Program-made: the position numbers and the translations under genes | In this document: positions 1-64,000 of the stretch, piece after piece | How the letters are laid out: each line of letters starts with the position of its first letter | Numbering within the stretch: position 1 is the stretch's first letter | Source of the DNA: Escherichia coli | GTDB lineage: Bacteria > Pseudomonadota > Gammaproteobacteria > Enterobacterales > Enterobacteriaceae | DNA length: 64,000 nt | Strand: one strand, 5' to 3' | Assembly (NCBI RefSeq): GCF_003334305.1 | Contig: NZ_QOWS01000001.1 | Notes under the pieces: model-generated | Told to the model about the DNA's origin: nothing | Database searches by the model: none | The model's input: the letters and a program-made list of their open reading frames with translations, nothing else

Positions 1-267
1 ATTGCCGTCCGCACCTTTTTCCAGCACGGTATATAAATGGTTCTGTGCGCGGAGCTGGCTCATCAGTTGATCACCGCTGAACAAGCTGATTTCACAGATC
101 CCCCAGTCGCCGCCCTGGGCATTCAGCACACGATCGGTCAGTAACGCCTGATGAGCGCGGTGAAAGGCGCCAAAGCCAAAATGAACGATACGTGATTGCA
201 ACTGCTGGCGATCGTAGCGTGGAGCGTGTACATGATGCGGGAGCGTAACGGAGGCAATTGTCTTCAT
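1..267 (-). CDS. yeiQ: Mannitol dehydrogenase-family oxidoreductase YeiQ, N-terminal 89 codons only (gene continues beyond window start)
   Basis: Minus-strand ATG at 265-267; translation MKTIASVTLPHHVHAPRYDRQQLQSRIVHFGFGAFHRAHQA shows a Rossmann GxGxxxRxH motif; sits next to yeiP as in E. coli. Not in the ORF track because no stop lies inside the window. Confidence 0.75.
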   Translation of the reverse strand, partial: MKTIASVTLPHHVHAPRYDRQQLQSRIVHFGFGAFHRAHQALLTDRVLNAQGGDWGICEISLFSGDQLMSQLRAQNHLYTVLEKGADGN

Positions 268-489
268 AGGAGTCACGTCTTAGTAACGATAAATTAACAA
301 TGACAGTGTAAAGTTATATGACAGCAATTGAAATTGGTCTGGATTGTTAATGCGATGAAGTGTGAGGGCGATCAATCAACGAGTGAAAATTGAGGGCGTA
401 AGGTGTTCAGGAAGCGCAAAATAGAAGATTGGTATAATAAATTAAAAAAGGGACAGCCTGAGCTATCCCTTTTCTGCATGCGGCTGAAG

Positions 490-1062
490 TTAGTCAGCAC
501 GCCCCATATAACGGCGTTCTTCGATATGGATACGAATTTTTTCGCCCGGGCTTAAGTATTCTGGTACCTGAATCACCAGACCAGTGCTCAATGTCGCCGG
601 TTTGTTACGGGCGCTGGCAGATGCCCCTTTGATGCCTGGTGCGGTTTCAACGATTTCCAGATCAACGGTCTGCGGCAGCTCAAGCGCCAGCAGTTGACCG
701 TCCCAGGTCAGCACCTGCATGTCCGGCATGCCGCCCTCTGGCATAAACAGCAACTCTTCTTCAATCTGATCTTTGGTGAAGGTATACGGGGTATAGTCTT
801 CTTTATCCATAAAGACATATTCGTTGCCATCGACATAGGAGAAGTCAACGTAACGGCGGGTCAGCGTCACGGTGTCAACGATATCATCACCTTTGAAACG
901 CTCTTCTACTTTCAGCCCGGTACGGACATCAGAAAAACGCATTTTGTACAGCGTAGCGGCACCGCGGGCAGTGGGCGACTGAATATCAATATCCTTAACC
1001 AGCAGCAGTTTGCCGTTGTAATTCAGTACCATACCTTTTTTAATTTCGTTCGCTCTTGGCAT
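490..1062 (-). CDS. yeiP: Elongation factor P-like protein YeiP (EfpL), 190 aa
   Basis: ORF 490..1317 minus; internal start [22 protein letters not shown] at 1062 matches the EF-P family N-terminus and expected length. Confidence 0.9.
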
Positions 1063-1216
1063 CGAAAAATTCCTGTAGTCGAAAATGTCAAAAATATCGC
1101 GACAAAGTACTCGCGACGGGCCTTTCGGGCAAGTGGTATTCGCACTTTTGCTGGTGCAAAAAAGGTGGTACTGTGCGCGCTCATCAATCCGGTGGTTAAC
1201 CTTAAGAGAACAACGT

Positions 1217-1471
1217 ATGAAATGCCGTCTGGGTTGCGGGGCGTGTTGCACTGCCCCTTCAATTTCCAGCCCTATTCCCGGTATGCCAGATGGCAAGCCC
1301 GCCAATACGCCCTGCATTCAGCTTGATGAACAGCAACGCTGTAAAATTTTCACCTCGCCACTGCGACCGAAAGTCTGTGCAGGCTTACAAGCCAGCGCTG
1401 AAATGTGCGGTAACTCGCGTCAGCAGGCCATGACCTGGCTTATCGATCTGGAAATGCTGACCGCGCCTTAA
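1217..1471 (+). CDS. yeiW: Small Cys-rich protein YeiW (UPF0153 family), 84 aa
   Basis: ORF 1085..1471; internal ATG at 1217 gives [14 protein letters not shown]...; AAGAG Shine-Dalgarno upstream; 3' end overlaps setB by 4 nt convergently. Confidence 0.75.
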
Positions 1472-2649
1472 ACATCTTTAATCCGCAGTAAGCAAAACAG
1501 AGTGGCGATAATCATCACCATCGCAAACCAGAACACAGCGTGATAATTCCAGATCTCGGCGACGATGCCCGCCACTGATCCTGCGATGATCCAGCCCACG
1601 CGCGACGTGTTGGTATAGAGCGTGGTGGCTGAACCCGCCTGACCGGGCATCAGATCCTGAAAATAGAGCATCCCGATGCCGCCCAGAATGCCAATAAAAA
1701 TAGCATTTAGCAGCTGCAAGCCCAACAGAATGACAGGTGAATGCGCCATCAGCATTCCTGCGTAAAAACAGACGCCACCCACGGCAGCAACGCGCATTAA
1801 GAAACGCTTACCCAGACGTTTGGCGAAATATCCGGCAATCAACATCGTCGGGATTTCCAGCCCGGCGGCGGTCCCCATCATCACACCGGCCAGTTTCTCG
1901 GGAAGATGCAGTTCGTTGATAATAAATAGCGGCATGTTGATGATGTACAGGCTGTTCGAGCCCCACATCAATGTACAAATGACAAACAGCAGCAGCGTAT
2001 CGCGACGGTTACGGCGCGGCGCTTCGATCGTGCCGGTCGCCAGCGGAAGCTCTTTTTGCATCGACGGTAAAAACAGCCACACCATCACACCGCAAACAAT
2101 AAACGCTACCGCTGCGCTCAGATACATTACCGTAAAGCTGAAACCCATCGCTAAGGCATAAGCCAGCGGTGGGCCAATGACCCATGCCAGTGAAACCTGA
2201 GCGCGTAAAAAAGAGCTGAACATCACCGCCTCACGTCCGGTTTTGTCGGCATGTTCACGGGCAAGGGCAAACATTTGCGGGTTAGCGGTCGAGCCAAAGC
2301 TGCTAAGAAAGACGCCAACGAATAGCAAAACAAAGTAGTTGCGATTCCAGGCAAAAAGGGTGCAGGCCAGCACGCCTAACAGGCAGCAAAAGACAATCAG
2401 CGATTTGCGATCGCCGCGCTTATCAGAGCGCCCGGCGAGAAACTGACTTACCAGAATCCCAATGACAGCGCTGCCGGTAAAGAAGAATCCCACCATCGCC
2501 GGACGAGCATGTACTTCATCAGTAAGAAAAATACTGAGTGTCGGGGTTTGCAGAGCGCCCGCAATACCGGTGAGAAAGGCAACGATTAAAAACGCCGTCG
2601 AGGTCAGGTCAAACGATTTCGCGCTGGAGACTGCGGGGGAGTTATGCAT
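1468..2649 (-). CDS. setB: Sugar efflux transporter SetB (MFS), 393 aa
   Basis: 393-aa polytopic membrane ORF with MFS character; position between yeiW and fruB as in E. coli. Confidence 0.9.
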
Positions 2650-2914
2650 GCTGGTCGATCACTGGAAGAGGAAGACGCGGAGTTTACGCTGCTTGTCAGA
2701 AAATAAACAGACAGCGAAATCAAAAGCGCCACGAATAATCAAAATGCCATTTCACTGTTGCTGATTGGCTGCTGACGCTGCTGAAATGAAATTGCTGATA
2801 ACGGATTTTCCCATCAGCAATTAGGAAAAATGGCAAAAAATTGTGCAGCACATCAAACTTTTGCTCATAACTTTACGGCTTTCCTTGCGTGCTGAAACAG
2901 AAGTATTATGCTTT

Positions 2915-2930
2915 CTTGAAACGTTTCAGC
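2915..2930. promoter_or_regulatory. Cra (FruR) operator-like palindrome upstream of fruB
   Basis: cTTGAAACGTTTCAgc perfect palindrome 87 bp upstream of the fruB ATG; a GCTGAAAC half-site also occurs at 2891-2898. Matches the remembered Cra box TGAAACGTTTCA. Confidence 0.55.
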
Positions 2931-3016
2931 GCGATCTTGTCTTTAACCCTAAGCCAGGTTGGCGCTTTTTTTCTCATAGAGGCTGAATCGTTTCAATTCA
3001 GCAAGAGAGGAGAACT

Positions 3017-4147
3017 ATGTTCCAGTTATCCGTACAGGACATCCATCCGGGCGAAAAGGCCGGAGACAAAGAAGAGGCGATTCGCCAGGTCGCTGCGGCG
3101 CTGGTGCAGGCCGGTAATGTAGCAGAAGGCTACGTCAATGGCATGCTGGCGCGCGAACAGCAAACCTCAACGTTCCTCGGCAATGGTATTGCTATTCCAC
3201 ACGGCACTACCGACACCCGCGATCAGGTGCTGAAAACCGGCGTTCAGGTATTTCAGTTCCCGGAAGGCGTCACCTGGGGTGACGGTCAGGTAGCGTACGT
3301 GGCAATCGGTATTGCTGCCAGCTCGGATGAACATCTGGGCCTGCTACGCCAGCTGACCCACGTACTGAGCGATGATTCCGTTGCTGAACAACTGAAGTCA
3401 GCAACAACAGCAGAAGAACTTCGCGCATTACTGATGGGCGAAAAGCAGAGTGAGCAGCTGAAGCTCGACAACGAAATGCTGACGCTGGATATCGTCGCCA
3501 GCGATCTGCTGACTCTTCAGGCGCTGAACGCTGCGCGTCTGAAAGAGGCGGGGGCAGTTGACGCCACTTTCGTCACCAAAGCCATCAATGAACAACCGCT
3601 GAATCTCGGACAGGGTATCTGGCTGAGCGATAGCGCCGAAGGCAATCTGCGTAGCGCGATTGCGGTAAGCCGTGCGGCAAATGCTTTTGATGTGGACGGC
3701 GAAACGGCAGCCATGCTGGTGAGTGTGGCGATGAATGACGATCAGCCCATCGCGGTTCTTAAGCGTCTCGCTGATTTATTGCTCGACAATAAAGCTGACC
3801 GCTTGCTGAAAGCGGATGCGGCAACGTTGCTGGCGCTGCTGACCAGCGATGATGCGCCGACCGACGACGTGTTAAGCGCGGAGTTTGTGGTGCGCAATGA
3901 ACACGGCCTGCATGCTCGTCCAGGTACCATGCTGGTCAATACCATTAAACAATTTAACAGTGATATTACCGTGACAAACCTTGATGGTACCGGCAAACCG
4001 GCAAACGGACGTAGTCTGATGAAAGTTGTGGCACTTGGCGTTAAGAAAGGTCATCGCCTACGCTTTACCGCCCAGGGTGCAGATGCTGAACAGGCGCTGA
4101 AAGCAATCGGCGACGCTATCGCTGCTGGTCTTGGGGAGGGCGCATAA
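3017..4147 (+). CDS. fruB: Fructose PTS diphosphoryl transfer protein FPr (FruB), 376 aa
   Basis: 376-aa ORF with an EIIA-like N-terminus and HPr-like C-terminus (GLHARPGT motif); first gene of the fruBKA order. Confidence 0.93.
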
Positions 4148-5085
4148 TGAGCAGACGTGTTGCTACTATCACCCTTAATCCGGCTTATGACCTTGTTGGT
4201 TTCTGCCCGGAAATTGAACGCGGCGAAGTGAACCTGGTGAAAACCACCGGTCTGCATGCGGCGGGTAAAGGCATCAACGTGGCCAAAGTATTAAAAGACC
4301 TGGGAATTGATGTCACCGTTGGCGGCTTCCTGGGTAAAGACAATCAGGATGGTTTTCAGCAACTGTTCAGCGAGCTGGGCATTGCCAACCGTTTCCAGGT
4401 TGTACAGGGGCGCACCCGAATTAACGTTAAGCTGACGGAAAAAGACGGCGAAGTGACCGACTTCAACTTCTCGGGTTTTGAAGTCACCCCCGCCGACTGG
4501 GAACGCTTTGTGACTGATTCTCTGAGCTGGCTCGGTCAGTTCGATATGGTCTGTGTCAGCGGAAGCTTACCGTCAGGCGTCAGCCCGGAAGCGTTCACCG
4601 ACTGGATGACTCGCCTGCGTAGTCAGTGTCCTTGCATTATCTTTGATAGTAGCCGTGAAGCGTTAGTAGCAGGTTTGAAAGCGGCACCGTGGCTGGTGAA
4701 ACCTAACCGCCGCGAGTTGGAAATCTGGGCAGGCCGTAAACTGCCTGAAATGAAAGATGTGATTGAAGCTGCACATGCGCTACGTGAACAAGGTATTGCG
4801 CATGTTGTTATTTCACTGGGTGCCGAAGGCGCGCTTTGGGTTAATGCCTCCGGCGAATGGATCGCCAAACCACCGTCAGTCGATGTCGTAAGCACCGTTG
4901 GCGCAGGGGATTCTATGGTTGGTGGCCTGATTTATGGCTTGCTGATGCGTGAATCCAGTGAACACACACTGCGTCTGGCGACTGCTGTTGCAGCCCTGGC
5001 GGTAAGTCAAAGCAATGTGGGTATTACCGATCGTCCGCAGTTGGCCGCAATGATGGCGCGCGTCGACTTACAACCTTTTAACTGA
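4147..5085 (+). CDS. fruK: 1-phosphofructokinase FruK, 312 aa
   Basis: pfkB-family kinase ORF; start overlaps the fruB stop (ATGA coupling). Confidence 0.93.
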   Translation: MSRRVATITLNPAYDLVGFCPEIERGEVNLVKTTGLHAAGKGINVAKVLKDLGIDVTVGGFLGKDNQDGFQQLFSELGIANRFQVVQGRTRINVKLTEKDGEVTDFNFSGFEVTPADWERFVTDSLSWLGQFDMVCVSGSLPSGVSPEAFTDWMTRLRSQCPCIIFDSSREALVAGLKAAPWLVKPNRRELEIWAGRKLPEMKDVIEAAHALREQGIAHVVISLGAEGALWVNASGEWIAKPPSVDVVSTVGAGDSMVGGLIYGLLMRESSEHTLRLATAVAALAVSQSNVGITDRPQLAAMMARVDLQPFN

Positions 5086-5101
5086 CAGCAGGAGAGGCAT
5101 A

Positions 5102-6793
5102 ATGAAAACGCTGCTGATTATTGACGCTAATCTCGGTCAGGCACGCGCCTATATGGCGAAGACCCTGCTGGGCGCGGCGGCGCGAAAAGCAAAACTGGAA
5201 ATCATCGACAATCCGAACGACGCAGAAATGGCGATTGTTCTCGGTGATTCCATCCCGAATGACAGCGCGCTGAACGGTAAAAATGTCTGGCTGGGTGATA
5301 TTTCCCGGGCAGTTGCGCACCCTGAGCTGTTCCTGAGTGAAGCCAAAGGCCATGCGAAACCTTACACTGCGCCGGTCACTGCGACAGCACCGGTTGCCGC
5401 CAGCGGTCCGAAACGCGTAGTTGCGGTGACTGCTTGCCCGACTGGCGTAGCACACACCTTTATGGCGGCTGAAGCCATTGAAACCGAAGCGAAAAAACGT
5501 GGCTGGTGGGTGAAAGTTGAAACCCGTGGTTCTGTTGGCGCGGGTAATGCAATCACTCCCGAGGAAGTAGCCGCAGCGGATCTGGTGATTGTGGCGGCAG
5601 ATATCGAAGTGGATCTGGCGAAATTTGCTGGTAAACCGATGTATCGTACCTCTACCGGTCTGGCGCTGAAGAAAACCGCGCAGGAACTGGATAAAGCGGT
5701 TGCTGAAGCAACGCCGTATGAACCGGCGGGCAAAACTCAAACGGCGACCACTGAAGGTAAGAAAGAGAGTGCAGGCGCTTATCGTCACTTGCTAACGGGC
5801 GTCTCTTACATGCTGCCGATGGTCGTTGCTGGTGGTCTGTGTATCGCGCTTTCTTTTGCTTTTGGTATCGAAGCGTTTAAAGAGCCGGGTACGTTGGCAG
5901 CGGCGCTGATGCAGATTGGTGGTGGTTCAGCCTTTGCGCTGATGGTACCGGTACTGGCAGGTTATATTGCCTTTTCCATTGCCGATCGTCCGGGCCTCAC
6001 GCCGGGTCTGATTGGCGGTATGCTGGCGGTCAGCACCGGTTCTGGCTTCATTGGTGGTATTATTGCGGGCTTCCTGGCTGGTTACATTGCGAAGTTAATC
6101 AGTACGCAATTGAAACTGCCACAGAGTATGGAGGCGCTGAAACCGATCCTGATCATTCCGCTAATTTCCAGTCTGGTGGTCGGTCTGGCGATGATCTACC
6201 TGATCGGTAAACCGGTTGCTGGCATTCTCGAAGGGTTGACTCACTGGCTGCAGACCATGGGGACTGCGAATGCGGTTCTGCTGGGGGCGATCCTCGGTGG
6301 CATGATGTGTACTGACATGGGCGGTCCGGTAAATAAAGCAGCGTACGCATTCGGTGTGGGTCTGCTGAGTACTCAAACCTATGGCCCGATGGCGGCGATT
6401 ATGGCGGCAGGTATGGTGCCACCGCTGGCAATGGGCCTGGCAACAATGGTGGCGCGTCGCAAATTCGACAAAGCGCAGCAGGAAGGTGGCAAAGCCGCTC
6501 TGGTACTGGGACTGTGCTTTATTTCGGAAGGTGCAATTCCGTTTGCTGCTCGTGATCCGATGCGTGTGCTGCCGTGCTGTATCGTGGGTGGGGCGCTGAC
6601 TGGCGCAATCTCAATGGCGATTGGTGCGAAACTGATGGCACCGCACGGTGGTCTGTTTGTTCTGCTGATCCCTGGCGCTATTACGCCGGTATTGGGTTAC
6701 CTGGTAGCAATTATTGCCGGTACGCTGGTGGCGGGTTTGGCCTATGCCTTCCTGAAACGTCCGGAAGTGGACGCAGTAGCGAAAGCAGCGTAA
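5102..6793 (+). CDS. fruA: Fructose-specific PTS EIIB'BC component FruA, 563 aa
   Basis: 563-aa ORF with an N-terminal EIIB-like region and a C-terminal polytopic membrane domain. Confidence 0.93.
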   Translation: MKTLLIIDANLGQARAYMAKTLLGAAARKAKLEIIDNPNDAEMAIVLGDSIPNDSALNGKNVWLGDISRAVAHPELFLSEAKGHAKPYTAPVTATAPVAASGPKRVVAVTACPTGVAHTFMAAEAIETEAKKRGWWVKVETRGSVGAGNAITPEEVAAADLVIVAADIEVDLAKFAGKPMYRTSTGLALKKTAQELDKAVAEATPYEPAGKTQTATTEGKKESAGAYRHLLTGVSYMLPMVVAGGLCIALSFAFGIEAFKEPGTLAAALMQIGGGSAFALMVPVLAGYIAFSIADRPGLTPGLIGGMLAVSTGSGFIGGIIAGFLAGYIAKLISTQLKLPQSMEALKPILIIPLISSLVVGLAMIYLIGKPVAGILEGLTHWLQTMGTANAVLLGAILGGMMCTDMGGPVNKAAYAFGVGLLSTQTYGPMAAIMAAGMVPPLAMGLATMVARRKFDKAQQEGGKAALVLGLCFISEGAIPFAARDPMRVLPCCIVGGALTGAISMAIGAKLMAPHGGLFVLLIPGAITPVLGYLVAIIAGTLVAGLAYAFLKRPEVDAVAKAA

Positions 6794-6950
6794 TAAAAGG
6801 TGTGTTACAGGGCAGAAATTTCCTGCCCTGTATCATTGGATGAGCGCAAAGGGAATGACCGGTTTGTAAATGTAATTTTATGAATTTAAATGGTTTTATC
6901 TTTCAGTAGAAACCTGAAACGTTCATCAAACACTAAGGTTATTTCCTCAA

Positions 6951-6976
6951 GGGCAGATTATTTTCTGCCCTTTTTT
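6951..6976 (+). terminator. Rho-independent terminator downstream of fruA
   Basis: GGGCAGA-ttatttt-TCTGCCC hairpin followed by TTTTTT. Confidence 0.6.
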
Positions 6977-7116
6977 AGTGTTCCTGTTCTGTGCATCCCG
7001 TCACAAATTCCTCGCTTTTGTAATTCAGGCATTTAATCGCATTTTGTGAGCCTGCTCAAATCTGCCCATTTTGCCTCTCTGGCGGTAATTTACTTTACGT
7101 AAAACATGCATACTAT

Positions 7117-7150
7117 GAGCACATGTTTAAATATGAACACATGTTTAAAC
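7117..7150. promoter_or_regulatory. Tandem direct repeat (2 x 16 bp) in the psuK upstream region, candidate regulator binding site
   Basis: gagcACATGTTTAAAt and gaacACATGTTTAAAc, 2 bp apart, about 70 bp upstream of the psuK ATG; function unknown. Confidence 0.3.
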
Positions 7151-7216
7151 CGTCTTTGCAGTATCTATATTCTTGTGGATTGACAGGGTTGGTAATTTTT
7201 TACCAGAGGACGTGCT

Positions 7217-8158
7217 ATGCGCGAAAAGGATTATGTCGTAATTATAGGTTCGGCGAATATTGATGTCGCCGGATATTCACATGAATCATTAAATTATGCG
7301 GATTCAAATCCAGGTAAAATAAAATTTACGCCTGGTGGAGTAGGGCGCAATATTGCACAAAACCTGGCGTTGCTGGGTAACAAAGCCTGGCTACTGAGCG
7401 CAGTAGGCAGTGATTTTTATGGTCAATCGCTGCTAACGCAAACCAATCAATCTGGCGTTTATGTCGATAAATGCCTGATTGTGCCGGGAGAAAATACGTC
7501 TAGTTATTTATCATTACTCGATAATACCGGTGAAATGCTGGTTGCTATAAATGACATGAATATTAGCAACGCTATTACAGCTGAATATCTCGCACAGCAC
7601 CGTGAATTTATTCAGAGGGCAAAGGTCATTGTCGCAGACTGTAATATCAGTGAAGAGGCACTGGCATGGATTCTGGATAATGCCGCCAACGTACCCGTAT
7701 TTGTCGATCCGGTTTCAGCGTGGAAATGTGTCAAAGTGCGCGACCGTCTAAATCAGATCCACACTCTGAATCCAAACCGCCTTGAAGCGGAAACACTGAG
7801 TGGGATTGCGCTGTCAGGGCGTGAAGATGTGGCAAAAGTTGCTGCCTGGTTCCATCAACATGGCCTGAACCGACTGGTATTGAGCATGGGCGGCGATGGC
7901 GTTTATTACAGTGATATCAGCGGTGAAAGTGGCTGGTCTGCCCCGATCAAAACCAATGTTATTAATGTTACCGGAGCGGGCGATGCCATGATGGCGGGAC
8001 TTGCTTCGTGTTGGGTAGACGGAATGCCGTTTGCCGAATCTGTTCGTTTCGCACAGGGATGTTCGTCAATGGCGCTCTCCTGTGAATACACCAATAACCC
8101 CGATTTATCGATTGCCAACGTTATATCGTTAGTGGAGAACGCAGAATGTCTGAATTAA
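7217..8158 (+). CDS. psuK: Pseudouridine kinase PsuK (YeiC), 313 aa
   Basis: pfkB-family sugar/nucleoside kinase (GAGDAMMAG motif); overlaps psuG. Confidence 0.9.
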   Translation: MREKDYVVIIGSANIDVAGYSHESLNYADSNPGKIKFTPGGVGRNIAQNLALLGNKAWLLSAVGSDFYGQSLLTQTNQSGVYVDKCLIVPGENTSSYLSLLDNTGEMLVAINDMNISNAITAEYLAQHREFIQRAKVIVADCNISEEALAWILDNAANVPVFVDPVSAWKCVKVRDRLNQIHTLNPNRLEAETLSGIALSGREDVAKVAAWFHQHGLNRLVLSMGGDGVYYSDISGESGWSAPIKTNVINVTGAGDAMMAGLASCWVDGMPFAESVRFAQGCSSMALSCEYTNNPDLSIANVISLVENAECLN

Positions 8159-9084
8159 AAATTTCCCCTGAATTATTACAAATTTCCCCGGAAGTGCAGG
8201 ACGCTTTAAAAAACAAAAAACCGGTTGTGGCGCTGGAATCGACCATTATTTCTCACGGGATGCCGTTCCCACAAAATGCCCAGACCGCAATTGAAGTAGA
8301 AGAAACTATTCGTAAACAGGGCGCAGTACCTGCCACTATCGCCATTATTGGCGGCGTGATGAAAGTGGGTTTAAGCAAAGAAGAAATTGAATTACTGGGT
8401 CGTGAAGGGCATAACGTGACCAAAGTTAGTCGTCGCGATTTACCTTTTGTTGTTGCCGCCGGAAAAAATGGCGCAACCACTGTGGCTTCAACGATGATTA
8501 TTGCGGCGCTTGCCGGAATTAAAGTATTTGCCACCGGGGGAATTGGTGGTGTGCATCGCGGGGCGGAACATACCTTCGATATTTCTGCCGATTTGCAAGA
8601 ACTGGCAAATACTAATGTCACCGTTGTTTGTGCCGGGGCGAAATCTATTCTCGATTTAGGATTAACAACAGAATATTTAGAAACCTTCGGTGTGCCGTTA
8701 ATTGGCTATCAGACAAAAGCGCTGCCTGCGTTTTTCTGCCGTACCAGCCCATTTGAAGTCAGTATTCGCCTTGATAGTGCCACGGAAATCGCTCGTGCAA
8801 TGGCAGTGAAATGGCAAACCGGTTTGAACGGCGGCCTGGTAGTGGCGAATCCGATCCCGGAACAGTTTGCGATGCCGGAGGAATCTATCAATGCAGCCAT
8901 AGATCAAGCCGTCGCCGAAGCCGAAGAGCAGGGCGTTATTGGTAAAGAAAGTACACCGTTCCTGCTGGCGCGCGTTGCTGAGCTGACCGGCGGTGACAGC
9001 CTGAAATCCAATATCCAGCTGGTGTTCAACAACGCCATTCTGGCGAGTGAAATTGCCAAAGAATACCAGCGTCTCGCGGGTTAA
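8146..9084 (+). CDS. psuG: Pseudouridine-5'-phosphate glycosidase PsuG (YeiN), 312 aa
   Basis: 312-aa ORF overlapping the psuK 3' end by 13 nt; position and length match YeiN. Confidence 0.9.
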   Translation: MSELKISPELLQISPEVQDALKNKKPVVALESTIISHGMPFPQNAQTAIEVEETIRKQGAVPATIAIIGGVMKVGLSKEEIELLGREGHNVTKVSRRDLPFVVAAGKNGATTVASTMIIAALAGIKVFATGGIGGVHRGAEHTFDISADLQELANTNVTVVCAGAKSILDLGLTTEYLETFGVPLIGYQTKALPAFFCRTSPFEVSIRLDSATEIARAMAVKWQTGLNGGLVVANPIPEQFAMPEESINAAIDQAVAEAEEQGVIGKESTPFLLARVAELTGGDSLKSNIQLVFNNAILASEIAKEYQRLAG

Positions 9085-9177
9085 TTTCTGACGGGCAGAA
9101 AGCCGTCGCCCGTACTCATCAAGCATACCAAAACCTGGCGCTGACGCCGGGTTTACTGGCATGAAGGGAAAATCATT

Positions 9178-10428
9178 ATGGATATAATGAGAAGTGTTGT
9201 GGGGATGGTGGTGTTACTGGCAATAGCATTTCTGTTGTCAGTGAATAAAAAGAGCATCAGTTTGCGCACGGTTGGAGCCGCACTGCTGCTGCAAATCGCT
9301 ATTGGTGGCATCATGCTCTACTTCCCACCGGGAAAGTGGGCAGTAGAACAGGCGGCATTAGGCGTTCATAAAGTGATGTCTTACAGTGATGCCGGTAGCG
9401 CCTTCATTTTTGGTTCGCTGGTTGGGCCGAAAATGGATGTCCTGTTTGACGGTGCGGGTTTTATCTTCGCCTTTCGCGTACTTCCGGCGATTATTTTCGT
9501 TACTGCGCTCATCAGTCTGCTGTACTACATTGGCGTGATGGGGCTGCTGATTCGCATCCTTGGCAGCATTTTCCAGAAAGCTCTTAACATCAGCAAAATC
9601 GAATCTTTTGTCGCAGTCACAACTATTTTCCTCGGGCAAAATGAGATCCCGGCGATCGTTAAACCGTTTATCGATCGCATGAATCGCAACGAGTTGTTTA
9701 CCGCAATTTGTAGCGGGATGGCGTCCATTGCTGGTTCGATGATGATTGGTTATGCCGGAATGGGCGTACCAATTGACTACCTGTTAGCGGCATCGCTGAT
9801 GGCGATCCCAGGTGGTATTTTGTTTGCACGTATTCTTAGCCCGGCCACCGAGCCTTCACAGGTCACATTTGAAAATCTGTCGTTCAGCGAAACGCCGCCA
9901 AAAAGCTTTATCGAAGCGGCGGCGAGCGGTGCGATGACCGGGCTGAAAATCGCCGCTGGTGTAGCGACGGTGGTAATGGCGTTTGTCGCAATTATTGCGC
10001 TGATCAACGGCATTATCGGCGGAATTGGTGGCTGGTTTGGTTTCGCCAATGCCTCTCTGGAAAGTATTTTTGGCTATGTGCTGGCACCGCTGGCGTGGAT
10101 CATGGGTGTGGACTGGAGTGATGCCAATCTTGCGGGTAGCCTGATTGGGCAGAAACTGGCGATTAACGAATTCGTCGCTTACCTGAGTTTCTCCCCATAC
10201 CTGCAAACGGGCGGCACGCTGGAAGTGAAAACCATTGCGATTATCTCCTTTGCGCTTTGTGGTTTTGCTAACTTTGGTTCTATCGGTGTTGTCGTTGGCG
10301 CATTTTCGGCTATTTCGCCAAAACGCGCGCCGGAAATCGCCCAGCTTGGTTTACGGGCGCTGGCAGCAGCAACGCTTTCCAACCTGATGAGTGCGACCAT
10401 TGCCGGGTTCTTTATTGGTTTAGCTTGA
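9178..10428 (+). CDS. psuT: NupC-family nucleoside transporter PsuT (YeiM), 416 aa
   Basis: 416-aa polytopic membrane protein; very similar to the ORF at 12365..13615. Confidence 0.9.
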   Translation: MDIMRSVVGMVVLLAIAFLLSVNKKSISLRTVGAALLLQIAIGGIMLYFPPGKWAVEQAALGVHKVMSYSDAGSAFIFGSLVGPKMDVLFDGAGFIFAFRVLPAIIFVTALISLLYYIGVMGLLIRILGSIFQKALNISKIESFVAVTTIFLGQNEIPAIVKPFIDRMNRNELFTAICSGMASIAGSMMIGYAGMGVPIDYLLAASLMAIPGGILFARILSPATEPSQVTFENLSFSETPPKSFIEAAASGAMTGLKIAAGVATVVMAFVAIIALINGIIGGIGGWFGFANASLESIFGYVLAPLAWIMGVDWSDANLAGSLIGQKLAINEFVAYLSFSPYLQTGGTLEVKTIAIISFALCGFANFGSIGVVVGAFSAISPKRAPEIAQLGLRALAAATLSNLMSATIAGFFIGLA

Positions 10429-10433
10429 GTTTC

Positions 10434-10473
10434 ATTGCCGGATGTATGCGCTTATTAAGTGTTGCATCCGGCA
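10434..10473. repeat. REP-like palindromic element between convergent psuT and yeiL
   Basis: TTGCCGGATG ... CATCCGGCAA inverted repeat typical of REP units. Confidence 0.5.
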
Positions 10474-10495
10474 ATCGCGCTATTGCAAATAATTT

Positions 10496-11155
10496 TTACT
10501 GCATCATCCCGGAGAATTTATTCTCCGGGTCCATCTCCAGCGCCAGTCCTGACAACTGCTTTCTGTTTTTAATTAGATACCCTTTCTTGCTTTTAATTAA
10601 TAAACCGTCGTGAATGAATTGCGCGAGAACATATAAAAGATGTCGATAAGAAACGCCTAAATACTCTGCCGCTTGCGTATGCTTTTCGTGATAAAGATCA
10701 CCTTCCTGCGAGAGTAATATAAATGCTGCCAGGCGATTCACTAACGGAAATGATTGATTCTGAGTTAAAGAAACAATATTACGATAATTTTTATGACTTA
10801 AGGTGACGCAGAGTTTTCGTAAAAATAGCGTGTCGTTTAATAACCGCGGGCGGTAATGTTTCATAGGGAGCGCAAGGCACCAACACTCTTCAATAGCCTG
10901 CACCGCACGCGGTTCATGGTCTTTGTCAATTAACTCAATCTCGCCAATAAAACAGGGGGCGGCAAAGAAATCGATCAGCGACACGCGACCATTAGCTAGC
11001 GTGGCGTAAAGCCTGGCGCGGCCTCGCGTCAGGTAAAACAGCCAGGACGGCTGTTGCCCTTCCTGCACAATGTAGTCACGCGCTAAAAAATGAAACAGCC
11101 GCGTATCGGCTGAAACATCCGTTAAAAAGCAATCCTTAAACGCGGATTCACTCAT
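10496..11155 (-). CDS. yeiL: CRP/FNR-family transcriptional regulator YeiL, 219 aa
   Basis: ORF 10496..11194; start placed at internal ATG 11155 ([10 protein letters not shown]...) to give the expected 219 aa; cNMP-binding fold followed by an HTH. Confidence 0.85.
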
Positions 11156-11323
11156 CAATTGCTGCTTAAGATCATTATTGTGGATTTCTTTCACGATGTT
11201 TATCCGCTATGAGATTTCTCATATTTAGCATACGTACGCGGTTGGTAAGATTCAATCATCGGCCCGGTCGAATTTTCTTTGCTGTAGAAAAAATAACGCA
11301 ACTGGAAACAGAGGAAATAAACA

Positions 11324-12265
11324 ATGGAAAAGAGAAAAATTATTCTGGATTGTGATCCGGGTCATGATGATGCTATTGCAATGATGATGGCAGCGAAACA
11401 TCCGGCAATAGATTTATTAGGCATCACTATTGTAGCGGGTAATCAGACGCTTGATAAAACATTAATTAATGGCCTGAATGTTTGCCAGAAACTGGAGATT
11501 AATGTTCCGGTTTATGCGGGGATGCCGCAACCCATTATGCGTAAACAAATCGTTGCCGATAATATTCACGGTGAAACCGGACTGGATGGCCCGGTATTCG
11601 AGCCGCTGACCCGCCAGGCAGAAAGTACCCACGCGGTGAAATACATCATTGATACCCTGATGGCAAGCGATGGCGATATCACTCTGGTGCCGGTTGGTCC
11701 GCTTTCAAATATCGCGGTGGCAATGCGTATGCAACCCGCGATCCTGCCCAAAATCCGTGAAATTGTGCTAATGGGCGGCGCTTACGGTACAGGCAACTTC
11801 ACGCCATCTGCCGAGTTCAACATCTTTGCTGACCCGGAAGCAGCCCGCGTGGTGTTCACCTCTGGCGTTCCATTAGTGATGATGGGCCTCGATCTTACCA
11901 ACCAGACCGTTTGCACCCCGGACGTGATTGCTCGGATGGAAAGGGCAGGCGGCCCTGCCGGAGAGCTGTTCAGCGACATCATGAACTTCACTCTCAAAAC
12001 GCAGTTCGAAAACTACGGCCTGGCTGGCGGCCCGGTGCACGACGCCACCTGCATCGGTTATCTGATTAACCCTGATGGCATTAAAACCCAGGAGATGTAC
12101 GTCGAAGTGGACGTCAACAGTGGCCCTTGCTATGGGCGCACCGTCTGCGACGAGCTGGGCGTTCTTGGCAAGCCCGCCAATACCAAAGTCGGCATCACTA
12201 TTGATACCGACTGGTTCTGGGGCTTAGTCGAAGAGTGCGTGCGCGGCTACATCAAAACCCATTAA
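11324..12265 (+). CDS. rihB: Pyrimidine-specific ribonucleoside hydrolase RihB (YeiK), 313 aa
   Basis: N-terminal DCDPGHDDA nucleoside hydrolase signature. Confidence 0.9.
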
Positions 12266-12364
12266 GCGTTGATAACAAGCCGGGCCGATAGCGCAAGATG
12301 CAGGCCCGGCTATCTCTGATGGGCAGAAAGCCGTCGCCCAATATGACATGAAGAGATAATCACT

Positions 12365-13615
12365 ATGGATGTCATGAGAAGTGTTCTGGGAATGGTGGTA
12401 TTGCTGGCAATTGCATTTTTGCTGTCAGTAAACAAGAAGAAGATCAGCCTGCGTACCGTTGGCGCGGCGTTAGTGTTACAGGTTGTGATTGGCGGCATTA
12501 TGCTTTGGTTACCGCCAGGGCGTTGGGTCGCTGAAAAAGTCGCTTTTGGCGTGCATAAAGTGATGGCGTACAGCGACGCGGGTAGCGCATTTATCTTCGG
12601 TTCGCTGGTCGGTCCGAAAATGGACACGCTGTTTGATGGCGCAGGATTTATCTTTGGTTTCAGAGTATTACCGGCAATTATCTTCGTTACAGCACTGGTG
12701 AGTATTCTCTACTACATCGGTGTGATGGGGATTTTAATTCGCATTCTCGGCGGTATCTTCCAGAAAGCGTTAAATATCAGCAAGATCGAGTCATTCGTCG
12801 CGGTCACTACCATTTTCCTCGGGCAAAACGAAATTCCGGCAATCGTCAAACCCTTTATCGATCGGCTGAATCGCAATGAATTATTTACAGCGATTTGTAG
12901 TGGCATGGCCTCGATTGCTGGTTCGACAATGATTGGTTACGCCGCACTGGGCGTGCCTGTGGAATATCTGCTGGCGGCATCGTTAATGGCGATCCCTGGC
13001 GGGATCTTGTTTGCCCGCCTGTTAAGTCCGGCAACGGAATCTTCTCAGGTTTCCTTTAATAACCTCTCTTTCACCGAAACACCGCCAAAAAGCATTATTG
13101 AAGCCGCTGCGACAGGGGCAATGACCGGGCTGAAAATCGCCGCCGGTGTAGCGACAGTTGTTATGGCATTTGTCGCCATCATTGCGTTAATTAACGGTAT
13201 TATCGGCGGCGTTGGCGGCTGGTTTGGTTTTGAACATGCCTCGCTGGAGTCCATTTTAGGTTACCTGCTGGCCCCACTTGCGTGGGTAATGGGTGTTGAC
13301 TGGAGTGATGCAAATCTTGCCGGGAGTTTGATTGGACAGAAACTGGCAATAAATGAATTTGTCGCTTATCTCAATTTCTCACCCTATCTGCAAACGGCTG
13401 GCACTCTGGATGCTAAAACCGTGGCGATTATTTCCTTCGCGTTGTGCGGTTTCGCTAACTTTGGTTCTATCGGGGTGGTGGTGGGGGCGTTTTCTGCGGT
13501 TGCGCCACACCGTGCGCCGGAAATCGCCCAGCTTGGTTTACGCGCGCTGGCGGCGGCGACACTTTCTAATCTGATGAGTGCCACCATTGCCGGGTTCTTT
13601 ATTGGTTTAGCGTAG
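12365..13615 (+). CDS. nupX: NupC-family nucleoside transporter NupX (YeiJ), 416 aa
   Basis: 416-aa paralogue of psuT with near-identical sequence along its length. Confidence 0.9.
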   Translation: MDVMRSVLGMVVLLAIAFLLSVNKKKISLRTVGAALVLQVVIGGIMLWLPPGRWVAEKVAFGVHKVMAYSDAGSAFIFGSLVGPKMDTLFDGAGFIFGFRVLPAIIFVTALVSILYYIGVMGILIRILGGIFQKALNISKIESFVAVTTIFLGQNEIPAIVKPFIDRLNRNELFTAICSGMASIAGSTMIGYAALGVPVEYLLAASLMAIPGGILFARLLSPATESSQVSFNNLSFTETPPKSIIEAAATGAMTGLKIAAGVATVVMAFVAIIALINGIIGGVGGWFGFEHASLESILGYLLAPLAWVMGVDWSDANLAGSLIGQKLAINEFVAYLNFSPYLQTAGTLDAKTVAIISFALCGFANFGSIGVVVGAFSAVAPHRAPEIAQLGLRALAAATLSNLMSATIAGFFIGLA

Positions 13616-13639
13616 TGCGCAATTTATGAGCCGGATAAG

Positions 13640-13674
13640 ATGCGGTCAAGCGTCGAATCCGGCAACATTGTTAC
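13640..13674. repeat. REP-like palindromic element between convergent nupX and yeiI
   Basis: GCCGGATAAG ... ATCCGGCA inverted repeat. Confidence 0.5.
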
Positions 13675-14759
13675 ACCATTGGCACTAATGAAAGCGCGTT
13701 ATCGGCAGACAGGGTAGGGTTGTTTAAGCTGCCGCTGGCGCGCGAAATTGCCGCGCAGGCTACCGCAAAACGGGCGCTGTCGCGGAAACTGTATCCTTCA
13801 AGAAAGCTATATACCAAGCCCGCCATAAAACCATCGTCAGCACCAAAACTGTCTACTGTCGTATGCGCTGGCGCGGTCAGCAAAAATTGTTCTCCATCCT
13901 TTTCGCTGCAATAAACTGACTCATCGGGCAAATAAACAAACAGTTGCTGAACACCTTGCTGATGCAATGCATTCACTGCGGCATTACGGTCAGCATCGCT
14001 GGTGATCGCCTGTCCCCATAAAATTTCCAGCTCCGGTAAAGTGGGTTTCAGGGTGTGAATATGCGCCAGCCAGTGTTTGATTTTGCCCGCTTTGAATTCT
14101 GAAACGGTATCGACAAACACCGGGATTTCATCAGCGAGGGTAAAGACCCATTCCAGCGCCTCGGCTGTCAGGTTGCAATCAGCCAGTACCACGCCCGCAT
14201 GACGAAGTAAATCGCGCGACCCGTTCAGTAGTTGCGGTGTCAACTGTTCCAGCAGATGGGTATCGTTAATCGCCAGCACGGTTTGATCGTCTCGATTGGC
14301 AATTGCCAGATACGTCGATGTGCTTTGACCATGCAAACGAACGCAGCCGGAGACATTCACGCCGGCACGGCGCGTTTCTTCCAGGAGCATTTCGCCATAA
14401 AAGTCATCGCCAATCACTGAAAGCAAATGGACGTCACGGCCTAACAGCGCCAGATTGTGGGCGATGTTGCGTCCCACGCCGCCCGCCGAGCAATGAATTG
14501 TACCGGGATGAGAAGCCGCTTGCGGGTAACGGATATCCGCCATCCCGCGAATATCCATATTGATTGTCCCCACCACTACGCAGTATTCCTGCTCGGTGAG
14601 AATGTAACCTTTGCCTTTAATCCGCCCTTTGCGCATTAAATCCATAATATGCGCCGCAACGCGCGAACGACTGATTTGCAGCATGTCCGCAATTTCGTTC
14701 TGCTGAATCAGCGGGTTACGCCGTAAAATTGCAAGGATCTCCTTTTCCCGGTTATTCAT
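13671..14759 (-). CDS. yeiI: HTH-domain plus pfkB-family kinase YeiI, 362 aa
   Basis: N-terminal HTH (MNNREKEILAILRRNP...) fused to a pfkB kinase domain resembling PsuK. Confidence 0.9.
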   Translation of the reverse strand: MNNREKEILAILRRNPLIQQNEIADMLQISRSRVAAHIMDLMRKGRIKGKGYILTEQEYCVVVGTINMDIRGMADIRYPQAASHPGTIHCSAGGVGRNIAHNLALLGRDVHLLSVIGDDFYGEMLLEETRRAGVNVSGCVRLHGQSTSTYLAIANRDDQTVLAINDTHLLEQLTPQLLNGSRDLLRHAGVVLADCNLTAEALEWVFTLADEIPVFVDTVSEFKAGKIKHWLAHIHTLKPTLPELEILWGQAITSDADRNAAVNALHQQGVQQLFVYLPDESVYCSEKDGEQFLLTAPAHTTVDSFGADDGFMAGLVYSFLEGYSFRDSARFAVACAAISRASGSLNNPTLSADNALSLVPMV

Positions 14760-14761
14760 CT

Positions 14762-15619
14762 TCAGGCTACCGCTTTTTCAGTTTGTTGCGCTTTCAGCCA
14801 GGCGATCTCTTCTGCCCAGATATCCGGGTTGATGGTTTCAAGGATCAGCGGAATGCCGTCGAAACGGTCGTCTTGCATGATCCAGCGGAACGCATCATGA
14901 CCGATATTGCCTTCACCGAGGCTATGATGGCGGTCAACGCGGCTGCCAAAGGTACTTTTCGCATCGTTAAGGTGCATCCCGCGCAGATACTTAAAGCCAA
15001 CAATACGGGCAAAATCCGCGAACGTTTTCTCGCATTCGGCTGGAGTACGCAAATCATACCCGGCAGCGAAAGCATGGCAGGTATCAATGCAGACGCCGAC
15101 ACGGGATTTATCTTCCACGCCGTCGATAATCGCCGCGAGATGTTCGAATTTAAACCCTAAGTTACTGCCCTGACCGGCGGTGTTTTCAATCACCGCTGTT
15201 ACACCTTGAGTTTTATCCAGCGCAATGTTGATGGATTCGGCAATACGCGCAAGGCAATCCTCTTCTGAAATCTGCATCAGATGGCTGCCAGGGTGGAAGT
15301 TGAGCAAAGAAAGCCCCAGTTGTTCGCAACGCTGCATTTCATCTATAAAGGCATCGCGCGATTTTTCCAGAGCTTCAGTGACCGGATGTCCGAGGTTAAT
15401 CAGATAGCTGTCGTGGGGAAGAATTTGCGCCGATGTGTAGTGATATTTTTCACAGGCCGCTTTGAATTCATCGATGGTTTGCGTCGTGAGCGGTGCGGCA
15501 CGCCACTGACGTTGGTTTTTGGTGAACAAGGCAAACGCGGTTGCGTCGATTTCGGCGGCGCGAATTGCGGCATTTGCCAGACCGCCAGCAGCACTAACGT
15601 GCGCTCCAATGTATTTCAT
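14762..15619 (-). CDS. nfo: Endonuclease IV (Nfo), 285 aa
   Basis: [14 protein letters not shown]... AP endonuclease family 2 N-terminus; length 285 aa. Confidence 0.93.
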
Positions 15620-15692
15620 GCGAGGACTCCTGTTAAACCCGCTGGAGGAAAACGGTAATGATAGCGGGTTAACAGGAGCAAGATGTAGTGGT

Positions 15693-16742
15693 TTATGCGA
15701 TGACGCTTTGAATCACATAGTTAATCGCACCACCACCAACAATCAGCCAGGCAAACAGTACCAGTGCCATCAGCAGAGGTTTCGCCCCGGCTTTTTTCAG
15801 CGCGCTGACGTGAGTGGTCAGACCCAGCGCCGCCATCGCCATTGCCAGCAGGAAGGTATCCAGCGTTACCAGCATGTTCACCACGCTCTGCGGTAACAGG
15901 TGGAACGAGTTAAAGATGGCAACGACGATGAACAAGATGGCAAACCACGGAATAGTGATTTTGCTTTTCTCGCCGCTGTTCGCCCCAGACAGCTGTTTAA
16001 CACGCGCCGCCAGCAGGATGAGGAACGGAGCCAGCATCATCACGCGCAGCATTTTGGAAATAACTGCTGCGTTTTCCGCATCCGGGCTGATGGCATGACC
16101 TGCCGCCACCACCTGCGCCACTTCGTGCACAGTAGAACCAATGTAGATACCGAAAGTTTCCGGACTAAACCATTGAGACATCAGCGGATATATCGCCGGG
16201 TAGAGGAAAATCGCGACGGTCCCGAAGATAACAACGGTTGCAACAGCCACGGTTACTTTACTGGCTTCCGCTTTCACTACCGGCTCAGTCGCCAGTACCG
16301 CGGCAGCACCACAGATACTGCTACCGGCACCGATCAACCAGCTGGTGTGCTTATCCAGACCAAACACTTTCTGCCCCAGGAAGCAAGCCAGCAGGAAGGT
16401 ACTGGACAGCGTCAACACGTCAATGATGATCCCACTGATACCGACATCGGCAATTTGCGAGAACGTCAGACGGAAGCCATAAAGAATGATACCCAGACGT
16501 AATAAATATTGCTTGGCAAACAGCACACCACCGTCACAGCTTTTCCAGATGTGCGGATAGATGGTGTTGCCTAAAACCATCCCCAACAAGATTGCGAGGG
16601 TGAGGGCACTAAACCCGGCACCCGCAACCGCGGGAATGGAACCACCCCACAGGGCGACCCCGGTGATAACTGCACTCAGGGCTAACCCCGGAATAAAATG
16701 CCACAGTGTACGATGTTGTTTCTGTAAGGTGATATTCGTCAT
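15693..16742 (-). CDS. yeiH: Inner membrane protein YeiH (UPF0324), 349 aa
   Basis: 349-aa polytopic membrane ORF divergent from the LysR-type regulator yeiE. Confidence 0.9.
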
Positions 16743-16840
16743 AACCCTCTCCTTTAACCGGGCATAAGGTTACGACTAACTGGTTTAAAAATAAAATTGA
16801 TTATATATTTATAATTAATCTTTATAAGTGGTAAGCGACT

Positions 16841-17722
16841 ATGCACATCACCCTCCGGCAGTTGGAAGTTTTTGCAGAAGTATTGAAAAGTGGATCAACC
16901 ACCCAGGCGTCGGTGATGCTGGCGTTGTCGCAATCAGCAGTGAGCGCAGCCTTGACCGACCTGGAAGGGCAGCTTGGCGTGCAACTGTTTGATCGCGTGG
17001 GGAAAAGACTGGTTGTTAATGAACACGGGCGGCTGCTCTATCCGCGTGCGTTGGCCTTGCTTGAACAGGCGGTTGAAATCGAACAACTGTTTCGCGAAGA
17101 CAACGGCGCGATTCGTATCTATGCCAGTAGTACCATCGGTAACTACATTCTGCCTGCAGTTATCGCCCGTTATCGCCATGATTATCCGCAGTTACCGATT
17201 GAACTTAGCGTTGGGAACAGCCAGGACGTGATGCAAGCGGTGCTGGATTTCCGCGTTGATATTGGTTTTATTGAAGGACCGTGCCACAGCACTGAAATTA
17301 TTTCTGAACCGTGGCTGGAAGACGAGCTGGTGGTTTTCGCCGCGCCGACTTCGCCGTTGGCCCGTGGTCCGGTCACCTTAGAGCAGCTGGCCGCTGCGCC
17401 GTGGATCCTGCGTGAACGCGGTTCCGGCACGCGGGAGATTGTCGATTATCTATTGCTGTCACATTTACCGAAGTTTGAGATGGCGATGGAATTAGGTAAC
17501 TCCGAGGCAATCAAACATGCGGTGCGTCATGGGTTGGGAATTAGTTGCCTGTCGCGACGGGTGATTGAAGATCAATTGCAGGCAGGCACATTAAGTGAAG
17601 TTGCGGTCCCTCTGCCGCGCCTGATGCGTACGTTGTGGCGTATACATCATCGGCAAAAACACCTTTCCAACGCGCTACGGCGCTTTCTGGACTATTGCGA
17701 TCCCGCGAATGTACCGCGTTAA
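16841..17722 (+). CDS. yeiE: LysR-family transcriptional regulator YeiE, 293 aa
   Basis: N-terminal LysR HTH ([20 protein letters not shown]); divergent from yeiH. Confidence 0.9.
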
Positions 17723-17926
17723 GTTGCTGTACAAGAACATGCTGGTGCTGTGTCGATTTCGTGACGCAGCGCCCTCAGCATGCATTCGCCAGAAAAGAGA
17801 TTGGCTGCTTTACTTATAATCCCTGGGCGATCATGAAGGTGTCTTATAACCGTGTATTTCTGCCGGAAGGATTGCCAATCGTCTGCTACAATCGCGCCTC
17901 ATTTTTAAGATGGATAGCATTTTTGT

Positions 17927-19396
17927 ATGGTTTCCGAAACTAAAACCACAGAAGCGCCGGGCTTACGCCGTGAATTAAAGGCGCGTCACCTGACGATGAT
18001 TGCCATTGGCGGTTCCATCGGTACAGGTCTTTTTGTTGCCTCTGGCGCAACGATTTCTCAGGCAGGTCCGGGCGGGGCATTGCTCTCGTATATGCTGATT
18101 GGCTTGATGGTTTACTTCCTGATGACCAGTCTCGGTGAACTGGCTGCATATATGCCGGTTTCCGGTTCGTTTGCCACTTACGGTCAGAACTATGTTGAAG
18201 AAGGCTTTGGCTTCGCGCTGGGCTGGAACTACTGGTACAACTGGGCGGTGACTATCGCCGTTGACCTGGTTGCAGCTCAGCTGGTCATGAGCTGGTGGTT
18301 CCCGGATACACCGGGCTGGATCTGGAGTGCGTTGTTCCTCGGCGTTATCTTCCTGCTGAACTACATCTCAGTTCGTGGCTTTGGTGAAGCGGAATACTGG
18401 TTCTCACTGATCAAAGTCACGACAGTTATTGTCTTTATCATCGTTGGCGTGCTGATGATTATCGGTATCTTCAAAGGCGCGCAGCCTGCGGGCTGGAGCA
18501 ACTGGACAATCGGCGAAGCGCCGTTTGCTGGTGGTTTTGCGGCGATGATCGGCGTAGCTATGATTGTCGGCTTCTCTTTCCAGGGAACCGAGCTGATCGG
18601 TATTGCTGCAGGCGAGTCCGAAGATCCGGCGAAAAACATTCCACGCGCGGTACGTCAGGTGTTCTGGCGAATCCTGTTGTTCTATGTGTTCGCGATCCTG
18701 ATTATCAGCCTGATTATTCCGTACACCGATCCGAGCCTGCTGCGTAACGATGTTAAAGACATCAGCGTTAGTCCGTTCACCCTGGTGTTCCAGCACGCGG
18801 GTCTGCTCTCTGCGGCGGCGGTGATGAACGCAGTTATTCTGACGGCGGTGCTGTCAGCGGGTAACTCCGGTATGTATGCGTCTACTCGTATGCTGTACAC
18901 CCTGGCGTGTGACGGTAAAGCGCCGCGCATTTTCGCTAAACTGTCGCGTGGTGGCGTGCCGCGTAATGCGCTGTATGCGACGACGGTGATTGCCGGTCTG
19001 TGCTTCCTGACCTCCATGTTTGGCAACCAGACGGTATACCTGTGGCTGCTGAACACCTCCGGGATGACGGGTTTTATCGCCTGGCTGGGGATTGCCATTA
19101 GCCACTATCGCTTCCGTCGCGGTTACGTATTGCAGGGACACGACATTAACGATCTGCCGTACCGTTCAGGTTTCTTCCCACTGGGGCCGATCTTCGCATT
19201 CATTCTGTGTCTGATTATCACTTTGGGCCAGAACTACGAAGCGTTCCTGAAAGATACCATTGACTGGGGCGGCGTAGCGGCAACGTATATTGGTATCCCG
19301 CTGTTCCTGATTATTTGGTTCGGCTACAAGCTGATTAAAGGAACTCACTTCGTACGCTACAGCGAAATGAAGTTCCCGCAGAACGATAAGAAATAA
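17927..19396 (+). CDS. lysP: Lysine-specific permease LysP (APC family), 489 aa
   Basis: 489-aa amino acid permease ORF with an APC-type N-terminus. Confidence 0.93.
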   Translation: MVSETKTTEAPGLRRELKARHLTMIAIGGSIGTGLFVASGATISQAGPGGALLSYMLIGLMVYFLMTSLGELAAYMPVSGSFATYGQNYVEEGFGFALGWNYWYNWAVTIAVDLVAAQLVMSWWFPDTPGWIWSALFLGVIFLLNYISVRGFGEAEYWFSLIKVTTVIVFIIVGVLMIIGIFKGAQPAGWSNWTIGEAPFAGGFAAMIGVAMIVGFSFQGTELIGIAAGESEDPAKNIPRAVRQVFWRILLFYVFAILIISLIIPYTDPSLLRNDVKDISVSPFTLVFQHAGLLSAAAVMNAVILTAVLSAGNSGMYASTRMLYTLACDGKAPRIFAKLSRGGVPRNALYATTVIAGLCFLTSMFGNQTVYLWLLNTSGMTGFIAWLGIAISHYRFRRGYVLQGHDINDLPYRSGFFPLGPIFAFILCLIITLGQNYEAFLKDTIDWGGVAATYIGIPLFLIIWFGYKLIKGTHFVRYSEMKFPQNDKK

Positions 19397-19415
19397 GTTT
19401 CCTCCCTTCCTTGCT

Positions 19416-19443
19416 AAGCCCTCTCAACCGAGAGGGCTTTTTC
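19416..19443 (+). terminator. Rho-independent terminator downstream of lysP
   Basis: AAGCCCTCTC-aacc-GAGAGGGCTT hairpin followed by TTTTT. Confidence 0.6.
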
Positions 19444-19490
19444 AATTCCATTTCCCTGACAAATCATGCGGATATAAAATTTAACATTTG

Positions 19491-19522
19491 GATTGATAAT
19501 TGTTATCGTTTGCATTATCGTT
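19491..19522. promoter_or_regulatory. Fur box(es) in the cirA promoter region
   Basis: GATTGATAATTGTTATCGTTTGCATTATCGTT contains overlapping GATAAT/ATTATC hexamers resembling the Fur consensus, about 170 bp upstream of cirA. Confidence 0.55.
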
Positions 19523-19688
19523 ACGCCGCAATCAAAAAAGGCTGACAAATCAGAGGCTGTTCCGGCTTTCTGGGATGATCACCTGCATACAAATAAGTCC
19601 ACCGCGATGCTGCCGTACGCAAGGGGACGTGAAGAAGATGTGAGCGATAACCCATTTTATTTTCGTAGTTACCTCATGGAGATATGGA

Positions 19689-21680
19689 ATGTTTAGGTTG
19701 AACCCTTTCGTACGGGTCGGGCTGTGTTTGTCCGCTATTTCTTGTGCATGGCCTGTGTTAGCGGTCGATGATGATGGCGAAACGATGGTTGTCACTGCAT
19801 CTTCCGTTGAACAAAACCTCAAAGATGCACCCGCCAGTATCAGCGTCATTACCCAGGAAGACCTGCAGCGAAAACCGGTACAGAATCTGAAGGATGTCCT
19901 CAAAGAAGTGCCTGGCGTACAACTGACGAACGAAGGGGATAACCGTAAGGGCGTTAGTATTCGTGGTCTGGACAGCAGCTACACCCTGATTCTCGTCGAC
20001 GGTAAACGCGTTAACTCCCGCAATGCCGTCTTCCGCCACAATGATTTCGATCTGAACTGGATCCCGGTCGATTCCATCGAACGTATTGAAGTGGTTCGTG
20101 GCCCGATGTCGTCGCTATACGGCTCCGATGCGCTCGGCGGTGTAGTGAATATCATCACCAAAAAAATCGGTCAGAAATGGTCGGGTACCGTTACCGTCGA
20201 TACCACCATTCAGGAACATCGCGATCGCGGTGATACCTATAACGGTCAGTTCTTTACCAGTGGACCATTAATTGATGGTGTGCTGGGAATGAAAGCTTAC
20301 GGCAGCCTGGCAAAACGTGAAAAGGATGACCCGCAAAACTCAACGACCACCGATACCGGAGAAACGCCGCGTATTGAAGGATTCTCCAGCCGCGACGGCA
20401 ATGTCGAATTTGCCTGGACACCGAATCAAAATCACGATTTTACTGCCGGATACGGTTTCGACCGTCAGGATCGTGATTCCGACTCGCTGGACAAAAACCG
20501 CCTGGAACGCCAGAACTACTCCGTCAGCCATAATGGGCGTTGGGATTACGGCACCAGCGAACTGAAATACTACGGTGAGAAAGTCGAGAACAAAAACCCT
20601 GGCAACAGCAGCCCGATAACTTCCGAAAGCAATACGGTCGACGGCAAATACACGTTGCCGCTGACGGCGATTAATCAGTTTCTCACGGTTGGCGGTGAAT
20701 GGCGTCACGACAAACTTAGCGATGCGGTGAACCTGACCGGGGGAACCAGCTCCAAAACGTCTGCCAGCCAGTACGCGCTATTTGTGGAAGATGAATGGCG
20801 GATCTTCGAGCCGCTGGCGCTGACGACCGGCGTGCGTATGGACGATCACGAAACCTACGGTGAACACTGGAGTCCGCGTGCCTACCTGGTTTATAACGCC
20901 ACCGACACCGTAACGGTGAAAGGGGGCTGGGCGACGGCATTTAAAGCACCTTCTCTGTTGCAACTTAGCCCTGACTGGACGAGCAATTCCTGCCGTGGCG
21001 CATGTAAGATTGTGGGTAGCCCGGATCTGAAACCAGAAACCAGCGAAAGTTGGGAGCTGGGGCTTTACTACATGGGTGAAGAAGGCTGGCTGGAAGGGGT
21101 TGAATCCAGCGTTACCGTTTTCCGTAACGATGTGAAAGATCGCATCAGCATCAGCCGTACGTCTGACGTCAATGCTGCACCGGGCTACCAAAACTTTGTT
21201 GGTTTTGAGACGGGCGCTAACGGACGGCGCATACCGGTATTTAGCTACTACAACGTTAACAAAGCTCGTATTCAGGGCGTGGAAACCGAACTGAAAATTC
21301 CGTTCAACGATGAATGGAAACTGTCGATCAACTACACCTACAACGATGGTCGTGATGTCAGCAACGGCGAAAACAAACCGCTATCCGATCTGCCGTTCCA
21401 TACTGCTAACGGTACGCTGGACTGGAAACCGCTGGCGCTGGAAGACTGGTCATTCTATGTTTCTGGTCACTATACCGGGCAGAAACGCGCCGACAGCGCG
21501 ACGGCTAAAACACCGGGCGGTTATACCATCTGGAATACCGGCGCGGCCTGGCAGGTGACTAAAGACGTCAAACTGCGCGCAGGCGTGCTGAACCTTGGCG
21601 ACAAGGATCTCAGTCGTGACGACTACAGCTATAACGAAGACGGACGTCGTTACTTTATGGCAGTGGATTATCGCTTCTGA
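19689..21680 (+). CDS. cirA: Colicin I receptor / catecholate siderophore TonB-dependent receptor CirA, 663 aa
   Basis: Signal peptide, TonB box (ETMVVTAS), plug and beta-barrel, C-terminal aromatic residue (…AVDYRF). Confidence 0.93.
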
Positions 21681-21711
21681 TGAGAAGATGCCCGGCGAAC
21701 CGGGCGGACTT

Positions 21712-22581
<870 letters not shown>

Positions 22582-22805
22582 TCATCATACCGTTTATTCA
22601 ATGTGCTGTGAGTAACTTTCACTTCCGTATTTGCATAACGATGTTTTAACATCTGCTGATGAAAGGCAGCGGCAATTACAATAATTATCGCTGTGAATAC
22701 TGGATTATGTGCGCCGCCTCACGCACAATAATCAGGCTGTAAATCAGCTTAATAACTTTGCCCCCACGCAGGGCGGAGGCGTCACACCTGCAGGAGAAAT
22801 CATAA

Positions 22806-23474
22806 ATGCCATCACTCAGTAAAGAAGCGGCCCTGGTTCATGAAGCGTTAGTTGCGCGAGGACTGGAAACACCGCTGCGCCCGCCCGTGCATGAAATGGA
22901 TAACGAAACGCGCAAAAGCCTTATTGCTGGTCATATGACCGAAATCATGCAGCTGCTGAATCTCGACCTGGCTGATGACAGTTTGATGGAAACGCCGCAT
23001 CGCATCGCTAAAATGTATGTCGATGAAATTTTCTCCGGTCTGGATTACGCCAACTTCCCGAAAATCACCCTCATTGAAAACAAAATGAAGGTCGATGAAA
23101 TGGTCACCGTGCGCGATATCACTCTGACCAGTACCTGTGAACACCATTTTGTTACCATCGATGGCAAAGCGACGGTGGCTTATATCCCGAAAGATTCGGT
23201 GATCGGTCTGTCAAAAATTAACCGTATCGTGCAGTTCTTTGCCCAGCGTCCGCAGGTGCAGGAACGTCTGACGCAGCAAATTCTTATTGCGCTACAAACG
23301 CTGCTGGGCACCAATAACGTGGCTGTCTCGATCGACGCGGTGCATTACTGCGTGAAGGCGCGTGGCATCCGCGATGCAACCAGTGCCACAACAACGACCT
23401 CTCTTGGTGGATTGTTCAAATCCAGTCAGAATACGCGCCACGAGTTTCTGCGCGCTGTGCGTCATCACAACTGA
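22806..23474 (+). CDS. folE: GTP cyclohydrolase I (FolE), 222 aa
   Basis: 222-aa ORF; length and position match FolE. Confidence 0.93.
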
Positions 23475-23490
23475 TTAAAAGGCAGGAACC

Positions 23491-24648
23491 ATGGAGCGCA
23501 ACGTCACGCTCGATTTTGTTCGCGGCGTCGCCATTCTGGGGATCCTGCTATTAAACATCAGCGCCTTTGGGCTACCAAAGGCGGCTTATCTCAATCCCGC
23601 CTGGTACGGTGCTATTACGCCGCAGGATGCATGGACCTGGGCATTTCTTGATCTCATCGGCCAGGTGAAATTCCTCACGCTTTTTGCGCTGCTGTTTGGT
23701 GCTGGACTGCAAATGTTGCTGCCCCGTGGCAGACGCTGGATCCAGTCGCGGTTAACGCTGTTAGTCTTATTGGGCTTTATTCACGGTTTATTGTTCTGGG
23801 ACGGCGATATTCTGCTGGCTTACGGGCTGGTGGGCTTAATCTGCTGGCGGCTGGTGCGCGATGCGCCATCGGTAAAAAGCCTGTTTAATACCGGCGTCAT
23901 GCTTTATCTGGTGGGGCTTGGCGTTTTGCTGTTATTGGGGCTGATTTCCGACAGCCAGACCAGCCGCGCCTGGACGCCGGATGCATCGGCTATTTTGTAT
24001 GAAAAATACTGGAAGCTTCACGGCGGCGTTGATGCGATCAGTAATCGTGCCGATGGTGTTGGCAACAGTTTACTGGCACTGGGCGCACAGTATGGCTGGC
24101 AACTGGCTGGGATGATGCTCATTGGTGCGGCGCTGATGCGCAGCGGCTGGCTGAAAGGGCAGTTCAGCTTACGTCACTATCGTCGTACTGGTTTTGTGCT
24201 GGTGGCGATTGGGGTGACCATTAACCTTCCTGCCATCGCCCTGCAATGGCAGCTGGACTGGGCGTATCGCTGGTGTGCCTTCTTACTTCAAATGCCGCGG
24301 GAACTGAGTGCGCCGTTTCAGGCGATTGGCTATGCGTCGCTGTTTTATGGCTTCTGGCCGCAATTAAGCCGCTTTAAGCTGGTGCTGGCAATCGCCTGCG
24401 TCGGACGGATGGCGCTGACCAACTATCTATTGCAAACGCTGATTTGTACCACGCTTTTTTACCACCTCGGTTTGTTTATGCATTTTGATCGCCTGGAGCT
24501 GCTGGCGTTTGTTATTCCGGTATGGCTGGCGAATATCCTCTTCTCTGTTATCTGGCTGCGTTACTTCCGCCAGGGGCCGGTGGAATGGCTCTGGCGTCAG
24601 TTAACTTTGCGTGCTGCCGGAACGGCAATATCTAAAACATCAAGATAA
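23491..24648 (+). CDS. yeiB: Inner membrane protein YeiB (DUF418), 385 aa
   Basis: 385-aa polytopic membrane ORF immediately downstream of folE. Confidence 0.9.
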   Translation: MERNVTLDFVRGVAILGILLLNISAFGLPKAAYLNPAWYGAITPQDAWTWAFLDLIGQVKFLTLFALLFGAGLQMLLPRGRRWIQSRLTLLVLLGFIHGLLFWDGDILLAYGLVGLICWRLVRDAPSVKSLFNTGVMLYLVGLGVLLLLGLISDSQTSRAWTPDASAILYEKYWKLHGGVDAISNRADGVGNSLLALGAQYGWQLAGMMLIGAALMRSGWLKGQFSLRHYRRTGFVLVAIGVTINLPAIALQWQLDWAYRWCAFLLQMPRELSAPFQAIGYASLFYGFWPQLSRFKLVLAIACVGRMALTNYLLQTLICTTLFYHLGLFMHFDRLELLAFVIPVWLANILFSVIWLRYFRQGPVEWLWRQLTLRAAGTAISKTSR

Positions 24649-24789
24649 CGATCTGGATCACATTCGTTAACAAAACGGCTGTAACCGTTTCCATTGCTGT
24701 GACTCGATTCACGAAGTCCTGTATTCAGTGCTGACAAAATAGCCGCCAGCAAGCAGTCATTTACTGCAATCTCATAACAGGTAGTGAAT

Positions 24790-25830
24790 ATGATCACCAT
24801 TCGTGATGTAGCGCGTCAGGCTGGCGTCTCTGTGGCAACGGTTTCCCGGGTGCTCAATAACAGCACGCTGGTCAGTGCCGACACGCGTGAAGCAGTAATG
24901 AAAGCCGTGAGTGAGCTGGATTATCGGCCAAATGCCAATGCCCAGGCGCTGGCAACTCAGGTTAGCGATACCATTGGCGTGGTGGTGATGGACGTTTCTG
25001 ATGCTTTTTTCGGCGCGCTGGTAAAAGCGGTGGATCTGGTCGCCCAGCAGCATCAGAAATACGTGCTAATCGGCAATAGCTATCATGAAGCGGAAAAAGA
25101 GCGTCACGCCATTGAGGTGTTAATTCGCCAGCGTTGTAATGCGTTGATTGTTCACTCAAAAGCATTGAGTGACGATGAACTGGCGCAATTTATGGATAAC
25201 ATTCCCGGTATGGTGTTAATCAACCGCGTTGTGCCGGGGTACGCCCATCGTTGCGTTTGCCTGGATAATCTCAGCGGTGCCCGAATGGCGACGCGCATGT
25301 TGCTGAATAACGGTCATCAACGTATTGGTTATCTTTCTTCCAGCCACGGCATTGAAGATGACGCCATGCGTAAAGCAGGCTGGATGAGTGCGTTGAAAGA
25401 GCAGGATATTATTCCGCCGGAAAGCTGGATTGGCACTGGTACGCCGGACATGCCGGGCGGTGAGGCGGCGATGGTTGAACTGCTGGGGCGCAATCTACAA
25501 CTTACCGCTGTATTTGCTTATAACGACAATATGGCCGCTGGCGCACTGACAGCATTAAAAGATAATGGCATTGCGATTCCGTTACATCTCTCAATCATCG
25601 GTTTCGATGATATTCCCATCGCCCGTTACACCGACCCGCAATTAACGACCGTGCGTTATCCCATTGCTTCAATGGCTAAATTAGCCACCGAACTGGCCTT
25701 GCAGGGGGCAGCAGGCAATATTGATCCTCGTGCTAGCCACTGTTTTATGCCGACGTTAGTGCGTCGCCATTCTGTCGCAACACGCCAGAATGCGGCGACG
25801 ATCACTAACTCAACAAATCAGGCGATGTAA
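24790..25830 (+). CDS. galS: LacI/GalR-family repressor GalS, 346 aa
   Basis: ORF 24784..25830; start set at the third codon ([23 protein letters not shown]); LacI-family HTH. Confidence 0.9.
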
Positions 25831-25842
25831 CCGCTTTCAATC

Positions 25843-25858
25843 TGTGAGTGATTTCACA
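25843..25858. promoter_or_regulatory. CRP-like site (TGTGA-N6-TCACA) in the galS-mglB intergenic region
   Basis: TGTGAgtgattTCACA perfect half-sites; a Gal-operator-like motif tgtaaccgctttca lies just upstream. Relation to the mglB promoter not resolved. Confidence 0.4.
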
Positions 25859-26109
25859 GTATCTTAACAATGTGATAGCTATGATTGCACCGTTTTAACG
25901 TTGTAACCCGTATGTAACAGTGAATAATCACTTTCACCGAGGTAATAGCGTCATAACAACAATTAAAGCCGTTTTCTGGAGCGTTACCGGGCATGGAAGA
26001 ACGAATTTTAAAAAGTGAGCTTCGGCGTTCAGTAACACTTCATTAACTCTACTGCCCCGCCGAGCATTTATCTCAAGCACTACCCTGCATAAGAAAAACC
26101 GGAGATACC

Positions 26110-27108
26110 ATGAATAAGAAGGTGTTAACCCTGTCTGCTGTGATGGCCAGCATGTTATTCGGTGCCGCTGCACACGCTGCTGATACTCGCATTGGTGTAA
26201 CAATCTATAAGTACGACGATAACTTTATGTCTGTAGTGCGCAAGGCTATTGAGCAAGATGCGAAAGCCGCGCCAGATGTTCAGCTGCTGATGAATGATTC
26301 TCAGAATGACCAGTCCAAGCAGAACGATCAGATCGACGTATTGCTGGCGAAAGGGGTGAAGGCACTGGCAATCAACCTGGTTGACCCGGCAGCTGCGGGT
26401 ACGGTGATTGAGAAAGCGCGTGGGCAAAACGTGCCGGTGGTTTTCTTCAACAAAGAACCGTCTCGTAAGGCGCTGGATAGCTACGACAAAGCATACTACG
26501 TTGGCACTGACTCCAAAGAGTCCGGCATTATTCAAGGCGATTTGATTGCTAAACACTGGGCGGCGAATCAGGGTTGGGATCTGAACAAAGACGGTCAGAT
26601 TCAATTCGTATTGCTGAAAGGTGAACCGGGCCATCCGGATGCAGAAGCACGTACCACTTACGTGATTAAAGAGCTGAACGACAAAGGCATTAAAACTGAA
26701 CAGTTACAGTTAGATACCGCTATGTGGGATACCGCTCAGGCGAAAGATAAGATGGACGCCTGGCTGTCTGGCCCGAACGCCAACAAAATCGAAGTGGTTA
26801 TCGCCAACAACGATGCGATGGCAATGGGCGCGGTAGAAGCACTGAAAGCACACAACAAGTCCAGCATTCCGGTGTTTGGCGTCGATGCGCTGCCAGAAGC
26901 GCTGGCGCTGGTGAAATCCGGTGCACTGGCGGGCACCGTACTGAACGATGCTAACAACCAGGCGAAAGCGACCTTTGATCTGGCGAAAAACCTGGCCGAT
27001 GGCAAAGGTGCGGCTGATGGCACCAACTGGAAAATCGACAACAAAGTGGTCCGCGTTCCTTATGTTGGCGTAGATAAAGACAACCTGGCTGAATTCAGCA
27101 AGAAATAA
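26110..27108 (+). CDS. mglB: D-galactose/D-glucose-binding periplasmic protein MglB, 332 aa
   Basis: Signal peptide and periplasmic binding protein fold; precedes the mglA ATPase. Confidence 0.93.
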
Positions 27109-27117
27109 GACTGACTG

Positions 27118-27146
27118 GGCGCAGTCTATTACTGCGCCCTTATTGT
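27118..27146 (+). terminator. Stem-loop in the mglB-mglA intercistronic region (partial terminator or mRNA stabiliser)
   Basis: GGGCGCAGT-ctatt-ACTGCGCCC followed by TTATTG. Confidence 0.45.
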
Positions 27147-27168
27147 ATGGCCAACAAGGTAAAATTAT

Positions 27169-28689
27169 ATGGTCAGCTCAACGACTCCGTCTTCCGGGGA
27201 ATACTTGTTGGAAATGAGCGGTATCAACAAGTCCTTTCCTGGTGTTAAGGCACTTGATAACGTTAATTTAAAAGTCCGGCCACATTCTATCCATGCATTA
27301 ATGGGGGAAAACGGTGCAGGAAAATCAACATTATTAAAATGCCTGTTTGGTATTTATCAAAAAGACTCCGGCACCATTTTATTCCAGGGTAAAGAGATCG
27401 ATTTCCATTCTGCCAAAGAAGCACTGGAAAATGGTATTTCGATGGTACACCAGGAGTTAAACCTGGTATTACAACGTTCGGTGATGGATAACATGTGGCT
27501 GGGGCGATATCCCACCAAAGGCATGTTTGTCGATCAGGACAAAATGTACCGCGAAACCAAAGCGATTTTTGACGAACTGGATATTGATATCGATCCGCGT
27601 GCGCGCGTCGGCACATTATCCGTTTCGCAAATGCAGATGATCGAAATCGCCAAAGCGTTTTCCTATAACGCGAAAATTGTGATTATGGATGAACCGACTT
27701 CTTCGTTAACCGAAAAAGAGGTCAATCATCTGTTCACTATTATTCGTAAATTAAAAGAGCGCGGCTGCGGTATTGTTTATATCTCGCATAAAATGGAAGA
27801 AATCTTCCAGTTATGTGATGAAGTTACCGTATTGCGCGACGGTCAGTGGATCGCCACCGAACCGCTGGCAGGACTGACGATGGACAAGATCATCGCCATG
27901 ATGGTTGGGCGTTCTCTTAATCAGCGTTTTCCTGACAAAGAAAACAAGCCGGGCGAAGTCATCCTCGAGGTGCGTAACCTAACGTCACTGCGCCAGCCGT
28001 CGATTCGCGATGTCTCGTTTGATCTGCATAAAGGGGAGATCCTCGGTATTGCCGGGCTGGTGGGGGCGAAACGTACCGATATTGTTGAGACGTTATTTGG
28101 TATTCGCGAGAAATCGGCTGGCACCATTACGTTGCACGGCAAACAGATCAATAACCATAATGCCAACGAAGCCATAAACCACGGATTTGCACTGGTAACT
28201 GAGGAGCGCCGCTCAACGGGAATTTATGCCTATCTGGATATTAGTTTTAACTCGTTAATTTCCAATATTCGCAACTACAAAAATAAAGTTGGTTTACTGG
28301 ATAACTCGCGGATGAAAAGCGATACCCAGTGGGTGATTGATTCGATGCGGGTAAAAACGCCGGGTCATCGGACGCAAATTGGTTCGCTCTCCGGTGGTAA
28401 TCAGCAAAAGGTGATTATTGGTCGCTGGCTACTAACGCAACCAGAAATATTAATGCTCGATGAACCGACGCGCGGTATTGATGTCGGGGCGAAGTTTGAA
28501 ATTTATCAGTTAATTGCCGAACTGGCGAAGAAAGGCAAGGGGATTATTATTATCTCCTCTGAAATGCCTGAGTTGTTAGGGATAACAGACCGTATTCTGG
28601 TCATGAGCAATGGTCTCGTTTCCGGAATTGTCGATACAAAAACAACAACGCAAAAAGAAATTCTGCGTCTTGCGTCTTTGCACCTTTAA
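27169..28689 (+). CDS. mglA: Galactose/methyl galactoside ABC transporter ATP-binding protein MglA, 506 aa
   Basis: Duplicated ABC ATPase with two Walker A motifs. Confidence 0.93.
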
Positions 28690-28704
28690 GATTAGGGGCT
28701 TCCC

Positions 28705-29715
28705 ATGAGTGCGTTAAATAAGAAAAGTTTTCTTACTTACCTGAAAGAGGGCGGTATTTACGTCGTTCTTTTAGTTTTGCTGGCGATTATTATTTTCCAG
28801 GACCCAACATTTTTAAGTCTGTTGAACTTAAGTAATATTCTCACCCAGTCATCGGTGCGTATTATTATCGCGCTCGGTGTGGCAGGGTTAATTGTCACCC
28901 AGGGGACCGATCTTTCTGCTGGTCGTCAGGTAGGGCTGGCGGCAGTGGTGGCTGCGACATTATTGCAGTCCATGGATAACGCCAACAAAGTGTTCCCGGA
29001 AATGGCGACGATGCCGATTGCGCTGGTTATTCTGATTGTCTGTGCCATTGGTGCGGTGATCGGTTTGATCAACGGTCTGATTATCGCTTATCTCAACGTG
29101 ACGCCGTTCATTACCACGCTCGGCACGATGATCATCGTCTATGGAATCAACTCGCTCTATTACGACTTTGTCGGGGCGTCGCCAATTTCTGGTTTTGACA
29201 GTGGCTTTTCTACCTTTGCTCAGGGCTTTGTCGCGCTGGGGAGTTTCCGTCTCTCTTACATCACCTTCTACGCGTTGATTGCGGTGGCGTTCGTCTGGGT
29301 GTTGTGGAACAAAACCCGCTTCGGTAAGAACATTTTTGCCATTGGCGGTAACCCGGAAGCGGCAAAAGTATCTGGTGTCAACGTCGGCCTGAACCTGCTG
29401 ATGATCTACGCGTTGTCTGGCGTGTTCTATGCCTTTGGCGGGATGTTAGAAGCCGGACGTATCGGCTCTGCCACCAACAACCTCGGCTTTATGTATGAGC
29501 TGGATGCTATCGCGGCGTGCGTGGTAGGCGGTGTATCGTTCAGCGGCGGTGTGGGGACGGTGATTGGCGTGGTGACCGGGGTAATTATTTTTACCGTCAT
29601 CAACTATGGCCTGACGTATATCGGCGTAAACCCATACTGGCAGTACATCATCAAAGGGGCGATTATTATCTTCGCCGTAGCGCTGGATTCACTGAAATAC
29701 GCGCGTAAGAAGTGA
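28705..29715 (+). CDS. mglC: Galactose/methyl galactoside ABC transporter permease MglC, 336 aa
   Basis: Polytopic permease ORF directly downstream of mglA. Confidence 0.93.
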   Translation: MSALNKKSFLTYLKEGGIYVVLLVLLAIIIFQDPTFLSLLNLSNILTQSSVRIIIALGVAGLIVTQGTDLSAGRQVGLAAVVAATLLQSMDNANKVFPEMATMPIALVILIVCAIGAVIGLINGLIIAYLNVTPFITTLGTMIIVYGINSLYYDFVGASPISGFDSGFSTFAQGFVALGSFRLSYITFYALIAVAFVWVLWNKTRFGKNIFAIGGNPEAAKVSGVNVGLNLLMIYALSGVFYAFGGMLEAGRIGSATNNLGFMYELDAIAACVVGGVSFSGGVGTVIGVVTGVIIFTVINYGLTYIGVNPYWQYIIKGAIIIFAVALDSLKYARKK

Positions 29716-29730
29716 TGTGATTGTGGATAT

Positions 29731-29780
29731 TGCCGGATGCGCTGCATCCGGCAATCGGTGCCAAATGCCGGATGCGTCTC
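29731..29780. repeat. REP-like palindromic elements between convergent mglC and preA
   Basis: TGCCGGATGCGCTGCATCCGGCA and a second GCCGGATGCG unit. Confidence 0.5.
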
Positions 29781-29785
29781 TGGTT

Positions 29786-31021
29786 TTACAACGTTACCGG
29801 GTGTTCTTTCTCGCCTTTCTTAAACTTCACTTCCCCGAGCTCAATACAACCCACCGGGCAGACGTGACCACAAAGCAGACAACCCACACATTTCTCGGTA
29901 TTACAATGCGGTGTGCGGGTTTTCTCGCTCCATTCCATCGCCTGGTGACCGCCGTCGTAACAGGAAATATAACAGCGTCCACAGCCAACACATTTATCAA
30001 GATTGATACGGGGATAGACAATATAACTGCGGTCTAAATCTTCCGCCGGGACAATATTGTTATTCGCCAGACCTACCATCTCCTGCAGCGAATCAAATCC
30101 CTGATCGGCGAGATAATGCGACAACCCGCTTGCCATATCTTCCACTATCCGATACCCGTACTGCATGATGCCGGTGGTCACCTGTAACGTTGCTGCGCCG
30201 AGCAATAAAAACTCAGCCGCATCCTCCCAGGTTTCAATGCCGCCGATACCGCTGATTGGGAAATCGCGCAGTTCTGGATGGGTGCGCATCTGCTGAATGA
30301 AGCGCAGGGCGATCGGTTTTACCGCTTTACCGGAATATCCGGAAATACTCGATTTTCCGTTAACGATCGGCATACCGATTTTCTGATTAAGATCGATATT
30401 GGTGATGGATTTAACGGTGTTAATCGCCGCAATGCCATCTGCGCCGCCGCGCTTCGCCGCCAGCGCCACTTCGCACATATCACCGATATTCGGCGTCATC
30501 TTCGCCAGCATTGGCAGCGTGGAACCCCGTTTCACTGCCCGACAATATTTTTCTACCAGCTCCGGGCTTTGCCCGACATCGCTACCCATCGCATGAGAAG
30601 TCATTTGCGGACAGGAGAAGTTACACTCGATCATATCCGCGCCAGCTTCTTGCACCAGGCGCGCCAGCTCCTCCCATTGCTGCTCATTTTCCCCCATGAT
30701 CGAAGCGATCAATACTTTGTCCGGGTAATCTTCCTTCAGCTGACGCAGGGCGGCCAGATTCTCTTCCAACGGATGTTCAGCAATCTGCTCCATATTTTTG
30801 AAGCCGATAAAACCGGTATCTTCTTTCACCAGATGATCAAAACGCGGCGAGACTTCGTTGGCGATAAAAAAGCCGATCGTTTTAAACACCACGCCGCCCC
30901 AACCTGTGTCGTAGGCTTTGGCACACATCTCATAGCAGTTGCCTACAGGCGAAGAAGAGAGGCAGAACGGGTTGGGAAACTTCACGCCGCAAAAAGTAAT
31001 CGAAAGATCTTTCGTTAACAT
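29786..31021 (-). CDS. preA: NAD-dependent dihydropyrimidine dehydrogenase subunit PreA (YeiA), 411 aa
   Basis: ORF 29786..31027; start set at 31021 ([19 protein letters not shown]); DHODH-like TIM barrel plus C-terminal 4Fe-4S cysteine clusters. Confidence 0.9.
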
Positions 31022-32253
31022 GAGCAAGCTCCCTCTAAATAGTGATGAATCGCCTCGGCGGCTTCTTTCCCGGTTTTCACGGCATAGACCACGGTTTTGT
31101 CACCCTCAACAATATCGCCAGCAGCAAAGACTTGCGGATCGCGGGTCTGATAATTTTGTGTTTTGATGGTGTTACGCTGCGGCTCTAACTCCGCAAAGGC
31201 ATCCAGTCTGGCATGCTGACCGACGGCGAGAATAATTTTATCTGCCGCCATCGTCAGTTCGCCCGGTAACCGTACATGCTTAAACGTGACTTTATTGCCT
31301 TCCACGGCTACTGGCGTGAATCCATCGATGATCGAAACGCCCAGCTCCCGGGCGCTGGCAAACTCTTTTTCGCTTGCCGGAAACTCATCTAACTCTTCAC
31401 GCGCTATGCAGGTTACCGCCTGACAGCCGAGAACTTTCAGCGTGCTGGCTACGTCCATCGCGACATCACCGCCGCCGATAATTAATGCGCTTTGTGGAAT
31501 GCTGATATCGCCTTGCGCCTGTCGTGCACGTTGCAGGAAGTCGACGGCAATCTCAACGTCGCTATGCTCAAACAGCGATAACCCCGAACCGCTCGATAAC
31601 CCCACGGTGACCAGTACCGCGCGGTTTTCCGCTTTCAGTTGCTCCAGGGTGAGTGTTTTACCGACTTCGTTGTTGCACTTAATGGTCACGCCCATTTTTT
31701 CAATACGGGCGATTTCTGCATCCAGCACTGATTGCGGTAACCGAAATTGCGGAATACCGTTACGCAACCAGCCACCGGGGTGCGCTTCTTTCTCATAAAT
31801 CGTGACGTCATAACCCTGGTTTGTCAGTGTCACACTGGCCTGCAATCCGGCAGGACCTGCGCCAATAATCGCGACTTTGCCGAGCGTTTTAGTACCGGGC
31901 TGATAAATTTCCATCCCAGTTTGTTGTTCAAAATCAGTAACAAAACGCTGTAAGCGACCGATATCAATGGGAGCATCAACACCGGCACGGGTACAACCGC
32001 TTTGGCATAATTTCTCCGTCGGGCACACTCTGGCACAAACGGCACCGAGGGCATTATTTTCGCGAATTGTCTCGGCAGCGCCTTTAAAATTACGAAAGTA
32101 GATTGAGCGAATAAATTTCCCCGGATCGGTCTGTGCCGGGCAAGCCTGACTACAGGGAGCGTCGTGACATAATAAACAGCGAGAGGCTTCTTTAATCGCC
32201 AGTAAAGGCGTAAAAGCCGGAGTGAGTTCATCCAGATAATTTTGTTGCGGCAT
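31015..32253 (-). CDS. preT: NAD-dependent dihydropyrimidine dehydrogenase subunit PreT (YeiT), 412 aa
   Basis: GltD-like FAD/NAD-binding protein (GAGPAG motif); overlaps the preA start. Confidence 0.9.
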
Positions 32254-32296
32254 GTGATCTTCCTTAATGCTATGAGTAATTAAGGCGAACGCTAAA

Positions 32297-32423
32297 TATA
32301 CTCGTCATACTTCAAGTTGCATGTGCTGCGTCTGCGTTCGCTCACCCCAGTCACTTACTTATGTAAGCTCCTGGGGACTCACTCACTTGTCGCCTTCCTG
32401 CAACTCGAATTATTTAGAGTATA
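32297..32423. repeat. ERIC (IRU) element, about 127 bp
   Basis: Hallmark TATACTCGTCATACTTCAAGTTGCATGTGCTGCG ... GCTCACCCCAGTCACTTACTTATGTAAGCTCCTGGGGA ... TGCAACTCGAATTATTTAGAGTATA with terminal inverted repeats. Confidence 0.7.
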
Positions 32424-32571
32424 AATATTGCGTGCTGATATTAAGGCTATGCGCGTGGGGAAATTTAAACTGTGAAAGGATTCACAAATAGCTGCGGTTC
32501 AGAATGTTACATCCGCAGCTTATTGAGTGAAGTAATAATTATTCTCAATAATTAACATAAAAGAGAAAATA

Positions 32572-34567
<1,996 letters not shown>

Positions 34568-34696
34568 GGCGTTGCCTCATAATCATGTAATGGGATAACA
34601 GTTTACGAACCCGTTATGGCTTTATATGTGATCTGAATCTCATTAATTATGCAACGCGTGAAACTTACATCAAAAATGCGCGACGCATCGCAAATT

Positions 34697-35823
<1,127 letters not shown>

Positions 35824-36025
35824 TTAATTCGTAAAACGTGCTACCGATCACATTAAGAAATCAGCGCTTATTTTTTCGCTCCCCGGCATTACGCAATGCG
35901 CAACGAACTCAGGCATACATCAAGCATAGAGAGGGATTACAGTTTGCAGCAATCCCTCTTTGCAGACCTTTAATCCGTTGACCATAGGCGCTAACATGGC
36001 GCCTCATTTTTTTGCGGGTGAAGAT

Positions 36026-36976
36026 ATGCGTGTGTTACTGGCTCCGATGGAGGGTGTGCTTGACTCTCTGGTGCGTGAATTGCTGACCGAAGTTAACGAC
36101 TACGATCTGTGCATCACCGAGTTTGTCCGCGTGGTGGATCAACTGCTGCCGGTAAAAGTCTTTCATCGCATTTGCCCTGAGCTACAAAACGCCAGCCGGA
36201 CACCATCTGGTACGCTGGTGCGCGTGCAGTTGTTAGGTCAGTTCCCACAATGGCTGGCAGAGAACGCCGCCCGTGCGGTGGAGTTAGGTTCCTGGGGCGT
36301 GGATCTCAATTGCGGCTGCCCGTCGAAAACGGTTAACGGTAGCGGCGGCGGCGCGACGTTACTCAAAGATCCTGAACTCATCTACCAGGGTGCAAAAGCG
36401 ATGCGTGAAGCTGTACCAGCGCATTTGCCCGTCAGCGTAAAAGTGCGTCTGGGCTGGGACAGCGGTGAGAAGAAATTTGAAATCGCCGATGCGGTTCAAC
36501 AGGCTGGCGCTACGGAGCTGGTGGTGCATGGACGGACAAAAGAGCAGGGTTACCGCGCGGAGCATATTGACTGGCAGGCGATTGGCGAGATTCGCCAGCG
36601 GCTGAATATTCCGGTGATTGCCAACGGCGAAATCTGGGACTGGCAGAGCGCGCAACAATGCATTGCGATCAGCGGCTGCGACGCAGTGATGATTGGTCGC
36701 GGGGCGCTCAATATTCCCAACCTGAGCCGGGTAGTAAAATATAACGAACCGCGAATGCCGTGGCCGGAGGTGGTTGCTTTGCTGCAAAAATATACCCGTC
36801 TGGAAAAGCAGGGCGATACCGGGTTATATCACGTTGCGCGGATTAAACAGTGGTTGAGTTATTTGCGTAAAAAATACGATGAAGCAACGGAATTATTTCA
36901 GCATGTTCGGGTGTTGAATAATTCCCCTGATATTGCAAGGGCTATTCAGGCAATTGATATCGATAAGCTGCGATAA
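36026..36976 (+). CDS. dusC: tRNA-dihydrouridine(16) synthase DusC, about 316 aa
   Basis: ORF 35960..36976; start set at ATG 36026 ([13 protein letters not shown]); Dus-family TIM barrel. Confidence 0.9.
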
Positions 36977-37059
36977 TAGTGGAATCGCAGTTTATCAGAG
37001 ACAATGAATCGCTTATTCAGCTTCATCATCTTGTTGCGCTCCTTTCATGAGCTAAGCCA

Positions 37060-37290
37060 CATATTGCCACTGGCGCAAGGAGCGCGCAGGGGGAGGACAA
37101 TCGCCTCCTCCCCCTGCACCCCCGGGCTCTGGCGAACAAAATCGCCGCTGCGCGGTACCTTCAGCTTATCCCCTTCGTCTACCGGGTCGGGCGCGAGGTA
37201 ACGTCCTTGTAAGACGCGCCCTCAGCCCACATCCATGTGGGCTGCCCCGGCCTTCGGGGAACGCTTCAGCGATTTTGACGCCACCAACAC
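37060..37290. repeat. GC-rich cluster of perfect hairpins in the dusC-yohP intergenic region (unclassified element)
   Basis: AGGGGGAGG-acaatcg-CCTCCCCCT, CAGCCCACA-tcca-TGTGGGCTG and CCCCGG-cctt-CGGGG stems; GC content well above the flanking AT-rich DNA. Confidence 0.35.
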
Positions 37291-37363
37291 CGGAGCTGTT
37301 TGCAAATCAAGTACACAAAATATCTAGTTCCTGACCTGACAACTTATATGCCATATCTGATTT

Positions 37364-37447
37364 TTAAAATATCATCTTAAATACGCCAGTCACCACCAGT
37401 AGCCCAATCAGGAAAATAATCAATACAGCCCAGAGTATAATTTTCAT
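37364..37447 (-). CDS. yohP: Small membrane protein YohP, 27 aa
   Basis: Minus-strand ORF, hand-translated as MKIILWAVLIIFLIGLLVVTGVFKMIF; absent from the ORF track because of its size. Confidence 0.7.
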   Translation of the reverse strand: MKIILWAVLIIFLIGLLVVTGVFKMIF

Positions 37448-37670
37448 TGGCGTTCCTTTATTTGTGAGTGCTGAATAAGTATAGGAAAAAACGAAGCCCT
37501 TTGCCGTTATCCATAAACGATTAAGATAAATCGGAAGATATCATTTACTTAGTCTATATTTTTCTGGATATGTCGTTTTATTGCTACTGATGTATTGCCA
37601 CGCGAAACTAAAAAATATATCGCAACACACGGTAATCTCCGCGCACCTTTTCTTACCTGATTATTCCCCC

Positions 37671-39107
37671 ATGAATCGTGATTCCTTTTATCCAGCCATC
37701 GCCTGTTTTCCGCTGTTACTGATGCTGGCCGGGTGTGCACCTATGCATGAAACCCGCCAGGCGTTAAGCCAGCAAACGCCTGCTGCACAAGTTGACACCG
37801 CATTACCCACGGCGCTGAAAAATGGTTGGCCAGACAGCCAATGGTGGCTGGAGTATCACGATAATCAACTCACTTCCTTAATTAACAATGCACTACAGAA
37901 CGCACCGGATATGCAGGTGGCTGAACAGCGCATTCAGCTAGCTGAAGCCCAGGCGAAGGCAATTGCTACTCAGGATGGTCCGCAGATCGACTTTTCTGCG
38001 GATATGGAGCGGCAAAAAATGTCGGCAGAAGGCTTAATGGGGCCGTTTGCTCTGAACGATCCGGCCGCAGGTACGACCGGTCCGTGGTACACCAACGGAA
38101 CTTTTGGCTTAACGGCGGGCTGGCATCTCGATATCTGGGGAAAGAATCGGGCGGAGGTTACTGCCCGCCTGGGTACGGTTAAAGCACGGGCGGCGGAACG
38201 CGAGCAAACCCGCCAATTGCTGGCTGGCAGCGTAGCCCGCCTGTACTGGGAGTGGCAAACCCAGGCGGCGTTAAACACGGTCTTGCAGCAAATAGAAAAA
38301 GAGCAGAACACCATTATCGCGACCGATCGCCAGCTATATCAGAACGGGATTACTTCTTCAGTTGAAGGTGTGGAAACCGATATTAATGCCAGCAAAACCC
38401 GGCAGCAGCTCAACGATGTCGCGGGGAAAATGAAAATTATTGAGGCACGGTTAAGCGCACTTACAAATAACCAGACAAAGTCATTGAAGCTTAAACCGGT
38501 CGCGTTGCCGAAAGTGGCAAGCCAGCTTCCTGATGAACTGGGGTACTCCTTACTGGCCCGGCGGGCAGATTTGCAGGCGGCGCACTGGTACGTTGAGTCA
38601 TCGCTAAGCACCATTGATGCGGCAAAAGCGGCATTTTATCCTGACATCAACCTGATGGCCTTCCTGCAACAGGATGCGTTGCACTTAAGCGATCTGTTCC
38701 GTCATTCCGCGCAGCAAATGGGCGTTACGGCAGGCCTGACGCTACCCATTTTCGATAGTGGTCGTCTTAACGCCAATCTCGATATCGCAAAAGCCGAAAG
38801 CAACTTGTCTATCGCCAGCTACAACAAAGCGGTGGTTGAAGCGGTGAATGACGTGGCGCGGGCAGCCAGTCAGGTTCAGACACTTGCGGAGAAAAACCAG
38901 CATCAGGCGCAAATTGAGCGCGATGCCTTGCGTGTGGTAGGTCTTGCGCAGGCGCGCTTTAACGCGGGCATCATTGCTGGTTCCCGCGTCAGCGAAGCCA
39001 GAATCCCCGCGCTGCGTGAGCGGGCCAATGGCCTGTTATTGCAAGGGCAGTGGCTGGATGCTTCCATTCAACTCACTGGTGCGTTGGGCGGGGGTTACAA
39101 ACGCTGA
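37671..39107 (+). CDS. mdtQ: Outer membrane efflux lipoprotein MdtQ (OMF family), 478 aa, apparently intact
   Basis: ORF 37581..39107; start set at ATG 37671 giving a lipoprotein signal (…LLMLAGCAPM). Confidence 0.85.
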   Translation: MNRDSFYPAIACFPLLLMLAGCAPMHETRQALSQQTPAAQVDTALPTALKNGWPDSQWWLEYHDNQLTSLINNALQNAPDMQVAEQRIQLAEAQAKAIATQDGPQIDFSADMERQKMSAEGLMGPFALNDPAAGTTGPWYTNGTFGLTAGWHLDIWGKNRAEVTARLGTVKARAAEREQTRQLLAGSVARLYWEWQTQAALNTVLQQIEKEQNTIIATDRQLYQNGITSSVEGVETDINASKTRQQLNDVAGKMKIIEARLSALTNNQTKSLKLKPVALPKVASQLPDELGYSLLARRADLQAAHWYVESSLSTIDAAKAAFYPDINLMAFLQQDALHLSDLFRHSAQQMGVTAGLTLPIFDSGRLNANLDIAKAESNLSIASYNKAVVEAVNDVARAASQVQTLAEKNQHQAQIERDALRVVGLAQARFNAGIIAGSRVSEARIPALRERANGLLLQGQWLDASIQLTGALGGGYKR

Positions 39108-39159
39108 TGATATGCGCCTTCTATACTTAACGTTTATTCAGCGTTAAGTGGAGAACTCG

Positions 39160-39921
39160 ATGGCACAGGTTGCGATTATTACCGCCTCCGATTCGGGGAT
39201 CGGCAAAGAGTGCGCGTTATTACTGGCGCAGCAGGGGTTTGATATTGGCATTACCTGGCACTCAGATGAAGAAGGGGCAAAAGATACCGCGCGTGAGGTA
39301 GTTAGCCACGGCGTACGTGCGGAGATCGTGCAGCTGGATCTCGGTAAACTGCCAGAAGGTGCGCAGGCGCTGGAGAAACTCATTCAACGGCTGGGGCGTA
39401 TTGATGTGCTGGTGAATAATGCGGGCGCAATGACCAAAGCGCCGTTTCTTGATATGGCTTTCGATGAGTGGCGCAAGATTTTTACCGTTGATGTCGATGG
39501 TGCATTTTTATGCTCACAAATTGCGGCCCGCCAGATGGTGAAACAAGGGCAGGGCGGTCGCATCATCAACATTACGTCGGTACATGAACATACGCCGCTG
39601 CCGGATGCCAGCGCCTACACAGCCGCTAAACATGCGCTCGGTGGGTTAACCAAAGCGATGGCGCTGGAGCTGGTCAGGCATAAGATTTTGGTGAACGCAG
39701 TCGCGCCTGGGGCGATCGCCACGCCAATGAATGGCATGGATGACAGCGACGTGAAGCCCGACGCGGAGCCTTCGATTCCTCTGCGGCGTTTTGGCGCAAC
39801 GCATGAGATTGCCAGCCTGGTAGCGTGGCTGTGCTCAGAGGGCGCAAATTACACCACCGGGCAGTCGTTGATAGTGGATGGCGGCTTTATGTTGGCGAAT
39901 CCGCAGTTCAACCCAGAATAG
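39160..39921 (+). CDS. yohF: Short-chain dehydrogenase/reductase YohF, 253 aa
   Basis: ORF begins at a GTG at 39148; ATG at 39160 (MAQVAIITASDSGIGKE) with an upstream GGAG; SDR glycine motif. Confidence 0.9.
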   Translation: MAQVAIITASDSGIGKECALLLAQQGFDIGITWHSDEEGAKDTAREVVSHGVRAEIVQLDLGKLPEGAQALEKLIQRLGRIDVLVNNAGAMTKAPFLDMAFDEWRKIFTVDVDGAFLCSQIAARQMVKQGQGGRIINITSVHEHTPLPDASAYTAAKHALGGLTKAMALELVRHKILVNAVAPGAIATPMNGMDDSDVKPDAEPSIPLRRFGATHEIASLVAWLCSEGANYTTGQSLIVDGGFMLANPQFNPE

Positions 39922-39960
39922 CGCAGTGAGGTGCGTGGTTATTTCAATGGGTAAAATTTT

Positions 39961-40040
39961 GGTAGGCATGATAAGACGCACAAGCGTCGCATCAGGCATG
40001 GTGCACCGGATGTCGGATGCGGCGCGAACGCCTTACCCAG
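39961..40040. repeat. REP/BIME cluster between convergent yohF and yohD
   Basis: AGGCATGATAAGACGCACAAGCGTCGCATCAGGCATG and GCACCGGATGTCGGATGCGGCGCGAACGCCTTACCC, classic REP-type sequences. Confidence 0.6.
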
Positions 40041-40050
40041 GGCAATGGTT

Positions 40051-40629
40051 TTACGCCTGATGATCCGGCTTTTTCTTCCCGCGCCGTTTCAGCCACCAGC
40101 GCACGCCCACCACCAGAACCACGACCAGAATCAACCAGACCCAGTGCTTCAAATGCTGGTCGAGATTGTGCAACCACGGCGCAATCACCTGACCACCAGC
40201 GTAACCAATAGTGGTAAAAATCAACGCCCAGGCAAATGCGCCGAGAATATTCAGCGGCAGAAAGATTTTCGGCGGCAGCTGGCTGGCACCAATCAGCGTC
40301 GGGCCAATCACCCGAAAGCCATACATAAAGCGCGTACCAATGACAAACAGATACGGATGGCGTTGGATAAGTTTCTGCGCCCGCTCAATTTTATCCTGAT
40401 GTTTCGAGAAACGGCGTAACAGCTTGCCGCCAAACCGCCGCCCGCACAGATAAAGCACCTGGTCGCCAATCATGCCGCCAAGCGCCACAGAAAGTACCAC
40501 CAGCGGGAACTTTAATAGCCCCTGATGTGCCGCAACGCCTCCCAGCAAAGTCACGGTTTCACCTTCCGCCAGGCTACCGATCACCAGCGCGGCATAACCA
40601 TATTGTGAGATGAGTGTATTGAGATCCAT
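40051..40629 (-). CDS. yohD: DedA-family inner membrane protein YohD, 192 aa
   Basis: ORF 40051..40665; start set at 40629 (MDLNTLISQYGYAALVIGSL). Confidence 0.88.
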   Translation of the reverse strand: MDLNTLISQYGYAALVIGSLAEGETVTLLGGVAAHQGLLKFPLVVLSVALGGMIGDQVLYLCGRRFGGKLLRRFSKHQDKIERAQKLIQRHPYLFVIGTRFMYGFRVIGPTLIGASQLPPKIFLPLNILGAFAWALIFTTIGYAGGQVIAPWLHNLDQHLKHWVWLILVVVLVVGVRWWLKRRGKKKPDHQA

Positions 40630-40798
40630 AGGCCAGTCTGTCTCCCTTTGGTTGCCTGTAAGCATACACCCTGGAAATCATTCACGCTGAAAAAGGACAT
40701 ACATCAGACGGTGCAAATTACATGGATGAACAAAAAATAATCACAAGCTGACTTATACTTGAACTGTCAGGTTCATGAACTCACAACAAGGGGGCGGT

Positions 40799-41386
40799 AT
40801 GAGCCATGTCTGGGGACTGTTTTCCCATCCCGATCGTGAAATGCAGGTGATTAATCGCGAAAACGAAACGATTTCTCACCATTACACCCACCACGTTTTG
40901 CTGATGGCGGCGATTCCGGTGATTTGCGCCTTCATTGGCACTACACAGATTGGCTGGAATTTTGGCGATGGCACTATCCTGAAGTTATCCTGGTTTACCG
41001 GACTGGCGCTGGCTGTCCTGTTTTATGGCGTTATGCTGGCTGGGGTTGCGGTAATGGGGCGGGTCATCTGGTGGATGGCGCGTAATTATCCGCAGCGTCC
41101 GTCACTTGCGCACTGCATGGTCTTCGCGGGCTACGTTGCAACTCCGCTGTTTTTAAGCGGTCTGGTGGCGCTTTATCCGCTGGTCTGGTTGTGTGCGCTG
41201 GTCGGCACGGTGGCGCTGTTTTACACCGGCTACCTGCTTTACCTTGGTATTCCGAGCTTCCTGAATATCAACAAAGAGGAAGGCCTTAGCTTCTCTAGTT
41301 CGACGCTGGCGATTGGCGTGCTGGTACTGGAAGTGCTGCTCGCCCTAACCGTTATACTATGGGGCTACGGTTATCGTTTGTTCTAG
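40799..41386 (+). CDS. yohC: Yip1-family inner membrane protein YohC, 195 aa
   Basis: ORF 40775..41386; ATG at 40799 preceded by AAGGGGG (MSHVWGLFSHPDRE). Confidence 0.88.
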   Translation: MSHVWGLFSHPDREMQVINRENETISHHYTHHVLLMAAIPVICAFIGTTQIGWNFGDGTILKLSWFTGLALAVLFYGVMLAGVAVMGRVIWWMARNYPQRPSLAHCMVFAGYVATPLFLSGLVALYPLVWLCALVGTVALFYTGYLLYLGIPSFLNINKEEGLSFSSSTLAIGVLVLEVLLALTVILWGYGYRLF

Positions 41387-41559
41387 AAAGTTCTTTGACG
41401 TTGCATTGCTGGCGTAAATGTCAGCAATGCAGCATTTCCTCACGATTCTCCTTTGACGATCGCACTTTTTGCTCGTTATGATGGCGTCGCTAGCCTCAGT
41501 AAATCCTTACTCCGGCGGTGCGCAACCCGTGCGCGTGAACCACTATCTGAATGCTCATC

Positions 41560-42492
41560 ATGCCGAAATTTCGAGTTTCTTTATTTAGCCTGGCCCTGAT
41601 GCTGGCTGTGCCTTTGGCACCGCAGGCCGTTGCGAAAACGGCAGCCGCTACCACCGCTTCACAACCGGAAATTGCCTCCGGTAGCGCGATGATTGTTGAT
41701 CTGAATACCAACAAAGTGATCTATTCGAACCACCCGGATCTGGTGCGTCCGATTGCGTCTATCAGCAAATTAATGACCGCGATGGTTGTGCTGGATGCAC
41801 GACTGCCGCTGGATGAAAAACTAAAAGTGGATATCAGCCAGACGCCGGAGATGAAAGGGGTCTATTCGCGCGTACGACTGAATAGCGAAATCAGCCGTAA
41901 AGATATGCTGTTGCTGGCGCTGATGTCTTCAGAAAACCGCGCGGCGGCAAGCCTTGCACACCATTATCCCGGTGGTTACAAAGCCTTTATTAAGGCAATG
42001 AATGCGAAAGCGAAATCGCTCGGAATGAACAACACGCGCTTTGTTGAACCTACCGGATTGTCGGTGCATAACGTTTCAACTGCCCGTGACTTAACCAAAC
42101 TGCTCATTGCCAGCAAACAATATCCGTTGATCGGGCAGTTAAGTACTACCCGGGAAGATATGGCAACCTTCTCTAACCCGACGTATACGCTGCCGTTCCG
42201 CAATACTAATCATCTGGTGTATCGCGATAACTGGAATATTCAGTTAACCAAAACCGGCTTTACCAATGCGGCGGGCCATTGTCTGGTGATGCGTACGGTT
42301 ATCAATAATAAACCGGTGGCGCTGGTAGTGATGGACGCGTTTGGCAAATATACCCATTTTGCCGATGCCAGCCGCCTGCGTACCTGGATTGAAACCGGTA
42401 AAGTGATGCCTGTGCCGGCAGCAGCGTTGAGCTATAAAAAACAAAAAGCCGCCCAAATGGCGGCGGCGGGGCAGACGGCACAGAACGATTAA
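41560..42492 (+). CDS. pbpG: D-alanyl-D-alanine endopeptidase PBP7 (PbpG), 310 aa
   Basis: ORF 41551..42492; start at 41560 ([25 protein letters not shown] signal peptide); SxxK motif ASISKLMT. Confidence 0.9.
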
Positions 42493-42529
42493 GTGAATTC
42501 GGATGGCGATACTCTGCCATCCGTAATTT

Positions 42530-44245
42530 TTACTCCACTTCCTGCCAGTTTTTCCGTTTACTGGTTTTACCGATCCCCGGATTCATGCTGTTGGTCGGAT
42601 CGTTCTCGCGATAGAACTTCTGCAACGTCTCCGGTGCTTTATACAAATGACCGACGTTATGCTCGGCAGGGTATTGCGCGCCGCGCTGCTGTAGCAGTTC
42701 CAGCATCTGTTCTTTTAACGCATGCACATCCACGCCTTTTTTCACTATGTAATCCTGATGGAAGACATAGCACATAAAATGGCCGTAATAGAGCTTGTGC
42801 ACCAGCTGGCTGTCGATCTCCGGCGGTAAATGCTCATACCACTCGGTGTCGTTACGCCGCAGAGCGATATCCAACGCCAGAATGTCTTCGACTTCATCGG
42901 AATGCACCGCCTGATAACGAATTGCTGCGCCCGCAGCGGCGAAACGGTGTAAAAACGCTTTGCTGCCTTCCTCCGGCGTACAGACAAAGAAATCGCCTTC
43001 GGCCTGTTTGAAATAATCCACCAACCACGATTTGGCTTCGCCCACGCCATCGCCCGCCATTTTTAACAGCAGATGATGCTCGTATTTATCGCGCCAGTTT
43101 TTCATGCGCGGCGGTAAATGGCTGGGGAACAGGTGACCGAATTTTTGCATCGCACGGTCAGTAAAATGCGGACGGAAGAATTTCACTTTCTCCAGCATCG
43201 CATCGGTGCGTCCCTTGAGATTAAAGAAGAACGGCATCTTGTCGGTGCCTAACTTATCAATCATCAGGAAGGTGTCTTTGCCGTATTTTTCCGCAATATC
43301 GTAGATATCCCGGTGCATATATTCCCCGGCAACCGGCAGATTTTCGAAGTTAGCCAGAATATGACGGCGGATTTCGGTCAGCACTTCCGGCTGGTTGGTG
43401 CCGATATAAAACACCTGCTGATTTTTTTCCGCTTCGAAGGTATCTAGACGTACCGCAAAGACGGCCAGCTTCCCGGCGCAACCAGAAGATTCAAATAACC
43501 GATCCGGATCGGCGTTATAACGTGCGGGCGTGTCGGCTTCAATATCACGAACGCGGTGGACATAGTCATAATCGTGGGCGTGACGACCATCGTGACGCAC
43601 ATCGTCATCTTTGATGCGATCATCATCCAGCTTGCTAAGGATCTGCTCCGGCGTTTCGCCCAGATCAATCCCCAGATGGTTCACCAGCGTCAGTTTGCCG
43701 TCTTCATTTATACGCGCGAATAACGACATTTCGGTATACGCCGGGCCACGTTGCACCAGCGAGCCGCCGGAGTTGTTACAAATACCGCCGATAACCGATG
43801 CGCCTATACACGACGATCCAATCACCGAGTGCGGTTCGCGTCCCAGCGGTTTGAGGGCTTTTTCCAGCGAATAGAGCGTGGTGCCCGGATAGGCCAGCAC
43901 CTGTTCGCCCTTGCCAAGAACGTGCAGCTTGTCGAGACGCAGGGTGCTGATGATCACGATATCGCGATCATAGTCGTTACCGTTTGGCGTCGATCCTTCG
44001 GTCAGGCCTGTATTGGCAGCCTGCATCAGAATAATTTTGTCGGCGGTGACACAGGCTTTCAGCACCCGCCACAATTCCAGTAGTGAGCCAGGGAAAACGA
44101 CAGCCAGCGCGTCGCCCTGACCAGAACGGAAGCCCTTGCGATAGCGGGCCGTTTTTGCGGGATCGGTGAGCAGGTGTGAATGACCGACCAGACGGGCAAG
44201 TTCATTCAAAAAGGCTTTATTATCAGTTGTTGTCATGGAAGACAT
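42530..44245 (-). CDS. dld: FAD-dependent D-lactate dehydrogenase Dld, 571 aa
   Basis: ORF 42530..44278; start at 44245 (MSSMTTTDNKAFLNEL) with an upstream GGAG. Confidence 0.93.
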   Translation of the reverse strand: MSSMTTTDNKAFLNELARLVGHSHLLTDPAKTARYRKGFRSGQGDALAVVFPGSLLELWRVLKACVTADKIILMQAANTGLTEGSTPNGNDYDRDIVIISTLRLDKLHVLGKGEQVLAYPGTTLYSLEKALKPLGREPHSVIGSSCIGASVIGGICNNSGGSLVQRGPAYTEMSLFARINEDGKLTLVNHLGIDLGETPEQILSKLDDDRIKDDDVRHDGRHAHDYDYVHRVRDIEADTPARYNADPDRLFESSGCAGKLAVFAVRLDTFEAEKNQQVFYIGTNQPEVLTEIRRHILANFENLPVAGEYMHRDIYDIAEKYGKDTFLMIDKLGTDKMPFFFNLKGRTDAMLEKVKFFRPHFTDRAMQKFGHLFPSHLPPRMKNWRDKYEHHLLLKMAGDGVGEAKSWLVDYFKQAEGDFFVCTPEEGSKAFLHRFAAAGAAIRYQAVHSDEVEDILALDIALRRNDTEWYEHLPPEIDSQLVHKLYYGHFMCYVFHQDYIVKKGVDVHALKEQMLELLQQRGAQYPAEHNVGHLYKAPETLQKFYRENDPTNSMNPGIGKTSKRKNWQEVE

Positions 44246-44440
44246 TTTCCACTCCTTGTGGTGGCGAAAAAATATCACAAACTAGAATAGCGCCTTGTAT
44301 GACAATTCAGCGAGTGAATATTTTGAAAATTCAGACAATAAACTGAGCATTCTTTTTCTCTCTCCATCATGCTTATGGCAAACTACGGTTTTTGCACCAT
44401 TTTCGCTGCCTCGTCGGGCAACAGAGGAAGAAAAATCCAT

Positions 44441-46738
44441 ATGAAATGGCTATGTTCAGTAGGAATCGCGGTGAGTCTGGCCCTGCAGCCAGCACTGGCG
44501 GATGATTTATTCGGCAACCATCCATTAACGCCCGAAGCGCGGGATGCGTTCGTCACCGAACTGCTTAAGAAAATGACAGTTGATGAGAAAATTGGTCAGC
44601 TGCGCTTAATCAGCGTCGGCCCGGATAACCCGAAAGAGGCGATCCGCGAGATGATCAAAGACGGTCAGGTTGGGGCGATTTTCAACACCGTAACCCGTCA
44701 GGATATCCGCGCCATGCAGGATCAGGTGATGGAATTAAGCCGCCTGAAAATTCCTCTTTTCTTTGCTTACGACGTGCTGCACGGTCAGCGCACGGTGTTC
44801 CCGATTAGCCTCGGTCTGGCCTCGTCTTTTAACCTCGATGCAGTGAAAACGGTCGGACGTGTCTCTGCTTATGAAGCGGCAGATGATGGCCTGAATATGA
44901 CCTGGGCACCGATGGTCGATGTCTCGCGCGATCCGCGCTGGGGACGTGCTTCCGAAGGTTTTGGCGAAGATACGTATCTCACCTCAACAATGGGTAAAAC
45001 CATGGTGGAAGCGATGCAGGGTAAAAGCCCGGCAGATCGCTACTCGGTGATGACCAGCGTCAAACACTTTGCCGCATACGGCGCGGTAGAAGGCGGTAAA
45101 GAGTACAACACCGTCGATATGAGTCCGCAGCGCCTGTTTAATGATTATATGCCGCCGTACAAAGCGGGGCTGGACGCAGGCAGCGGCGCGGTGATGGTGG
45201 CGCTGAACTCGCTGAACGGCACGCCAGCCACCTCCGATTCCTGGCTGCTGAAAGATGTTCTGCGCGACCAGTGGGGCTTTAAAGGCATCACCGTTTCCGA
45301 TCACGGTGCAATCAAAGAGCTGATTAAACATGGCACGGCGGCAGACCCGGAAGATGCGGTGCGCGTGGCGCTGAAATCCGGAATCAACATGAGTATGAGC
45401 GACGAGTATTACTCGAAGTATCTGCCTGGGTTGATCAAATCCGGCAAAGTGACGATGGAAGAGCTGGACGATGCTGCCCGCCATGTACTGAACGTTAAAT
45501 ATGATATGGGATTGTTTAACGACCCATACAGCCATTTGGGGCCGAAAGAGTCTGACCCGGTGGATACCAATGCCGAAAGCCGCCTGCACCGTAAAGAAGC
45601 GCGTGAAGTGGCGCGCGAAAGCCTGGTGTTGCTGAAAAACCGTCTCGAAACGTTACCGCTGAAAAAATCGGCCACCATTGCGGTGGTTGGGCCACTGGCG
45701 GACAGTAAACGTGACGTGATGGGCAGCTGGTCCGCAGCCGGTGTTGCCGATCAATCCGTGACCGTACTGACCGGGATTAAAAATTCCGTCGGTGAAAACG
45801 GTAAAGTGCTGTATGCCAAAGGGGCGAACGTTACCAGTGACAAAGGCATTATCGATTTCCTGAATCAGTATGAAGAAGCGGTCAAAGTCGATCCGCGTTC
45901 GCCGCAAGAGATGATTGATGAAGCGGTGCAGACGGCGAAACAATCTGATGTGGTGGTGGCTGTAGTCGGTGAAGCACAGGGGATGGCGCACGAAGCCTCC
46001 AGCCGGACCGATATCACTATTCCGCAAAGCCAACGTGACTTGATTGCGGCGCTGAAAGCCACCGGTAAACCGCTGGTGCTGGTGCTGATGAACGGGCGTC
46101 CGCTGGCGCTGGTGAAAGAAGATCAGCAGGCTGATGCGATTCTGGAAACCTGGTTTGCGGGGACTGAAGGCGGTAATGCAATTGCCGATGTATTGTTTGG
46201 CGATTACAACCCGTCCGGCAAGCTGCCAATGTCCTTCCCGCGTTCTGTCGGGCAGATCCCGGTGTACTACAGCCATCTGAATACCGGTCGCCCGTATAAT
46301 GCCGACAAGCCGAACAAATACACTTCGCGTTATTTTGATGAAGCTAACGGGGCGTTGTATCCGTTCGGCTATGGGCTGAGCTACACCACTTTCACCGTCT
46401 CTGATGTGAAACTTTCTGCGCCGACCATGAAGCGTGACGGCAAAGTGACTGCCAGCGTGCAGGTGACGAACACCGGTAAGCGCGAGGGGGCCACGGTAGT
46501 GCAGATGTACTTGCAGGATGTGACGGCTTCCATGAGTCGCCCTGTGAAACAGCTGAAAGGCTTTGAGAAAATCACCCTGAAACCGGGCGAAACTCAGACT
46601 GTCAGCTTCCCGATCGATATTGAGGCGCTGAAGTTCTGGAATCAACAGATGAAATATGACGCCGAGCCTGGCAAGTTCAATGTATTTATCGGCACTGATT
46701 CCGCACGCGTTAAGAAAGGCGAGTTTGAGTTGCTGTAA
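44441..46738 (+). CDS. bglX: Periplasmic beta-glucosidase BglX (GH3), 765 aa
   Basis: ORF 44369..46738; start at 44441 (MKWLCSVGIAVSLALQPALA signal peptide) with upstream GAGGAAG. Confidence 0.93.
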   Translation: MKWLCSVGIAVSLALQPALADDLFGNHPLTPEARDAFVTELLKKMTVDEKIGQLRLISVGPDNPKEAIREMIKDGQVGAIFNTVTRQDIRAMQDQVMELSRLKIPLFFAYDVLHGQRTVFPISLGLASSFNLDAVKTVGRVSAYEAADDGLNMTWAPMVDVSRDPRWGRASEGFGEDTYLTSTMGKTMVEAMQGKSPADRYSVMTSVKHFAAYGAVEGGKEYNTVDMSPQRLFNDYMPPYKAGLDAGSGAVMVALNSLNGTPATSDSWLLKDVLRDQWGFKGITVSDHGAIKELIKHGTAADPEDAVRVALKSGINMSMSDEYYSKYLPGLIKSGKVTMEELDDAARHVLNVKYDMGLFNDPYSHLGPKESDPVDTNAESRLHRKEAREVARESLVLLKNRLETLPLKKSATIAVVGPLADSKRDVMGSWSAAGVADQSVTVLTGIKNSVGENGKVLYAKGANVTSDKGIIDFLNQYEEAVKVDPRSPQEMIDEAVQTAKQSDVVVAVVGEAQGMAHEASSRTDITIPQSQRDLIAALKATGKPLVLVLMNGRPLALVKEDQQADAILETWFAGTEGGNAIADVLFGDYNPSGKLPMSFPRSVGQIPVYYSHLNTGRPYNADKPNKYTSRYFDEANGALYPFGYGLSYTTFTVSDVKLSAPTMKRDGKVTASVQVTNTGKREGATVVQMYLQDVTASMSRPVKQLKGFEKITLKPGETQTVSFPIDIEALKFWNQQMKYDAEPGKFNVFIGTDSARVKKGEFELL

Positions 46739-46771
46739 TGCTTTAGTAAGGGCGCGACGTTTGCGCCCTTT

Positions 46772-46825
46772 GTAGGCCGGATAAGGCGCTCGCGCCGCAT
46801 CCGGCAGGAAACGCCGGACCGAATA
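46772..46825. repeat. REP element(s) between bglX and osmF
   Basis: GTAGGCCGGATAAGGCGCTCGCGCCGCATCCGGCAGG plus an adjacent AACGCCGGACC unit; a GC hairpin at 46749-46770 precedes it. Confidence 0.55.
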
Positions 46826-46948
46826 TGCCTCTTAAGTATTTATCTGATTCTGCAACTGAATCCTTCCGCTCAAGCTAACCCCGCCATTATCAACTATGCT
46901 TTTCTCTTAATTCGCTGAAAACAACAGTAAAAGAATGAGGAAAGCATC

Positions 46949-47866
46949 ATGCCACTCTTAAAGCTCTGGGCAGGTTCACTGGTTATGTTGGCAGCCGTGA
47001 GCCTGCCGCTACAGGCGGCTTCCCCCGTTAAAGTCGGTTCAAAAATCGATACCGAAGGTGCGCTACTCGGCAATATCATTTTGCAGGTGCTGGAAAGCCA
47101 CGGCGTACCGACGGTGAATAAAGTGCAACTCGGAACGACTCCTGTGGTGCGCGGGGCGATTACTTCCGGTGAACTGGATATCTATCCGGAATATACCGGC
47201 AATGGCGCTTTCTTCTTTAAAGATGAAAACGATGCAGCGTGGAAAAACGCGCAGCAAGGTTACGAGAAAGTCAAAAAGCTCGATTCGGAGCACAACAAGT
47301 TAATCTGGCTGACGCCCGCGCCTGCAAATAACACCTGGACTATCGCCGTGCGTCAGGATGTGGCAGAGAAAAATAAACTCACTTCGCTTGCCGACCTGAG
47401 TCGTTATCTGCAAGAGGGCGGCACCTTCAAACTGGCAGCCTCGGCAGAGTTTATCGAACGCGCCGATGCGTTACCCGCGTTTGAAAAAGCCTATGGCTTT
47501 AAGCTCGGTCAGGATCAGTTGCTGTCACTGGCTGGTGGCGACACGGCGGTGACGATCAAAGCCGCTGCCCAGCAAACCTCTGGCGTTAATGCTGCAATGG
47601 CTTACGGCACTGACGGCCCGGTAGCGGCGCTGGGGCTGCAAACCTTAAGCGATCCGCAAGGCGTGCAACCTATCTATGCGCCTGCACCAGTGGTGCGTGA
47701 ATCGGTGTTGAAGGAGTATCCGCAAATGGCACAGTGGCTACAGCCAGTCTTCGCCAGCCTCGATGCAAAAACATTGCAGCAACTGAATGCCAGCATTGCA
47801 GTTGAAGGACTGGATGCCAAAAAAGTGGCTGCCGACTACCTGAAACAAAAAGGGTGGACGAAGTAA
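46949..47866 (+). CDS. osmF: Glycine betaine-binding periplasmic protein OsmF (YehZ), 305 aa
   Basis: Signal peptide and substrate-binding protein; first gene of the yehZYXW ABC operon. Confidence 0.9.
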   Translation: MPLLKLWAGSLVMLAAVSLPLQAASPVKVGSKIDTEGALLGNIILQVLESHGVPTVNKVQLGTTPVVRGAITSGELDIYPEYTGNGAFFFKDENDAAWKNAQQGYEKVKKLDSEHNKLIWLTPAPANNTWTIAVRQDVAEKNKLTSLADLSRYLQEGGTFKLAASAEFIERADALPAFEKAYGFKLGQDQLLSLAGGDTAVTIKAAAQQTSGVNAAMAYGTDGPVAALGLQTLSDPQGVQPIYAPAPVVRESVLKEYPQMAQWLQPVFASLDAKTLQQLNASIAVEGLDAKKVAADYLKQKGWTK

Positions 47867-47872
47867 TTTCCC

Positions 47873-49030
47873 GTGACTTATCTACGTATTAATCCTGTTC
47901 TGGCGCTGCTGCTGTTGCTGACGGTAATCGCAGCGGCGCTGCCGTTTATCAGTTACGCGCCTAATCGTTTAGTTTCGGGTGAGGGGCGTCATCTCTGGCA
48001 GCTGTGGCCGCAAACGATCTGGATGCTGGTGGGCGTTGGTTGCGCCTGGCTGACGGCCTGTTTTATTCCCGGTAAAAAAGGCAGCATTTGTGCACTCATT
48101 CTGGCGCAATTCGTCTTCGTATTGCTGGTGTGGGGCGCGGGAAAGGCGGCGACACAACTGGCGCAAAATGGCAGTGCGCTGGCGCGTACCAGCCTCGGCA
48201 GTGGTTTCTGGCTGGCTGCGGCGCTGGCATTGCTGGCCTGTAGCGATGCCATCCGCCGAATCTCCACGCATCCGCTGTGGCGCTGGTTGTTGCATATGCA
48301 GATTGCCATTATTCCGCTGTGGTTGCTGTACTCCGGCACGCTTAACGATCTCTCACTAATGAAAGAATACGCCAACCGTCAGGATGTGTTTGACGACGCG
48401 CTGGCACAACATCTGACGTTGCTGTTTGGTGCGGTGCTGCCTGCGTTAGTGATTGGTGTGCCGTTGGGCATCTGGTGCTACTTTTCCACTGCTCGGCAGG
48501 GGGCAATTTTTTCTCTGCTCAATGTCATTCAGACCGTGCCTTCGGTGGCGCTCTTTGGCCTGTTGATTGCGCCGCTTGCCGCGCTGGTGACGGCCTTTCC
48601 GTGGCTGGGGAAGCTCGGCATAGCAGGAACCGGAATGACACCCGCACTGATTGCGCTGGTGCTCTATGCCTTGCTGCCGCTGGTGCGCGGCGTGGTAGTC
48701 GGTTTGAACCAGATCCCGCGCGATGTGCTGGAGAGCGCTAGAGCGATGGGCATGAGCGGGGCGCAGCGATTCCTGCATGTTCAGTTACCACTGGCGTTAC
48801 CGGTATTTCTGCGCAGCCTGCGGGTGGTGATGGTGCAAACTGTAGGTATGGCGGTGATTGCGGCGTTAATCGGCGCAGGCGGTTTTGGTGCGCTGGTTTT
48901 CCAGGGGCTGCTAAGCAGCGCCATTGATTTAGTGTTGCTGGGGGTGATCCCGGTAATTGTTCTGGCGGTGCTGATCGATGCCCTGTTCGATTTGCTTATC
49001 GCACTGCTGAAGGTGAAACGTAATGATTGA
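47873..49030 (+). CDS. yehY: ABC transporter permease YehY, 385 aa
   Basis: GTG start 7 nt after the osmF stop; polytopic permease with an EAA-like loop. Confidence 0.9.
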
Positions 49031-49949
49031 ATTTAGCCATGTCAGCAAACTGTTTGGCGCACAAAAAGCCGTTAACGATCTTAATCTCAATTTTCAGGAA
49101 GGGAGTTTTTCGGTGCTGATTGGCACATCTGGCTCCGGCAAATCCACCACCTTGAAAATGATTAACCGCCTGGTGGAACATGACAGCGGAGAGATCCGCT
49201 TTGCCGGAGAAGAAATTCGCTCGCTGCCAGTACTGGAGTTGCGCCGCCGGATGGGCTATGCCATTCAATCTATTGGCCTATTCCCCCACTGGAGCGTGGC
49301 GCAAAACATCGCTACCGTGCCGCAATTACAAAAATGGTCGCGGGCACGGATTGACGATCGTATCGACGAATTAATGACGCTACTGGGGCTGGAGTCAAAT
49401 TTGCGTGAGCGTTATCCGCATCAGCTTTCCGGTGGTCAGCAGCAACGTGTGGGAGTGGCGCGCGCACTGGCTGCCGATCCGCAAGTCTTACTGATGGATG
49501 AACCTTTTGGCGCACTGGACCCGGTAACGCGCGGCGCGTTGCAACAAGAGATGACGCGCATTCACCGTTTGCTGGGGCGCACTATTGTGCTGGTCACTCA
49601 TGATATTGATGAGGCGCTACGGCTGGCTGAACATCTGGTATTGATGGATCACGGTGAAGTGGTGCAGCAGGGCAATCCGCTGACGATGCTGACTCGTCCG
49701 GCGAATGATTTTGTCCGCCAGTTTTTTGGACGTAGCGAACTGGGTGTGCGTCTGCTTTCGTTACGTAGTGTGGCGGATTACGTGCGTCGCGAAGAACGGG
49801 CAGAAGGTGAGGCACTGGCAGAAGAGATGACGCTACGCGATGCGCTCTCCCTGTTTGTCGCGCGGGGTTGCGAGGTGCTGCCGGTGGTGAACACGCAGGG
49901 CCAGCCTTGCGGTACGCTGCATTTTCAGGATCTGCTGGTGGAGGCGTAA
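49023..49949 (+). CDS. yehX: ABC transporter ATP-binding protein YehX, 308 aa
   Basis: Walker [10 protein letters not shown], signature LSGGQQQR; overlaps the yehY stop. Confidence 0.9.
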
Positions 49950-49953
49950 GCGT

Positions 49954-50685
49954 ATGAAGATGTTGCGCGATCCGCTGTTCTGGCTCATTGCTTTGTTTGT
50001 GGCACTGATTTTCTGGCTGCCTTACAGCCAGCCGCTGTTTGCTGCCTTGTTCCCACAACTGCCACGACCCGTTTATCAGCAAGAAAGTTTTGCAGCTCTG
50101 GCACTGGCTCATTTCTGGCTGGTGGGAATTTCGAGTTTGTTTGCGGTGATCATTGGCACTGGTGCCGGAATTGCTGTCACTCGCCCGTGGGGCGCGGAAT
50201 TTCGCCCACTGGTGGAAACTATTGCCGCCGTTGGACAGACTTTTCCGCCTGTCGCAGTGCTGGCGATTGCCGTTCCGGTGATCGGCTTTGGTCTGCAACC
50301 AGCGATTATCGCCTTGATCCTTTACGGTGTGCTGCCCGTCCTGCAGGCGACACTTGCCGGGCTGGGAGCGATCGATGCCAGCGTGACAGAAGTTGCGAAA
50401 GGTATGGGAATGAGTCGTGGTCAGCGACTGCGTAAGGTCGAGCTACCGCTGGCGGCTCCGGTGATTCTGGCGGGCGTGCGAACTTCGGTGATTATCAACA
50501 TTGGTACGGCGACGATCGCCTCAACGGTAGGGGCCAGCACGCTGGGTACGCCCATCATCATCGGGCTTAGCGGATTTAATACCGCGTATGTGATCCAGGG
50601 GGCGTTACTGGTGGCACTGGCGGCGATCATCGCAGACCGCCTGTTTGAAAGGCTGTTGCAGGCGCTTAGCCAGCACGCAAAATAA
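49954..50685 (+). CDS. yehW: ABC transporter permease YehW, 243 aa
   Basis: Polytopic permease directly after yehX. Confidence 0.9.
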
Positions 50686-50773
50686 AGGTATAACCTGCGA
50701 GCATGACGCCACCAATTCCGCCGAACGCCATAAACAGGAACAGGGCGATGACCCCAATTTTAGCTATGCGCAT
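50666..50773 (-). CDS. yohO: Small membrane protein YohO, 35 aa
   Basis: Hand-translated minus-strand [38 protein letters not shown]; its 3' end overlaps the yehW 3' end by about 20 nt. Confidence 0.65.
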
Positions 50774-50832
50774 AATGCACTCCTTATGTTAACGAAAGGA
50801 TTGTACAGTAAAGCGCATTTGTTAACGAATCA

Positions 50833-51564
50833 TTAAATGCCGAGTGGGAAAATATCATGGCCTTGTTCTTGCCAACTGGTGAGTTGCTGCTGTTGGGCGG
50901 AGGTTCGATTTTCACCGCACCACACCAGCAATGTACGACCTTCGAATAGTTCAGGGCGTAGTTGATTGAGCGAGTGGGCGAGGACATCAATGCGCCATCC
51001 TTGTTGACTGGCAATCCAGCCCTCCAGCCACAGACGGGTGGTATCCTGAATATTCCAGCCAACCACCAGCGCATCTTTACCCTGTTTTTTACGTGCCGAA
51101 GCCAGACAAATGGCGATGTAGTTGATCAGTACGCCGTCGAGGATCGCCAGCAGCGCCTGGAGAGTCGGTTGTTGGCATTGAAGTCGTCGGCGCAGAGGAA
51201 TAAACAGATGTGTGGTGAGTGTCTGGGCGGGGTAATCCTGACCGCGCTCTTTGATCCACGTTCGCAGGCTATGCAGATTGCCGCTTTGCAGGTAGGTCAG
51301 TAATGTTTCTTGCTGATCGCGCCAGCCGTTCTGCACATCAACATTTTCATTACTGAGCAGCATTTTAACTTTGCTGACCTGCACGCCGTTGTCGATCCAG
51401 CGTTTGATCTCGCGGATACGGTCAATATCGGCATCGTTGAACAGTCGATGACCGCCGTCTGTCCGTTGCGGTTTCAGCAACCCGTAACGCCTCTGCCACG
51501 CGCGTAACGTGACAGGGTTAATATCACAAAGCAACGCCACTTCACCAATTGTGTAAAGCGCCAT
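50833..51564 (-). CDS. mlrA: MerR-family regulator MlrA (YehV), 243 aa
   Basis: N-terminal MerR HTH (MALYTIGEVALLCDINPVTLRAWQRRYGL). Confidence 0.9.
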   Translation of the reverse strand: MALYTIGEVALLCDINPVTLRAWQRRYGLLKPQRTDGGHRLFNDADIDRIREIKRWIDNGVQVSKVKMLLSNENVDVQNGWRDQQETLLTYLQSGNLHSLRTWIKERGQDYPAQTLTTHLFIPLRRRLQCQQPTLQALLAILDGVLINYIAICLASARKKQGKDALVVGWNIQDTTRLWLEGWIASQQGWRIDVLAHSLNQLRPELFEGRTLLVWCGENRTSAQQQQLTSWQEQGHDIFPLGI

Positions 51565-51785
51565 CGTCTCACCCTTGCTCGCGAGGTCCCGGTTTAACTT
51601 TAGACGCAGTTTTGCGAACCAGGTAGTTTTGCCCGTTTTTTGTGCATCTATAGGGTGATTTTATTTTTGCCAGGCGATTTTGAGTGATCGTACTCACGAA
51701 TTCTCATTTTTCTGCAAGAGTTCAAAGAAAGTTAAACGCAGGCAATGTATGTTACGCGTTTTAAAGGGAAGTGTGGTTTGCGGGT

Positions 51786-53471
51786 ATGTACGATTTTAAT
51801 CTGGTGTTGCTGCTGCTTCAGCAGATGTGCGTTTTTTTAGTCATTGCGTGGTTAATGAGTAAAACGCCATTATTCATACCGTTAATGCAGGTCACGGTTC
51901 GTCTGCCGCATAAATTTCTCTGCTACATCGTCTTTTCCATCTTCTGCATCATGGGCACCTGGTTTGGGTTGCACATTGACGATTCTATTGCCAATACCCG
52001 TGCGATAGGCGCGGTAATGGGCGGCTTACTCGGCGGTCCGGTCGTCGGTGGGCTGGTTGGTCTGACCGGCGGCTTACATCGATATTCGATGGGGGGCATG
52101 ACCGCGCTAAGTTGCATGATCTCAACCATCGTTGAAGGATTGCTCGGCGGCCTGGTACACAGCATCCTGATCCGTCGCGGGCGCACTGATAAAGTCTTTA
52201 ACCCCATTACCGCCGGTGCCGTCACGTTCGTCGCTGAAATGGTGCAAATGCTGATCATCCTTGCGATCGCCCGACCTTATGAAGATGCGGTGCGTCTGGT
52301 GAGTAATATTGCTGCACCAATGATGGTCACCAATACCGTCGGCGCGGCGCTGTTTATGCGTATATTGCTCGATAAACGCGCGATGTTTGAAAAATACACT
52401 TCTGCTTTTTCTGCCACTGCGCTGAAAGTGGCAGCCTCGACGGAAGGCATTTTGCGACAGGGGTTTAACGAAGTGAACAGCATGAAAGTGGCTCAGGTGC
52501 TGTATCAGGAGCTGGATATTGGTGCAGTCGCGATTACCGATCGAGAGAAATTGCTGGCCTTTACCGGAATTGGTGACGACCACCATTTACCCGGCAAACC
52601 GATTTCTTCGACTTACACCTTAAAAGCGATTGAAACCGGTGAAGTGGTCTACGCTGATGGCAACGAAGTACCTTATCGTTGCTCTTTGCATCCGCAATGC
52701 AAACTGGGGTCGACGCTGGTAATTCCGTTGCGTGGCGAAAATCAGCGCGTGATGGGCACCATCAAATTGTATGAAGCCAAAAACCGTTTATTCAGTTCAA
52801 TAAACCGCACGCTGGGCGAGGGGATTGCGCAACTGCTTTCGGCGCAGATTCTTGCCGGGCAATATGAGCGGCAAAAAGCGATGCTCACCCAGTCAGAAAT
52901 CAAACTGCTTCACGCCCAGGTGAATCCTCATTTTTTGTTTAATGCGCTTAACACCATTAAAGCGGTGATCCGCCGCGACAGCGAACAGGCCAGCCAGCTG
53001 GTGCAGTATCTTTCCACTTTTTTCCGCAAAAACTTAAAGCGGCCTTCGGAGTTTGTTACTCTCGCCGACGAAATTGAACATGTGAACGCTTATCTGCAAA
53101 TTGAAAAGGCGCGCTTCCAGTCGCGGTTGCAGGTCAACATTGCTATTCCGCAAGAATTATCCCAGCAGCAATTGCCCGCGTTTACCCTGCAACCGATAGT
53201 GGAAAACGCCATTAAACATGGGACATCACAACTGCTGGATACAGGGCGAGTGGCAATCAGCGCCCGACGTGAGGGGCAACATTTGATGCTGGAGATCGAA
53301 GACAATGCCGGTTTGTATCAACCGGTAACCAATGCCAGTGGGCTGGGGATGAATCTGGTGGATAAGCGTTTACGTGAACGGTTTGGCGATGACTATGGAA
53401 TAAGCGTCGCCTGTGAGCCTGATAGTTACACCCGAATAACGTTACGACTACCATGGAGGGACGAGGCATGA
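51786..53471 (+). CDS. btsS: Sensor histidine kinase BtsS (YehU), 561 aa
   Basis: ORF 51771..53471; start at ATG 51786 ([11 protein letters not shown]); 5TM/GAF/His-kinase organisation ([15 protein letters not shown]). Confidence 0.9.
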
Positions 53472-54187
53472 TTAAAGTCTTAATTGTCGATGATGAACCG
53501 TTAGCACGGGAGAACCTGCGCGTATTTTTGCAGGAGCAGAGCGATATTGAAATCGTTGGAGAGTGTTCAAACGCCGTGGAAGGGATCGGCGCGGTGCATA
53601 AACTGCGCCCGGATGTGCTGTTTCTCGATATCCAGATGCCGCGCATCAGTGGTCTGGAAATGGTGGGGATGCTTGACCCGGAACATCGCCCGTATATTGT
53701 TTTTCTCACTGCGTTTGACGAATACGCTATTAAAGCCTTTGAAGAACATGCCTTTGATTATCTGCTGAAGCCAATTGATGAAGCGCGACTGGAGAAAACG
53801 CTGGCGCGATTGCGTCAGGAGCGCAGCAAGCAGGATGTTTCGCTGTTACCGGAAAATCAACAGGCGCTGAAATTTATCCCTTGTACGGGGCATAGTCGGA
53901 TTTATTTGCTGCAAATGAAAGATGTGGCATTTGTCAGCAGTCGGATGAGCGGTGTCTACGTTACCAGCCACGAAGGGAAAGAGGGCTTTACCGAATTGAC
54001 ATTACGTACCCTGGAAAGTCGTACACCACTACTGCGCTGCCATCGTCAGTATCTGGTTAACCTCGCGCATTTACAGGAGATTCGTCTGGAAGATAACGGC
54101 CAGGCCGAGTTGATTTTGCGTAATGGCTTAACCGTGCCGGTCAGCCGCCGTTATCTGAAAAGCTTAAAAGAGGCGATTGGCCTGTAA
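53468..54187 (+). CDS. btsR: LytTR-family response regulator BtsR (YehT), 239 aa
   Basis: ORF 53453..54187; start at 53468 ([11 protein letters not shown]), overlapping the btsS stop. Confidence 0.9.
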
Positions 54188-54233
54188 AAGACTGCTAAAA
54201 TGGCTTTTTGCCTCATCAACACCTGAAGGCCTC

Positions 54234-54704
54234 ATGCTAAGTAACGATATTCTGCGCAGCGTGCGCTACATTTTGAAAGCCAATAATAATGACCTGGTGC
54301 GTATTCTGGCGCTGGGTAATGTCGAAGCCACCGCGGAACAGATCGCCGTCTGGCTACGTAAAGAAGACGAAGAGGGTTTTCAGCGTTGTCCGGACATTGT
54401 TTTGTCGTCATTCCTCAACGGCCTGATTTATGAAAAACGCGGCAAGGATGAGTCTGCTCCGGCACTGGAGCCGGAACGTCGCATTAATAACAACATCGTG
54501 CTGAAAAAATTACGCATCGCGTTTTCGCTGAAAACCGATGACATTCTGGCTATCCTCACCGAACAGCAGTTCCGCGTTTCGATGCCGGAAATTACAGCGA
54601 TGATGCGCGCACCGGATCATAAAAACTTCCGCGAATGCGGCGATCAATTTTTACGTTATTTTCTGCGTGGACTGGCAGCGCGCCAGCATGTGAAGAAAAG
54701 CTAA
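54234..54704 (+). CDS. yehS: DUF1456 protein YehS, 156 aa
   Basis: ORF 54177..54704; start set at ATG 54234 (MLSNDILRSVRY). Confidence 0.85.
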   Translation: MLSNDILRSVRYILKANNNDLVRILALGNVEATAEQIAVWLRKEDEEGFQRCPDIVLSSFLNGLIYEKRGKDESAPALEPERRINNNIVLKKLRIAFSLKTDDILAILTEQQFRVSMPEITAMMRAPDHKNFRECGDQFLRYFLRGLAARQHVKKS

Positions 54705-54713
54705 GACGGGTAT

Positions 54714-54738
54714 GGCGGCCATGCGAAACATGGCCGCC
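54714..54738. terminator. Perfect 10-bp palindromic hairpin between convergent yehS and yehR (possible bidirectional terminator, no U-tract)
   Basis: GGCGGCCATG-cgaaa-CATGGCCGCC. Confidence 0.35.
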
Positions 54739-54744
54739 GACAGA

Positions 54745-55206
54745 TTATTTCACTTCTTTAAAACCAGCGGCTTTCATCACCAGTTCCATTTGCGCCATAG
54801 TGATACCTTTTTTGGCATCTTCAGCAGAAACGTTGATTCCTGAAATACCCTGCAGGGCTTTAAAATCCACTTTTTCCATATCGATAGTCACGTTTTCCTG
54901 CGCGTAGGTATCTGTATAGGTTAATTTTTCTTCAACACCCGCGATGTTTTTGTATTTGGCGCTTAACGGCTCAAGTGTCTTGGCAGCGTCTTCTTTGGTG
55001 GTTGCACCAATAGAAGCAAATTGAATTTTGGTTTCAGAAGATTGCTTAAGCACCTTGTCACCTTTGTAGACATAGGTAATGGCAATTTCAGTGCCGTTCA
55101 GATTGGCGCTGAATTTCTTCGATTCTTCTTTGTCACCGCAGCCAGCAAGAGAGAAAACCAGAACAGATGCAACAACGAGGGAAAACAGCTTATTGAAAGC
55201 CTTCAT
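54745..55206 (-). CDS. yehR: Lipoprotein YehR (DUF1307), 153 aa
   Basis: ORF 54745..55218; start at 55206 (MKAFNKLFSLVVASVLVFSLAGC lipobox). Confidence 0.85.
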   Translation of the reverse strand: MKAFNKLFSLVVASVLVFSLAGCGDKEESKKFSANLNGTEIAITYVYKGDKVLKQSSETKIQFASIGATTKEDAAKTLEPLSAKYKNIAGVEEKLTYTDTYAQENVTIDMEKVDFKALQGISGINVSAEDAKKGITMAQMELVMKAAGFKEVK

Positions 55207-55330
55207 GTAAAACTCCATTTTATTTAATCAAGAAACTGGTGACTCTCACCAGGGGCTATATAGAATATGCCTAATACCGTGACGTGAGCAGTCCGGAACT
55301 GGAGTAGAACTCTTAGTAAAAAGCACTATT

Positions 55331-57331
55331 TCATCCTTGTTGCTGAAGCATGGGGAATAATTGTTCGCAAAGTAAAACACCGTTATTCATTGCTTCTACC
55401 CGTGCCTCGCTTTCTGTATTACGAAATTGTCCCAACACATGTGCCAGCCGATAAAAACCGACCGCGGAGAGGTCATTCGCCAGCAACTCTGCCTGACTAA
55501 TAGCGCTCTGTTCCTGATAGCGCCAGCCGTTATGGAGCAGTTGAATAAGTAACGCCTGGCAGCGCATCAGCAACTGATGAGCGGTAGACGGCACAGGCAA
55601 AACGCTGGCAGAAGGTAGCGGTGCCACAGGCGCAGTTTCTGCGTCCAGCGCCCAGGCGCGGGTTTTTGTCATCATCACCCGTGGTTCCAGTGTCAATTGC
55701 CCATCAACAAAACTGACAAAGCCAGAAACCAGACTCACGGGGTCGTCTGTTTGTTGCAAAAGCGCCGCCATGCGTTCAACGGCAAAAGGAGAACAGGCAG
55801 ATGCCGGAAGGGATAACGTCAGGAGATTATCTTCACCTTCGCCGCTGATTACCTGCGCATCCAGCGTCTGGCGGCTGCTATCCCAACCGAGCGAAATACA
55901 CTCAGCGACCGGCAGAATAAATAAGTTATCGACCTGATTAAGAGGCCGTATGCAGGCGGGGGGACGCTGGCGTAAATATTCCCGCAAAGCCACAATGCCC
56001 GGCTGGCGTAACGGCGCGCTCAACATTTGCCAGGCATCAGGCGACAGCGGCACAACGCTGCTTAAGCGGTTGCGGGTAGCTAACAGCAGCTCGCCATCGG
56101 CACTGCGTTTTGCTGCTTGTGAAACAATTTGCCCACCCGCCAGTGCGCCAGCCTGAAAACTAAACAGCCGACGCGTAGCTGCCGGTGAGTTTTCCTGTTC
56201 ACTTCGCGGCCAACTGCGCGAAAGGTGCAAAATACTGCCGGTGTCGGGATCGGTAAACCAGATGCGTAAACCATAATGCTCAATATCCTGCCAGCAACGC
56301 ATACCTAAAGACACCAGCCGCAGATGATCAAGCTTTGCTTCTCCGGCAATGCCAGAGCCAACGACCGTGCGCCACGGCACAGGAGGAACTTCACCAACAC
56401 TGTCGCGCCGGGCCATCTCTTGTGCGCAATTTAATCGACTGTTTAATGCCGCAAGCTGACGTAAGCATTCTCCGGCATGATAGTGGCTGGCGCGGGCGTG
56501 GAAGGCATCAACGCTTGCCCGTAGCTGTCGTAGTGATTCACTCACCCATCGCCAGTTGCAGCGTTCCGCCGCCTGCTGCGCGCGACTGAAAGCGGCCTCG
56601 TAGTGAATAAGCGGCTGGCTGATGCCGCCCAGCCATAATGCCTGGCTTAATTGCTGAACATATTGACGACACGCGTTACCCTCGTCGTTGGCAAACGGAT
56701 CGTCAGATGATGTGACGTGTTCGCTGCGCATCTGCCAGATTAAATGAGTAAATTCCGCTTGCTGAGTTTTGGCCTCGACGAAGGCCTGCACAGCCAGTAC
56801 GACATGTTCGCAAAGTGTGCCTTCAATACAATCACAACGGGCGAAACGAATACTGCTGCGGGAATAAAAACGCACATCGCTCATCGGTAAGCGGGCAGAG
56901 GGAATTTCGCCCGGCGTACAGAACAACTCAATGGTGATGCCTTTAGCGACCAACGCCTGTGCGCGTTTGCGGGTGGCATCGGGCAGGGTAGCCAGTTCTT
57001 CCAGCCAGATTGCCGGATCCCACGCTTCTTCTTTTTCCGTAGGCTGGGCGGTAGTACAAAGTCGTTGATAACTTAACACAAGCATCACGCGATGACGGCA
57101 CATACCGCTGGCCCCGCAGCTGCACTGAGCCTCTTTCAGTGCCTGGCTGTTCGCCAGCTGGGTACGGACACCGTCACTGAAGGTGGCGATTAAAGCGCTG
57201 TTCTCATGGCTGATTTCCGGGACGTTGCCATTTTCCAGTTCCTTAAGACTGCGCTTAACAAAACCGGCATTGCTTAACGCCGTCAGGGCCTGCGGTGTCA
57301 GTTCTAATAATTCCGGACGTAGTGAATTCAT
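55331..57331 (-). CDS. yehQ: SWIM zinc-finger domain protein YehQ, 666 aa from this start
   Basis: ORF 55331..57355; start assigned to ATG 57331 because it forms an ATGA overlap with the yehP stop; Cys/His cluster near the N-terminus (CSCGASGMCRH). Confidence 0.85.
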   Translation of the reverse strand: MNSLRPELLELTPQALTALSNAGFVKRSLKELENGNVPEISHENSALIATFSDGVRTQLANSQALKEAQCSCGASGMCRHRVMLVLSYQRLCTTAQPTEKEEAWDPAIWLEELATLPDATRKRAQALVAKGITIELFCTPGEIPSARLPMSDVRFYSRSSIRFARCDCIEGTLCEHVVLAVQAFVEAKTQQAEFTHLIWQMRSEHVTSSDDPFANDEGNACRQYVQQLSQALWLGGISQPLIHYEAAFSRAQQAAERCNWRWVSESLRQLRASVDAFHARASHYHAGECLRQLAALNSRLNCAQEMARRDSVGEVPPVPWRTVVGSGIAGEAKLDHLRLVSLGMRCWQDIEHYGLRIWFTDPDTGSILHLSRSWPRSEQENSPAATRRLFSFQAGALAGGQIVSQAAKRSADGELLLATRNRLSSVVPLSPDAWQMLSAPLRQPGIVALREYLRQRPPACIRPLNQVDNLFILPVAECISLGWDSSRQTLDAQVISGEGEDNLLTLSLPASACSPFAVERMAALLQQTDDPVSLVSGFVSFVDGQLTLEPRVMMTKTRAWALDAETAPVAPLPSASVLPVPSTAHQLLMRCQALLIQLLHNGWRYQEQSAISQAELLANDLSAVGFYRLAHVLGQFRNTESEARVEAMNNGVLLCEQLFPMLQQQG

Positions 57332-58464
57332 GACTGAAGATTCTCCGCAAGCCATGATGCCAGCTCGCCCGGTGTCATGGCGGCTATTTGTGCGCCGACA
57401 TTTACCAGCGCCTGGGCCGTATCGTGGTCATAGCAAGGTGTTGCTGTGCTATCGAGCGCTGCCAGTCCCAGCACTTTGATGCAGCTCTGGACACACTTTT
57501 TCACCTGATGCGTCAGTAATGATGATGAACCCCCTTCGTAAAAATCGCTCACGAGGATAATGACGCTTTTCGCTGGTTGTTCAATAAGTTGCCGACCATA
57601 CTCCACGGCACTGGCGATATTGGTCCCGCCGCCCAACTGTACTTTCATTAATAACTCTACCGGATCGGCAACGTCTGCCGTGAGATCAACGACGCTTGTG
57701 TCAAACGCCACCAGATGGGTACGAATGCCGGGTAACTGCCACAAACAGGCCGCCATCACCGCAGAGTGGATCACCGAATCGACCATCGATCCGCTTTGAT
57801 CAACCAGTAAGACCAGTTGCCATTGTTCGCTTTGGCGTTTAATGCGGCTGTTAAAGCGGGGGGATTCGATATACAACTTGCCGTGTTGCGGGTGCCAGTG
57901 TTGCAGGTTGGCGCGCAGAGTACTTTTGAAATCAAAGTTTCGCGCCAGTGGAATAAATGAACGGCGACGGCGATCGCGGACACCAGAAAAAGCCTGACGA
58001 ACTTCCTTTGCCAGTCGCGCCATAATTTCTTCAACAACCTGGCGCACTATCTGGCGGGCGGCAGCCAGTACTTCGGGATTCATCAGATGTTTGGTGTGCA
58101 AAACGGCGCGTAGCAGGCTTTCCGAAGGCTGCATACGTTCCAGCACGTCGAGATTTGTCACCACATCTTCAATGCCGTAGCGCAGTACGGCATCGCTTTC
58201 CAGCCGCTCAATCACCTGTTGCGGAAACAGCGTGTGGATACTGTTGATCCACTCAGGAGTGGTGAGATTTGAGCCACCTAATCCACCAGAGCGTTCACCA
58301 CGCTGGAGCCGTTCAGGATCGCGCCCATACAGCCACTCCAGCGCGTGATCTATCTGCCGGGCGTTGTCATCCAGCCCACAAAGCGTCGTTTCTGCCGCTT
58401 CGCCAAGAATTAATCGCCAGCGTTGTAGCTCACGGGTGGTCAGAAGATCGTTCAGTTCAGACAT
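57328..58464 (-). CDS. yehP: von Willebrand factor A (VWA) domain protein YehP, 378 aa
   Basis: ORF 57328..58692; start at 58464 (MSELNDLLTTRELQRW); VWA/MIDAS-like region (LLVDQSGSM). Confidence 0.88.
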   Translation of the reverse strand: MSELNDLLTTRELQRWRLILGEAAETTLCGLDDNARQIDHALEWLYGRDPERLQRGERSGGLGGSNLTTPEWINSIHTLFPQQVIERLESDAVLRYGIEDVVTNLDVLERMQPSESLLRAVLHTKHLMNPEVLAAARQIVRQVVEEIMARLAKEVRQAFSGVRDRRRRSFIPLARNFDFKSTLRANLQHWHPQHGKLYIESPRFNSRIKRQSEQWQLVLLVDQSGSMVDSVIHSAVMAACLWQLPGIRTHLVAFDTSVVDLTADVADPVELLMKVQLGGGTNIASAVEYGRQLIEQPAKSVIILVSDFYEGGSSSLLTHQVKKCVQSCIKVLGLAALDSTATPCYDHDTAQALVNVGAQIAAMTPGELASWLAENLQS

Positions 58465-60735
58465 GGAAAACTCCCCAGTGTTGCAGCGATGCCAGTGCCT
58501 GCTGTTCGAGTTGTTGATGATGTGCAATGGCTTGCGGTGGACAATGCAACGGCATTTGCAGTGCCGAAACGGGAAGTTGCGCCAGTTGATAATGCTCAAG
58601 CACCTGATGCGCCAGCGTTCCGCGTTCTCGTGGCGGTAGCCAGGCCATCGCCGCGCGTAAATCGGGCAGGGCATTGATAAAATCGGCATCACTTAGTTGA
58701 TTTAAATGACTGCTGAAACCGGCGATAAATGTCGGCTGACAGGCCAGTTGATGACGGGCTAATGCCAGCAAACCTTGCAGCGCCTCGCCGGATTGTGCCG
58801 GGGATAACTGCGCCAGCATCGTCAGCGCCGCTTCGGCACTGGCGTTGGGATGTTCCAGACGCATTAGTGCGCCAAGAACCGCGCCGCGATCCAGCGCCGG
58901 GGCATGAATCGCCTGACTGCGTCGCTCCAGTAAGGCTACCGCCGCAGAAAGCGAAACGCCGGATAAATTAACGCCGCTATGTAGATCGCGCAGAATATGG
59001 CAAAGCGCTTGCCAGCTATGCAGGTGAGCGTGAAACTCCTTTTCATCCGGTCTGCCGTTAGATTCACACAGCCACAGCGTGCGATCGATAGCGCGCATAA
59101 CGTCGTTTGTAATATCTGCGCGCCTTGCATACCGCTAATTTCATCCAGCCGCCATAAGGCATATAGCACTTCCAGCGCCTGGCCCATTTCGGCAAATTGA
59201 TTTTCCTGGGCGATTAATAATGTGAGTTGCTCCAGTAATTGTTGACTGAAGGACGCCAGACCCGCTAACGCCGCCTGGCTAAGACATGTGGTGATACTGC
59301 CGATTCCACCCGCGTCCAGCATATCGGCTTCTAATTTATGGCGTGCGGCTTCCTGGAGTGTTGCACCAAAGCAGGCGGCCTCAATCAATGCCGCATGCTG
59401 GCTAAGCGGGCGGGTTAATTTCCAGCGTTCTTCACCGTTGCCTGCAAGTGTCAGTGTGCTTCCCTGCTGGCGTACAATCCCTGGGATCTCCAGTATTGCC
59501 AGCCGATGTAACACCTGACTTTGCGCTAGTCCATTGGGGTTAAAGCGATTTAAGGTAAGCTCCGCCGGAAGAGAGATTGCGGTACGTTCCAGTTCGCAGG
59601 TGACATCTTTTGGCAGAGGCGGTTGTGGCGTAGAAGGGGCAAGTTTACCGAATCCGTCACCCGCTAATGTGTCTATCAACGTTAGCAGAATCGGATCGGT
59701 ATCGGGATGAATAACGCCGCGATAGCTCCACGGCAACGGCGCATTCAGGGCTTCTTTAATCAGCGAGCCTGCTATGGCATCCAGCCAGTCAGTGCGTAAC
59801 GGTAGTGTATGACCGCGCAACTGTGCCAGCGCCATCGCATGCAGATGAGCGGCAGCCATATCCGCGGTCGAAGCAGGCAACTTGTGCTGGCGCAAACGGG
59901 TGAGAACCGTTTTTAGCAGTTGTTCTCCCGCCTGCTGTAAGCCCCACTGCCAGCACCAGTTTTGCCAGACCGGGGCAGGCATTCCGGAAAGGTATCCTGC
60001 CAGCACATCAAGGCGCTTTTCACTGTAGGGGGTGAGATAACAACCTGTAACGGCATCTGCCAGCGACGGCAATTCTGGCGTGTTAATTTCCTGCGGGCAT
60101 TCGCGCCACATTTTTGCCAGTACCGGAGCGTGCCAGCCACCGCAGACAACTAACACGTCGCCATTATTTTGCTGCATCGCCCATCCAATCCAGCGGGCCA
60201 TAAAGGCTTCGCGCAGACGATTGAGAGCATCTCCGGGGGAGTCGCCCCGCAGTTGGGCAAAATAGTGCGCCAGTGCAGAGGGTAATGCAGTTTGCTGGCT
60301 TTCATCTTCGAACAAGTGATCCCACAGGGTGTCGCTGTTATCCATGCGGGTGGCACGCAGCAGCAAGGCCTGGCTTTCCTCTTGCGTATCAGGCGAATCG
60401 TCCACTTCTTCACTCTGCGCCCAGCAAGGCAAATCGATGAAGTAAGTTTGTGCCTGAATACGACGTGCGGCTTGTAGCGCCTGCCACTCCGGCGAAAATT
60501 CAGCAAATGGCGTCCAGGCACCACGCCCGGGGGCTGCACCGTCCTGATACTGGCAATAACTGTAAATAGCTACCGGAAGCTGGTGGGCTAAAAACAGTTC
60601 GTCTACCCGGTCATTAAAATCAGCCGGGCCTTCAATCAATACGTATCGTGGCCGCTGGCTTTCGATTAACGATTTCACCAGCCGGGCGCAGGCCGGACTA
60701 TGATGCCGGATGCCGACAATTAACGGCTCGCTCAT
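58457..60735 (-). CDS. yehM: YehM, interrupted by an apparent frameshift (fragments 58936..60735 and 58457..59098 in different frames)
   Basis: Two overlapping minus-strand ORFs span 2279 nt (not a multiple of 3); N-terminal fragment starts MSEPLIVGIRHH at 60735; the C-terminal fragment ends overlapping the yehP start. Either a pseudogene or a sequence indel. Confidence 0.7.
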
Positions 60736-60745
60736 GCATCTTTCC

Positions 60746-61834
60746 TCACGGCAGGCGGTGGCGGGCTTGATAATAAGCCTGCCAGTGAGCTTCTTTATGT
60801 GTGGCGACTCGTTGTTCGAAGTAACGGCGCAGACGAGCGCGATCTTCTTCGTTATCTTTGACGATGGTTCCGGCAATGCAGTCCACCAGGTCGGCTGGCT
60901 CACCTGCGCGATTCGCTAAAAACCAGGCGCGGACGCCTACGGCGTGGGCCACGTTCACGGCTTCAGCGGTGGACATAATCGCTGTTAGTGTATCCATTGA
61001 CGTTTTCTTTTCGCCGTTGGCACGCAGATCGCGGAAGGTGCGGACCAGTAACTCCAGTACCGCGTCAGGCACTTTATGCGGAATACCGCTATGGGCCAGC
61101 AAACGCGCCGAAGCACTGGCGACAAGCTCCAGCTCCTGGGCGAAATCCATAATCGGAAAGACAGTTTCAAAATCGAAGCGACGCTTTAGCGCAGCACTCA
61201 TTTCATTGACGCCGCGATCTCGGGTATTGGCAGTGGCAATAATATTAAAGCCTTCTCGCGCATAGAGCTGACTGGCTTCACCAGTGAGTTCCGGCACCGT
61301 CATCACCCTGTCAGAAAGCATACCTAACAGACAGTCTTGCACTTCCAGCGGTGTACGCGTTATCTCTTCAAAACGGACGATTTTGCCGTCGCGCATTCCC
61401 TGGTAAAGCGGGGCAGGGACCAGCGCTTCCGTTGATGGACCATGATTGATAAGCAGGGCGTAGTTCCAGCCGTACTTGATTTGATCTTCGGTAGTAGATG
61501 CGCCGCCCTGGATGGTTAACCCGGCATCGCCGCTAATAGCGGTTGCCAGTAATTCAGACAGGAGAGATTTTGCGGTGCCAGGTTCCCCCACCAACATCAA
61601 ACCGCGCCCGGTGGCAAGAGTGACTAACATGCGTTCGACAGCGGAGGGACTAATCACCACTTTACGGCTAATATTTTGCGCGCTATCGCCAAGGATAAAA
61701 GCACGGGCCGCAGGCAAACTTAACTGCCAACCGGGCGGGCAAGGAGCGTTATCATTTTGTTTTAATTTTGCCAGTTCATCGGCGTATAACACAGCAGCAG
61801 GCGGACGCTGCAGATGATTATTCTGCGGTGACAT
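60746..61834 (-). CDS. yehL: MoxR-like AAA+ ATPase YehL, 362 aa
   Basis: ORF 60746..61915; start at 61834 (MSPQNNHLQRPPAA); Walker A GEPGTAKS. Confidence 0.9.
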   Translation of the reverse strand: MSPQNNHLQRPPAAVLYADELAKLKQNDNAPCPPGWQLSLPAARAFILGDSAQNISRKVVISPSAVERMLVTLATGRGLMLVGEPGTAKSLLSELLATAISGDAGLTIQGGASTTEDQIKYGWNYALLINHGPSTEALVPAPLYQGMRDGKIVRFEEITRTPLEVQDCLLGMLSDRVMTVPELTGEASQLYAREGFNIIATANTRDRGVNEMSAALKRRFDFETVFPIMDFAQELELVASASARLLAHSGIPHKVPDAVLELLVRTFRDLRANGEKKTSMDTLTAIMSTAEAVNVAHAVGVRAWFLANRAGEPADLVDCIAGTIVKDNEEDRARLRRYFEQRVATHKEAHWQAYYQARHRLP

Positions 61835-61944
61835 ATATTCATCCCTGAAATGTATTAATGAAATAAACGATATTTTACGCGCAATAAATGTTTGGCGCAT
61901 TAGTTGTTTGAGCAAAAAATATCTGGAAAGCAGATCGCAGTAAA

Positions 61945-62028
61945 TAAAAAAACCTGCTGGTGAGGCAGGTTCTTTTATTTACTATTTTCAGGCCTAACAC
62001 CACAGCCTGTGCAACATCGTGTTCCAAC
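61945..62028 (-). ncRNA. Candidate antisense sRNA antitoxin (OrzO/OrzP-type), about 84 nt
   Basis: Minus-strand TTGCAA-17 bp-TATAAT promoter (-10 at plus 62035-62040); predicted 5' end near 62028; strong terminator (AACCTGC-loop-GCAGGTT then TTTTT on minus); first ~20 nt complementary to the toxin leader at 62175-62194. Confidence 0.6.
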
Positions 62029-62034
62029 GAACGA

Positions 62035-62085
62035 ATTATAACCACGGCTGGACCCCGTTGCAATTAAGATAATGAGATTTATAAT
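62035..62085. promoter_or_regulatory. Back-to-back sigma70-like promoters sharing one palindromic -35 hexamer (toxin mRNA rightward, antisense sRNA leftward)
   Basis: Shared TTGCAA at 62058-62063; plus-strand TATAAT at 62080-62085 (16-bp spacer); minus-strand TATAAT at 62035-62040 (17-bp spacer). Confidence 0.55.
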
Positions 62086-62266
62086 CCAGACCGTTGGGAC
62101 GTTGCGCCGGATCGAACCTATTTCAAGTCCTGGCTACCGGACGGGGGGTGCTGCAGGTGGTGCCCTGATCCGGAGTGCAACATCGTGGTCCAACATACGT
62201 AAACCAGTATCGACAGGCAGTGTAAGGGTAAGGTGCTGGTGTTGCGCTCCTTAATAAGGAGAGCGG

Positions 62267-62356
62267 ATGGACTCGCTGACACAAAAGTTAACCGTGCTCA
62301 TTGCTGTACTGGAGCTATTAGTGGCTCTGTTACGGTTGATTGATTTGTTGAAGTAA
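62267..62356 (+). CDS. zorO/zorP: 29-aa hydrophobic peptide, type I toxin candidate (ZorO/ZorP-type)
   Basis: ATG 62267, AAGGAG 5 nt upstream; MDSLTQKLTVLIAVLELLVALLRLIDLLK, one predicted TM helix with charged ends; about 174-nt leader from the predicted start near 62093. Family name is from memory; which copy is zorO and which zorP is not resolved. Confidence 0.75.
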   Translation: MDSLTQKLTVLIAVLELLVALLRLIDLLK

Positions 62357-62377
62357 CGGGCAAATTGAAACGCATCT

Positions 62378-62402
62378 AAGGGGGAAAACCGCTTCCCCCT
62401 TT
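62378..62402 (+). terminator. Terminator hairpin of toxin mRNA copy 1
   Basis: AAGGGGGAA-aaccgc-TTCCCCCTT perfect 9-bp stem 22 nt after the stop; short U-tract. Confidence 0.5.
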
Positions 62403-62554
62403 AATAAAATGATTACTGTTTTTATTAATTCATCATATAACTCATTTTTATTTATAAATTCATCGATTTTATATTCAACGCACCATTTGACCGGGATGTG
62501 AATATTTATGTTGGGCTATTGGCAAAAAATATCTGGAAAGTAGATCGCAGAAAA

Positions 62555-62636
62555 TAAAAAAACCTGCTGGTGAGGCAGGTTCTTTTATTTACTACAGTGA
62601 CGCTAACTTGCTGATTGTGCAACATTTCGTACCAAC
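62555..62636 (-). ncRNA. Candidate antisense sRNA antitoxin, copy 2 (OrzO/OrzP-type), about 82 nt
   Basis: Minus-strand -10 TATAAT at plus 62643-62648 and shared -35 TTGCAA at 62666-62671; terminator 62561-62581 with U-tract; 5' region complementary to the copy-2 leader at 62783-62802. Confidence 0.6.
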
Positions 62637-62642
62637 GAATAA

Positions 62643-62693
62643 ATTATAACCATATCCACACTCCATTGCAATTCAGTGAGTGAGATTTATAAT
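62643..62693. promoter_or_regulatory. Back-to-back promoters of copy 2 sharing a palindromic -35
   Basis: TTGCAA at 62666-62671; plus-strand TATAAT 62688-62693; minus-strand TATAAT at plus 62643-62648. Confidence 0.5.
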
Positions 62694-62874
62694 CCTGCCC
62701 GTTGGGAGGTTGTGCCGGATCGGACCAATTTTAAGTCCTGGCTGCCGGACGGGTGGTGCCGCAGGCGGTGCCCTGATCCGGAGAGCAACGTTTCGTACCA
62801 ACATACGTAAACCAGTATCAACAGGCAGTGTAAGGGTAAGGTGCTGGTGTTGCGCTCCTTAATAAGGAGAGCGG

Positions 62875-62964
62875 ATGGACACGCTGACACAAAAGTTAAC
62901 CGTGCTCATTGCCGTACTGGAGTTATTAGTGGCTCTGTTACGGTTGATTGATTTGTTGAAGTAA
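62875..62964 (+). CDS. zorO/zorP: 29-aa hydrophobic peptide, type I toxin candidate copy 2 (ZorO/ZorP-type)
   Basis: ATG 62875 with AAGGAG upstream; MDTLTQKLTVLIAVLELLVALLRLIDLLK, differing from copy 1 only at residue 3 (S to T). Confidence 0.75.
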   Translation: MDTLTQKLTVLIAVLELLVALLRLIDLLK

Positions 62965-62985
62965 CGGGCAAATTGAAACGCATCT

Positions 62986-63010
62986 AAGGGGGAATACCGT
63001 TTCCCCCTTT
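62986..63010 (+). terminator. Terminator hairpin of toxin mRNA copy 2
   Basis: AAGGGGGAA-taccgt-TTCCCCCTT stem. Confidence 0.5.
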
Positions 63011-63018
63011 AAGAAAGC

Positions 63019-63073
63019 TATACTCGTCATACTTCAAGTTGCATGTGCTGCGACTTTAATTATCTAGAGTATA
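63019..63073. repeat. Truncated ERIC-like element abutting the yehK 3' end
   Basis: TATACTCGTCATACTTCAAGTTGCATGTGCTGCG ... AATTATCTAGAGTATA: ERIC terminal arms with the central part missing. Confidence 0.55.
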
Positions 63074-63391
63074 TTATTCTATTTCTTGGTTGAATATATT
63101 CTGTAGTTCACGATTAAAAATTGCTATTACAGTTTCAGGTGATTCACCTCGTAATTTCCGCTCATCAATACACTCATCTCTTATATAAATCAACGCATCA
63201 TTTATTAGCGGGTCAGCATCTTCTCGATCACGTTGATGAAATGTTGGATGTAGCCGGAATCGCTCCAGTCGATAGACGGAACCTGTAAATAATTCAGAGC
63301 ATTTATGGATCTCAAGTCTGAAGGAAAACGGATCTTCAGGTACAGGGACCTCATAATCGTAAATAGCAACTAGCTCTTTTTGCACGATCAT
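63074..63391 (-). CDS. yehK: Uncharacterised protein YehK, 105 aa
   Basis: 105-aa ORF (MIVQKELVAIYDYEVPVPEDPF...) between yehI and the repeat island. Confidence 0.85.
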   Translation of the reverse strand: MIVQKELVAIYDYEVPVPEDPFSFRLEIHKCSELFTGSVYRLERFRLHPTFHQRDREDADPLINDALIYIRDECIDERKLRGESPETVIAIFNRELQNIFNQEIE

Positions 63392-63451
63392 CGCTTTCCC
63401 CGCTGGTAAGTCGTGTAGATAACGGGCAGTCGCATCACTGCCCGCTGTGTT

Positions 63452-64000
63452 TTAATGGAAAATGACGTCAGGTGCGCTTAACGCCTCACTCAAATCAAAC
63501 ACATCAAGTTCGGCAAAAGTGACGGATTTATTGTCACGGTACACTCGAAGAGAACGGAAGCTCATTAGCGCTTTGCTATCAACATTGTAGTGGTTAAAAC
63601 CGGGTGAAAACTTAAGGACCAGCCGGTACTCGCCCAGGTCATAGACAAATGCATCCTCATAGCCTGACTCCCAGCCTTTGTATCGCATTCCCATAAGCTG
63701 CCCAACGGTAGCGGATTTACCTTCCCAGCGAGTCAGGCTGTTACTGGTTGACTCATCAGGTGTGAGCAGCACCGTGCACCGCGCCAACTGGCGAAAAGGC
63801 GGCATAATTTCGTAATCGGCAAAAAGCTGTGCAAATTCACTGCGCATTTCTACTGTCATTTCTAACGGGTGGGCAATGCCAATCAGAGCGTCCGCAGGCA
63901 GGTCAATTGGCTCATCTTGCGCATTGCAGAACTCCCCCTCTGCGGCCACACGAAAGGCGTTGAGTAAACAACGCGGTTCATTTGCCGGATAAGCCCCCCA
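63452..64000 (-). CDS. yehI: YehI (DUF4132 protein), C-terminal part only (gene continues beyond window end)
   Basis: Minus-strand open frame from the window edge to the stop at 63452; the track ORF 63452..63949 is its C-terminal portion; position before yehK. Confidence 0.8.
   Translation of the reverse strand, partial: WGAYPANEPRCLLNAFRVAAEGEFCNAQDEPIDLPADALIGIAHPLEMTVEMRSEFAQLFADYEIMPPFRQLARCTVLLTPDESTSNSLTRWEGKSATVGQLMGMRYKGWESGYEDAFVYDLGEYRLVLKFSPGFNHYNVDSKALMSFRSLRVYRDNKSVTFAELDVFDLSEALSAPDVIFH

Follow-up and report, generated by a model that had tools for sequence, protein, structure and literature searches.

Pairs composed of a MoxR ATPase and a VWA protein are known as RavA-ViaA, CoxD-CoxE, NorQ-NorD and CbbQ-CbbO, and in each of them a gene for an ATPase of the AAA_5/MoxR type lies near a VWA gene with an intact MIDAS motif. 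Escherichia coli has two MoxR ATPases in total, one of which is YehL, and to our knowledge no function has been assigned to the YehL subfamily in the time since its naming. The subfamily takes E. coli YehL as its type member (PMC3893208). All the experimentally studied MoxR systems cited act in the maturation of complexes (PMC3893208). The Yeh locus shares with these pairs the association of the two genes, and in both cases ATP-driven remodelling is expected to proceed via contact of the MIDAS with an acidic residue. However, the known MoxR-VWA chaperones adjoin their clients (CoxE-type proteins, for example, are encoded beside genes such as those of CO dehydrogenase), whereas no client enzyme recurs near the Yeh genes in the flanks of 80 loci. 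The Yeh locus further differs from the characterised pairs by extra linked large subunits, a DUF5682 protein with a TIKI-like domain and a SWIM/OB-like protein, and by one to five WGR-DUF4132 paralogues. Other systems share some of its traits. Midasin (Rea1), a eukaryotic protein, couples an AAA_5 motor ring, through a linker, to a MIDAS domain for gripping the substrate, but does so as one giant polypeptide on pre-ribosomes, whereas the Yeh parts are separate proteins with no link to ribosome assembly. The MoxR-vWA-beta-propeller ternary conflict systems have the same MoxR and vWA core, large partners and a bias towards Actinomycetota and Myxococcota; the Yeh locus has no propeller protein, and its partners are DUF5682, SWIM and DUF4132 proteins. 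The AAA+/VWA chelatases (CobNST, BchHID) use a large subunit of the CobN/BchH type that YehM does not match. Finally, clusters ordered SWIM-DUF5691-AAA-DUF5682-VWA, as on a Deinococcus taeanensis plasmid (L085), display an AAA_5, DUF5682 and VWA core and an N-terminal SWIM finger, but there the SWIM gene stands at the head of the cluster and codes for a shorter protein (466 aa), and DUF5691 takes the place of the DUF4132 proteins. The MoxR-VWA core is a known kind of system, of which the Yeh combination with hydrolase-like, SWIM and DUF4132 parts is a variant.

The window considered here is a stretch of 64,000 nucleotides of an E. coli genome. Its four co-directional minus-strand genes lie where the first-pass annotation had placed them: yehL (61834..60746, 362 aa, intact), yehM (60735..58457, coding for a DUF5682 protein of 759 aa if intact, but a pseudogene in this window), yehP (58464..57328, 378 aa, intact) and yehQ (57331..55331, 666 aa, intact). 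The gene order is yehI-yehK-(zor/orz x2)-yehLMPQ-yehR, with the 3' end of yehI, which codes for a DUF4132 protein of 1,210 aa, at 63452..64000 on the minus strand, where it is cut by the window end; yehI was identified from the annotation of the identical region in strain NCTC9088 and from synteny. Read from the sequence, the yehL TGA is followed after 10 nt by the ATG of yehM, the Shine-Dalgarno sequence of which, GAGGAAAG, overlaps the yehL stop. There is an 8-nt overlap, ATGTCTGA, between yehM and yehP, and the ATGA in which the yehP stop had been said to meet the yehQ start is there, as a 4-nt overlap. The translational coupling proposed on this basis agrees with stop/start overlaps kept far beyond E. 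coli: a 4-nt overlap joins the genes for M and P in 53 of 79 loci and those for P and Q in 55-57 of 77, and an overlap of 1 or 4 nt joins L and M in 44 of 80.

YehL matches Pfam AAA_5 (E 2.6e-34), with its Walker A motif GEPGTAKS at G83-S90 and its Walker B glutamates at E156/E157, so that the initial reading as a MoxR-like AAA+ ATPase stands. Four segments corresponding to Walker A, Walker B, sensor and arginine motifs (GEPGTAKS, RFEEITR, ATANTRD and ALKRRF) are invariant in 80 homologues. Its best sequence relatives in the PDB are midasin AAA modules and the MoxR protein 2r44, and the match to bpMoxR in Pfam is weak and partial (E 0.0021 over 52 residues). An AAA_5 core with intact motifs and a linked VWA/MIDAS gene place it in the MoxR family; yehP follows it in the operon, with yehM alone in between. 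YehP, rightly described as a VWA-domain protein, matches Pfam VWA_CoxE (PF05762, E 2.1e-72) and, weakly, a putative cobaltochelatase in NCBIfam; its MIDAS motif (D222-x-S224-x-S226 plus T281 and D307) is complete, and these residues are invariant across 79 homologues. Inside yehP, at codon R291, the minus-strand segment GTGGAGTATGGTCGGC (57591..57606) exactly matches a published +1 frameshift-prone cassette, and the site in yehP has been documented with reporter and mass-spectrometry data (PMC2790909).

The conserved unit is larger than these four genes, since genes for D proteins (members of the DUF4132 family, some 1,150 aa long and frequently carrying a WGR domain, such as MolR and YehI) adjoin L-M-P-Q in about 70 of 80 loci, in one to five copies. 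The four-gene operon initially singled out is the core of this unit, but the unit also takes in DUF4132 proteins, here MolR/YehI, which had been seen as mere brackets. L-M-P-Q is colinear in 77 of the 80 loci, spread over Gamma- and Betaproteobacteria, Myxococcota, Actinomycetota and Acidobacteriota, while L-M-P keeps its order in all 80; the same order recurs in three further, more distant loci. Natural fusions of YehM with YehP form three clusters at 50% identity, one of them in a D-D-L-[MP]-Q context. As Q is absent from two Myxococcota loci and an adjacent D from about 10 loci, neither is strictly obligatory. No gene family other than those of the module recurs in the flanks of the 80 loci, and the module is self-contained in this respect. 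Its spread is considerable: it occurs in no fewer than 567 species-level genomes, and clustering at 50% identity gives about 2,250 protein clusters. Within E. coli, 5,203 of 5,426 complete genomes (96%) retain the locus with a coverage of at least 80%, its GC3 is similar to that of neighbouring genes, and the four genes are under purifying selection, with dN/dS of 0.04-0.18 between this strain and K-12.

The component that had been described as of unknown fold, YehM, yields a confident structural model (pLDDT 93) with a TIKI/TraB/EreA-like hydrolase domain at the N-terminus, followed by an alpha-solenoid. The predicted domain is an alpha/beta fold around the parallel beta-sheet core common to TraB, ChaN, HopBA1, Ere and RRSP. 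Residues G8-x-x-H11, E35, R175, E176 and G199-x-x-H202 are invariant in 72 sequences; in the model H11 follows beta1, E35 is at the end of beta2 and H202 comes after the strand 194-199. In RRSP the catalytic set consists of two histidines and two glutamates with an arginine, near the ends of beta-strands (PMC6254334). Spacing is alike, with 24 residues between His and Glu in YehM and 28 in RRSP, and 27 against 29 between Arg and His, and the His-Glu...Arg...His centre is apparently intact. It is on fold and motif register only that we infer membership of the TIKI/TraB/PrgY/ChaN/erythromycin-esterase superfamily (TIKI, RRSP, EreB, HopBA1, ChaN), with which YehM has no significant sequence-profile match: in Pfam it matches DUF5682 alone, apart from faint ChaN matches (E ~5e-3) in 2 of the 72 members; NCBIfam returned no match; comparison with the profile of YbaP, which is the TraB protein of E. 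coli, gave no significant alignment (hhalign probability <1%). YehM also differs from that superfamily in that its domain is fused to a helical region of about 500 aa and is encoded within a MoxR-VWA operon. ChaN, of the same superfamily, binds haem instead of acting as an enzyme.

YehQ carries two CxCx5CxH motifs, CSCGASGMCRH (aa 70-80) and CDCIEGTLCEH. The first (C70/C72/C78/H80) is invariant in 47 homologues whereas the second is not conserved, and this signature bears out the SWIM zinc-finger assignment, for which the Pfam match is weak (E 0.0011). In the predicted order, the SWIM finger or fingers are followed by a four-helix bundle, two OB-like beta-barrels (about aa 330-560) and a C-terminal helical bundle. 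Two fold-search methods independently recovered tandem OB DNA-binding modules, with a marginal match, so that a tandem OB-like module, a candidate for nucleic-acid binding of the RPA/HIN-like kind, appears to follow the SWIM finger; these predicted folds resemble RPA, CST and POT1. MolR, the paralogue of YehI, has a WGR domain (E 4.9e-18) and DUF4132. To be sure, OB, SWIM and WGR domains may bind proteins as well. In K-12, molR (yehH) is a pseudogene and YehQ is shortened to 614 aa from 666, and truncated or fused YehQ variants are numerous in E. coli and Shigella.

The sequenced strain has an accident of its own, missed when yehM was listed as an intact gene. Compared with the otherwise identical strain NCTC9088, one C is missing near 59092; the frame opened at the yehM start (60735) codes for 548 native and then 51 out-of-frame residues, to a stop at 58936. 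That yehM ends inside the yehP start is correct for the 8-nt overlap itself, but the normal stop is reached only by a second frame (59098..58457). YehM truncation and uncoupling of yehP and yehQ translation are the expected consequences, and because of this frameshift the sequenced operon probably does not function and the Yeh system is probably inactive in this strain. An exact 111-mer spanning the deletion occurs in one of 5,054 E. coli genomes, that of strain A7, isolated from an orangutan, in which RefSeq labels yehM a 'frameshifted' pseudogene. The module being intact neither in this strain nor in K-12, both call for caution as models.

The toxin-antitoxin island had been taken, with YehI/YehK, as bracketing the cluster; the island is real, with two 29-aa Zor toxin ORFs and two Rfam matches to the OrzO-P sRNA (99.9 and 88.8 bits), but it lies between yehK and yehL. 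The proximal antitoxin sRNA (61946..62021, RF02083, 99.9 bits), on the minus strand like yehL, has its end some 110 nt upstream of the yehL ATG. Although outside the Yeh module, it occupies the module's promoter region, where a promoter match (TTGCAA-17-TATAAT) is seen at 62063-62035 and a terminator-like site, within the sRNA, at 61971-61951.

Full-text literature searches found no functional assignment for yehLMPQ, in agreement with what had been stated at the outset. The reading we favour, while giving it a little under an even chance, is that D-L-M-P-Q forms an ATP-driven MoxR-VWA complex controlling a TIKI-type hydrolase, possibly on a nucleic-acid cue. In such a machine, YehL would form a ring of MoxR-type AAA+ subunits, and YehP would act as its VWA/MIDAS adaptor, taking hold of a partner by an acidic residue. 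Bound to YehP, YehM would act through its N-terminal domain as a TIKI/TraB/erythromycin-esterase-type hydrolase and through its C-terminal alpha-solenoid as a scaffold. Recognition, plausibly of nucleic acid, would fall to YehQ and the WGR-DUF4132 proteins, and on that cue ATP hydrolysis would control or bring about the cleavage of a substrate, either a protein or an ester. The physical complex, for which support is good, the hydrolase activity, the cue and the physiological role are all what we infer from parts and gene order. H-NS binds at yehL/yehM (PMC3686432). Silencing of the locus by H-NS/StpA in E. coli (PMC3686432) counts against this proposal, as do the missing profile match of YehM to TraB, the loci that lack Q or an adjacent D, and the lack of enrichment of SOS-box and RecA-NDp motifs ahead of the clusters in other taxa.

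A doubtful extension makes of D-L-M-P-Q an unrecognised nucleic-acid-triggered surveillance system, for anti-phage defence or genome stress. Detection of foreign or damaged DNA would fall to variable WGR-DUF4132 proteins, serving as sensors, and to the SWIM/OB protein, whereupon the MoxR-VWA motor would set a protease of the TIKI family loose on a protein of the cell or of the invader. YehL, YehM, YehP, YehQ, MolR, YehI and YehK have zero matches in PADLOC-DB v2, and the family is nearly lacking in phages and uncommon on plasmids. It is likewise unlikely that the module is a classical MoxR-VWA chaperone for maturation or cofactor insertion, serving a client encoded elsewhere, with YehM as its large subunit, binding metal or haem in the manner of ChaN. 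Models for such a role are CoxD/CoxE, NorQ/NorD, CbbQ/CbbO and the chelatases CobS/CobT/CobN and BchI/BchD/BchH. The VWA_CoxE family of YehP and its faint cobaltochelatase resemblance, an AAA_5 domain in YehL like that of CobS, and the precedent of the MoxR systems studied so far all argue for it. However, no gene for a client enzyme or cofactor pathway recurs beside the module in the 80 loci, a CobN/BchH-type match was sought for YehM in Pfam and was absent, and this reading leaves unexplained why YehM keeps an invariant His/Glu/Arg/His set, as active TIKI enzymes typically do, and why there are WGR, SWIM and OB-like parts.

Less probable still is a role as an accessory of DNA repair, in which WGR-DUF4132 proteins and YehQ would recognise DNA that is broken or single-stranded, while the MoxR-VWA pair would remove or remodel lesion-bound proteins. 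Besides the OB-like folds, this would fit a LexA-type box, CTGGATAAAATTACAG, that precedes the start of molR by 10 nt (outside the window), with molR reported as a member of the LexA regulon and the DUF4132 and WGR proteins of Deinococcus as DNA-damage-inducible and under DdrO control (bioRxiv 10.1101/2021.07.07.451423). Yet that site has one mismatch and occurs at chance level (9 found, 7.7 expected), it controls molR and not yehL, the upstream regions of the clusters of other taxa show no enrichment of SOS-box or RecA-NDp motifs, and the module has no nuclease, helicase, ligase or polymerase. That the locus is a cryptic, horizontally acquired cluster, silenced by H-NS, decaying and useless in E. 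coli, we hold improbable, for the yehM frameshift, the defects of K-12, the many YehQ variants and H-NS/StpA silencing that suggest it are set against low dN/dS, presence in nearly all complete genomes, a frameshift private to one of them, unremarkable GC3 and strong conservation across phyla.

Four 'y-genes' are now a defined, testable five-component system with candidate nucleic-acid-binding inputs. Predicted catalytic residues of YehM (H11, E35, R175, H202) offer themselves for mutation, together with the standard inactivating targets K89 and E157 in YehL and D222 and S224 in YehP. If the surveillance reading were true, it would bring to light a prokaryotic immune pathway with a MoxR-gated protease that has no described counterpart; and a MoxR-VWA-gated hydrolase, if true, would extend the repertoire of MoxR proteins beyond cofactor insertion and enzyme reactivation.

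The window is E. coli chromosome, and four genes on its minus strand form the yehLMPQ cluster: yehL (61834..60746, 362 residues, Pfam AAA_5 at E 2.6e-34), yehM (start at 60735, normal stop at 58457, 759 residues when intact, DUF5682 at E 2e-97), yehP (58464..57328, 378 residues, VWA_CoxE at E 2e-72) and yehQ (57331..55331, 666 residues, two weak SWIM matches in Pfam). Ten nucleotides separate the TGA of yehL from the ATG of yehM, where the Shine-Dalgarno sequence GAGGAAAG overlaps the yehL stop; yehM and yehP overlap by 8 nt (ATGTCTGA), and yehP and yehQ by 4 nt (ATGA). Coordinates, Pfam matches and direct reading of the two overlaps bear out the genes and stop/start junctions of the first-pass annotation. 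As a sign of recent transfer, base composition was unremarkable (GC 0.547 versus 0.511, GC3 similar to that of neighbour genes), and at least 80% of the yehLMPQ stretch is carried by 5,203 of 5,426 complete E. coli genomes.

A 1-bp deletion in yehM had been missed. The listing of open reading frames splits this gene over two frames, and between 55000 and 62300 the window matches strain NCTC9088, where yehM is intact, save for one C absent at about 59092 (AGC[C]GCG). The product would comprise 548 native residues, then 51 out-of-frame residues up to a stop at 58936, some 470 nt ahead of the yehP start, so that the normal stop/start coupling of yehM to yehP is lost. Of 5,054 genomes, only that of strain A7 itself, isolated from an orangutan, has the exact 111-mer spanning the deletion, and a programmed or widespread frameshift was rejected on this ground; RefSeq flags this yehM as a 'frameshifted' pseudogene. 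The deletion stems either from an error of assembly or from inactivation in the very recent past, and on both readings the sequence as it stands contains no intact operon. Five nucleotides upstream of the missing base, an out-of-frame ATG (59096-59098, minus strand) opens a frame of 213 codons (59098..58457) that matches the native YehM C-terminus; its independent translation seems unlikely, because no Shine-Dalgarno sequence is visible.

Clustered at 50% identity, the relatives of YehM number about 2,250. A 72-sequence YehM alignment, run against one genome per species, yielded at least 567 loci, and the open reading frames of the best 80, which span Gamma- and Betaproteobacteria, Myxococcota, Actinomycetota and Acidobacteriota, were searched with the E. 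coli proteins. Counterparts of the four genes (L, M, P and Q) lie colinear on one strand in 77 of these 80 loci, the three others being one incomplete contig and two Myxococcota loci truly lacking Q; more distant representatives keep the same order. Beside the block, mostly upstream of L, about 70 of the 80 loci carry one to five MolR/YehI-like genes (D, coding for DUF4132 proteins), the commonest layouts being DLMPQ (38), DDDLMPQ (15) and DDLMPQ (9). Comparison of neighbourhoods thus upholds the grouping of the four genes and removes the limit set at four: the conserved unit is LMPQ together with D proteins. The latter are uniform in size (about 1,100-1,180 residues), many have an N-terminal WGR domain (in MolR, WGR covers residues 6-69 and DUF4132 residues 988-1173), and conservation is good over their C-terminal 400 or so residues but not over the first 800 or so. 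A second architecture, SWIM-DUF5691-AAA-DUF5682-VWA, is found on a plasmid of Deinococcus taeanensis. At another comparison locus, L084, a Yeh-type module with a fused YehM-YehP is directly followed (13598-19543) by genes for a 501-residue protein, a HEAT_2 protein, AAA_5 and DUF5682, so that two related systems stand in tandem. When the Deinococcus SWIM and DUF5691 proteins and the L084 HEAT protein were compared with YehQ and D profiles using hhalign, the SWIM finger alone aligned.

Two elements stand between yehL and the D genes of E. coli (molR, yehI): yehK and the zor/orz insertion. Neither a family match nor a homologue in the 80 related loci turned up for yehK (105 residues; 63074-63391, minus strand, GC 0.38, GC3 0.27), which looks like an AT-rich insertion, specific to Escherichia, that separates yehL from the D genes. 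The neighbouring toxin island (61940-63070) was correctly recognized: it is zorO/zorP-orzO/orzP (z3289/z3290), a type I toxin-antitoxin locus already published (PMC2887945), in two tandem copies of about 610 bp that are 88% identical, with OrzO-P sRNAs at 61946-62021 and 62556-62629 on the minus strand and two 29-residue Zor toxin frames on the plus strand, at 62267-62356 (MDSLTQK...) and 62875-62964 (MDTLTQK...). K-12 MG1655 has been described as lacking this locus, yet it retains an orphan OrzO-P sRNA gene (comparison locus L003, 14410-14485, the counterpart of window 61946-62021; Rfam 99.9 bits), with a promoter-like site and a terminator, about 110 nt upstream of yehL and with the toxin frame absent; the yehK-yehL spacer of K-12, 306 bp long, shares 97.6% identity with window 62126-61835. 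Pattern scans for promoters and terminators did not resolve a promoter of yehL: the only sigma-70-like match upstream on its strand is that of OrzO (TTGCAA-17-TATAAT, 62063-62035), and none was seen between the OrzO terminator (61971-61951) and the yehL ATG. Transcription might come from read-through of this terminator or from an atypical, H-NS-masked promoter. H-NS binding has been reported, and yehL and yehM are derepressed in hns/stpA mutants (PMC3686432). A reporter and mass-spectrometry study identified codon 291 of yehP as a site prone to +1 frameshifting (PMC2790909). The cassette, GTGGAGTATGGTCGGC, is exact in the window (57606..57591, minus strand); in reporters, +1 ribosomal frameshifting there gives a 303-residue product devoid of the C-terminal 75 residues of YehP (PMC2790909). 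The cassette is probably specific to Escherichia, since the surrounding residues are not conserved among distant homologues.

Modelling shows the N-terminal domain of YehM to be a TIKI-fold domain. The family has invariant residues G8-x-x-H11 just past strand 1, E35 at the end of strand 2, R175/E176, and G199-x-x-H202 after the strand at 194-199; active enzymes of the TIKI/TraB/ChaN/EreA superfamily have histidine and glutamate at such strand ends, with an arginine nearby (PMC6254334). The spacings of the presumed catalytic residues resemble those of RRSP, a studied member: 24 residues from histidine to glutamate in YehM and 28 in RRSP, 27 and 29 respectively from arginine to histidine (RRSP residues from PMC6254334). 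Faint Pfam ChaN matches occur in only two of the 72 YehM sequences. Alignment of the domain with E. coli TraB/YbaP (hhalign, single sequence and shallow profile) was not significant, with a probability below 1%, so that superfamily membership is drawn from the fold only. That YehM is an active hydrolase is a likely inference; ChaN, in the same superfamily, binds haem instead of working as an enzyme. The YehQ model, which is confident (pLDDT 92.2), runs from an N-terminal region with SWIM finger(s) through a four-helix bundle and two beta-barrels (about residues 330-560) to a C-terminal helical bundle; of two canonical CxCx5CxH motifs, the first only (C70, C72, C78, H80) is invariant. K-12 YehQ has 614 residues. 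Within E. coli and Shigella, YehQ comes in lengths of 416, 501, 517, 614 and 623-627 residues and in YehP-YehQ fusions of 892-1,044 residues, some of these variants represented by hundreds of sequences; the pattern points to repeated insertions and deletions in the C-terminal half and at or close to the ATGA overlap.

That these proteins act together is much better supported than what they sense or act upon. Stop/start overlaps are kept across phyla: among the best 80 loci, M and P overlap by 4 nt in 53 of 79, P and Q by 4 nt in 55-57 of 77, and L and M by 1 or 4 nt in 44 of 80. Natural YehM-YehP fusions form three independent 50%-identity clusters, one of them in a D-D-L-[MP]-Q arrangement. 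Neither the MIDAS motif of YehP nor the Walker A, Walker B, sensor and arginine motifs of YehL vary, so that motor and adaptor look catalytically competent. In the scheme that we favour, at somewhat less than even confidence, the YehL AAA+ ring, coupled through the YehP MIDAS adaptor, would join YehM and YehQ in a stoichiometric complex and would control the TIKI-type hydrolase domain of YehM by ATP-driven remodelling. Recognition, plausibly of nucleic acid, would fall to the SWIM/OB-like YehQ and to the variable WGR-DUF4132 proteins. Following a different track, the cluster could serve an unlinked client as a conventional chaperone of the maturation or chelatase-like type, which we consider unlikely. 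When a client or partner gene was sought by clustering the 2,507 other flanking frames, no family recurred past genus-level synteny, and the module is therefore self-contained. Comparably doubtful is a MoxR-gated protease belonging to an immune or surveillance system. A PADLOC scan of all components matched no model. The family is found rarely on plasmids and almost never in phage records.

An accessory machine for DNA damage is distinctly unlikely. In its favour, a LexA-type site (CTGGATAAAATTACAG, at 24900-24915 of comparison locus L001, outside the window) lies 10 nt upstream of the start of an intact molR, a WGR-DUF4132 gene of 1,264 codons split in K-12 into yehF (WGR) and the yehH pseudogene. 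This fits the reported membership of molR in the LexA regulon; in Deinococcus, damage induces DUF4132 and WGR proteins (bioRxiv 10.1101/2021.07.07.451423). However, a one-mismatch match is of the kind expected by chance, and neither LexA boxes (proteobacterial, actinobacterial) nor the RecA-NDp motif are enriched in 270 nt around cluster starts in other taxa; the link to DNA damage thus remains no more than a lead. That the genes are cryptic and decaying, as the K-12 molR pseudogene and 614-residue YehQ might suggest, is very improbable, for dN/dS between the window strain and K-12 (yehL 0.04, yehM 0.12, yehP 0.08, yehQ 0.18, with yehI at 0.26) indicates purifying selection.

Full-text searches by gene name, DUF and domain combination found no paper assigning a function to yehLMPQ, in agreement with the first-pass annotation; beyond the studies cited here, they brought up incidental mentions. 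NCBIfam offered nothing specific for any component, and among PDB sequences neither sequence nor profile searches turned up relatives for YehM, YehP or YehQ. The genes are already catalogued, with YehL as a MoxR subfamily of its own (PMC3893208), and what they form is a functionally undescribed MoxR-VWA variant, not a new category. The initial observation was real, save for the broken yehM, and its interpretation as a MoxR AAA+/VWA/SWIM operon was sound but incomplete. The best-studied bacterium thus carries a widespread, conserved system, for which specific residues and partners can now be put to the test.

Follow-up and report, generated by a model that had tools for sequence, protein, structure and literature searches.

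A single-base deletion splits yehM of Escherichia coli A7 into two overlapping reading frames, probably as a recent loss-of-function mutation

The yehLMPQ cluster encodes a MoxR ATPase, a DUF5682 protein, a vWA domain protein and a SWIM zinc-finger protein, and is placed downstream of the DUF4132 genes yehI and yehH. In Escherichia coli A7, which according to its record was isolated from orangutan faeces in the USA, the cluster lies on the minus strand of the window, by which we mean the whole 64,000-nt stretch of DNA that was analysed. This window is the exact reverse complement of positions 3068999-3132998 of the A7 record NZ_CP028767.1 (64000/64000 bases). The genes of the cluster, and the parts into which yehM is divided, are listed below in window coordinates, with H15 and K-12 as the genomes used for comparison.

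55331-57331, minus strand: yehQ, SWIM zinc-finger protein, last gene of the cluster, intact (WP_001371026.1, as in H15)
57328-58464, minus strand: yehP, vWA domain protein, intact (WP_001292767.1, as in H15); its ATG overlaps the yehM stop
58457-60735, minus strand: yehM pseudogene, DUF5682 family (equals AOY58_RS14590 of NZ_CP028767.1, noted 'frameshifted')
58457-59134, minus strand: downstream frame of yehM, native residues 549-759 (frame translation)
58936-60735, minus strand: upstream ORF of yehM, 599 codons plus TAG (translation compared with the restored protein)
Between 59092 and 59091, minus strand: deletion site, one base missing (base-by-base comparison with H15; blastn against K-12)
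60746-61834, minus strand: yehL, MoxR-type AAA_5 ATPase, first gene of yehLMPQ, intact (Pfam AAA_5; weak matches to GvpN and to the MadB ATPase)

MoxR-vWA pairs elsewhere are chaperone-like remodelling systems. With its frame restored, YehM matches the Pfam family DUF5682 (PF18934) over residues 20-715 of 759 (E = 2.1e-97), and both YehM fragments are tagged DUF5682 in precomputed matches. Searches against NCBIfam returned no match for YehM or YehQ and only weak, sub-threshold ATPase- or chelatase-like matches for YehL and YehP, and a PADLOC search for anti-phage defence gave no match for YehL, YehM, YehP or YehQ. An Rfam scan of positions 58000-64000 found nothing within yehM, its only hits being Orz antitoxin RNAs upstream of yehL. 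A literature search on CP028767, NWPZ01, SRR3951615, DUF5682 and yehLMPQ returned nothing relevant. From other contexts, yehL and yehM are described as de-repressed only in hns/stpA mutants (PMC3686432), and lineages 2 and 3 of Shigella sonnei have lost yehM, yehL and zorO in a 7-kb deletion (PMC12795559). Two neighbouring annotations vary between genomes: yehQ is annotated at 1845 nt in K-12 and at 2001 nt in A7 and H15, and the DUF4132 gene upstream of yehI, which is intact in A7 (3795 nt; L008 43112-46906), is represented in K-12 by a yehF CDS and a yehH pseudogene.

In A7, yehM runs on the minus strand from 60735 to 58457, a span of 2279 nt (3n-1) in comparison with 2280 nt for intact alleles. 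The start frame begins with the ATG at 60735 (MSEPLIVGIRHH...) and closes at the TAG at 58938-58936. Its 599-aa product begins with native residues 1-548 and continues out of frame for 51 residues (59091-58939), and the C-terminal 211 residues of YehM are missing from it. The second frame, in -1 relative to the first, has its last upstream stop at the TAG at 59137-59135 and hence is open from 59134; it ends at the TGA at 58459-58457, within the ATGTCTGA overlap with the yehP ATG (58464-58462). The first in-frame start of this downstream frame is the ATG at 59098-59096, which is put into frame by the deletion, and the ORF from this codon encodes 213 aa, in which native residues 549-759 are preceded by Met-Arg. 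Between yehL and yehP, A7 does not have one continuous ORF of ~759 codons; the first frame stops after 599 codons. A first-pass annotation of the sequence had reported the limits and stops of the two frames, the overlap with yehP and the 2279-nt span, and all of them proved correct when the sequence was read again.

That annotation had also proposed a single-base deletion somewhere within 58939-59134, and had described yehM of K-12 as a single large ORF. Both proposals hold. The gene in K-12 MG1655 (b2120) is 2280 nt long with 759 codons, and the deletion lies between 59092 and 59091, leaving the A7 gene 1 nt shorter than the 2280-nt genes of H15 and K-12. The missing base is nt 1645 of the yehM gene, where codon 549 begins. 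Alignment with the K-12 gene by blastn gave 96.97% DNA identity with 68 mismatches and one gap, which falls at this same place, gene nt 1645. The missing G is the sole difference between yehM of A7 and that of H15, its nearest intact allele (WP_001294421.1, 759 aa), and when it is put back into the A7 gene, the encoded protein is identical to the 759 aa of H15. At the site, the window reads TTATGCGCG^CTATCG (TTATGCGCGCTATCG), H15 reads TTATGCGCGGCTATCG and K-12 reads TTATGCGCGACTATCG. The deleted position is thereby occupied by a G of a GG doublet in H15 and by an A in K-12; in the surrounding sequence, GCGCG[G]CTATCG, the run of identical bases is only two long and there is no long homopolymer. 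An allele with the restored G is expected to read GCGCGGCTATCG across the site. An A/T run at 59039-59044 had been put forward as one possible slip site, but this candidate was rejected: the sequence there is GAAAAG, with only four A, and it is unchanged in the intact alleles, the deletion lying instead at 59092/59091.

Synteny at the yehM locus is identical in A7, H15 and K-12, and the kind of disruption on which a PGAP-type frameshift call is based, a frame-breaking indel that close, intact orthologues at the syntenic locus do not have, is found against both H15 and K-12. Neither reference gene has the two-ORF layout; both are single ORFs. RefSeq already marks A7 yehM (AOY58_RS14590) as a pseudogene with the note 'frameshifted', and the frameshift is in this sense already known from public annotation. 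To the RefSeq note, our analysis adds where exactly the base was lost, that among complete genomes only A7 has the deletion, and that the same deletion recurs in other assemblies.

Among complete genomes, the two-ORF form is specific to A7 and is no general property of yehM. When the 2279-nt yehM was used as a megablast query against 5,426 complete E. coli genomes, a single record, A7, matched over the same length with 100% identity, and the next-best matches all spanned 2280 nt; yehM was unmatched in ~2% of these genomes. An 81-nt probe centred on the deletion site, for which the band of at least 99% identity corresponds to an exact match, found 4,655 matching records among complete E. coli genomes. 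Only one of these 4,655 records, again A7, matched the probe exactly, and the other matches listed all span 82 nt, indicating that the two-ORF form is strain-specific. The lesion is seen directly as a base difference from thousands of orthologous genes, and is no matter of statistics.

The first-pass annotation had offered two explanations for the broken frame, a strain-specific pseudogene or a sequencing indel. Under the latter, the deletion would be a sequencing or consensus-polishing artefact, the true A7 yehM would be intact at 2280 nt, and the missing G would be a base-calling deletion. Such an origin is consistent with the presence of the allele in only one complete genome, with single-base deletions being the commonest error type of long-read assemblies, and with the occurrence of a second gene lacking 1 nt, that of a P2 portal, within 164 kb in the same A7 record. 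However, the missing base belongs to a GG doublet and not to a homopolymer run, and across the 64-kb window the yehM site is the one and only indel between A7 and H15, against 10 substitutions. Among the 59 annotated features of the window, yehM is also the only pseudogene. One indel per 64 kb relative to H15, together with one pseudogene in 59 features, indicates that the local assembly is not indel-ridden.

The deletion is in addition present outside the A7 record. The exact 599-aa product occurs in a collection of 15 billion proteins drawn from NCBI and Logan, and six contigs that encode it were examined. In the draft GCA_002476345.1 (NWPZ01000001.1, a 385-kb contig), a 7.8-kb stretch is identical to the window with the deletion included, although the draft may share the data of CP028767. 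A Logan contig of 2272 nt from run SRR3951615, which may likewise share those data, spans the site and is also identical to the window. The presence of the deletion in both the separate NCBI draft and the Logan assembly makes an assembly artefact unlikely; should the draft, SRR3951615 and CP028767 rest on one body of data, all three would inherit any systematic error in it. The pseudogene is accordingly the favoured member of the pair, and we estimate a probability of about 0.8 that the deletion is a genuine, recent, lineage-specific loss-of-function mutation in A7.

The shortened portal gene belongs to a P2-type prophage and lies ~47 kb past the end of the window (record positions 3024570-3025603; L008 5571-6604). 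It is 1034 nt long, one base short, is annotated 'frameshifted', and switches frame near ...IPFQLMG. This frameshift may mark a second genuine pseudogene, or it may point to indel errors that occur now and then in the A7 assembly. The other broken genes in the 100 kb flanking the window in A7 are yejO, a pseudogene interrupted by an internal stop, and a small fragment. Such a flanking density of broken genes is compatible with a normal genome, and equally leaves room for occasional consensus errors.

If the deletion is genuine, ribosomes starting at 60735 would translate 548 native codons and then 51 out-of-frame codons before reaching the TAG at 58938-58936. The product would be without its last 211 residues, and since DUF5682 extends over residues 20-715 and residues from 549 onward are lost, roughly the final quarter of the domain would be removed. 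Translation would end ~470 nt before the yehP start, with the result that the normal ATGTCTGA stop/start overlap would be lost. Loss of this overlap between yehM and yehP probably lowers the expression of yehP and yehQ, and Rho-dependent polarity may possibly act on both genes. We infer that YehM function is lost in A7, and this loss would be tolerated as the yehLMPQ cluster (MoxR ATPase, DUF5682, vWA, SWIM) is H-NS-silenced and dispensable. The yehL, yehP and yehQ products of A7 have the same protein accessions as those of H15, and the absence of further decay indicates that the yehM lesion is recent and isolated. Such a pattern is consistent with a silent accessory gene that is decaying neutrally or nearly so.

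A functional yehM in A7 is a less probable reading than an assembly error. Here, full-length activity would come either from a programmed -1 frameshift in the 59134-58939 overlap or from a split pair composed of residues 1-548 with their tail and the 213-aa C-terminal protein. The two ORFs together do encode all native residues (1-548 and 549-759), the deletion does put an ATG in frame two codons before residue 549, and gene callers predict the 213-aa ORF in one assembly. For programmed frameshifting, however, a scan of the overlap between 59134 and 58936 found no slippery heptamer of the form X_XXY_YYZ, the only base run there being AAAA. The two-ORF arrangement is also not conserved, as A7 stands alone among the 4655 matching records and K-12 and H15 each have one ORF, and this mechanism was rejected on these grounds. 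The genes dnaX and those of IS element transposases, which use programmed -1 frameshifting, resemble A7 yehM in that two ORFs overlap and the second is read in the -1 frame. They differ from it in that A7 yehM is without a slippery heptamer, its layout is not shared by its orthologues, and yehM normally consists of one ORF.

The split pair encounters separate difficulties. The 20 nt that precede the ATG at 59098 (CAGATATTACAAACGACGTT) contain nothing resembling a Shine-Dalgarno sequence, and termination-reinitiation is unavailable because this ATG sits inside the translated upstream ORF, the stop of which is 160 nt downstream. In addition, the 51-residue junk tail would stay on the N-terminal fragment. 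Slightly more improbable again is that the 213-aa fragment from ATG 59098 reassembles with the 1-548 fragment as a natural fission of DUF5682 at a tolerated boundary.

A pseudogene caused by a genuine deletion places A7 yehM among well-known features. It is an ordinary single-base-deletion pseudogene of the sporadic kind carried by every E. coli genome, and is exactly such a feature as the 'frameshifted' pseudogenes that RefSeq/PGAP annotates in E. coli, with no difference between them. K-12 YehM (b2120, NP_416624.1) is the same gene at the same locus, yehI-yehK-yehL-yehM-yehP-yehQ-yehR, with 97.0% DNA identity. Relative to YehM of K-12 and H15, the A7 frame is broken at codon 549 and yields a 599-aa product instead of 759 aa. 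Other yehM loss alleles, including the S. sonnei 7-kb deletion, are sporadic like that of A7, but differ from it in the position or type of the lesion and in the lineages that carry them. Two of the related products, P0002 (600 aa) and P0014 (599 aa), arise from independent yehM frameshifts at other positions and have the same out-of-frame tail and stop as A7. The tail shared by these frameshifted products reads ...AIYIAALIYPAF.FLRR. The set of protein clusters P0002, P0014, P0018 and P0019, to which these products belong, also includes C-terminal YehM fragments of 243 aa, and one of the fragments, in E. coli DEC7A, is named 'yehO'. The gene names of K-12 go from yehM straight to yehP, and this gap, together with the 'yehO' fragments, may mean that in early sequencing the gene was divided into yehM, yehN and yehO.

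The deletion has little significance of its own, as the cluster is H-NS-silenced and dispensable and the lesion is already flagged publicly. For annotators, it means that the 599-aa and 213-aa ORFs should be treated as pieces of one gene. For work on the YehLMPQ MoxR-vWA-SWIM system, A7 offers a natural yehM-truncation mutant, possibly polar on yehP and yehQ, and the deletion allele can serve as a unique marker of the A7 lineage.

Two further observations concern other parts of the window. The intergenic region between yehK and yehL (61908-63016) holds a tandem duplication of ~500 bp, with 88% identity between the copies, that contains two type I toxin-antitoxin loci of the zor-orz kind. Their toxin ORFs, of 29 aa each, lie on the plus strand at 62267-62356 (MDSLTQKLTVLIAVLELLVALLRLIDLLK) and 62875-62964 (MDTLTQKL...), and the Rfam OrzO-P antitoxin RNAs are on the minus strand at 61946-62021 (99.9 bits) and 62556-62629 (88.8 bits). 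The K-12 yehK-yehL spacer is only 306 nt long and matches the yehL-proximal 292 nt. This pair is the known system zorO/zorP, and zorO is listed beside yehL in S. sonnei (PMC12795559). Elsewhere, psuT and nupX (9160-10424 and 12346-13610) are nucleoside transporter paralogues with 79% DNA identity over ~1.27 kb, a paralogy that is already known.

Follow-up and report, generated by a model that had tools for sequence, protein, structure and literature searches.

A two-copy zor-orz type I toxin-antitoxin locus between yehL and yehK in the chromosome of Escherichia coli

Among the type I toxin-antitoxin systems that share a divergent layout, tisB is under LexA/SOS control and dinQ is SOS-regulated. 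In zor-orz, the 5′ end of the sRNA is complementary over 18-19 nt to the leader of the toxin mRNA, ~60 nt upstream of the RBS and within the EAP (+73..+102). In the E. coli tisB/istR-1 system, as in zor-orz, a divergently encoded sRNA pairs far upstream of a closed RBS, the full-length mRNA is inactive until 5′ processing exposes a standby site, and the toxin is a membrane-depolarising peptide of 29 aa (PMC5397157). The likeness has limits, as full-length zorO has been reported to be still weakly translatable, unlike tisB (PMC5397157). In addition, tisB/istR-1 is a single-copy system with no sequence relationship to zor-orz. The shoB/ohsC and dinQ/agrB systems also share with zor-orz the divergent layout, long 5′ UTR, 5′ processing and RBS-distal pairing (PMC5397157), but their toxins and sRNAs differ from those of zor-orz, and they show no tandem O/P/Q-type diversification with non-cross-reacting seeds. 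The zor leader has been reported to match plasmid dinQ-like leaders at 71-74% over ~113 nt (PMC11264685).

The published site of zor-orz is the yehI/yehK-yehL intergenic region (PMC2887945). Experiments in the O157:H7 strain EDL933 have described toxicity, rescue by OrzO, RNase III dependence, Hfq independence, delta-28 processing and membrane effects (PMC3919570, PMC5397157). For ZorO in particular, toxicity, membrane localisation and depolarisation have been published (PMC3919570, PMC6669753, PMC9860968), and in the account of aminoglycoside tolerance no effect of a single chromosomal copy was seen (PMC9860968). Repression has been examined more closely for zorO and OrzO than for zorP and OrzP.

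We analysed a 64-kb stretch of E. coli DNA, referred to here as the window, and are highly confident that it carries the chromosomal zor-orz type I toxin-antitoxin locus in its two-copy form, with zorP-orzP followed by zorO-orzO. This pair of genes is already published, and nothing in the window locus is new. The original prediction had given the locus the same identity, and every feature that it described was found in the sequence at the coordinates given. The identity was borne out by the agreement of Rfam matches, the T3S difference between the toxins, the V1 nucleotides, promoter hexamers, predicted leader numbering and genomic site, and no observation speaks against it. The gene identities, promoters, sRNA-target complementarity with its specificity and covariation, predicted cis-occlusion and RBS hairpin described below were established here from sequence.

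The yehL-yehK interval holds two 490-bp modules that occupy window positions 61912-63012. The zorP-orzP module (copy 1) lies at 61912-62402 (functional unit 61913-62402) and the zorO-orzO module (copy 2) at 62522-63012 (functional unit 62523-63012). Two direct-repeat families relate them, 61912-61984 to 62522-62594 (97% identity, spacing 610 nt) and 62008-62307 to 62616-62915 (87% identity, spacing 608 nt), consistent with the tandem pair of units of the same architecture that had been predicted. The repeat period of ~609 bp exceeds the 490-bp module length because a 120-bp AT-rich spacer lies between the modules. This spacer (62403-62521) contains no recognised feature and no Rfam hit, and is missing from the single-copy strain 536 (locus L003). 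A 30-aa ORF within it (62409-62501) was treated as non-functional, as it lacks an SD, an Rfam match and any equivalent in strain 536. Identity between the two copies forms a mosaic across module segments, with 97-99% in the orz 3′ part, the leader 3′ half, the ORF and the terminator, and 56-77% in the orz 5′ part, the promoter spacers and the EAP.

The modules are flanked by yehL, which encodes an AAA-type ATP-binding protein (60746..61834, minus strand), and yehK (63074..63391, minus strand), both assigned from the RefSeq annotation of matching records together with the ORFs. This chromosomal position, between yehL and yehK/yehI, agrees with the published locus site. The intergenic region is 1,238 nt long in the window versus 306 nt in K-12, and the copy number across strains varies from 0.5 to at least 2, as might be observed if the 1.1-kb block were a recently inserted mobile or accessory island and K-12 an empty site. 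However, K-12 keeps an intact orzP, both promoters and ~30 nt of zor leader, fused to yehK-proximal sequence, which identifies the K-12 site as a deletion product and not a naive site. In K-12 MG1655 the zor leader has been lost past ~+30, and neither ORF nor any of the orzO module remains, whereas all of these are intact in the window. The block is also accompanied by no transposase, integrase, mobile-element terminal inverted repeats or tRNA, and the single pair of long inverted repeats (I1, 78%) consists of AT-rich flanking sequence. The copies are 87% identical in their variable part, too diverged for a recent duplication, and all but 4 of the 5,231 zor places are chromosomal. With orzP and the leader stub retained in K-12, we rejected the mobile island as very improbable, and the K-12 state is better read as a deletion than the window locus as "inserted", the term used in the original prediction. 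The accompanying statement that K-12 lacks the locus is correct for the toxins, which are absent, but not for orzP, the promoters and the ~30-nt leader. The orphan orzP of K-12 has been published as OrzPmg, is expressed in MG1655 and was reported to be identical to EDL933 OrzP (PMC11264685). Its transcribed sequence matches that of copy 1 in the window exactly, as does its promoter.

The window was compared with O157:H7 strain 7636, which served as a proxy for EDL933. OrzO, OrzP, ZorO and ZorP are identical in the two, and nine single-base or indel differences were found over 1.24 kb. A leader difference at zorO +120 (62820) is the sole one within a transcribed functional element, a synonymous change in zorP (62323) aside. 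Two differences, at 62088 and 62092, fall after the zorP -10 hexamer but before the start site, and the others lie outside transcribed functional elements. In addition to the genomic site, the window has in common with the EDL933 locus the tandem order, the promoters, the predicted 174-nt leader numbering and the V1 nucleotides (PMC2887945, PMC3919570, PMC5397157). The best matches to the window are non-O157 strains, such as M8 at 100%, and zor was detected in 3,395 of 5,426 complete E. coli genomes (63%). The proposed match to the locus of enterohaemorrhagic E. coli is upheld by the comparison with O157:H7, but the locus is not specific to EHEC.

Two ORFs encode the 29-aa hydrophobic toxins on the plus strand: zorP (62267..62356; MDSLTQKLTVLIAVLELLVALLRLIDLLK), with Ser3, and zorO (62875..62964; MDTLTQKLTVLIAVLELLVALLRLIDLLK), which begins MDTLTQ and has Thr3. 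Both ORFs are as quoted in the prediction, including the T at residue 3 of copy 2. The window peptides differ by T3S alone, in accordance with the published description of ZorP as ZorO T3S (PMC11264685), and each is identical to its O157:H7 translation. ZorP has a single hydrophobic core of TM length (GRAVY 1.39 overall, 2.43 in the core), and its residues 20-24 form the ALLRL motif reported to be needed for toxicity (PMC6669753). We scanned both strands of the 64-kb window for AGGAG followed after 4-9 nt by an ATG opening an ORF of 20-60 aa with GRAVY > 1.2. Only three ORFs were returned: zorP, zorO and one that appears to be YohO. Intact ZorO is also encoded at loci L007 (unit 1) and L009, where a relaxed search found it behind an SD-ATG spacer that reads GCGAATG.

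No toxin or sRNA gene is annotated here by RefSeq/PGAP in any record examined, and neither peptide matched an NCBIfam family at E <= 10. This would be compatible with the ORFs and RNAs being unexpressed chance features of repeated intergenic sequence. Against this, the Rfam matches described below score well above the gathering threshold, and the ORF is 96.7% identical between the copies where neighbouring segments are 56-77% identical. The peptide is also invariant save for T3S in 12 of the 12 strains sampled. The chance explanation, to which we assign next to no probability, is already refuted by published work on identical sequences, in which transcripts were detected by Northern blot and primer extension and toxicity and rescue were tested (PMC3919570, PMC5397157, PMC2887945).

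A promoter scan of 1.3 kb returned exactly four promoter-like sites, two per module, at equivalent positions and on opposite strands. In copy 1, the orzP -10 hexamer TATAAT (62035..62040, minus strand; 10/12 matches, 17-nt spacer) and the zorP -10 hexamer TATAAT (62080..62085, plus strand; 16-nt spacer) have in common a palindromic -35 hexamer, TTGCAA (62058..62063), recovered on both strands. Copy 2 has the same arrangement, with TATAAT for orzO (62643..62648, minus strand) and for zorO (62688..62693, plus strand) and a common palindromic TTGCAA at 62666..62671. In both modules the hexamers TTGCAA and TATAAT are those published for the zor and orz promoters (PMC11264685). No LexA box (CTG-N10-CAG) was found anywhere in 61836-63073, where the best 20-nt match to the LexA consensus had 6 mismatches and lay outside both modules. 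In this respect the window differs from the SOS-regulated tisB/istR-1 and dinQ/agrB; zor-orz has the divergent layout of these systems, but falls outside the SOS-regulated group.

The antitoxin genes lie on the minus strand, orzP in copy 1 at 61946..62028 (83 nt) and orzO in copy 2 at 62556..62636 (81 nt). Both were assigned from the Rfam family RF02083 (OrzO-P), which matches 61946-62021(-) at 99.9 bits and 62556-62629(-) at 88.8 bits, compared with a gathering score of 60. For orzP we also used an inferred start site, the G 7 nt past the -10 hexamer, which places ACG at +9..+11. These matches represent two of just three gathering-level Rfam hits in the whole 64-kb window and, together with the promoter-like sites on both strands, support the earlier proposal of a divergent antisense RNA with its own promoter. 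A Rho-independent terminator hairpin was folded at 61951-61971 in orzP, and the orzO terminator hairpin is at 62561-62581 (both minus strand). Resemblances below the gathering score to STnc370, the Thr and Trp leaders and isrH, located over the orz terminators and 3′ flank, were set aside as generic terminator or repeat similarity. The V1 nucleotides (+9..+11) are ACG in orzP and GAA in orzO, as published for OrzP and OrzO, in which they give target specificity (PMC3919570).

The 5′ seed of orzP (+1..+20; 62028->62009, minus strand) is predicted to pair with the zorP leader at +83..+102 (62175..62194, plus strand) through 6 bp, one mismatch and 13 bp. The orzO seed (+1..+18; 62636->62619, minus strand) is predicted to form 18 contiguous pairs, including one G-U, with the zorO leader at +85..+102 (62785..62802, plus strand), and the published OrzO-zorO complementarity is likewise 18 nt (PMC3919570). 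The OrzO target sits inside the EAP (+73..+102, 62773-62802), at its 3′ end. Predicted energies were -34.8 kcal/mol for the OrzP-zorP duplex (shuffled seeds, -19.1 +/- 2.8) and -31.3 kcal/mol for OrzO-zorO (shuffled seeds, -15.2 +/- 2.5). Non-cognate pairing gave -24.4 kcal/mol for OrzO on the zorP target and -20.2 kcal/mol for OrzP on the zorO target, making the cognate duplexes 7-15 kcal/mol stronger. Divergence of seed and target would insulate zorP-orzP from zorO-orzO. Besides the P and O types, a third allelic type occurs in other strains, and among the three types changes at positions 5, 6, 9, 10 and 11 of the Orz seed are accompanied by changes in the target.

The distribution of the two genes across strains is unequal, with orz in 5,210 of the 5,426 complete E. 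coli genomes (96%), compared with 3,395 for zor, and ~1,815 genomes (33%) carrying orz only. Also, K-12 has an intact orzP and promoter where the toxin is deleted, and the authors who reported expression of OrzPmg in MG1655 suggest roles beyond toxin repression (PMC11264685). These observations could be explained if the Orz sRNAs acted mainly in trans on other genes, such that orz is selected, the antitoxin role is secondary and the zor genes are dispensable passengers. We consider this unlikely. No other target is known, whereas seed and zor target co-vary in toxin-bearing loci and 99.8% of Orz sRNAs are reported to keep repressive pairing potential (PMC11264685), which together argue for selection on the Orz-zor interaction. 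Both toxin genes are intact in the window, where a trans-acting Orz would in any case be compatible with toxin-antitoxin function.

The zor start site was placed 8 nt past the -10 hexamer, which gives 174-nt 5′ UTRs for zorP (62093..62266, plus strand) and zorO (62701..62874, plus strand), with AAGGAG at +164..+169. The ~174-nt leader and strong Shine-Dalgarno of the prediction are in line with this. Leaders of ~180 nt were described in 2010 by Fozo (PMC2887945); the more precise value given since is 174 nt, and the published RBS occupies +164..+169 (PMC5397157). The zorP RBS (62256..62261, plus strand) is predicted to be held in the hairpin GCGCUCCUU/AAGGAGAGCG (-10.6 kcal/mol), with a mean P(unpaired) of 0.07-0.11 across the full-length and delta-28 forms, and the zorO RBS (62864..62869, plus strand) is likewise predicted to lie in a hairpin. 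At the other end of the leader, zorP +1..+21 is predicted to fold back onto +75..+102, so that 12-13 Orz-target nucleotides would be paired with the zor 5′ end. The predicted P(unpaired) of the Orz site rises from 0.29-0.35 in the full-length form to 0.49 after removal of 28 nt. Published processing in EDL933 strips +1..+28 from the zor mRNA (delta-28), opening the EAP (PMC5397157). At the 3′ end, zorP has a G+C-rich hairpin (62378..62401, plus strand; -14.6 kcal/mol) that is a putative terminator, and zorO has a similar hairpin (62986..63009, plus strand; -17.8 kcal/mol), each with a weak T tract. Neither was called by the terminator scan, in the case of zorP because the T run is short.

Because O157:H7 has the same RNAs and peptides as the window, the mechanism published for them should apply, and we infer from this identity that it probably holds in the window strain. 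In each module, divergent sigma-70 promoters with a common -35 would produce an ~80-nt Orz sRNA from the minus strand and a ~300-nt zor mRNA from the plus strand. The full-length zor mRNA would be poorly translated, with the SD enclosed by a hairpin and the 5′-most ~21 nt paired in cis with +75..+102, and loss of the first 28 nt would expose the EAP as a ribosome standby site and increase translation. Pairing of Orz would block standby loading and trigger RNase III cleavage, leaving little toxin. The 29-aa ZorO and ZorP, if made, would insert into the inner membrane and cause depolarisation, ATP depletion and growth arrest.

The zor mRNA begins with GUUGG at its 5′ end, like Orz. An inverted alignment of the orz side with the zor side of the shared -35 scored 13.5 in copy 2 versus 1.3 +/- 3.6 for shuffles, which is significant, and 4.0 in copy 1 versus -0.6 +/- 3.5, which is not. 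We put forward two readings jointly, as a speculation that we regard as rather doubtful. Orz may be the trans-acting counterpart of the self-inhibitory element of the leader, possibly an ancient inverted duplicate, and with TTGCAA as a shared -35, RNA polymerase could start one transcript at a time. The published zor-orz work, to the extent covered here, contains no statement on an Orz/zor 5′-end counterpart or on a shared palindromic -35 in each module. If true, initiation of only one transcript at a time at the shared -35 would link the production of toxin and antitoxin in a reciprocal manner.

Database support for the locus consists of Rfam and the literature. The value of the finding is mainly for annotation, in that standard pipelines miss a toxin-antitoxin pair that has been characterised experimentally. 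Flagging it correctly aids the annotation of small proteins and sRNAs and the comparison of strains, which carry 0.5, 1, 2 or more copies.

The intergenic region at 61836-63073 lies between two minus-strand genes, yehL (60746-61834) and yehK (63074-63391), as annotated by RefSeq in matching E. coli records. Within it we identified two repeat families: in one, 61912-61984 matches 62522-62594 (97% identity, spacing 610 nt), and in the other, 62008-62307 matches 62616-62915 (87% identity, spacing 608 nt). Gapped alignment extended this homology over two 490-bp modules, 61912-62402 and 62522-63012, with no alignment beyond. The original prediction of units of about 490 bp therefore describes the modules but not the repeat period, which is about 609 bp because an AT-rich 120-bp spacer (62403-62521) separates them. 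As had been predicted, each module contains on the plus strand a 29-aa ORF with a strong Shine-Dalgarno (SD) sequence, followed by a G+C-rich hairpin: MDSLTQKLTVLIAVLELLVALLRLIDLLK at 62267-62356 with a hairpin at 62378-62401 in copy 1, and MDTLTQ... at 62875-62964 with a hairpin at 62986-63009 in copy 2. AAGGAG precedes both ORFs, 5 nt from the ATG. The tandem-module observation is confirmed and goes beyond chance: when the two strands of the entire window were crudely scanned for strongly hydrophobic, SD-led ORFs of 20-60 aa, only three were returned, two of them the zor ORFs. The third, of 35 aa at ~50773 on the minus strand, is presumably the K-12 small membrane protein YohO.

The predicted divergent antisense RNA of each unit was recovered as two minus-strand matches to the Rfam family RF02083 (OrzO-P RNA antitoxin family) at 61946-62021 (99.9 bits) and 62556-62629 (88.8 bits), above the gathering score of 60. 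The only other gathering-level Rfam match in the 64-kb window was an unrelated Peptidase-S11 RNA motif (RF03039; 41475-41555, plus strand, 72.8 bits, gathering score 34.8), directly upstream of a 313-aa PBP7/pbpG-like ORF (41551-42492) that a dld-like ORF adjoins. A promoter scan of 61800-63100 found exactly four sigma-70-like sites, two per module: TTGCAA-16-TATAAT for zorP and zorO (plus strand, ending at 62085 and 62693) and TTGCAA-17-TATAAT for orzP and orzO (minus strand, ending at 62035 and 62643). Both promoters of a module have one palindromic -35 hexamer in common (62058-62063 and 62666-62671), and the control region between the two predicted start sites is only 66 bp (62028-62093 and 62636-62701). 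Conservation of the TTGCAA and TATAAT hexamers is reported for 99% or more of zor/orz loci (PMC11264685).

Placing Orz +1 at the G 7 nt past the minus-strand -10 gave RNAs of 83 nt (copy 1) and 81 nt (copy 2), with ACG and GAA respectively at +9..+11, the triplets published as V1 for OrzP and OrzO (PMC3919570). Placing zor +1 at the G 8 nt past the plus-strand -10 gave the predicted 174-nt leaders with AAGGAG at +164..+169, matching the published zorO leader length and RBS position (PMC5397157). Since ZorP is published as ZorO T3S (PMC11264685), copy 1 is zorP-orzP and copy 2 is zorO-orzO. In EDL933, the genes z3289 and z3290 were originally mapped to the yehI-yehL interval, an intergenic region of 1.2 kb versus 0.3 kb in MG1655 (PMC2887945); the yehL-yehK distance is 1,238 nt in the window, versus 1,240 nt in O157:H7 strain 7636 and 306 nt in a K-12 strain. 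RF02083 matches, V1 triplets, T3S, promoter hexamers, promoter-derived leader numbering and genomic site all agree with the zorO-orzO/zorP-orzP identity that had been proposed.

Across the intergenic region the window differs from strain 7636 at nine positions; a tenth listed difference, 61835, was an alignment-edge artefact. No difference between the two falls in the Orz transcripts, seed targets or RBS hairpins, or at non-synonymous sites. The changes include a synonymous one in zorP (62323), one at zorO +120 (62820) and two between the zorP -10 hexamer and start site. The best window matches (100%) were non-O157 strains, such as mouse isolate M8. K-12, originally described as lacking the locus, retains part of it: its 306-nt intergenic region keeps orzP, both promoters and ~30 nt of zor leader, fused to yehK-proximal sequence. 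The transcribed orzP is identical in the window and K-12, and K-12 orzP is reported as 100% identical to that of EDL933; a 2024 paper described the K-12 remnant as an orphan antitoxin, OrzPmg (PMC11264685). Because orzP, both promoters and the leader stub remain, the K-12 state is a deletion and not an empty insertion site, and we reject the reading of the modules as inserted. In the yehL-yehK intergenic region of K-12 DH1 (L002 1486-1791) the deletion junction follows ~31 nt of zor leader (…GGACCAATTT joined to GAATTATTTAGAG), and the first leader base is A, not G; the deletion spares the sRNA gene as well as the two promoters.

Nor is the system restricted to EHEC. Of 5,426 complete E. coli genomes, 3,395 contained the conserved zor module (62195-62402) used as query; zor-bearing genomes had a median of two copies and a maximum of four. 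orz was present in 5,210, leaving ~1,815 (33%) orz-only genomes, in agreement with the published share of ">30%" (PMC11264685). In single-copy strains such as 536, the sRNA and target are of the P type and the peptide is of the ZorO type.

An ERIC/IRU-type short intergenic repeat remnant lies at 63019-63074, between the zorO hairpin and yehK, and accounts for the additional BLAST places in multiple copies (median 5 per genome) as well as for a weak isrH Rfam match. Longer ERIC forms occupy the same site in strains 536 and SCU-123 and contain the ERIC1R primer sequence AGTAAGCTCCTGGGGATTCAC. In both strains the insertion adjoins a yehK annotated as frameshifted (pseudogene; L003 2189-2505 in 536, L009 1065-1381 in SCU-123).

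For duplex prediction, the 5'-terminal 25 nt of each Orz were paired with both leaders in turn. The cognate pairs gave -34.8 kcal/mol for OrzP-zorP (6 bp, one mismatch and 13 bp; target +83..+102) and -31.3 kcal/mol for OrzO-zorO (18 contiguous pairs, one G-U; target +85..+102). Non-cognate energies (OrzP-zorO -20.2, OrzO-zorP -24.4 kcal/mol) were close to those of shuffled seeds (-19.1 +/- 2.8 for OrzP, -15.2 +/- 2.5 for OrzO). Within the EAP, published as the leader region +73..+102 (PMC5397157), the Orz target lies at the 3' end. Among eleven other strains sampled, P and O types recur and a third seed, GUUGAGAUGCCAUGUUGCAC, occurs with a matching target, GUGCAACAUGGCGACUCAAC; this is probably the published zorQ/orzQ type. 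SCU-123 carries a further seed variant. Seed positions 5, 6, 9, 10 and 11 change in step with the target across types, a compensatory covariation that links two separate transcripts. Seed position 7 is paired in O and mismatched in the P, third (Q-like) and SCU-123 types (OrzP nt 7, 62022, minus strand, opposite zorP +96, 62188; other types in RefSeq records L006-L009), producing a recurrent discontinuous 6+1+13 duplex. Copy-to-copy identity is 97% in the orz 3' part, 98.6% in the leader 3' half, 96.7% in the ORF and 96% in the 3' UTR and terminator; it is 56% in the orz 5' part, 75% in the promoter block (hexamers intact) and 77% in the EAP. This mosaic is consistent with selection against cross-reaction between seed-target pairs, as already proposed (PMC3919570; PMC11264685).

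In predicted folds of both full-length mRNAs, +1..+21 pairs with +75..+102, covering 12-13 of the Orz-targeted nucleotides, and the SD is held in a hairpin (GCGCUCCUU/AAGGAGAGCG; unpaired probability 0.07). Without the first 28 nt (delta-28), the Orz site opens, its mean probability of being unpaired rising from 0.29-0.35 to 0.49, and the SD stays paired. These predictions reproduce in silico the published probing, in which full-length mRNA shields the EAP and processing exposes it, with the RBS closed in both forms (PMC5397157). Both zor mRNA and Orz start with GUUGG and are predicted to pair with CCAAC at +98..+102. When the orz and zor sides were tested for an origin by inverted duplication, the alignment score exceeded that of shuffles in copy 2 (13.5; shuffles 1.3 +/- 3.6) but not in copy 1 (4.0; shuffles -0.6 +/- 3.5). 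Neither this likeness of the zor 5' end to the Orz seed nor the single common -35 is stated in the checked passages of the cited zor-orz papers; both are minor points.

With the EDL933 genes, ZorO overproduction causes growth stasis that is rescued by OrzO but not by OrzP, with specificity set by V1; rescue does not require Hfq but depends on RNase III when the toxin is highly induced, and the first 18 nt of OrzO are enough for repression (PMC3919570). Delta-28 mRNA is translated better than full length, and the EAP acts like a standby site at which OrzO also blocks translation (PMC5397157). ZorO is an inner-membrane protein that perturbs membrane potential and integrity and depletes ATP (PMC6669753; PMC9860968), and its toxicity requires the residues ALLRL (PMC6669753), which are residues 20-24 of both window peptides. 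Given the sequence identity, we infer that this mechanism also holds for the window locus. [quoted passage not shown] No LexA box was found in the zor-orz region (61836-63073). The SOS control of tisB and dinQ thus has no counterpart here. Proposed physiological roles involve carbon-source-dependent expression (PMC3919570; PMC11264685) and an aminoglycoside effect seen with multiple copies only (PMC9860968).

The tandem-module finding is real, its original interpretation is correct, and the system is already known. RefSeq/PGAP places no CDS or ncRNA over zorO, zorP, orzO or orzP in the E. coli records compared (L001-L004, L006-L011, H31-H54), and no NCBIfam model matches the 29-aa peptide. The zor-orz locus has been validated by experiment, and its absence from these annotations is a gap.

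Follow-up and report, generated by a model that had tools for sequence, protein, structure and literature searches.

The 20-nucleotide match between a divergent small RNA and a toxin mRNA leader in Escherichia coli is the published OrzP/zorP pairing site

A 20-nt segment at the predicted 5′ end of a minus-strand small RNA (sRNA) recurs, almost unchanged, in the leader of a divergently transcribed toxin gene, which raises the question of whether the two RNAs pair as antitoxin and target and whether such a pair is new. Within the window, which is the whole 64-kb stretch of DNA analysed here, GTGCAACATCGTGTTCCAAC (62009-62028) and GTGCAACATCGTGGTCCAAC (62175-62194) are identical at 19 of 20 positions, as the original prediction had claimed, and differ only at 62022, a T, which corresponds to a G at 62188. 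A search of both strands of the window allowing up to three mismatches returned these two sites only. Dinucleotide-preserving shuffles give 0.02 expected matches, and none of 100 shuffles contained two. With so low an expectation and no other site in the window, the match is real rather than a product of chance. It is the published pairing site between OrzP and the zorP leader and thus constitutes a rediscovery, not a new finding; the zor-orz duplicated type I toxin-antitoxin locus of E. coli, to which it belongs, is already known (Fozo 2010; Wen 2014, 2017).

The locus comprises two tandem copies of one unit at 61930-63010, located 608-610 bp apart and presenting 87% identity over 300 nt. Copy 1 combines GUUGGAAC-ACG at the sRNA 5′ end (+1 at 62028) with an MDS... 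peptide, features that identify it as zorP/orzP and not zorO/orzO, while copy 2, with GUUGGUAC-GAA and an MDT... peptide, is assigned to zorO/orzO on the same sequence grounds. The open reading frames (ORFs) on either side of the locus match yehL and yehK, and homologous RefSeq loci are annotated likewise. In E. coli O157:H7 EDL933, Z3289 and Z3290 were located yehI-yehL (Fozo 2010, PMC2887945) and were later renamed zorO and zorP, their divergent sRNAs becoming orzO and orzP (Wen 2014, PMC3919570). All the sequence-testable defining features of the zor-orz family were found in the locus. The features of the two copies are as follows (EAP, "exposed after processing" region; RBS, ribosome-binding site).

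61945..62028, minus strand: orzP sRNA, ~84 nt, with its 5′ end at 62028 and a terminator hairpin and U-run ending near 61945
62009..62028, minus strand: OrzP 5′-terminal pairing domain GUUGGAACACGAUGUUGCAC, which includes V1
62020..62018, minus strand: V1 specificity region, +9 to +11, ACG, as defined in Wen 2014
62035..62063, minus strand: orzP promoter, -35 TTGCAA at 62063..62058, 17-nt spacer, -10 TATAAT at 62040..62035, 6 nt to 62028
62058..62085, plus strand: zorP promoter, -35 TTGCAA at 62058-62063, 16-nt spacer, -10 TATAAT at 62080-62085
62093..62106, plus strand: zorP mRNA 5′ end (+1 to +14), predicted cis partner of +84 to +102 in the minimum-free-energy fold
62093..62266, plus strand: zorP 5′ UTR, 174 nt, with the RBS AAGGAG at 62256-62261 (+164 to +169)
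[quoted passage not shown]
62267..62356, plus strand: zorP toxin ORF, 29 aa, MDSLTQKLTVLIAVLELLVALLRLIDLLK, a T3S variant of ZorO
62378..62401, plus strand: likely zorP terminator hairpin, AAGGGGGAAAACCGCTTCCCCCTT
62555..62964: copy 2, zorO/orzO, with the sRNA at 62636..62555 (minus strand; V1 GAA), the leader site at 62783-62802 and the ORF at 62875-62964 (plus strand)

The zor-orz unit is widespread, as megablast located it in 5232 of 5426 complete E. coli genomes, chromosomal except in four places, and most of the records listed carry no annotated feature beneath it. Aligned with the O157:H7 strain MB41-1, the 1081-bp two-copy locus displays six substitutions and one single-base indel, excluding alignment-end overhang; none of these differences falls in the pairing sites, which are identical in both copies. 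Among the genomes fetched, the RefSeq features under the match were "none" or an adjoining hypothetical protein, leaving the zor ORFs and orz sRNAs unannotated, and no NCBIfam model was found for the 29-aa peptides or ZorO. Because both a RefSeq gene and an NCBIfam model are lacking, the locus would escape screens based on annotation. The AT-rich spacer between the copies (62402-62520) contains a short near-repeat, TTTATTAATTCATC / TTTATAAATTCATC, 30 nt apart.

The Rfam model OrzO-P (RF02083, "RNA antitoxin"; gathering score 60) matches the minus strand of both copies, with scores of 99.9 bits for copy 1 and 88.8 bits for copy 2. This match, the Zor peptides and the yehL-yehK position all support the earlier proposal of an OrzO-type divergent antitoxin that acts by 5′-terminal pairing. 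In copy 1 the match spans 62021..61946, so that the model begins 7 nt inside the transcript, and an Rfam-based annotation, starting at 62021, leaves the pairing domain short of its first 7 nt. The sRNA 5′ end at 62028, as placed by the original prediction, is supported by the TTGCAA-17-TATAAT promoter and by published numbering: V1 (+9 to +11) reads ACG in OrzP but GAA in OrzO (Wen 2014, PMC3919570), and this numbering works only if +1 of OrzP is 62028. The predicted OrzP fold ends in a terminal 13-bp hairpin followed by U7, and the published length of sRNA-2/OrzP is ~85 nt (Fozo 2010, PMC2887945). The terminator hairpins of the two orz genes (61939-61983 and 62549-62593) have 19-nt arms that are 95% and 89% complementary, respectively. 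As the hairpin is symmetric, flanked by an A-run and, on the opposite side, a T-run, the orz terminator is also called on the plus strand. It lies ~110 nt upstream of the likely yehL start (an ATG near 61834, by sequence reading), which is on the same strand as orzP; read-through from orzP would thus enter yehL downstream. Sub-threshold Rfam matches to the Thr and Trp leaders, STnc370, isrH and CrcZ were rejected, as they fall on the terminator hairpin or the AT-rich spacer and score below gathering.

Each copy contains one palindromic TTGCAA (62058-62063 and 62666-62671), which constitutes the -35 of both divergent sigma-70-like promoters, the spacer being 17 nt in the orz direction and 16 nt in the zor direction, such that two RNA polymerases may compete for a single site. 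Over 2,439 full zor/orz loci, this orz -35 is present in 99.4% and this -10 in 99.8% (PMC11264685). The orzP start at 62028 and the zorP start at 62093 are each 32.5 nt from the centre of the common -35. The latter position, 7 nt past the plus-strand -10, was assigned as zorP +1 because the published arrangement, a 174-nt UTR with the RBS at +164 to +169, fits exactly from there; in zorO the leader of this length and RBS position also contains the EAP region at +73 to +102 (Wen 2017, PMC5397157). ZorP is defined as T3S relative to ZorO (PMC11264685), and Z3290 is toxic on overproduction (Fozo 2010, PMC2887945). The copy 2 ORF (62875-62964, plus strand) also has 29 codons and encodes MDTLTQKL.... 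The zorP transcript is predicted to be ~313 nt, and ~285 nt post-processing, in agreement with the published zorO transcripts of ~310 and ~280 nt. All four RNAs, the two sRNAs and the two mRNAs, have been detected, and primer extension has located their 5′ ends (Fozo 2010, PMC2887945). A 60-codon ORF across the leader (62072-62254) was dismissed, as it begins upstream of the mRNA start.

The leader site ends 72 nt before the ATG, close to the ~75 nt first estimated, and ~60 nt before the RBS; the complementary site was published as lying 72-92 nt upstream (Fozo 2010, PMC2887945). Pairing between OrzP and zorP comprises 6 bp, an A:G mismatch at sRNA +7 and 13 bp, a 6(1)13 arrangement of 19 pairs that bears out the original description of ~19 nt with one mismatch. 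The OrzO:zorO duplex is composed of 12 bp, a U:G wobble and 5 bp, and its 18 pairs match the published "18 nt". Published work puts the minimum for repression at 15 continuous pairs, or at 17 discontinuous pairs with one internal mismatch (Wen 2014, PMC3919570). Copy 1 has 19 pairs, within the published range, and copy 2 has 18 including one G:U. Since its 13 continuous bp are fewer than the 15 shown to be sufficient, OrzP:zorP has to qualify under the minimum of 17 discontinuous pairs, a limit established with OrzO mutants; the engineered OrzO 6(1)11, with the mismatch position of native OrzP:zorP, represses fully.

Energy calculations were consistent with this geometry. The first 20 nt of OrzP hybridize with zorP mRNA at -30.8 to -32.7 kcal/mol; the latter value is the outcome of the duplex prediction initially proposed as a check. 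The energy of 1000 shuffles of the 20-mer was -16.0 +/- 2.4 kcal/mol, and none reached -32.7. After subtraction of the opening costs, the net energies were -14.6 to -19.1 kcal/mol for cognate pairs and -2.5 to -9.2 kcal/mol for cross pairs, and the low cross-pair values agree with the published failure of OrzP to repress zorO (Wen 2014, PMC3919570). These figures derive from 20-nt hybrid energies combined with opening energies, which replaced a comparison of the whole sRNA with the whole mRNA by RNAduplex; the latter was rejected since it ignores intramolecular structure and returned unrealistic duplexes of 70-100 nt.

Covariation was analysed over ten loci from E. coli together with three further species of Escherichia, which fall into four allele classes defined by the sRNA 5′ end together with the leader site. 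Across these classes 95% of cells are paired, and five of the 20 pair positions (sRNA +5, +6, +9, +10 and +11) have changed on both sides, an extent reached by 2 of 500 shuffles; in slid registers pairing drops to 26-40%. Covariation over four rows is modest in number and clear in pattern, and it agrees with the 99.8% of 2,439 loci in which repressive pairing potential is kept (PMC11264685). A species-representative scan with the RBS-hairpin 26-mer retrieved three further Escherichia species only, Escherichia whittamii among them; the P-type and O-type site pairs recur in these, so that no allele class was added. The P-type A:G mismatch at +7 (62022 / 62188) is unchanged in O157:H7, E. whittamii and at least one further Escherichia species (L001, L012 and L013). 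Of the four allele classes, only the O type has a paired sRNA +7, and the other three do not.

Further allele classes were observed in other E. coli loci (L003 986, L004 988, L005 1000, L007 692 and L002 1597). They include a Q-like pair, with the sRNA beginning GTTGAGATGCC... and the leader carrying ...CATGGCGACTCAAC; a single-copy variant in strain 04-00955 (L007), whose sRNA 5′ end is GTTGGGGCGCC... and whose leader is Q-like; and, in L002, a third copy that is orz-only, with a Q-type 5′ end and without a toxin. E. coli BL21(DE3) (L009 702) is an orphan orzP locus, which retains the P-type sRNA gene and its promoter without the leader site or toxin ORF. This state matches the published "orz-only" condition (OrzPmg in MG1655), and in ~30% of E. 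coli genomes an orzP-like gene persists although zor is absent (PMC11264685). Because these genomes keep the antitoxin gene without zor, OrzP may serve other functions as well.

The sister pair has been dissected experimentally. Grafted onto unrelated sRNAs, the first 18 nt of OrzO are sufficient to repress zorO; an OrzO V1 swap abolishes repression, and compensatory target mutations restore it (Wen 2014, PMC3919570). Repression of zorO by OrzO requires RNase III and does not require Hfq. [quoted passage not shown]

In the locus studied here, minimum-free-energy folds predict that the mRNA 5′ end pairs with the target region in both copies, 62093-62106 with 62176-62194 in copy 1 and 62701-62713 with 62785-62802 in copy 2. 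The predicted cis pairing uses the invariant flanks CCAAC and GCAAC only, and the V1 target is consequently located in an internal loop. When the first 28 nt are removed, +96 to +102 are freed in the predicted fold. This modelled cis occlusion is consistent with published probing, in which +73 to +102 opens only once 28 nt are removed.

Taken as a whole, zorP/orzP is very probably a pairing module like zorO/orzO, with repression exerted through the sRNA 5′ end. Divergent sigma-70 promoters with one palindromic -35 drive OrzP on the minus strand and zorP mRNA on the plus strand, the latter comprising a 174-nt leader and a 29-codon membrane-toxin ORF. By analogy with zorO/orzO, the full-length zorP mRNA would be poorly translated owing to an RBS held in a stem, and its own 5′ end would also cover +84 to +102, as the predicted fold suggests. 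Loss of the first 28 nt would expose +73 to +102 and promote translation, probably through a ribosome standby site. OrzP, bound to the 3′ part of the EAP, would prevent ribosomes from loading and bring about decay that depends on RNase III, thus keeping the toxin off, while the variable mid-duplex bases, V1 and its neighbours, would make each sRNA specific to its own toxin mRNA. Repression of zorP by OrzP in this strain presumably follows the zorO/orzO route; no direct test of OrzP repressing zorP was found in the literature searched, and repression at this pair is thus a prediction.

Several other explanations of the match were considered. The two 20-mers could represent a DNA-level direct repeat that arose by duplication or gene conversion and has no RNA-pairing function. 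Both lie in direct orientation on one strand, at a distance of 166 bp, within a unit that is itself tandemly duplicated, and gene conversion between direct repeats would also give correlated changes. Nevertheless, their likeness is limited to exactly 20 nt from the sRNA start, with flanks that differ, and the correlated changes keep pairing, including G:U, rather than identity, as the O type has an A in one copy and a G in the other, leading to U:G. As breaking and restoring the zorO/orzO pairing by mutation abolishes and restores repression (Wen 2014, PMC3919570), a repeat devoid of pairing function is extremely improbable. It is also highly improbable that the sRNA starts further downstream, e.g. 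at 62021, which would reduce the pairing to ~13 nt, too few by the published rules. Such a start could be read from the RF02083 alignment, which covers 62021..61946 only, but the beginning of a family model does not map a 5′ end; the -10 TATAAT (62040..62035) places the start 6-7 nt on, at 62028-62029, and the primer-extension numbering (V1 ACG/GAA; 5(1)12 and 6(1)11) fits a start at 62028 only.

The leader site might instead be kept mainly as a cis element, as partner of the mRNA 5′ end, as a standby site or as both, with little contribution from the sRNA. The cis pairing predicted for both copies, between +1 to +14 and +84 to +102, points in this direction, as does the capacity of the EAP region to promote translation independently of the sRNA (Wen 2017, PMC5397157). 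The cis pairing is limited to the invariant flanks, however, and changes in the variable middle track those of the sRNA, not those of the mRNA 5′ end. Published work also established in vivo repression of zorO by OrzO as well as inhibition of zorO translation, and the published model unites the cis and trans roles, so that a predominantly cis function is very unlikely. That the main task of OrzP is something other than zorP control, e.g. another trans target, with the leader match being secondary, is unlikely as well. In its favour, the orzP-like gene found in ~30% of E. coli genomes without zor is expressed in MG1655, where its sequence is 100% identical (PMC11264685), and BL21 (L009) has a P-type 5′ end without a leader site. 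Against it, 99.8% of the loci in which zor is present keep repressive pairing potential (PMC11264685), sRNA and leader co-vary over the allele classes, and orphan antitoxins are the remnant expected once the toxin is lost. Another target would in any case be compatible with, and not exclusive of, control of zorP through the leader site.

The sRNA 5′ end, GUUGGAAC..GUUGC, resembles the mRNA 5′ end, GUUGGGAC..GUUGC. Support for this likeness is weak, as it was equalled by 63 of 1000 and 21 of 1000 shuffles. When the divergent promoter unit was tested as an inverted repeat, the copy 2 arms beat 500 of 500 shuffles and those of copy 1 were ~2 sd above the mean. Given this statistical weakness, the inverted-repeat and 5′-end likeness was rejected as a claim and is retained only as a remark. 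The conserved +7 mismatch, the alike 5′ ends, the predicted occupation of the Orz site by the mRNA 5′ end through the invariant flanks and the symmetry of the two starts about the palindromic -35 suggest a tentative and rather doubtful scenario, in which the imperfection of the P-type duplex has been selected, the antitoxin arose as an inverted copy of the toxin promoter and 5′ end, and one 20-nt site is contested by a cis lock, a trans lock and a standby ribosome, while the +7 bulge adjusts the off-rate or the cleavage by RNase III.

As a discovery, the result is minor: papers from 2010 to 2024 had already described the zor-orz locus and its two sRNAs, mapped the 5′ ends of the latter, identified the complementary site and worked out how the sister pair operates. 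It nonetheless reveals that a type I antitoxin of the trans-pairing kind can be recovered by reading the raw sequence, with the sRNA 5′ end correctly placed.

The closest known system is zorP/orzP (Z3290/sRNA-2) of O157:H7 EDL933, which occupies the same yehL-yehK position and encodes the same 29-aa peptide as copy 1. Nothing relevant differs between the two, and the sRNA 5′ end and leader site are base-for-base identical to those of the O157:H7 genome. The sister pair zorO/orzO (Z3289/sRNA-1) displays the same architecture, promoters, 174-nt leader and site at +83 to +102, and its toxin differs by one residue. The two pairs diverge in the middle of the duplex, where V1 is GAA in OrzO and ACG in OrzP and +6 is U and A, respectively; the A:G mismatch at +7 of OrzP:zorP contrasts with the 18 pairs, including one U:G wobble, of OrzO:zorO. 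No Rfam match to IstR or OhsC was found at E <= 1 over 61800-63100. The locus nevertheless resembles tisB/istR-1, in which the 5′ end of a divergent sRNA pairs far upstream of a sequestered RBS, a standby site is exposed after 5′ processing and RNase III cleaves the duplex. The tisB gene is under LexA/SOS control. Similarities extend to shoB/ohsC and dinQ/agrB, which are likewise divergent and use short pairing in the toxin 5′ UTR distal to the RBS (Wen 2017, PMC5397157), while they belong to other families and encode other toxins. Judged from its sequence, the locus is thus one that is predicted to work like tisB/istR-1 and shoB/ohsC but is not a member of those families.

Follow-up and report, generated by a model that had tools for sequence, protein, structure and literature searches.

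The switch that activates the chromosomal type I toxins of zor-orz has yet to be explained, and no transcription factor is known for the locus. The window analyzed here, the whole stretch of 64,000 nucleotides from Escherichia coli (NCBI RefSeq assembly GCF_003334305.1, contig NZ_QOWS01000001.1), carries this toxin-antitoxin pair in two tandem copies. A sequence-only reading of it had proposed that in each copy one palindromic TTGCAA hexamer serves as the -35 box of two divergent promoters, such that only one RNA polymerase could occupy it at a time and promoter competition would couple toxin and antitoxin transcription. The locus therefore raises the question of whether both promoters are real, whether they exclude each other, and how strongly such exclusion would act on expression.

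We identify the locus as zor-orz, the type I toxin-antitoxin pair that E. coli carries between yehL and yehK. It has a zorP/orzP-like copy 1 and a zorO/orzO-like copy 2 and displays every feature of the family that can be checked by sequence. Its flanks are yehL and yehK/yehI, and the homologous region of K-12 is annotated as yehM, yehL, yehK and yehI. Tandem z3289/z3290 type I loci have been placed between yehI and yehL (Fozo 2010, PMC2887945); these were later renamed zorO-orzO and zorP-orzP, and in EDL933 the zor alleles are toxic on overproduction and are rescued by the sRNA. The zorO-orzO/zorP-orzP locus of E. coli O157:H7 EDL933 is the locus described here, alike in yehL-yehK position, 29-aa toxins, -35 and -10 elements and start sites, and also in having divergent sRNAs of ~82 nt that are complementary over 18-20 nt to a 174-nt 5' UTR. 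Several complete E. coli chromosomes matched the 1.2-kb zor-orz region at 100% identity, and 5293/5426 complete genomes contained it at least in part. The genes of the two copies are as follows.

61946-62028, minus strand: orz sRNA gene of copy 1, orzP-like, 83 nt, ending in an intrinsic terminator (Rfam, primer EF541, Term-seq)
62556-62636, minus strand: orz sRNA gene of copy 2, orzO-like, 81 nt (Rfam, primer EF537)
62267-62356, plus strand: zor toxin ORF of copy 1, 29 aa, MDSLTQKLTVLIAVLELLVALLRLIDLLK (MDSLTQKL...), ZorP variant T3S (ORF reading)
62875-62964, plus strand: zor toxin ORF of copy 2, 29 aa, MDTLTQKL..., ZorO (ORF reading)

Both 29-aa toxin ORFs are intact, encode a hydrophobic Zor peptide and have an AAGGAG ribosome-binding site (RBS). 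ZorP has been defined as the T3S variant (PMC11264685), and the Orz 5' sequence, the UTR target and toxin residue 3 all assign copy 1 to the P type and copy 2 to the O type. The Rfam family RF02083 (OrzO-P; gathering score 60) matched the minus strand at 61946-62021 with 99.9 bits and at 62556-62629 with 88.8 bits, and both matches covered the full-length model. The experimentally defined 5' end of Orz lies 7 nt outside this model (window 62021-62028), which hence leaves out GUUGGAA, part of the toxin-pairing seed.

Between each orz gene and its zor partner lie the promoter elements.

62035-62040, minus strand: orz -10 TATAAT of copy 1, reading ATTATA on the plus strand, 6 nt before the Orz +1 (direct reading, consensus scan)
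62058-62063, both strands: shared -35 palindrome TTGCAA of copy 1 (direct reading, script, promoter scan)
62080-62085, plus strand: zor -10 TATAAT of copy 1, 7 nt before the zor +1 at 62093 (direct reading, scan)
62643-62648, minus strand: orz -10 TATAAT of copy 2 (direct reading, scan, script)
62666-62671, both strands: shared -35 palindrome TTGCAA of copy 2 (direct reading, scan, script)
62688-62693, plus strand: zor -10 TATAAT of copy 2 (direct reading, scan, script)

Direct reading and a script reproduced exactly, in both tandem copies, the hexamer coordinates and spacings from which the proposal had started. TTGCAA is separated from TATAAT by 17 bp on the minus-strand (orz) side and by 16 bp on the plus-strand (zor) side of each copy. 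A consensus promoter scan of 61800-63100 returned four sites, which are exactly the zor and orz promoters; each scored 10/12 with a perfect -10, and all four have the -35-like and -10-like hexamers 16-18 bp apart of a sigma-70 promoter. TTGCAA agrees with the -35 consensus at 4/6 positions and, as follows from its sequence, is the only hexamer in which both strands read TTG, the portion of the -35 that is conserved best. The composite 51-bp promoter pattern occurred twice in the 64-kb window and never in 100 dinucleotide-preserving shuffles, even with 2 mismatches allowed; the two promoter copies are paralogues and therefore count as one evolutionary event, not two.

Both promoters are real. 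Primer extension has mapped the starts of both toxin mRNAs and both sRNAs (Fozo 2010, PMC2887945), and the +1 positions given here are this published mapping transferred onto the window. The published cloning primers EF541 and EF537 match window 62035-62051 and 62643-62659, respectively, and the orzO/orzP +1 primers consist of native sequence ending in ...GGTTATAAT, an AatII site in place of the next six bases, and then GTTGG... This primer design places the Orz +1 at the G at 62636 and 62028, 6 nt past the -10. The zorO UTR is 174 nt long with its RBS at +164 to +169 (PMC5397157), so that zor transcription begins with the G of GTTGGGA (62701 and 62093), 7 nt past the -10; the same G is the first base of the zorO cloning primer. 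Both distances fall within the 5-9 nt expected of a start site. The mapped starts thus fit the hexamers and both directions are active, in agreement with the claim that the hexamers belong to the toxin (zor) and antitoxin (orz) promoters.

The transcripts themselves are documented. Orz sRNAs of ~85 nt accumulate to high levels during exponential growth and are less plentiful in stationary phase (Fozo 2010, PMC2887945), and OrzP has been detected in K-12 MG1655 by northern blot. The Orz 3' end at 61946 is equivalent to a K-12 Term-seq 3' end 111 nt upstream of yehL and coincides with the end of the predicted terminator. A second Term-seq 3' end, at MG1655 U00096.3 2204446 (+), 150 nt upstream of yehL and equivalent to about window 61985, lies inside Orz ~44 nt from its 5' end; it could mark an Orz species, cut by processing or terminated early, that consists of just the pairing region and the first hairpin. 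The Orz terminator hairpin AACCTGCTGGTGAGGCAGGTT (windows 61951-61981 and 62561-62591) lies between an A-run and a T-rich run, as a result of which the scan calls a plus-strand terminator too. The terminator may work bidirectionally, halting read-through from the zor copy upstream before it becomes antisense transcription across orz.

The geometry of the control region bears directly on exclusion. The zor and orz start sites are 65 bp apart, each 32.5 bp from the center of the palindrome, and the two -10 boxes are separate, with 39 bp between them. The footprint of RNA polymerase extends from about -55 to +20, so that polymerases at zor and at orz would overlap by ~46 bp. From this geometry and the known footprint, two polymerases at once on the 65-bp region appear sterically implausible, and because sigma region 4 would also need the same -35 major groove on either side, we infer that binding is mutually exclusive. 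The proposal that only one polymerase at a time can use the common -35 is thus supported, by reasoning from the footprint.

To follow the hexamers across alleles, we gathered sequences with a probe that does not depend on the promoter, namely 21 nt of the Orz terminator. Three other Escherichia species, 25 metagenome contigs and K-12 yielded 24 unique alleles after one unrelated hit had been discarded. Among the 23 unique alleles without rearrangement, which include E. whittamii and two other Escherichia species, 0/18 hexamer columns varied, compared with 23/33 spacer columns (Fisher p = 5.7e-7). Spacer lengths of 17 and 16 were retained in 23/24 alleles, and indels were found nearby in the Orz body and the zor discriminator. 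These observations agree with a published survey in which the -35 (TTGCAA) was conserved in 99.4% of 2,439 loci and in 99.7% of 656 orz-only loci, with the same values for Zor and Orz (PMC11264685); its authors regard promoter-element conservation above 99% as normal for E. coli genes (mSystems 2024, PMC11264685). Such a contrast between hexamers and spacers would be predicted if selection acted on two promoters both relying on TTGCAA, and it argues against one side ignoring the -35. Conservation of hexamers and spacing is nevertheless expected for two independent promoters anyway and says nothing on coupling. Conservation within Escherichia is also shallow. Among 100,044 species-representative genomes, the 21-nt terminator pattern hit only three Escherichia species besides E. 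coli.

The same alignment bears on whether a regulator could bind between the promoters. A conserved operator in the spacers was rejected, since nowhere in the region is variation greater than there, with 23/33 columns varying. In copy 2, TTGCAA sits within a 20-bp imperfect palindrome, CACTCCATTGCAATTCAGTG (window 62659-62678), symmetric at 16/20 positions. Such a palindrome could in principle be an operator for a dimer; it is missing from copy 1 and from several alleles and is therefore not a general feature.

The elements themselves are already known. Predicted -35 and -10 elements are boxed in Fig. 1A of Wen 2014 and marked in Fig. 1A of Wen 2017, and Table 3 of the mSystems 2024 study has a single '-35 (TTGCAA)' row for Zor and Orz and likewise a single '-10 (TATAAT)' row (PMC11264685). 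The hexamers are therefore not new, and the sharing of the -35 is implicit in the literature and undiscussed in the accessible papers. In the accessible parts of the mSystems 2024 paper we found no comment on palindromy, sharing or interference at the zor-orz -35 (PMC11264685), and the zor-orz, promoter and divergent passages of the 2014 and 2025 reviews do not mention a shared -35; in the passages available, the 2025 review states that zor-orz regulation remains to be deciphered. A search of the accessible literature for promoter mutagenesis of zor-orz found none.

The strong controls published for ZorO are post-transcriptional: the 5' 28 nt sequester the EAP/standby region, Orz pairs with the mRNA, and RNase III takes part. 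The corresponding leaders in the window are the following.

62093-62266, plus strand: zor 5' UTR of copy 1, 174 nt (published UTR length), with the Orz-pairing/EAP stretch at 62175-62194
62701-62874, plus strand: zor 5' UTR of copy 2, 174 nt, with Orz pairing at 62785-62802 and the RBS AAGGAG at 62864-62869 (+164 to +169), a position matching PMC5397157

A divergent sRNA of this family is expected to pair through its 5' end with the toxin 5' UTR over at least 15 continuous nt, or over 17 nt with one mismatch (PMC11264685), and this was found in both copies. Pairing in copy 2 comprises 18 bp, one G.U among them, and in copy 1 it comprises 6+13 bp around one mismatch. Cognate Orz-zor duplexes were predicted at -39.0 kcal/mol (copy 1) and -32.9 kcal/mol (copy 2), compared with -29.5 and -26.4 kcal/mol for the crosses. 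The copy-1 duplex (62009-62028 with 62175-62194) contains a single internal A.G mismatch and still satisfies the rule of 17 nt with one mismatch. Perfect complementarity has been described for EDL933 sRNA-1 and z3289 (Fozo 2010, PMC2887945), and this mismatch is one of the small details in which the present strain differs from EDL933.

Both RNAs begin with GUUGG, as part of an inverted repeat GTTCCAACG / CGTTGGGAC (62021-62029/62092-62100; 62629-62636/62701-62708). The zor 5' end was predicted to fold onto +73 to +102, the EAP region that Orz also targets; by this prediction the zor 5' end would behave as a cis mimic of the antitoxin, consistent with Wen 2017. An origin of the two transcription units by inverted duplication was considered and rejected, as local alignment of Orz with the first 100 nt of the zor leader was no better than that of shuffled sequences (fractions of 0.80 and 0.86 at least as good). 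Likeness between Orz and the zor leader is confined to the promoter and the first 5-6 nt.

Natural rearrangements have struck the control region. Five complete E. coli genomes carry an IS in the copy-2 zor spacer, directly after TTGCA-ATTCAGTG and with the target duplication ATTCAGTG; in E. coli UTME-9 (NZ_CP157110.1; L032 1855-1880, L030 900-945) the site is equivalent to window 62666-62680. The transposase is annotated as 'integrase core domain-containing protein', the IS ends contain ATATTGCAAT, and the insertion parts the zor -10 from the shared -35 in copy 2. A divergent allele on a metagenome contig (L008, 355-400) retains at this site 20 bp that are identical to the right end of the IS, a scar that makes the site look like a repeated insertion target. 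In this variant orz keeps TTGCAA and the zor -10 is displaced by 20 bp. Being an IS remnant on a single contig, it was set aside as proof of a naturally uncoupled promoter.

In K-12, the orz-only locus (L004 1591-1777, equivalent to window 61940-62126) lacks the toxin but retains TTGCAA with its 17-bp and 16-bp spacers, the two TATAAT boxes and ~34 nt of zor leader. Transcription from the orphan zor promoter would be expected to run antisense in the direction of yehK. With the Term-seq 3' end at 2,204,485 as reference, we predict the Orz 5' end at ~2,204,403 (+) and the start of the zor remnant at ~2,204,338 (-) in MG1655 U00096.3. Since K-12 keeps the whole bidirectional promoter without the toxin, it offers a toxin-free test bed for competition.

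We favor the following reading, to which we give a probability of about 0.6: a single palindromic TTGCAA is the -35 of both zor and orz, polymerase can bind in only one orientation at a time, and the effect of this exclusion is at most modest. Each copy would be a 65-bp back-to-back sigma-70 control region, in which the orz side consists of TTGCAA, a 17-bp spacer, TATAAT and a +1 G, and the zor side of TTGCAA, a 16-bp spacer, TATAAT and a +1 G. On the orz side the spacer is of the optimal 17 bp, position -14 is a G, and the zor spacer and the zor -10 make up an A/T-rich upstream flank. On the zor side the spacer is 16 bp long, and both the upstream flank and the discriminator, which starts with CC (CCAGACC / CCTGCCC), are GC-rich. 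By rules of thumb for promoter sequence, which are the sole basis of this ranking, orz is probably the stronger partner and binds polymerase more often. A polymerase bound at orz would slightly damp zor initiation, which fits an excess of antitoxin in growing cells. As our best guess, this would have at most a modest effect on steady-state expression, and the main control of toxin output would still be post-transcriptional, through Orz pairing, RNase III and the self-inhibitory 5' UTR. Any mutation of the -35 would strike both promoters together, tying their strengths over evolution.

The expected size of the effect follows from work on other promoters. Overlapping promoters interfere only at high occupancy, on a scale set by the fraction of time for which they are occupied (Bendtsen et al. 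2011, PMC3167631), and the basal activity of five natural E. coli bidirectional promoters was too low for polymerase competition (Warman et al. 2026, PMC12825309); together these findings lead us to expect modest coupling at zor-orz. Improving one -35 of a bidirectional promoter produced strong competition and altered expression noise (Warman et al. 2026, PMC12825309). To judge by their hexamers, the zor and orz promoters, with their consensus -10 and the TTG of their -35, are above average but fall short of a full consensus. A consensus -10 with a good -35 may put them well above the weak natural promoters of Warman et al., in which case competition could be substantial, and this counts against a modest effect.

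Taken to its limit, that argument predicts that an orz-bound polymerase would substantially repress zor initiation and vice versa, that synthesis of the two RNAs would be anticorrelated per DNA copy, and that falling orz use, for instance in stationary phase, would derepress zor. By analogy with other overlapping promoters such a strong form is conceivable: overlap of the footprints is unavoidable with 65 bp between the starts and a common -35, both promoters score 10/12 with a perfect -10, and competition is seen elsewhere when promoter activity is high (PMC3167631, PMC12825309), reaching a 4-fold effect in a synthetic overlapping pair (PMC3167631). The drop of Orz in stationary phase (PMC2887945) would supply the release. 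Yet in that synthetic pair one altered base in the consensus -10 of the strong promoter, or two in its -35, were enough to abolish interference (PMC3167631), and the zor-orz -35 is itself only 4/6; no basal competition was seen in 5/5 natural bidirectional promoters (PMC12825309); the strong controls known for ZorO act after transcription; and a reciprocal rise of zor mRNA as Orz falls is not reported in the accessible text. We consider this form rather unlikely. The opposite view has a better claim, if still short of even odds: there would be no functional interaction, the promoters would lie side by side because the module is compact and be occupied much too rarely to interfere, and the palindrome would be simply the cheapest fit for two -35 boxes. 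Overlapping promoters are common in E. coli and need not interfere (PMC3167631), the low basal activity of the five natural bidirectional promoters speaks for it as well (PMC12825309), and in the IS-scar allele the zor gene is still intact with its -10 moved 20 bp away. That allele is one metagenome contig, however, and with consensus -10 boxes and abundant Orz, occupancy on the orz side may not be negligible.

Two further accounts are both very unlikely in our estimation. One is a positive coupling through DNA topology, by analogy with other divergent promoters, whereby negative supercoils left by a polymerase that has moved off one promoter would help to open its neighbor, so that zor and orz would stimulate one another instead of competing. 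The accessible portions of two papers document such coupling for closely spaced divergent bacterial promoters (PMC5175336, PMC4469952), and the GC-rich zor discriminator (CCAGACC / CCTGCCC) would be expected to make opening at zor sensitive to supercoiling; an Orz of only ~82 nt, however, implies a very short supercoiling domain, and the effect could coexist with steric exclusion. The other account is that TTGCAA serves only one promoter, the second relying mainly on its consensus -10 and tolerating loss of the hexamer. A consensus TATAAT can support some -35-independent activity, orz has a partial extended -10 (G at -14), and the 16-bp zor spacer is sub-optimal. Against this, the 17/16 spacing is fixed while 23/33 spacer positions differ and indels occur in neighboring segments, the full TGn extended -10 is absent on both sides, and no hexamer at 16-18 bp beats TTGCAA on either strand.

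We also entertained a speculative extension, drawn by analogy, in which the palindromic -35 would impose strict alternation on each DNA copy. As a protein-free toggle, it would let orz occupancy set the rate of zor initiation and its cell-to-cell noise, release the toxin promoter when orz use drops in stationary phase, and hold the ratio of toxin to antitoxin promoter strength constant against -35 mutations. We regard this as unlikely, at about one chance in five. The reading of a shared -35 with at most modest exclusion remains the one that we prefer.

Comparison with known systems places this arrangement more precisely. Lambda PR/PRM and crp with its divergent RNA are overlapping divergent promoters at which polymerase acts as the repressor, and from its sequence the zor-orz promoter may work in the same way. 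The aroP P1/P3 promoters and the synthetic P/PREV pair, like zor-orz, are back-to-back with overlapping footprints, and there occupancy of one promoter lowers initiation at the other, to a degree that depends on the time for which the promoter is occupied (PMC3167631). In these overlapping systems a transcription factor (TyrR, LacI, CRP, CI) usually tips the balance, whereas none is known or evident at zor-orz; no operator is evident because the spacers, which could hold one, are the most variable part. The bidirectional promoters described by Warman, Grainger and colleagues share with zor-orz a pseudo-symmetric element that can be read either way, such that one binding event excludes the other. 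They differ in having a shared symmetrical -10, starts 10-23 bp apart and separate flanking -35s, whereas zor-orz has a shared -35, separate -10s and starts 65 bp apart. We therefore do not assign zor-orz to that class, its -10s being 39 bp and its starts 65 bp apart.

The closest relatives in organization are tisB/istR-1 and shoB/ohsC, which like zor-orz combine a long structured toxin 5' UTR with a divergent antitoxin sRNA that pairs over ~20 nt. Their promoters differ: istR-1 has TTGCGC and is paired with a LexA-controlled tisB, and shoB has GTGACC as against TTGTAA for ohsC. As the toxin and antitoxin -35s of these siblings are not the same, the shared box is peculiar to zor-orz among the three loci. 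LexA and CpxR act on the sibling loci, whereas zor-orz has no known regulator.

What the shared -35 means for toxin control depends on whether it couples the two promoters. If it does not, this well-studied locus simply packs two ordinary promoters together in a neat, compact way. If it truly does, the arrangement would be a protein-free link between antitoxin and toxin synthesis and, by analogy with bidirectional promoters, could control expression noise, which would bear on heterogeneity of the persister type.

What the first reader, a model, noticed from the sequence alone, without database searches (positions are those of the whole stretch)
62245..62269. Shine-Dalgarno of the toxin ORF lies in a perfect anti-SD/SD palindrome
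The sequence gcgCTCCTtaataAGGAGagcgg places the AAGGAG ribosome-binding site directly opposite an upstream CTCCT, so the site is predicted to be locked in a local hairpin in the primary transcript. The same sequence is present in copy 2 at 62853-62877. Type I toxin mRNAs are commonly translationally inert until processed or refolded, and this hairpin would provide that block.
Basis: partly seen in the sequence, partly recalled or inferred. Interest (0 to 1): 0.5.

Follow-up and report, generated by a model that had tools for sequence, protein, structure and literature searches.

The report
Known ribosome-site hairpin of zor toxins

Summary
The sequence GCGCTCCTTAATAAGGAGAGCGG occurs exactly twice, at 62244-62266 and 62852-62874. 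That is 1-3 nt off the stated coordinates. In each copy CUCCUU pairs with the AAGGAG Shine-Dalgarno site (6 bp, 3-nt loop), 5 nt before the ATG of a 29-codon ORF.

- Rfam OrzO-P hits score 99.9 and 88.8 bits.
- The copy-2 ORF is identical to the published ZorO peptide.

Wen, Harp and Fozo (2017) already showed by RNase T1 and lead probing that this ribosome-binding site sits in a stem. They showed that disrupting the stem boosts translation. They also showed the stem is unchanged in the active, 5'-processed (delta28) mRNA. Processing instead exposes an upstream region (EAP, +73..+102), which is the proposed ribosome standby site and the OrzO target. The full-length mRNA is still translated in vitro.

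My folding agrees: pairing probability is 0.94-0.97 in the full-length mRNA and 0.85-0.94 in delta28. Homologues from at least five genera keep both arms invariant while the loop varies.

This is already known and of low interest.

One untested extra: the anti-SD strand has a conserved 10-11 bp complement inside the EAP, so the hairpin may take part in a switch (probability about 0.2).

The parts
62058..62063 (.). Palindromic -35 hexamer TTGCAA shared by the divergent zor (copy 1) and orz (copy 1) promoters
   Evidence: Promoter scan: + strand 62058..62085 and - strand 62063..62035 use the same hexamer. -35 TTGCAA and -10 TATAAT are the elements named in PMC11264685.
62080..62085 (+). -10 TATAAT of the copy-1 toxin gene
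61946..62028 (-). Orz antitoxin sRNA, copy 1 (OrzP-type). The 5' end is inferred from the -10 position.
   Evidence: Rfam RF02083 OrzO-P, 99.9 bits against a gathering score of 60, at 62021..61946. -10 ends at 62035. Duplex with the cognate leader is -40.2 kcal/mol.
62093..62405 (+). Copy-1 toxin mRNA (zorP-type). +1 is inferred as ATG minus the published 174-nt UTR.
   Evidence: The published 174-nt UTR with RBS at +164..+169 (PMC5397157) puts AAGGAG at 62256-62261 when +1 = 62093, which is 7 nt after the -10.
62093..62120 (+). First 28 nt, removed in the processed (delta28) form. Pairs with the EAP in the primary transcript.
   Evidence: Helices +1..+5/+98..+102, +11..+13/+85..+87 and +15..+21/+75..+81: 99.4% of cells paired, 9 pairs with changes on both sides, 0/500 shuffles as good.
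62165..62194 (+). EAP region (+73..+102): proposed ribosome standby site and Orz target
   Evidence: PMC5397157. Orz duplex maps to +83..+102.
62172..62182 (+). GGAGUGCAACA inside the EAP: conserved complement of the anti-SD strand (hypothetical 'helix X')
   Evidence: It contains the GGAGTG/AG motif whose GAG->CTC mutation lowers toxicity (PMC11264685).
62203..62240 (+). Conserved stem-loop just upstream of the SD hairpin. The stem covaries; the 20-nt loop GACAGGCAGUGUAAGGGUAA is 16/20 invariant.
62240..62252 (+). Anti-SD strand: 5' flank UGUUGCG plus CUCCUU (62247-62252)
62253..62255 (+). Hairpin loop AAU (variable among homologues)
62256..62261 (+). Shine-Dalgarno AAGGAG (+164..+169)
62267..62356 (+). 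29-codon toxin ORF MDSLTQKLTVLIAVLELLVALLRLIDLLK (ZorP-type, T3S relative to ZorO)
   Evidence: ZorP = T3S of ZorO according to PMC11264685.
62378..62401 (+). 3' stem-loop (terminator) of the copy-1 toxin mRNA
   Evidence: compensatory changes at 2 pairs.
62556..62636 (-). Orz antitoxin sRNA, copy 2 (OrzO-type)
   Evidence: RF02083, 88.8 bits at 62629..62556. 18 contiguous bp with the copy-2 leader, -34.9 kcal/mol, matching the 18 nt published for OrzO-zorO.
62701..63013 (+). Copy-2 toxin mRNA (zorO-type). Every element lies at the copy-1 coordinate + 608.
   Evidence: Alignment A1 has no indels in the UTR or ORF. Promoter at 62666..62693.
62773..62802 (+). EAP region of copy 2
62855..62860 (+). 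Anti-SD CUCCUU of copy 2
62864..62869 (+). Shine-Dalgarno AAGGAG of copy 2
62875..62964 (+). 29-codon toxin ORF MDTLTQKLTVLIAVLELLVALLRLIDLLK, identical to the published ZorO peptide
   Evidence: PMC6669753.

Best explanation
The hairpin is the ribosome-binding-site stem of the zorP-type (copy 1) and zorO-type (copy 2) type I toxin mRNAs of E. coli.

The anti-SD CUCCUU lies 3 nt upstream of the SD AAGGAG. The stem can therefore form as soon as the SD leaves the polymerase and before the start codon is made. This lowers direct 30S binding and, by inference, co-transcriptional translation.

The stem is a constitutive damper rather than the switch. It is present both in the primary transcript and in the active form that lacks the first 28 nt. 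Control sits upstream:
1. In the primary transcript the first ~28 nt pair with the EAP region (+73..+102).
2. 5' processing frees the EAP, which promotes translation despite the closed SD. The published reading is that the EAP is a ribosome standby site that loads 30S subunits so they can capture the SD when the modest hairpin breathes.
3. The divergently encoded Orz sRNA pairs with the 3' part of the EAP, blocking this step and triggering RNase III-dependent decay.

Shown experimentally by others for EDL933 zorO: SD in a stem in both mRNA forms, stem disruption raising translation, EAP exposure, OrzO inhibition.
Shown here: identity of the locus, thermodynamic prediction of the stem, its conservation across genera, and covariation of the 5'-end:EAP helices.
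Inferred: the co-transcriptional role, and transfer of the zorO results to the identical zorP-type copy.
For: Identity of the locus:
- Rfam OrzO-P hits score 99.9 and 88.8 bits against a gathering score of 60.
- The copy-2 ORF is identical to the ZorO peptide. Copy 1 is the T3S ZorP variant.
- Promoters are TTGCAA/TATAAT.
- The published UTR length and RBS position (+164..+169) map exactly onto AAGGAG.
- Cognate Orz:zor duplexes include 18 contiguous bp in copy 2.
- The locus is 100% identical to many E. coli chromosomes and lies between yehL and yehK.

The stem:
- It is in the MFE and centroid structures, with pair probabilities 0.94-0.97 (full length) and 0.85-0.92 (delta28).
- In 22 whole-mRNA folds of 11 homologous sequences (full length and delta28), the pairing probability is at least 0.85 in 19 and 0.44-0.64 in the other three.
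- Local stability is -8.4 to -11.3 kcal/mol.
- RNAalifold keeps the stem.
- Both arms are invariant while the loop varies, and one homologue has a seventh C-G pair.

Published experiments (PMC5397157):
- T1 and lead probing show the RBS in a stem in both mRNA forms.
- The delta82 'RBS' mutant, with the stem disrupted, is translated far better.
- Delta28 is translated more robustly than the full-length mRNA.
- OrzO inhibits translation through the EAP.

The 5'-end:EAP helices covary strongly.
Against: - The figure and supplement that show which nucleotides pair with the RBS were not readable here. That the published partner strand is the adjacent CUCCUU is inferred from folding.
- The experiments were done on EDL933 zorO, not on this strain or on the zorP-type copy. 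The hairpin sequence is identical in the two copies of this window, and the ZorO peptide matches copy 2; the EDL933 leader sequence itself was not compared.
- The arms never vary, so there is no true covariation for this stem. Invariance of the SD arm is expected anyway.
- Computed SD accessibility is not exceptional compared with 43 neighbouring genes, so thermodynamics alone predicts only a moderate block.
- Ribosome binding to the EAP has never been demonstrated (stated in PMC11264685).
Confidence: 0.85

Rival explanations
1. EAP as an anti-anti-SD (a four-region chain, as in attenuators). Region 1 is the 5' end, region 2 the EAP (GGAGUGCAACA, +80..+90), region 3 the anti-SD strand (UGUUGCGCUCC, +148..+158) and region 4 the SD. 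In the primary transcript 1:2 and 3:4 form, so the SD is closed. After the first 28 nt are removed, 2:3 can form by strand invasion and free the SD. Orz binding to region 2 puts region 3 back on the SD. On this reading the hairpin is one half of a switch and not a static damper.
For: - With the SD forced open, the anti-SD strand pairs with 62172-62178 in the copy-1 MFE.
- Copy 1 has an 11-bp helix.
- In all 12 homologues the best RNAduplex partner of the anti-SD strand anywhere in the upstream UTR is this same site. Energies are -14.2 to -19.2 kcal/mol. Shuffles as good: 0/200 in 5 sequences, 2-4/200 in 3, 14-19/200 in 4.
- There are seven different 5'-strand variants. 93.9% of cells are paired, against 30-62% when the partner is slid.
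- Forcing the helix costs less after delta28 in 11/11 sequences.
- +80, +81 and +85..+87 are also used by the covarying 5'-end helix, so 1:2 and 2:3 are mutually exclusive.
- The Orz target overlaps the helix.
- GAG->CTC in the GGAG motif lowers toxicity (PMC11264685). Delta82, which cuts the GGAG, is rescued by opening the RBS stem.
- There is a precedent: the timP site 2-4 interaction that opens the SD stem-loop (PMC13000454).
Against: - Published probing found the RBS stem unchanged in delta28 and the EAP lead-sensitive, meaning single-stranded.
- Whole-molecule folding gives P(GGAG:CUCC) of 0.14 or less. Among 22 whole-mRNA folds with the SD forced open, only 5 use this helix.
- The forced cost stays at 8-10.5 kcal/mol in the non-Escherichia homologues.
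- The zorO-type copy has an A.G mismatch.
- Covariation is not significant against shuffles because the 3' strand is nearly invariant.
- The helix was found on one of these sequences, which inflates the slid-partner control.
- The L013 homologue lacks the GGAG site but keeps the hairpin.
Confidence: 0.2
2. One reading: the SD hairpin is the block that keeps the primary transcript inert, and processing or refolding opens it.
For: The SD is paired in the primary transcript (PMC5397157). Many type I toxin mRNAs (hok, dinQ, aapA1) do work this way.
Against: - There is no structural change at the RBS between the full-length and delta28 mRNAs in probing.
- Predicted pairing stays at 0.85-0.94 after delta28.
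- The full-length mRNA is translated in vitro.
Confidence: 0.08
3. A chance palindrome with no role. AAGGAG is conserved as the SD, and CTCCTT happens to lie next to it, or is conserved for another reason such as mRNA stability or pairing with the EAP only.
For: - Perfect 6-bp hairpins are common (153 in the window).
- There is no covariation in the stem.
- SD accessibility is not an outlier.
- Neighbouring UTR segments are also highly conserved.
Against: - The anti-SD is invariant in at least five genera, while the loop between the arms changes in sequence and length and one copy adds a compensating C-G pair.
- Disrupting the stem raises translation (PMC5397157).
Confidence: 0.04

Closest known systems
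zorO-orzO / zorP-orzP of E. coli O157:H7 EDL933 (Wen, Won and Fozo 2014; Wen, Harp and Fozo 2017)
   Same: This is the same system. It has the 29-aa toxin, a divergent Orz sRNA (Rfam RF02083), a 174-nt leader, RBS AAGGAG at +164..+169 in a stem, the EAP at +73..+102, and a tandem duplication between yehL and yehK.
   Different: Nothing of substance differs. The strain is not EDL933 (the window is 100% identical to many other E. coli genomes). In this orientation the zorP-type copy comes first. In copy 1 the Orz pairing is 13 + 6 bp with one mismatch; in copy 2 it is 18 contiguous bp.
tisB-istR1 (E. coli): sequestered RBS plus a standby site exposed by 5' processing
   Same: The RBS is in a stable stem in both the primary and processed mRNAs. 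5' processing exposes an upstream single-stranded region. The antitoxin sRNA binds there, far upstream of the RBS.
   Different: The tisB primary transcript is translationally inert, whereas full-length zorO is translatable (PMC5397157). tisB standby needs a pseudoknot and protein S1 (PMC7708055); no such element has been shown for zor.
timP-timR (Salmonella and enterobacteria): SD stem-loop SL4 opened by a long-range interaction with its 5' flank (PMC11228461, PMC13000454)
   Same: A local SD-sequestering stem-loop of about -10 kcal/mol. An upstream sequence is complementary to the 5' flank and arm of that stem-loop. The sRNA acts on the upstream elements.
   Different: timP needs no ribonucleolytic processing, and its interaction is proven by compensatory mutants. 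For zor the equivalent helix is only a computational and comparative inference made here.
aapA1/aapA3-IsoA (Helicobacter pylori) and hok-sok: SD occlusion relieved by processing (PMC5416894, PMC6733600)
   Same: Anti-SD sequences sequester the toxin SD to prevent premature or co-transcriptional translation.
   Different: In those systems the occluding structure (a 5'-3' long-distance interaction or transient local hairpins) is removed or replaced on 3' processing. In zor the local hairpin persists in the active form.

Membership tests
Zor/Orz type I toxin-antitoxin family | 29-aa hydrophobic toxin ORF of ZorO/ZorP sequence | tested here: met
   The ORF at 62875-62964 is identical to the published ZorO peptide. 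The ORF at 62267-62356 differs by T3S, which is ZorP.
Zor/Orz type I toxin-antitoxin family | Divergently encoded, non-overlapping sRNA matching Rfam OrzO-P (RF02083) above its gathering score | tested here: met
   99.9 and 88.8 bits against a gathering score of 60, on the - strand upstream of each toxin gene.
Zor/Orz type I toxin-antitoxin family | The sRNA 5' end is complementary (15 nt or more) to the toxin 5' UTR about 60 nt upstream of the RBS | tested here: met
   RNAduplex gives 18 contiguous bp at +85..+102 in copy 2, and 13 + 6 bp at +83..+102 in copy 1. Cognate pairs are more stable than non-cognate pairs: -40.2 and -34.9 against -30.3 and -28.8 kcal/mol.
Zor/Orz type I toxin-antitoxin family | Promoters -35 TTGCAA / -10 TATAAT, and a 174-nt leader with RBS AAGGAG at +164..+169 | tested here: met
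Zor/Orz type I toxin-antitoxin family | Toxicity on overexpression, with rescue by the sRNA that depends on RNase III | not testable with these tools
   Published for EDL933 zorO-orzO only (PMC3919570).
Standby-type translational control (sequestered RBS plus an upstream site exposed by 5' processing; tisB-like) | The SD is in a stable local stem in both the primary and processed mRNAs | tested here: met
   Predicted p = 0.94-0.97 and 0.85-0.94. Published probing agrees.
Standby-type translational control (sequestered RBS plus an upstream site exposed by 5' processing; tisB-like) | The upstream region is sequestered by the 5' end in the primary transcript and freed by processing | tested here: met
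   The 5'-end:EAP helices covary: 99.4% paired, 9 pairs with changes on both sides, 0/500 shuffles. The computed cost of opening the EAP falls from 16.5-17.6 to 13.1-14.0 kcal/mol in delta28. Published lead probing agrees.
Standby-type translational control (sequestered RBS plus an upstream site exposed by 5' processing; tisB-like) | The 30S subunit binds the upstream site | not testable with these tools
   Not demonstrated for zorO either (PMC11264685).
   The SD:anti-SD probability stays at 0.85-0.94 in delta28. Published probing shows no change.
Long-range opening of the SD stem (timP site 2-4 type) | An upstream sequence is complementary to the 5' flank and arm of the SD stem, is conserved, and is required for translation | tested here: inconclusive
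   Complementarity is present and conserved in 12/12 homologues. It is not favoured in whole-molecule folds. Whether it is required has not been tested.

The most novel reading that the evidence does not exclude
The SD hairpin may be half of a four-region RNA switch rather than a static damper. The GGAG-containing 5' part of the EAP (+80..+90), once released by removal of the first 28 nt, would pair with the anti-SD strand and its 5' flank (+148..+158), displace it from the SD and activate translation. Orz would repress by occupying the EAP. This would reinterpret the proposed zorO 'standby site' as an anti-anti-SD, parallel to the timP site 2-4 interaction reported in 2026.
Probability: 0.2. 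Interest if true: 0.5.

Novelty: already known. Interest (0 to 1): 0.15.

Why it matters
As it stands, the finding re-discovers from raw sequence a published feature of a characterised toxin-antitoxin system, so it adds little.

Three things from this check have some value:
1. The stem and the 5'-end:EAP helices are now supported by comparison across genera. The family was previously described only in E. coli and Shigella.
2. The stem is thermodynamically modest. This fits the published fact that the full-length mRNA is translatable.
3. The anti-SD strand has a conserved alternative partner in the EAP. If that pairing is functional, the zorO standby model would need revising, and zor and timP would share one mechanism. 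A four-construct mutagenesis experiment would test this.

Tried and rejected
- **Protein-based homologue searches.** The first degenerate DNA pattern had too few specified bases.
- **Supplement of PMC5397157.** The figures showing the exact RBS partner and the 'RBS' mutant are not held as text.
- **First accessibility control.** It used crude first-ATG ORFs. I replaced it with 43 RefSeq-annotated gene starts.
- **Scan hits.** L005 (a Bacteroidota MAG) is a false positive of the pattern scan. L002 and L003 (Citrobacter) are too short to include the leader. L013 has a different sequence upstream of +84, so it could not be used for the EAP analysis.
- **Metagenome scan.** It added only 5 loci, and 3 of them match L012 in peptide, SD hairpin and EAP site.
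- **Invariant-loop pseudoknot.** By eye I looked for a pseudoknot between the invariant loop (62212-62231) and the +35..+50 region. Only 4 bp (CAGG/CCUG) are possible, so I did not pursue it.
- **UAAGGG in the loop as the alternative partner of the anti-SD.** Six base pairs including one G.U are possible. RNAduplex and the constrained folds prefer the EAP site or a coding-region GGAG.
- **Terminator or attenuator reading of the hairpin.** Rejected: no U-run follows the hairpin, and the scan does not flag it.

Full report
**Observation.** The string GCGCTCCTTAATAAGGAGAGCGG occurs exactly twice in the window, at 62244-62266 and 62852-62874 on the + strand. The perfect inverted repeat is CTCCTT / AAGGAG, 6 bp around a 3-nt loop AAT. 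Outside it, one G.A mismatch is followed by two more pairs. AAGGAG lies 5 nt before the ATG codons at 62267 and 62875 of two 29-codon ORFs, MDSLTQKLTVLIAVLELLVALLRLIDLLK and MDTLTQKLTVLIAVLELLVALLRLIDLLK.

**Is it more than chance?** A perfect 6-bp hairpin is not rare: 153 occur in this window. Its position is unusual, though. Of 19 AGGAG-N4-10-start sites in the window, only these two have CTCCT within 16 nt upstream. The two copies belong to a tandem duplication. They are identical from about 60 nt upstream of the hairpin through the start codon and three codons into the ORF, so they count as one observation.

**Identity.**
- Rfam finds the OrzO-P antitoxin family (RF02083) on the - strand upstream of each ORF, at 62021..61946 (99.9 bits) and 62629..62556 (88.8 bits). 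The gathering score is 60.
- The copy-2 ORF is identical to the ZorO peptide synthesised by Otsuka et al. (PMC6669753).
- The copy-1 ORF carries T3S, the difference that defines ZorP (PMC11264685).
- Divergent sigma-70-like promoters with -35 TTGCAA and -10 TATAAT sit where the literature places them.
- The published UTR is 174 nt. That puts +1 at 62093 and 62701, 7 nt after each -10. The published RBS (+164..+169) then falls exactly on AAGGAG, and the EAP (+73..+102) on 62165-62194 and 62773-62802.
- RNAduplex gives 18 contiguous base pairs between the copy-2 sRNA 5' end and +85..+102, as published for OrzO-zorO. Copy 1 has 13 + 6 bp. Cognate duplexes are stronger than non-cognate ones.
- The 1.2-kb segment is 100% identical to many E. 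coli chromosomes. It lies unannotated between yehL and yehK.

[quoted passage not shown] The finding's hairpin belongs to the zorP-type copy, and its 'copy 2' to the zorO-type copy.

**What is already published.** The source is Wen, Harp and Fozo (NAR 2017, PMC5397157).
- They predicted that the zorO RBS lies in a stem and confirmed it by RNase T1 and lead(II) probing.
- The only major difference was the opening of +73..+102 (the EAP).
- Truncating the EAP (delta82) nearly abolished translation. Mutating the strand that pairs with the RBS rescued it and gave translation far above both delta82 and the full-length mRNA.
- Both the full-length and delta28 mRNAs are translated in vitro, delta28 more robustly.
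- OrzO inhibits translation by pairing in the EAP, and it also triggers RNase III-dependent decay (PMC3919570).
- Shore et al. (mSystems 2024, PMC11264685) found the RBS AAGGAG conserved in 99.8% of 2,439 E. coli zor loci. They also showed that changing GAG to CTC in a GGAGTG/AG motif of the EAP lowers toxicity.

The supplement and figures that show which nucleotides pair with the RBS were not available to me. That the partner is the adjacent CUCCUU rests on my folding.

**Folding.**
- ViennaRNA puts CUCCUU:AAGGAG in the MFE and centroid structures of both the 313-nt full-length and the 285-nt delta28 transcripts.
- Pair probabilities for the inner five pairs are 0.94-0.97 (full length) and 0.85-0.92 (delta28). 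The loop-closing U-A pair is at about 0.65.
- The isolated hairpin is worth -4.9 kcal/mol for the 6-bp core, -8.4 with the outer pairs and -10.6 in a 31-nt context. Homologous hairpins are worth -9.8 to -11.3.
- The block is moderate. Opening the SD zone (-14..-5) costs 2.6-6.4 kcal/mol, depending on context. The median is 4.67 for 43 annotated neighbouring genes of an E. coli O104:H4 chromosome. The -20..+13 footprint costs 13.5-15.5 against a median of 10.2, which is roughly the top fifth. This fits the published translatability of the full-length mRNA.

**Comparative evidence (new here).** A degenerate pattern for the C-terminal 10 codons found zor-like genes in Escherichia whittamii (three copies), two unnamed Escherichia species, Superficieibacter electus, Leminorella grimontii (two copies), a Pluralibacter MAG, Citrobacter sp. 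wls619 and a MAG labelled Bacillota. A metagenome scan added five more loci. I aligned 12 leaders (A2).
- Both arms of the hairpin are invariant (12/12). The loop varies: AAT, TAAT, TCAA, TTAC, TCAT or TTAA. One Leminorella copy reads CTCCTTC-ATA-GAAGGAG, with an added C-G pair.
- Overall 49% of UTR columns and 15/29 third codon positions are invariant. The anti-SD is 6/6, the SD 6/6, and the loop 1/3 plus two indel columns.
- The arms never vary, so there is no covariation proper for this stem. The argument is conservation of the anti-SD next to a drifting loop.
- RNAalifold keeps the stem.
- Folded separately as full-length and delta28 mRNAs, 11 homologous sequences (22 folds) give a pairing probability of at least 0.85 in 19 folds and 0.44-0.64 in the other three.
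- The helices between the first ~21 nt and the EAP (+1..+5/+98..+102, +11..+13/+85..+87, +15..+21/+75..+81) covary strongly: 99.4% of cells are paired, 9 of 15 pairs have changes on both sides, and 0/500 shuffles are as good. This gives the published 'EAP is closed until processing' model a phylogenetic basis.

**Mechanism adopted.** The hairpin is a constitutive damper of translation initiation. Its anti-SD lies 3 nt from the SD, so it can close before the start codon is transcribed. From this I infer a role in preventing co-transcriptional translation, as argued for other type I toxins (PMC8594479). Regulation happens upstream, in three steps: the 5' end masks the EAP, processing unmasks it, and Orz re-masks it and triggers decay.

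**An alternative that the data do not exclude.**
- When I forced the SD open, the anti-SD strand re-paired with GGAGUGC at 62172-62178 inside the EAP. The full complementarity is 11 bp in copy 1: GGAGUGCAACA (+80..+90) with UGUUGCGCUCC (+148..+158). Copy 2 has one A.G mismatch.
- In all 12 homologues this same site is the best duplex partner of the anti-SD strand anywhere in the upstream UTR. Energies are -14.2 to -19.2 kcal/mol. Dinucleotide shuffles as good number 0/200 in five sequences, 2-4/200 in three and 14-19/200 in four.
- Seven 5'-strand variants all stay pair-compatible: 93.9% of cells are paired, against 30-62% with slid partners.
- The helix shares +80, +81 and +85..+87 with the covarying 5'-end helix, and it overlaps the Orz target. 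That suggests a chain of alternative pairings, 1:2 / 2:3 / 3:4. Forcing the helix is cheaper after delta28 in 11/11 sequences.
- A proven parallel exists in timP, where an upstream site pairs with the 5' flank of the SD stem-loop to free the SD (PMC13000454). The discussion in PMC5397157 does not propose such a pairing for zorO.

Against this alternative:
- Published probing sees the stem unchanged and the EAP single-stranded in delta28.
- The predicted occupancy is at most 0.14, and only 5 of 22 SD-open folds use the helix.
- The cost stays at 8-10.5 kcal/mol in the non-Escherichia homologues.
- Covariation is not significant against shuffles.
- One metagenomic homologue lacks the site.

I put this alternative at about 0.2.

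**Verdict.** The feature is the published RBS stem of the ZorO/ZorP toxin mRNAs, so it is already known and of low interest. The comparative support and the possible EAP:anti-SD pairing are the only additions.

Noticed in passing
window 62212-62231 (copy 2: 62820-62839): The 20-nt loop GACAGGCAGUGUAAGGGUAA of the stem-loop just upstream of the SD hairpin is 16/20 invariant across at least five genera, while its stem (62203-62211 / 62232-62240) covaries. The loop carries two SD-like UAAGG motifs 26-45 nt upstream of the real SD. The zorO papers read here do not mention it. It could be a ribosome docking site or a tertiary contact.
   Followed up: partly
window 62172-62182 with 62240-62250 (copy 2: 62780-62790 with 62848-62858): There is conserved 10-11 bp complementarity between the GGAG-containing part of the EAP and the anti-SD strand plus its 5' flank. 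It is the best duplex partner in 12/12 homologues and is mutually exclusive with both the SD hairpin and the 5'-end:EAP helix.
   Followed up: yes
window 62058-62063 and 62666-62671: The divergent zor and orz promoters of each copy share a single palindromic -35 hexamer, TTGCAA, which is read on both strands. RNA polymerase binding for toxin and antitoxin transcription may therefore be mutually exclusive.
   Followed up: no
window 62093-62113 compared with the sRNA 5' ends near 62028 and 62636: The toxin mRNA's own 5' end (GUUGG...GUUGC...) resembles the Orz sRNA 5' end (GUUGG...GUUGC...). It pairs with the same CCAAC and GCAAC elements of the EAP, so it acts like a built-in, cis-acting antitoxin until the first 28 nt are removed.
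   Followed up: partly
loci L001, L006, L007, L011, L002/L003: Zor-like toxin genes with the same leader architecture occur in Superficieibacter electus, Leminorella grimontii (two loci), Pluralibacter and Citrobacter sp. wls619. This is wider than the 'E. coli and Shigella' distribution stated in PMC3919570.
   Followed up: partly
locus L012 4463-4787 (-); metagenome loci L015-L017 match it in peptide, SD hairpin and EAP site: A contig of a MAG labelled Bacillota carries a typical enterobacterial zor locus. This is probably a binning error and not a Gram-positive homologue.
   Followed up: no
locus L013 1-120: This metagenomic zor homologue has an unrelated leader upstream of about +84 (no GGAG or 5'-end elements) and reads AGCGAATG instead of AGCGGATG before the ORF. 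It still keeps the SD hairpin. It may be a rearranged or decaying copy.
   Followed up: partly
window 61850-63050: The whole zor-orz tandem is unannotated ('none') in the RefSeq PGAP records that match it at 100% identity, although both toxin ORFs and both sRNAs are intact.
   Followed up: partly
window 62551-62616 (-): The Salmonella sRNA family STnc370 gives a sub-threshold Rfam hit (32.1 bits, gathering score 54) on the 3' half and terminator of the copy-2 Orz sRNA. This may be a distant relationship or only similarity between terminators.
   Followed up: no
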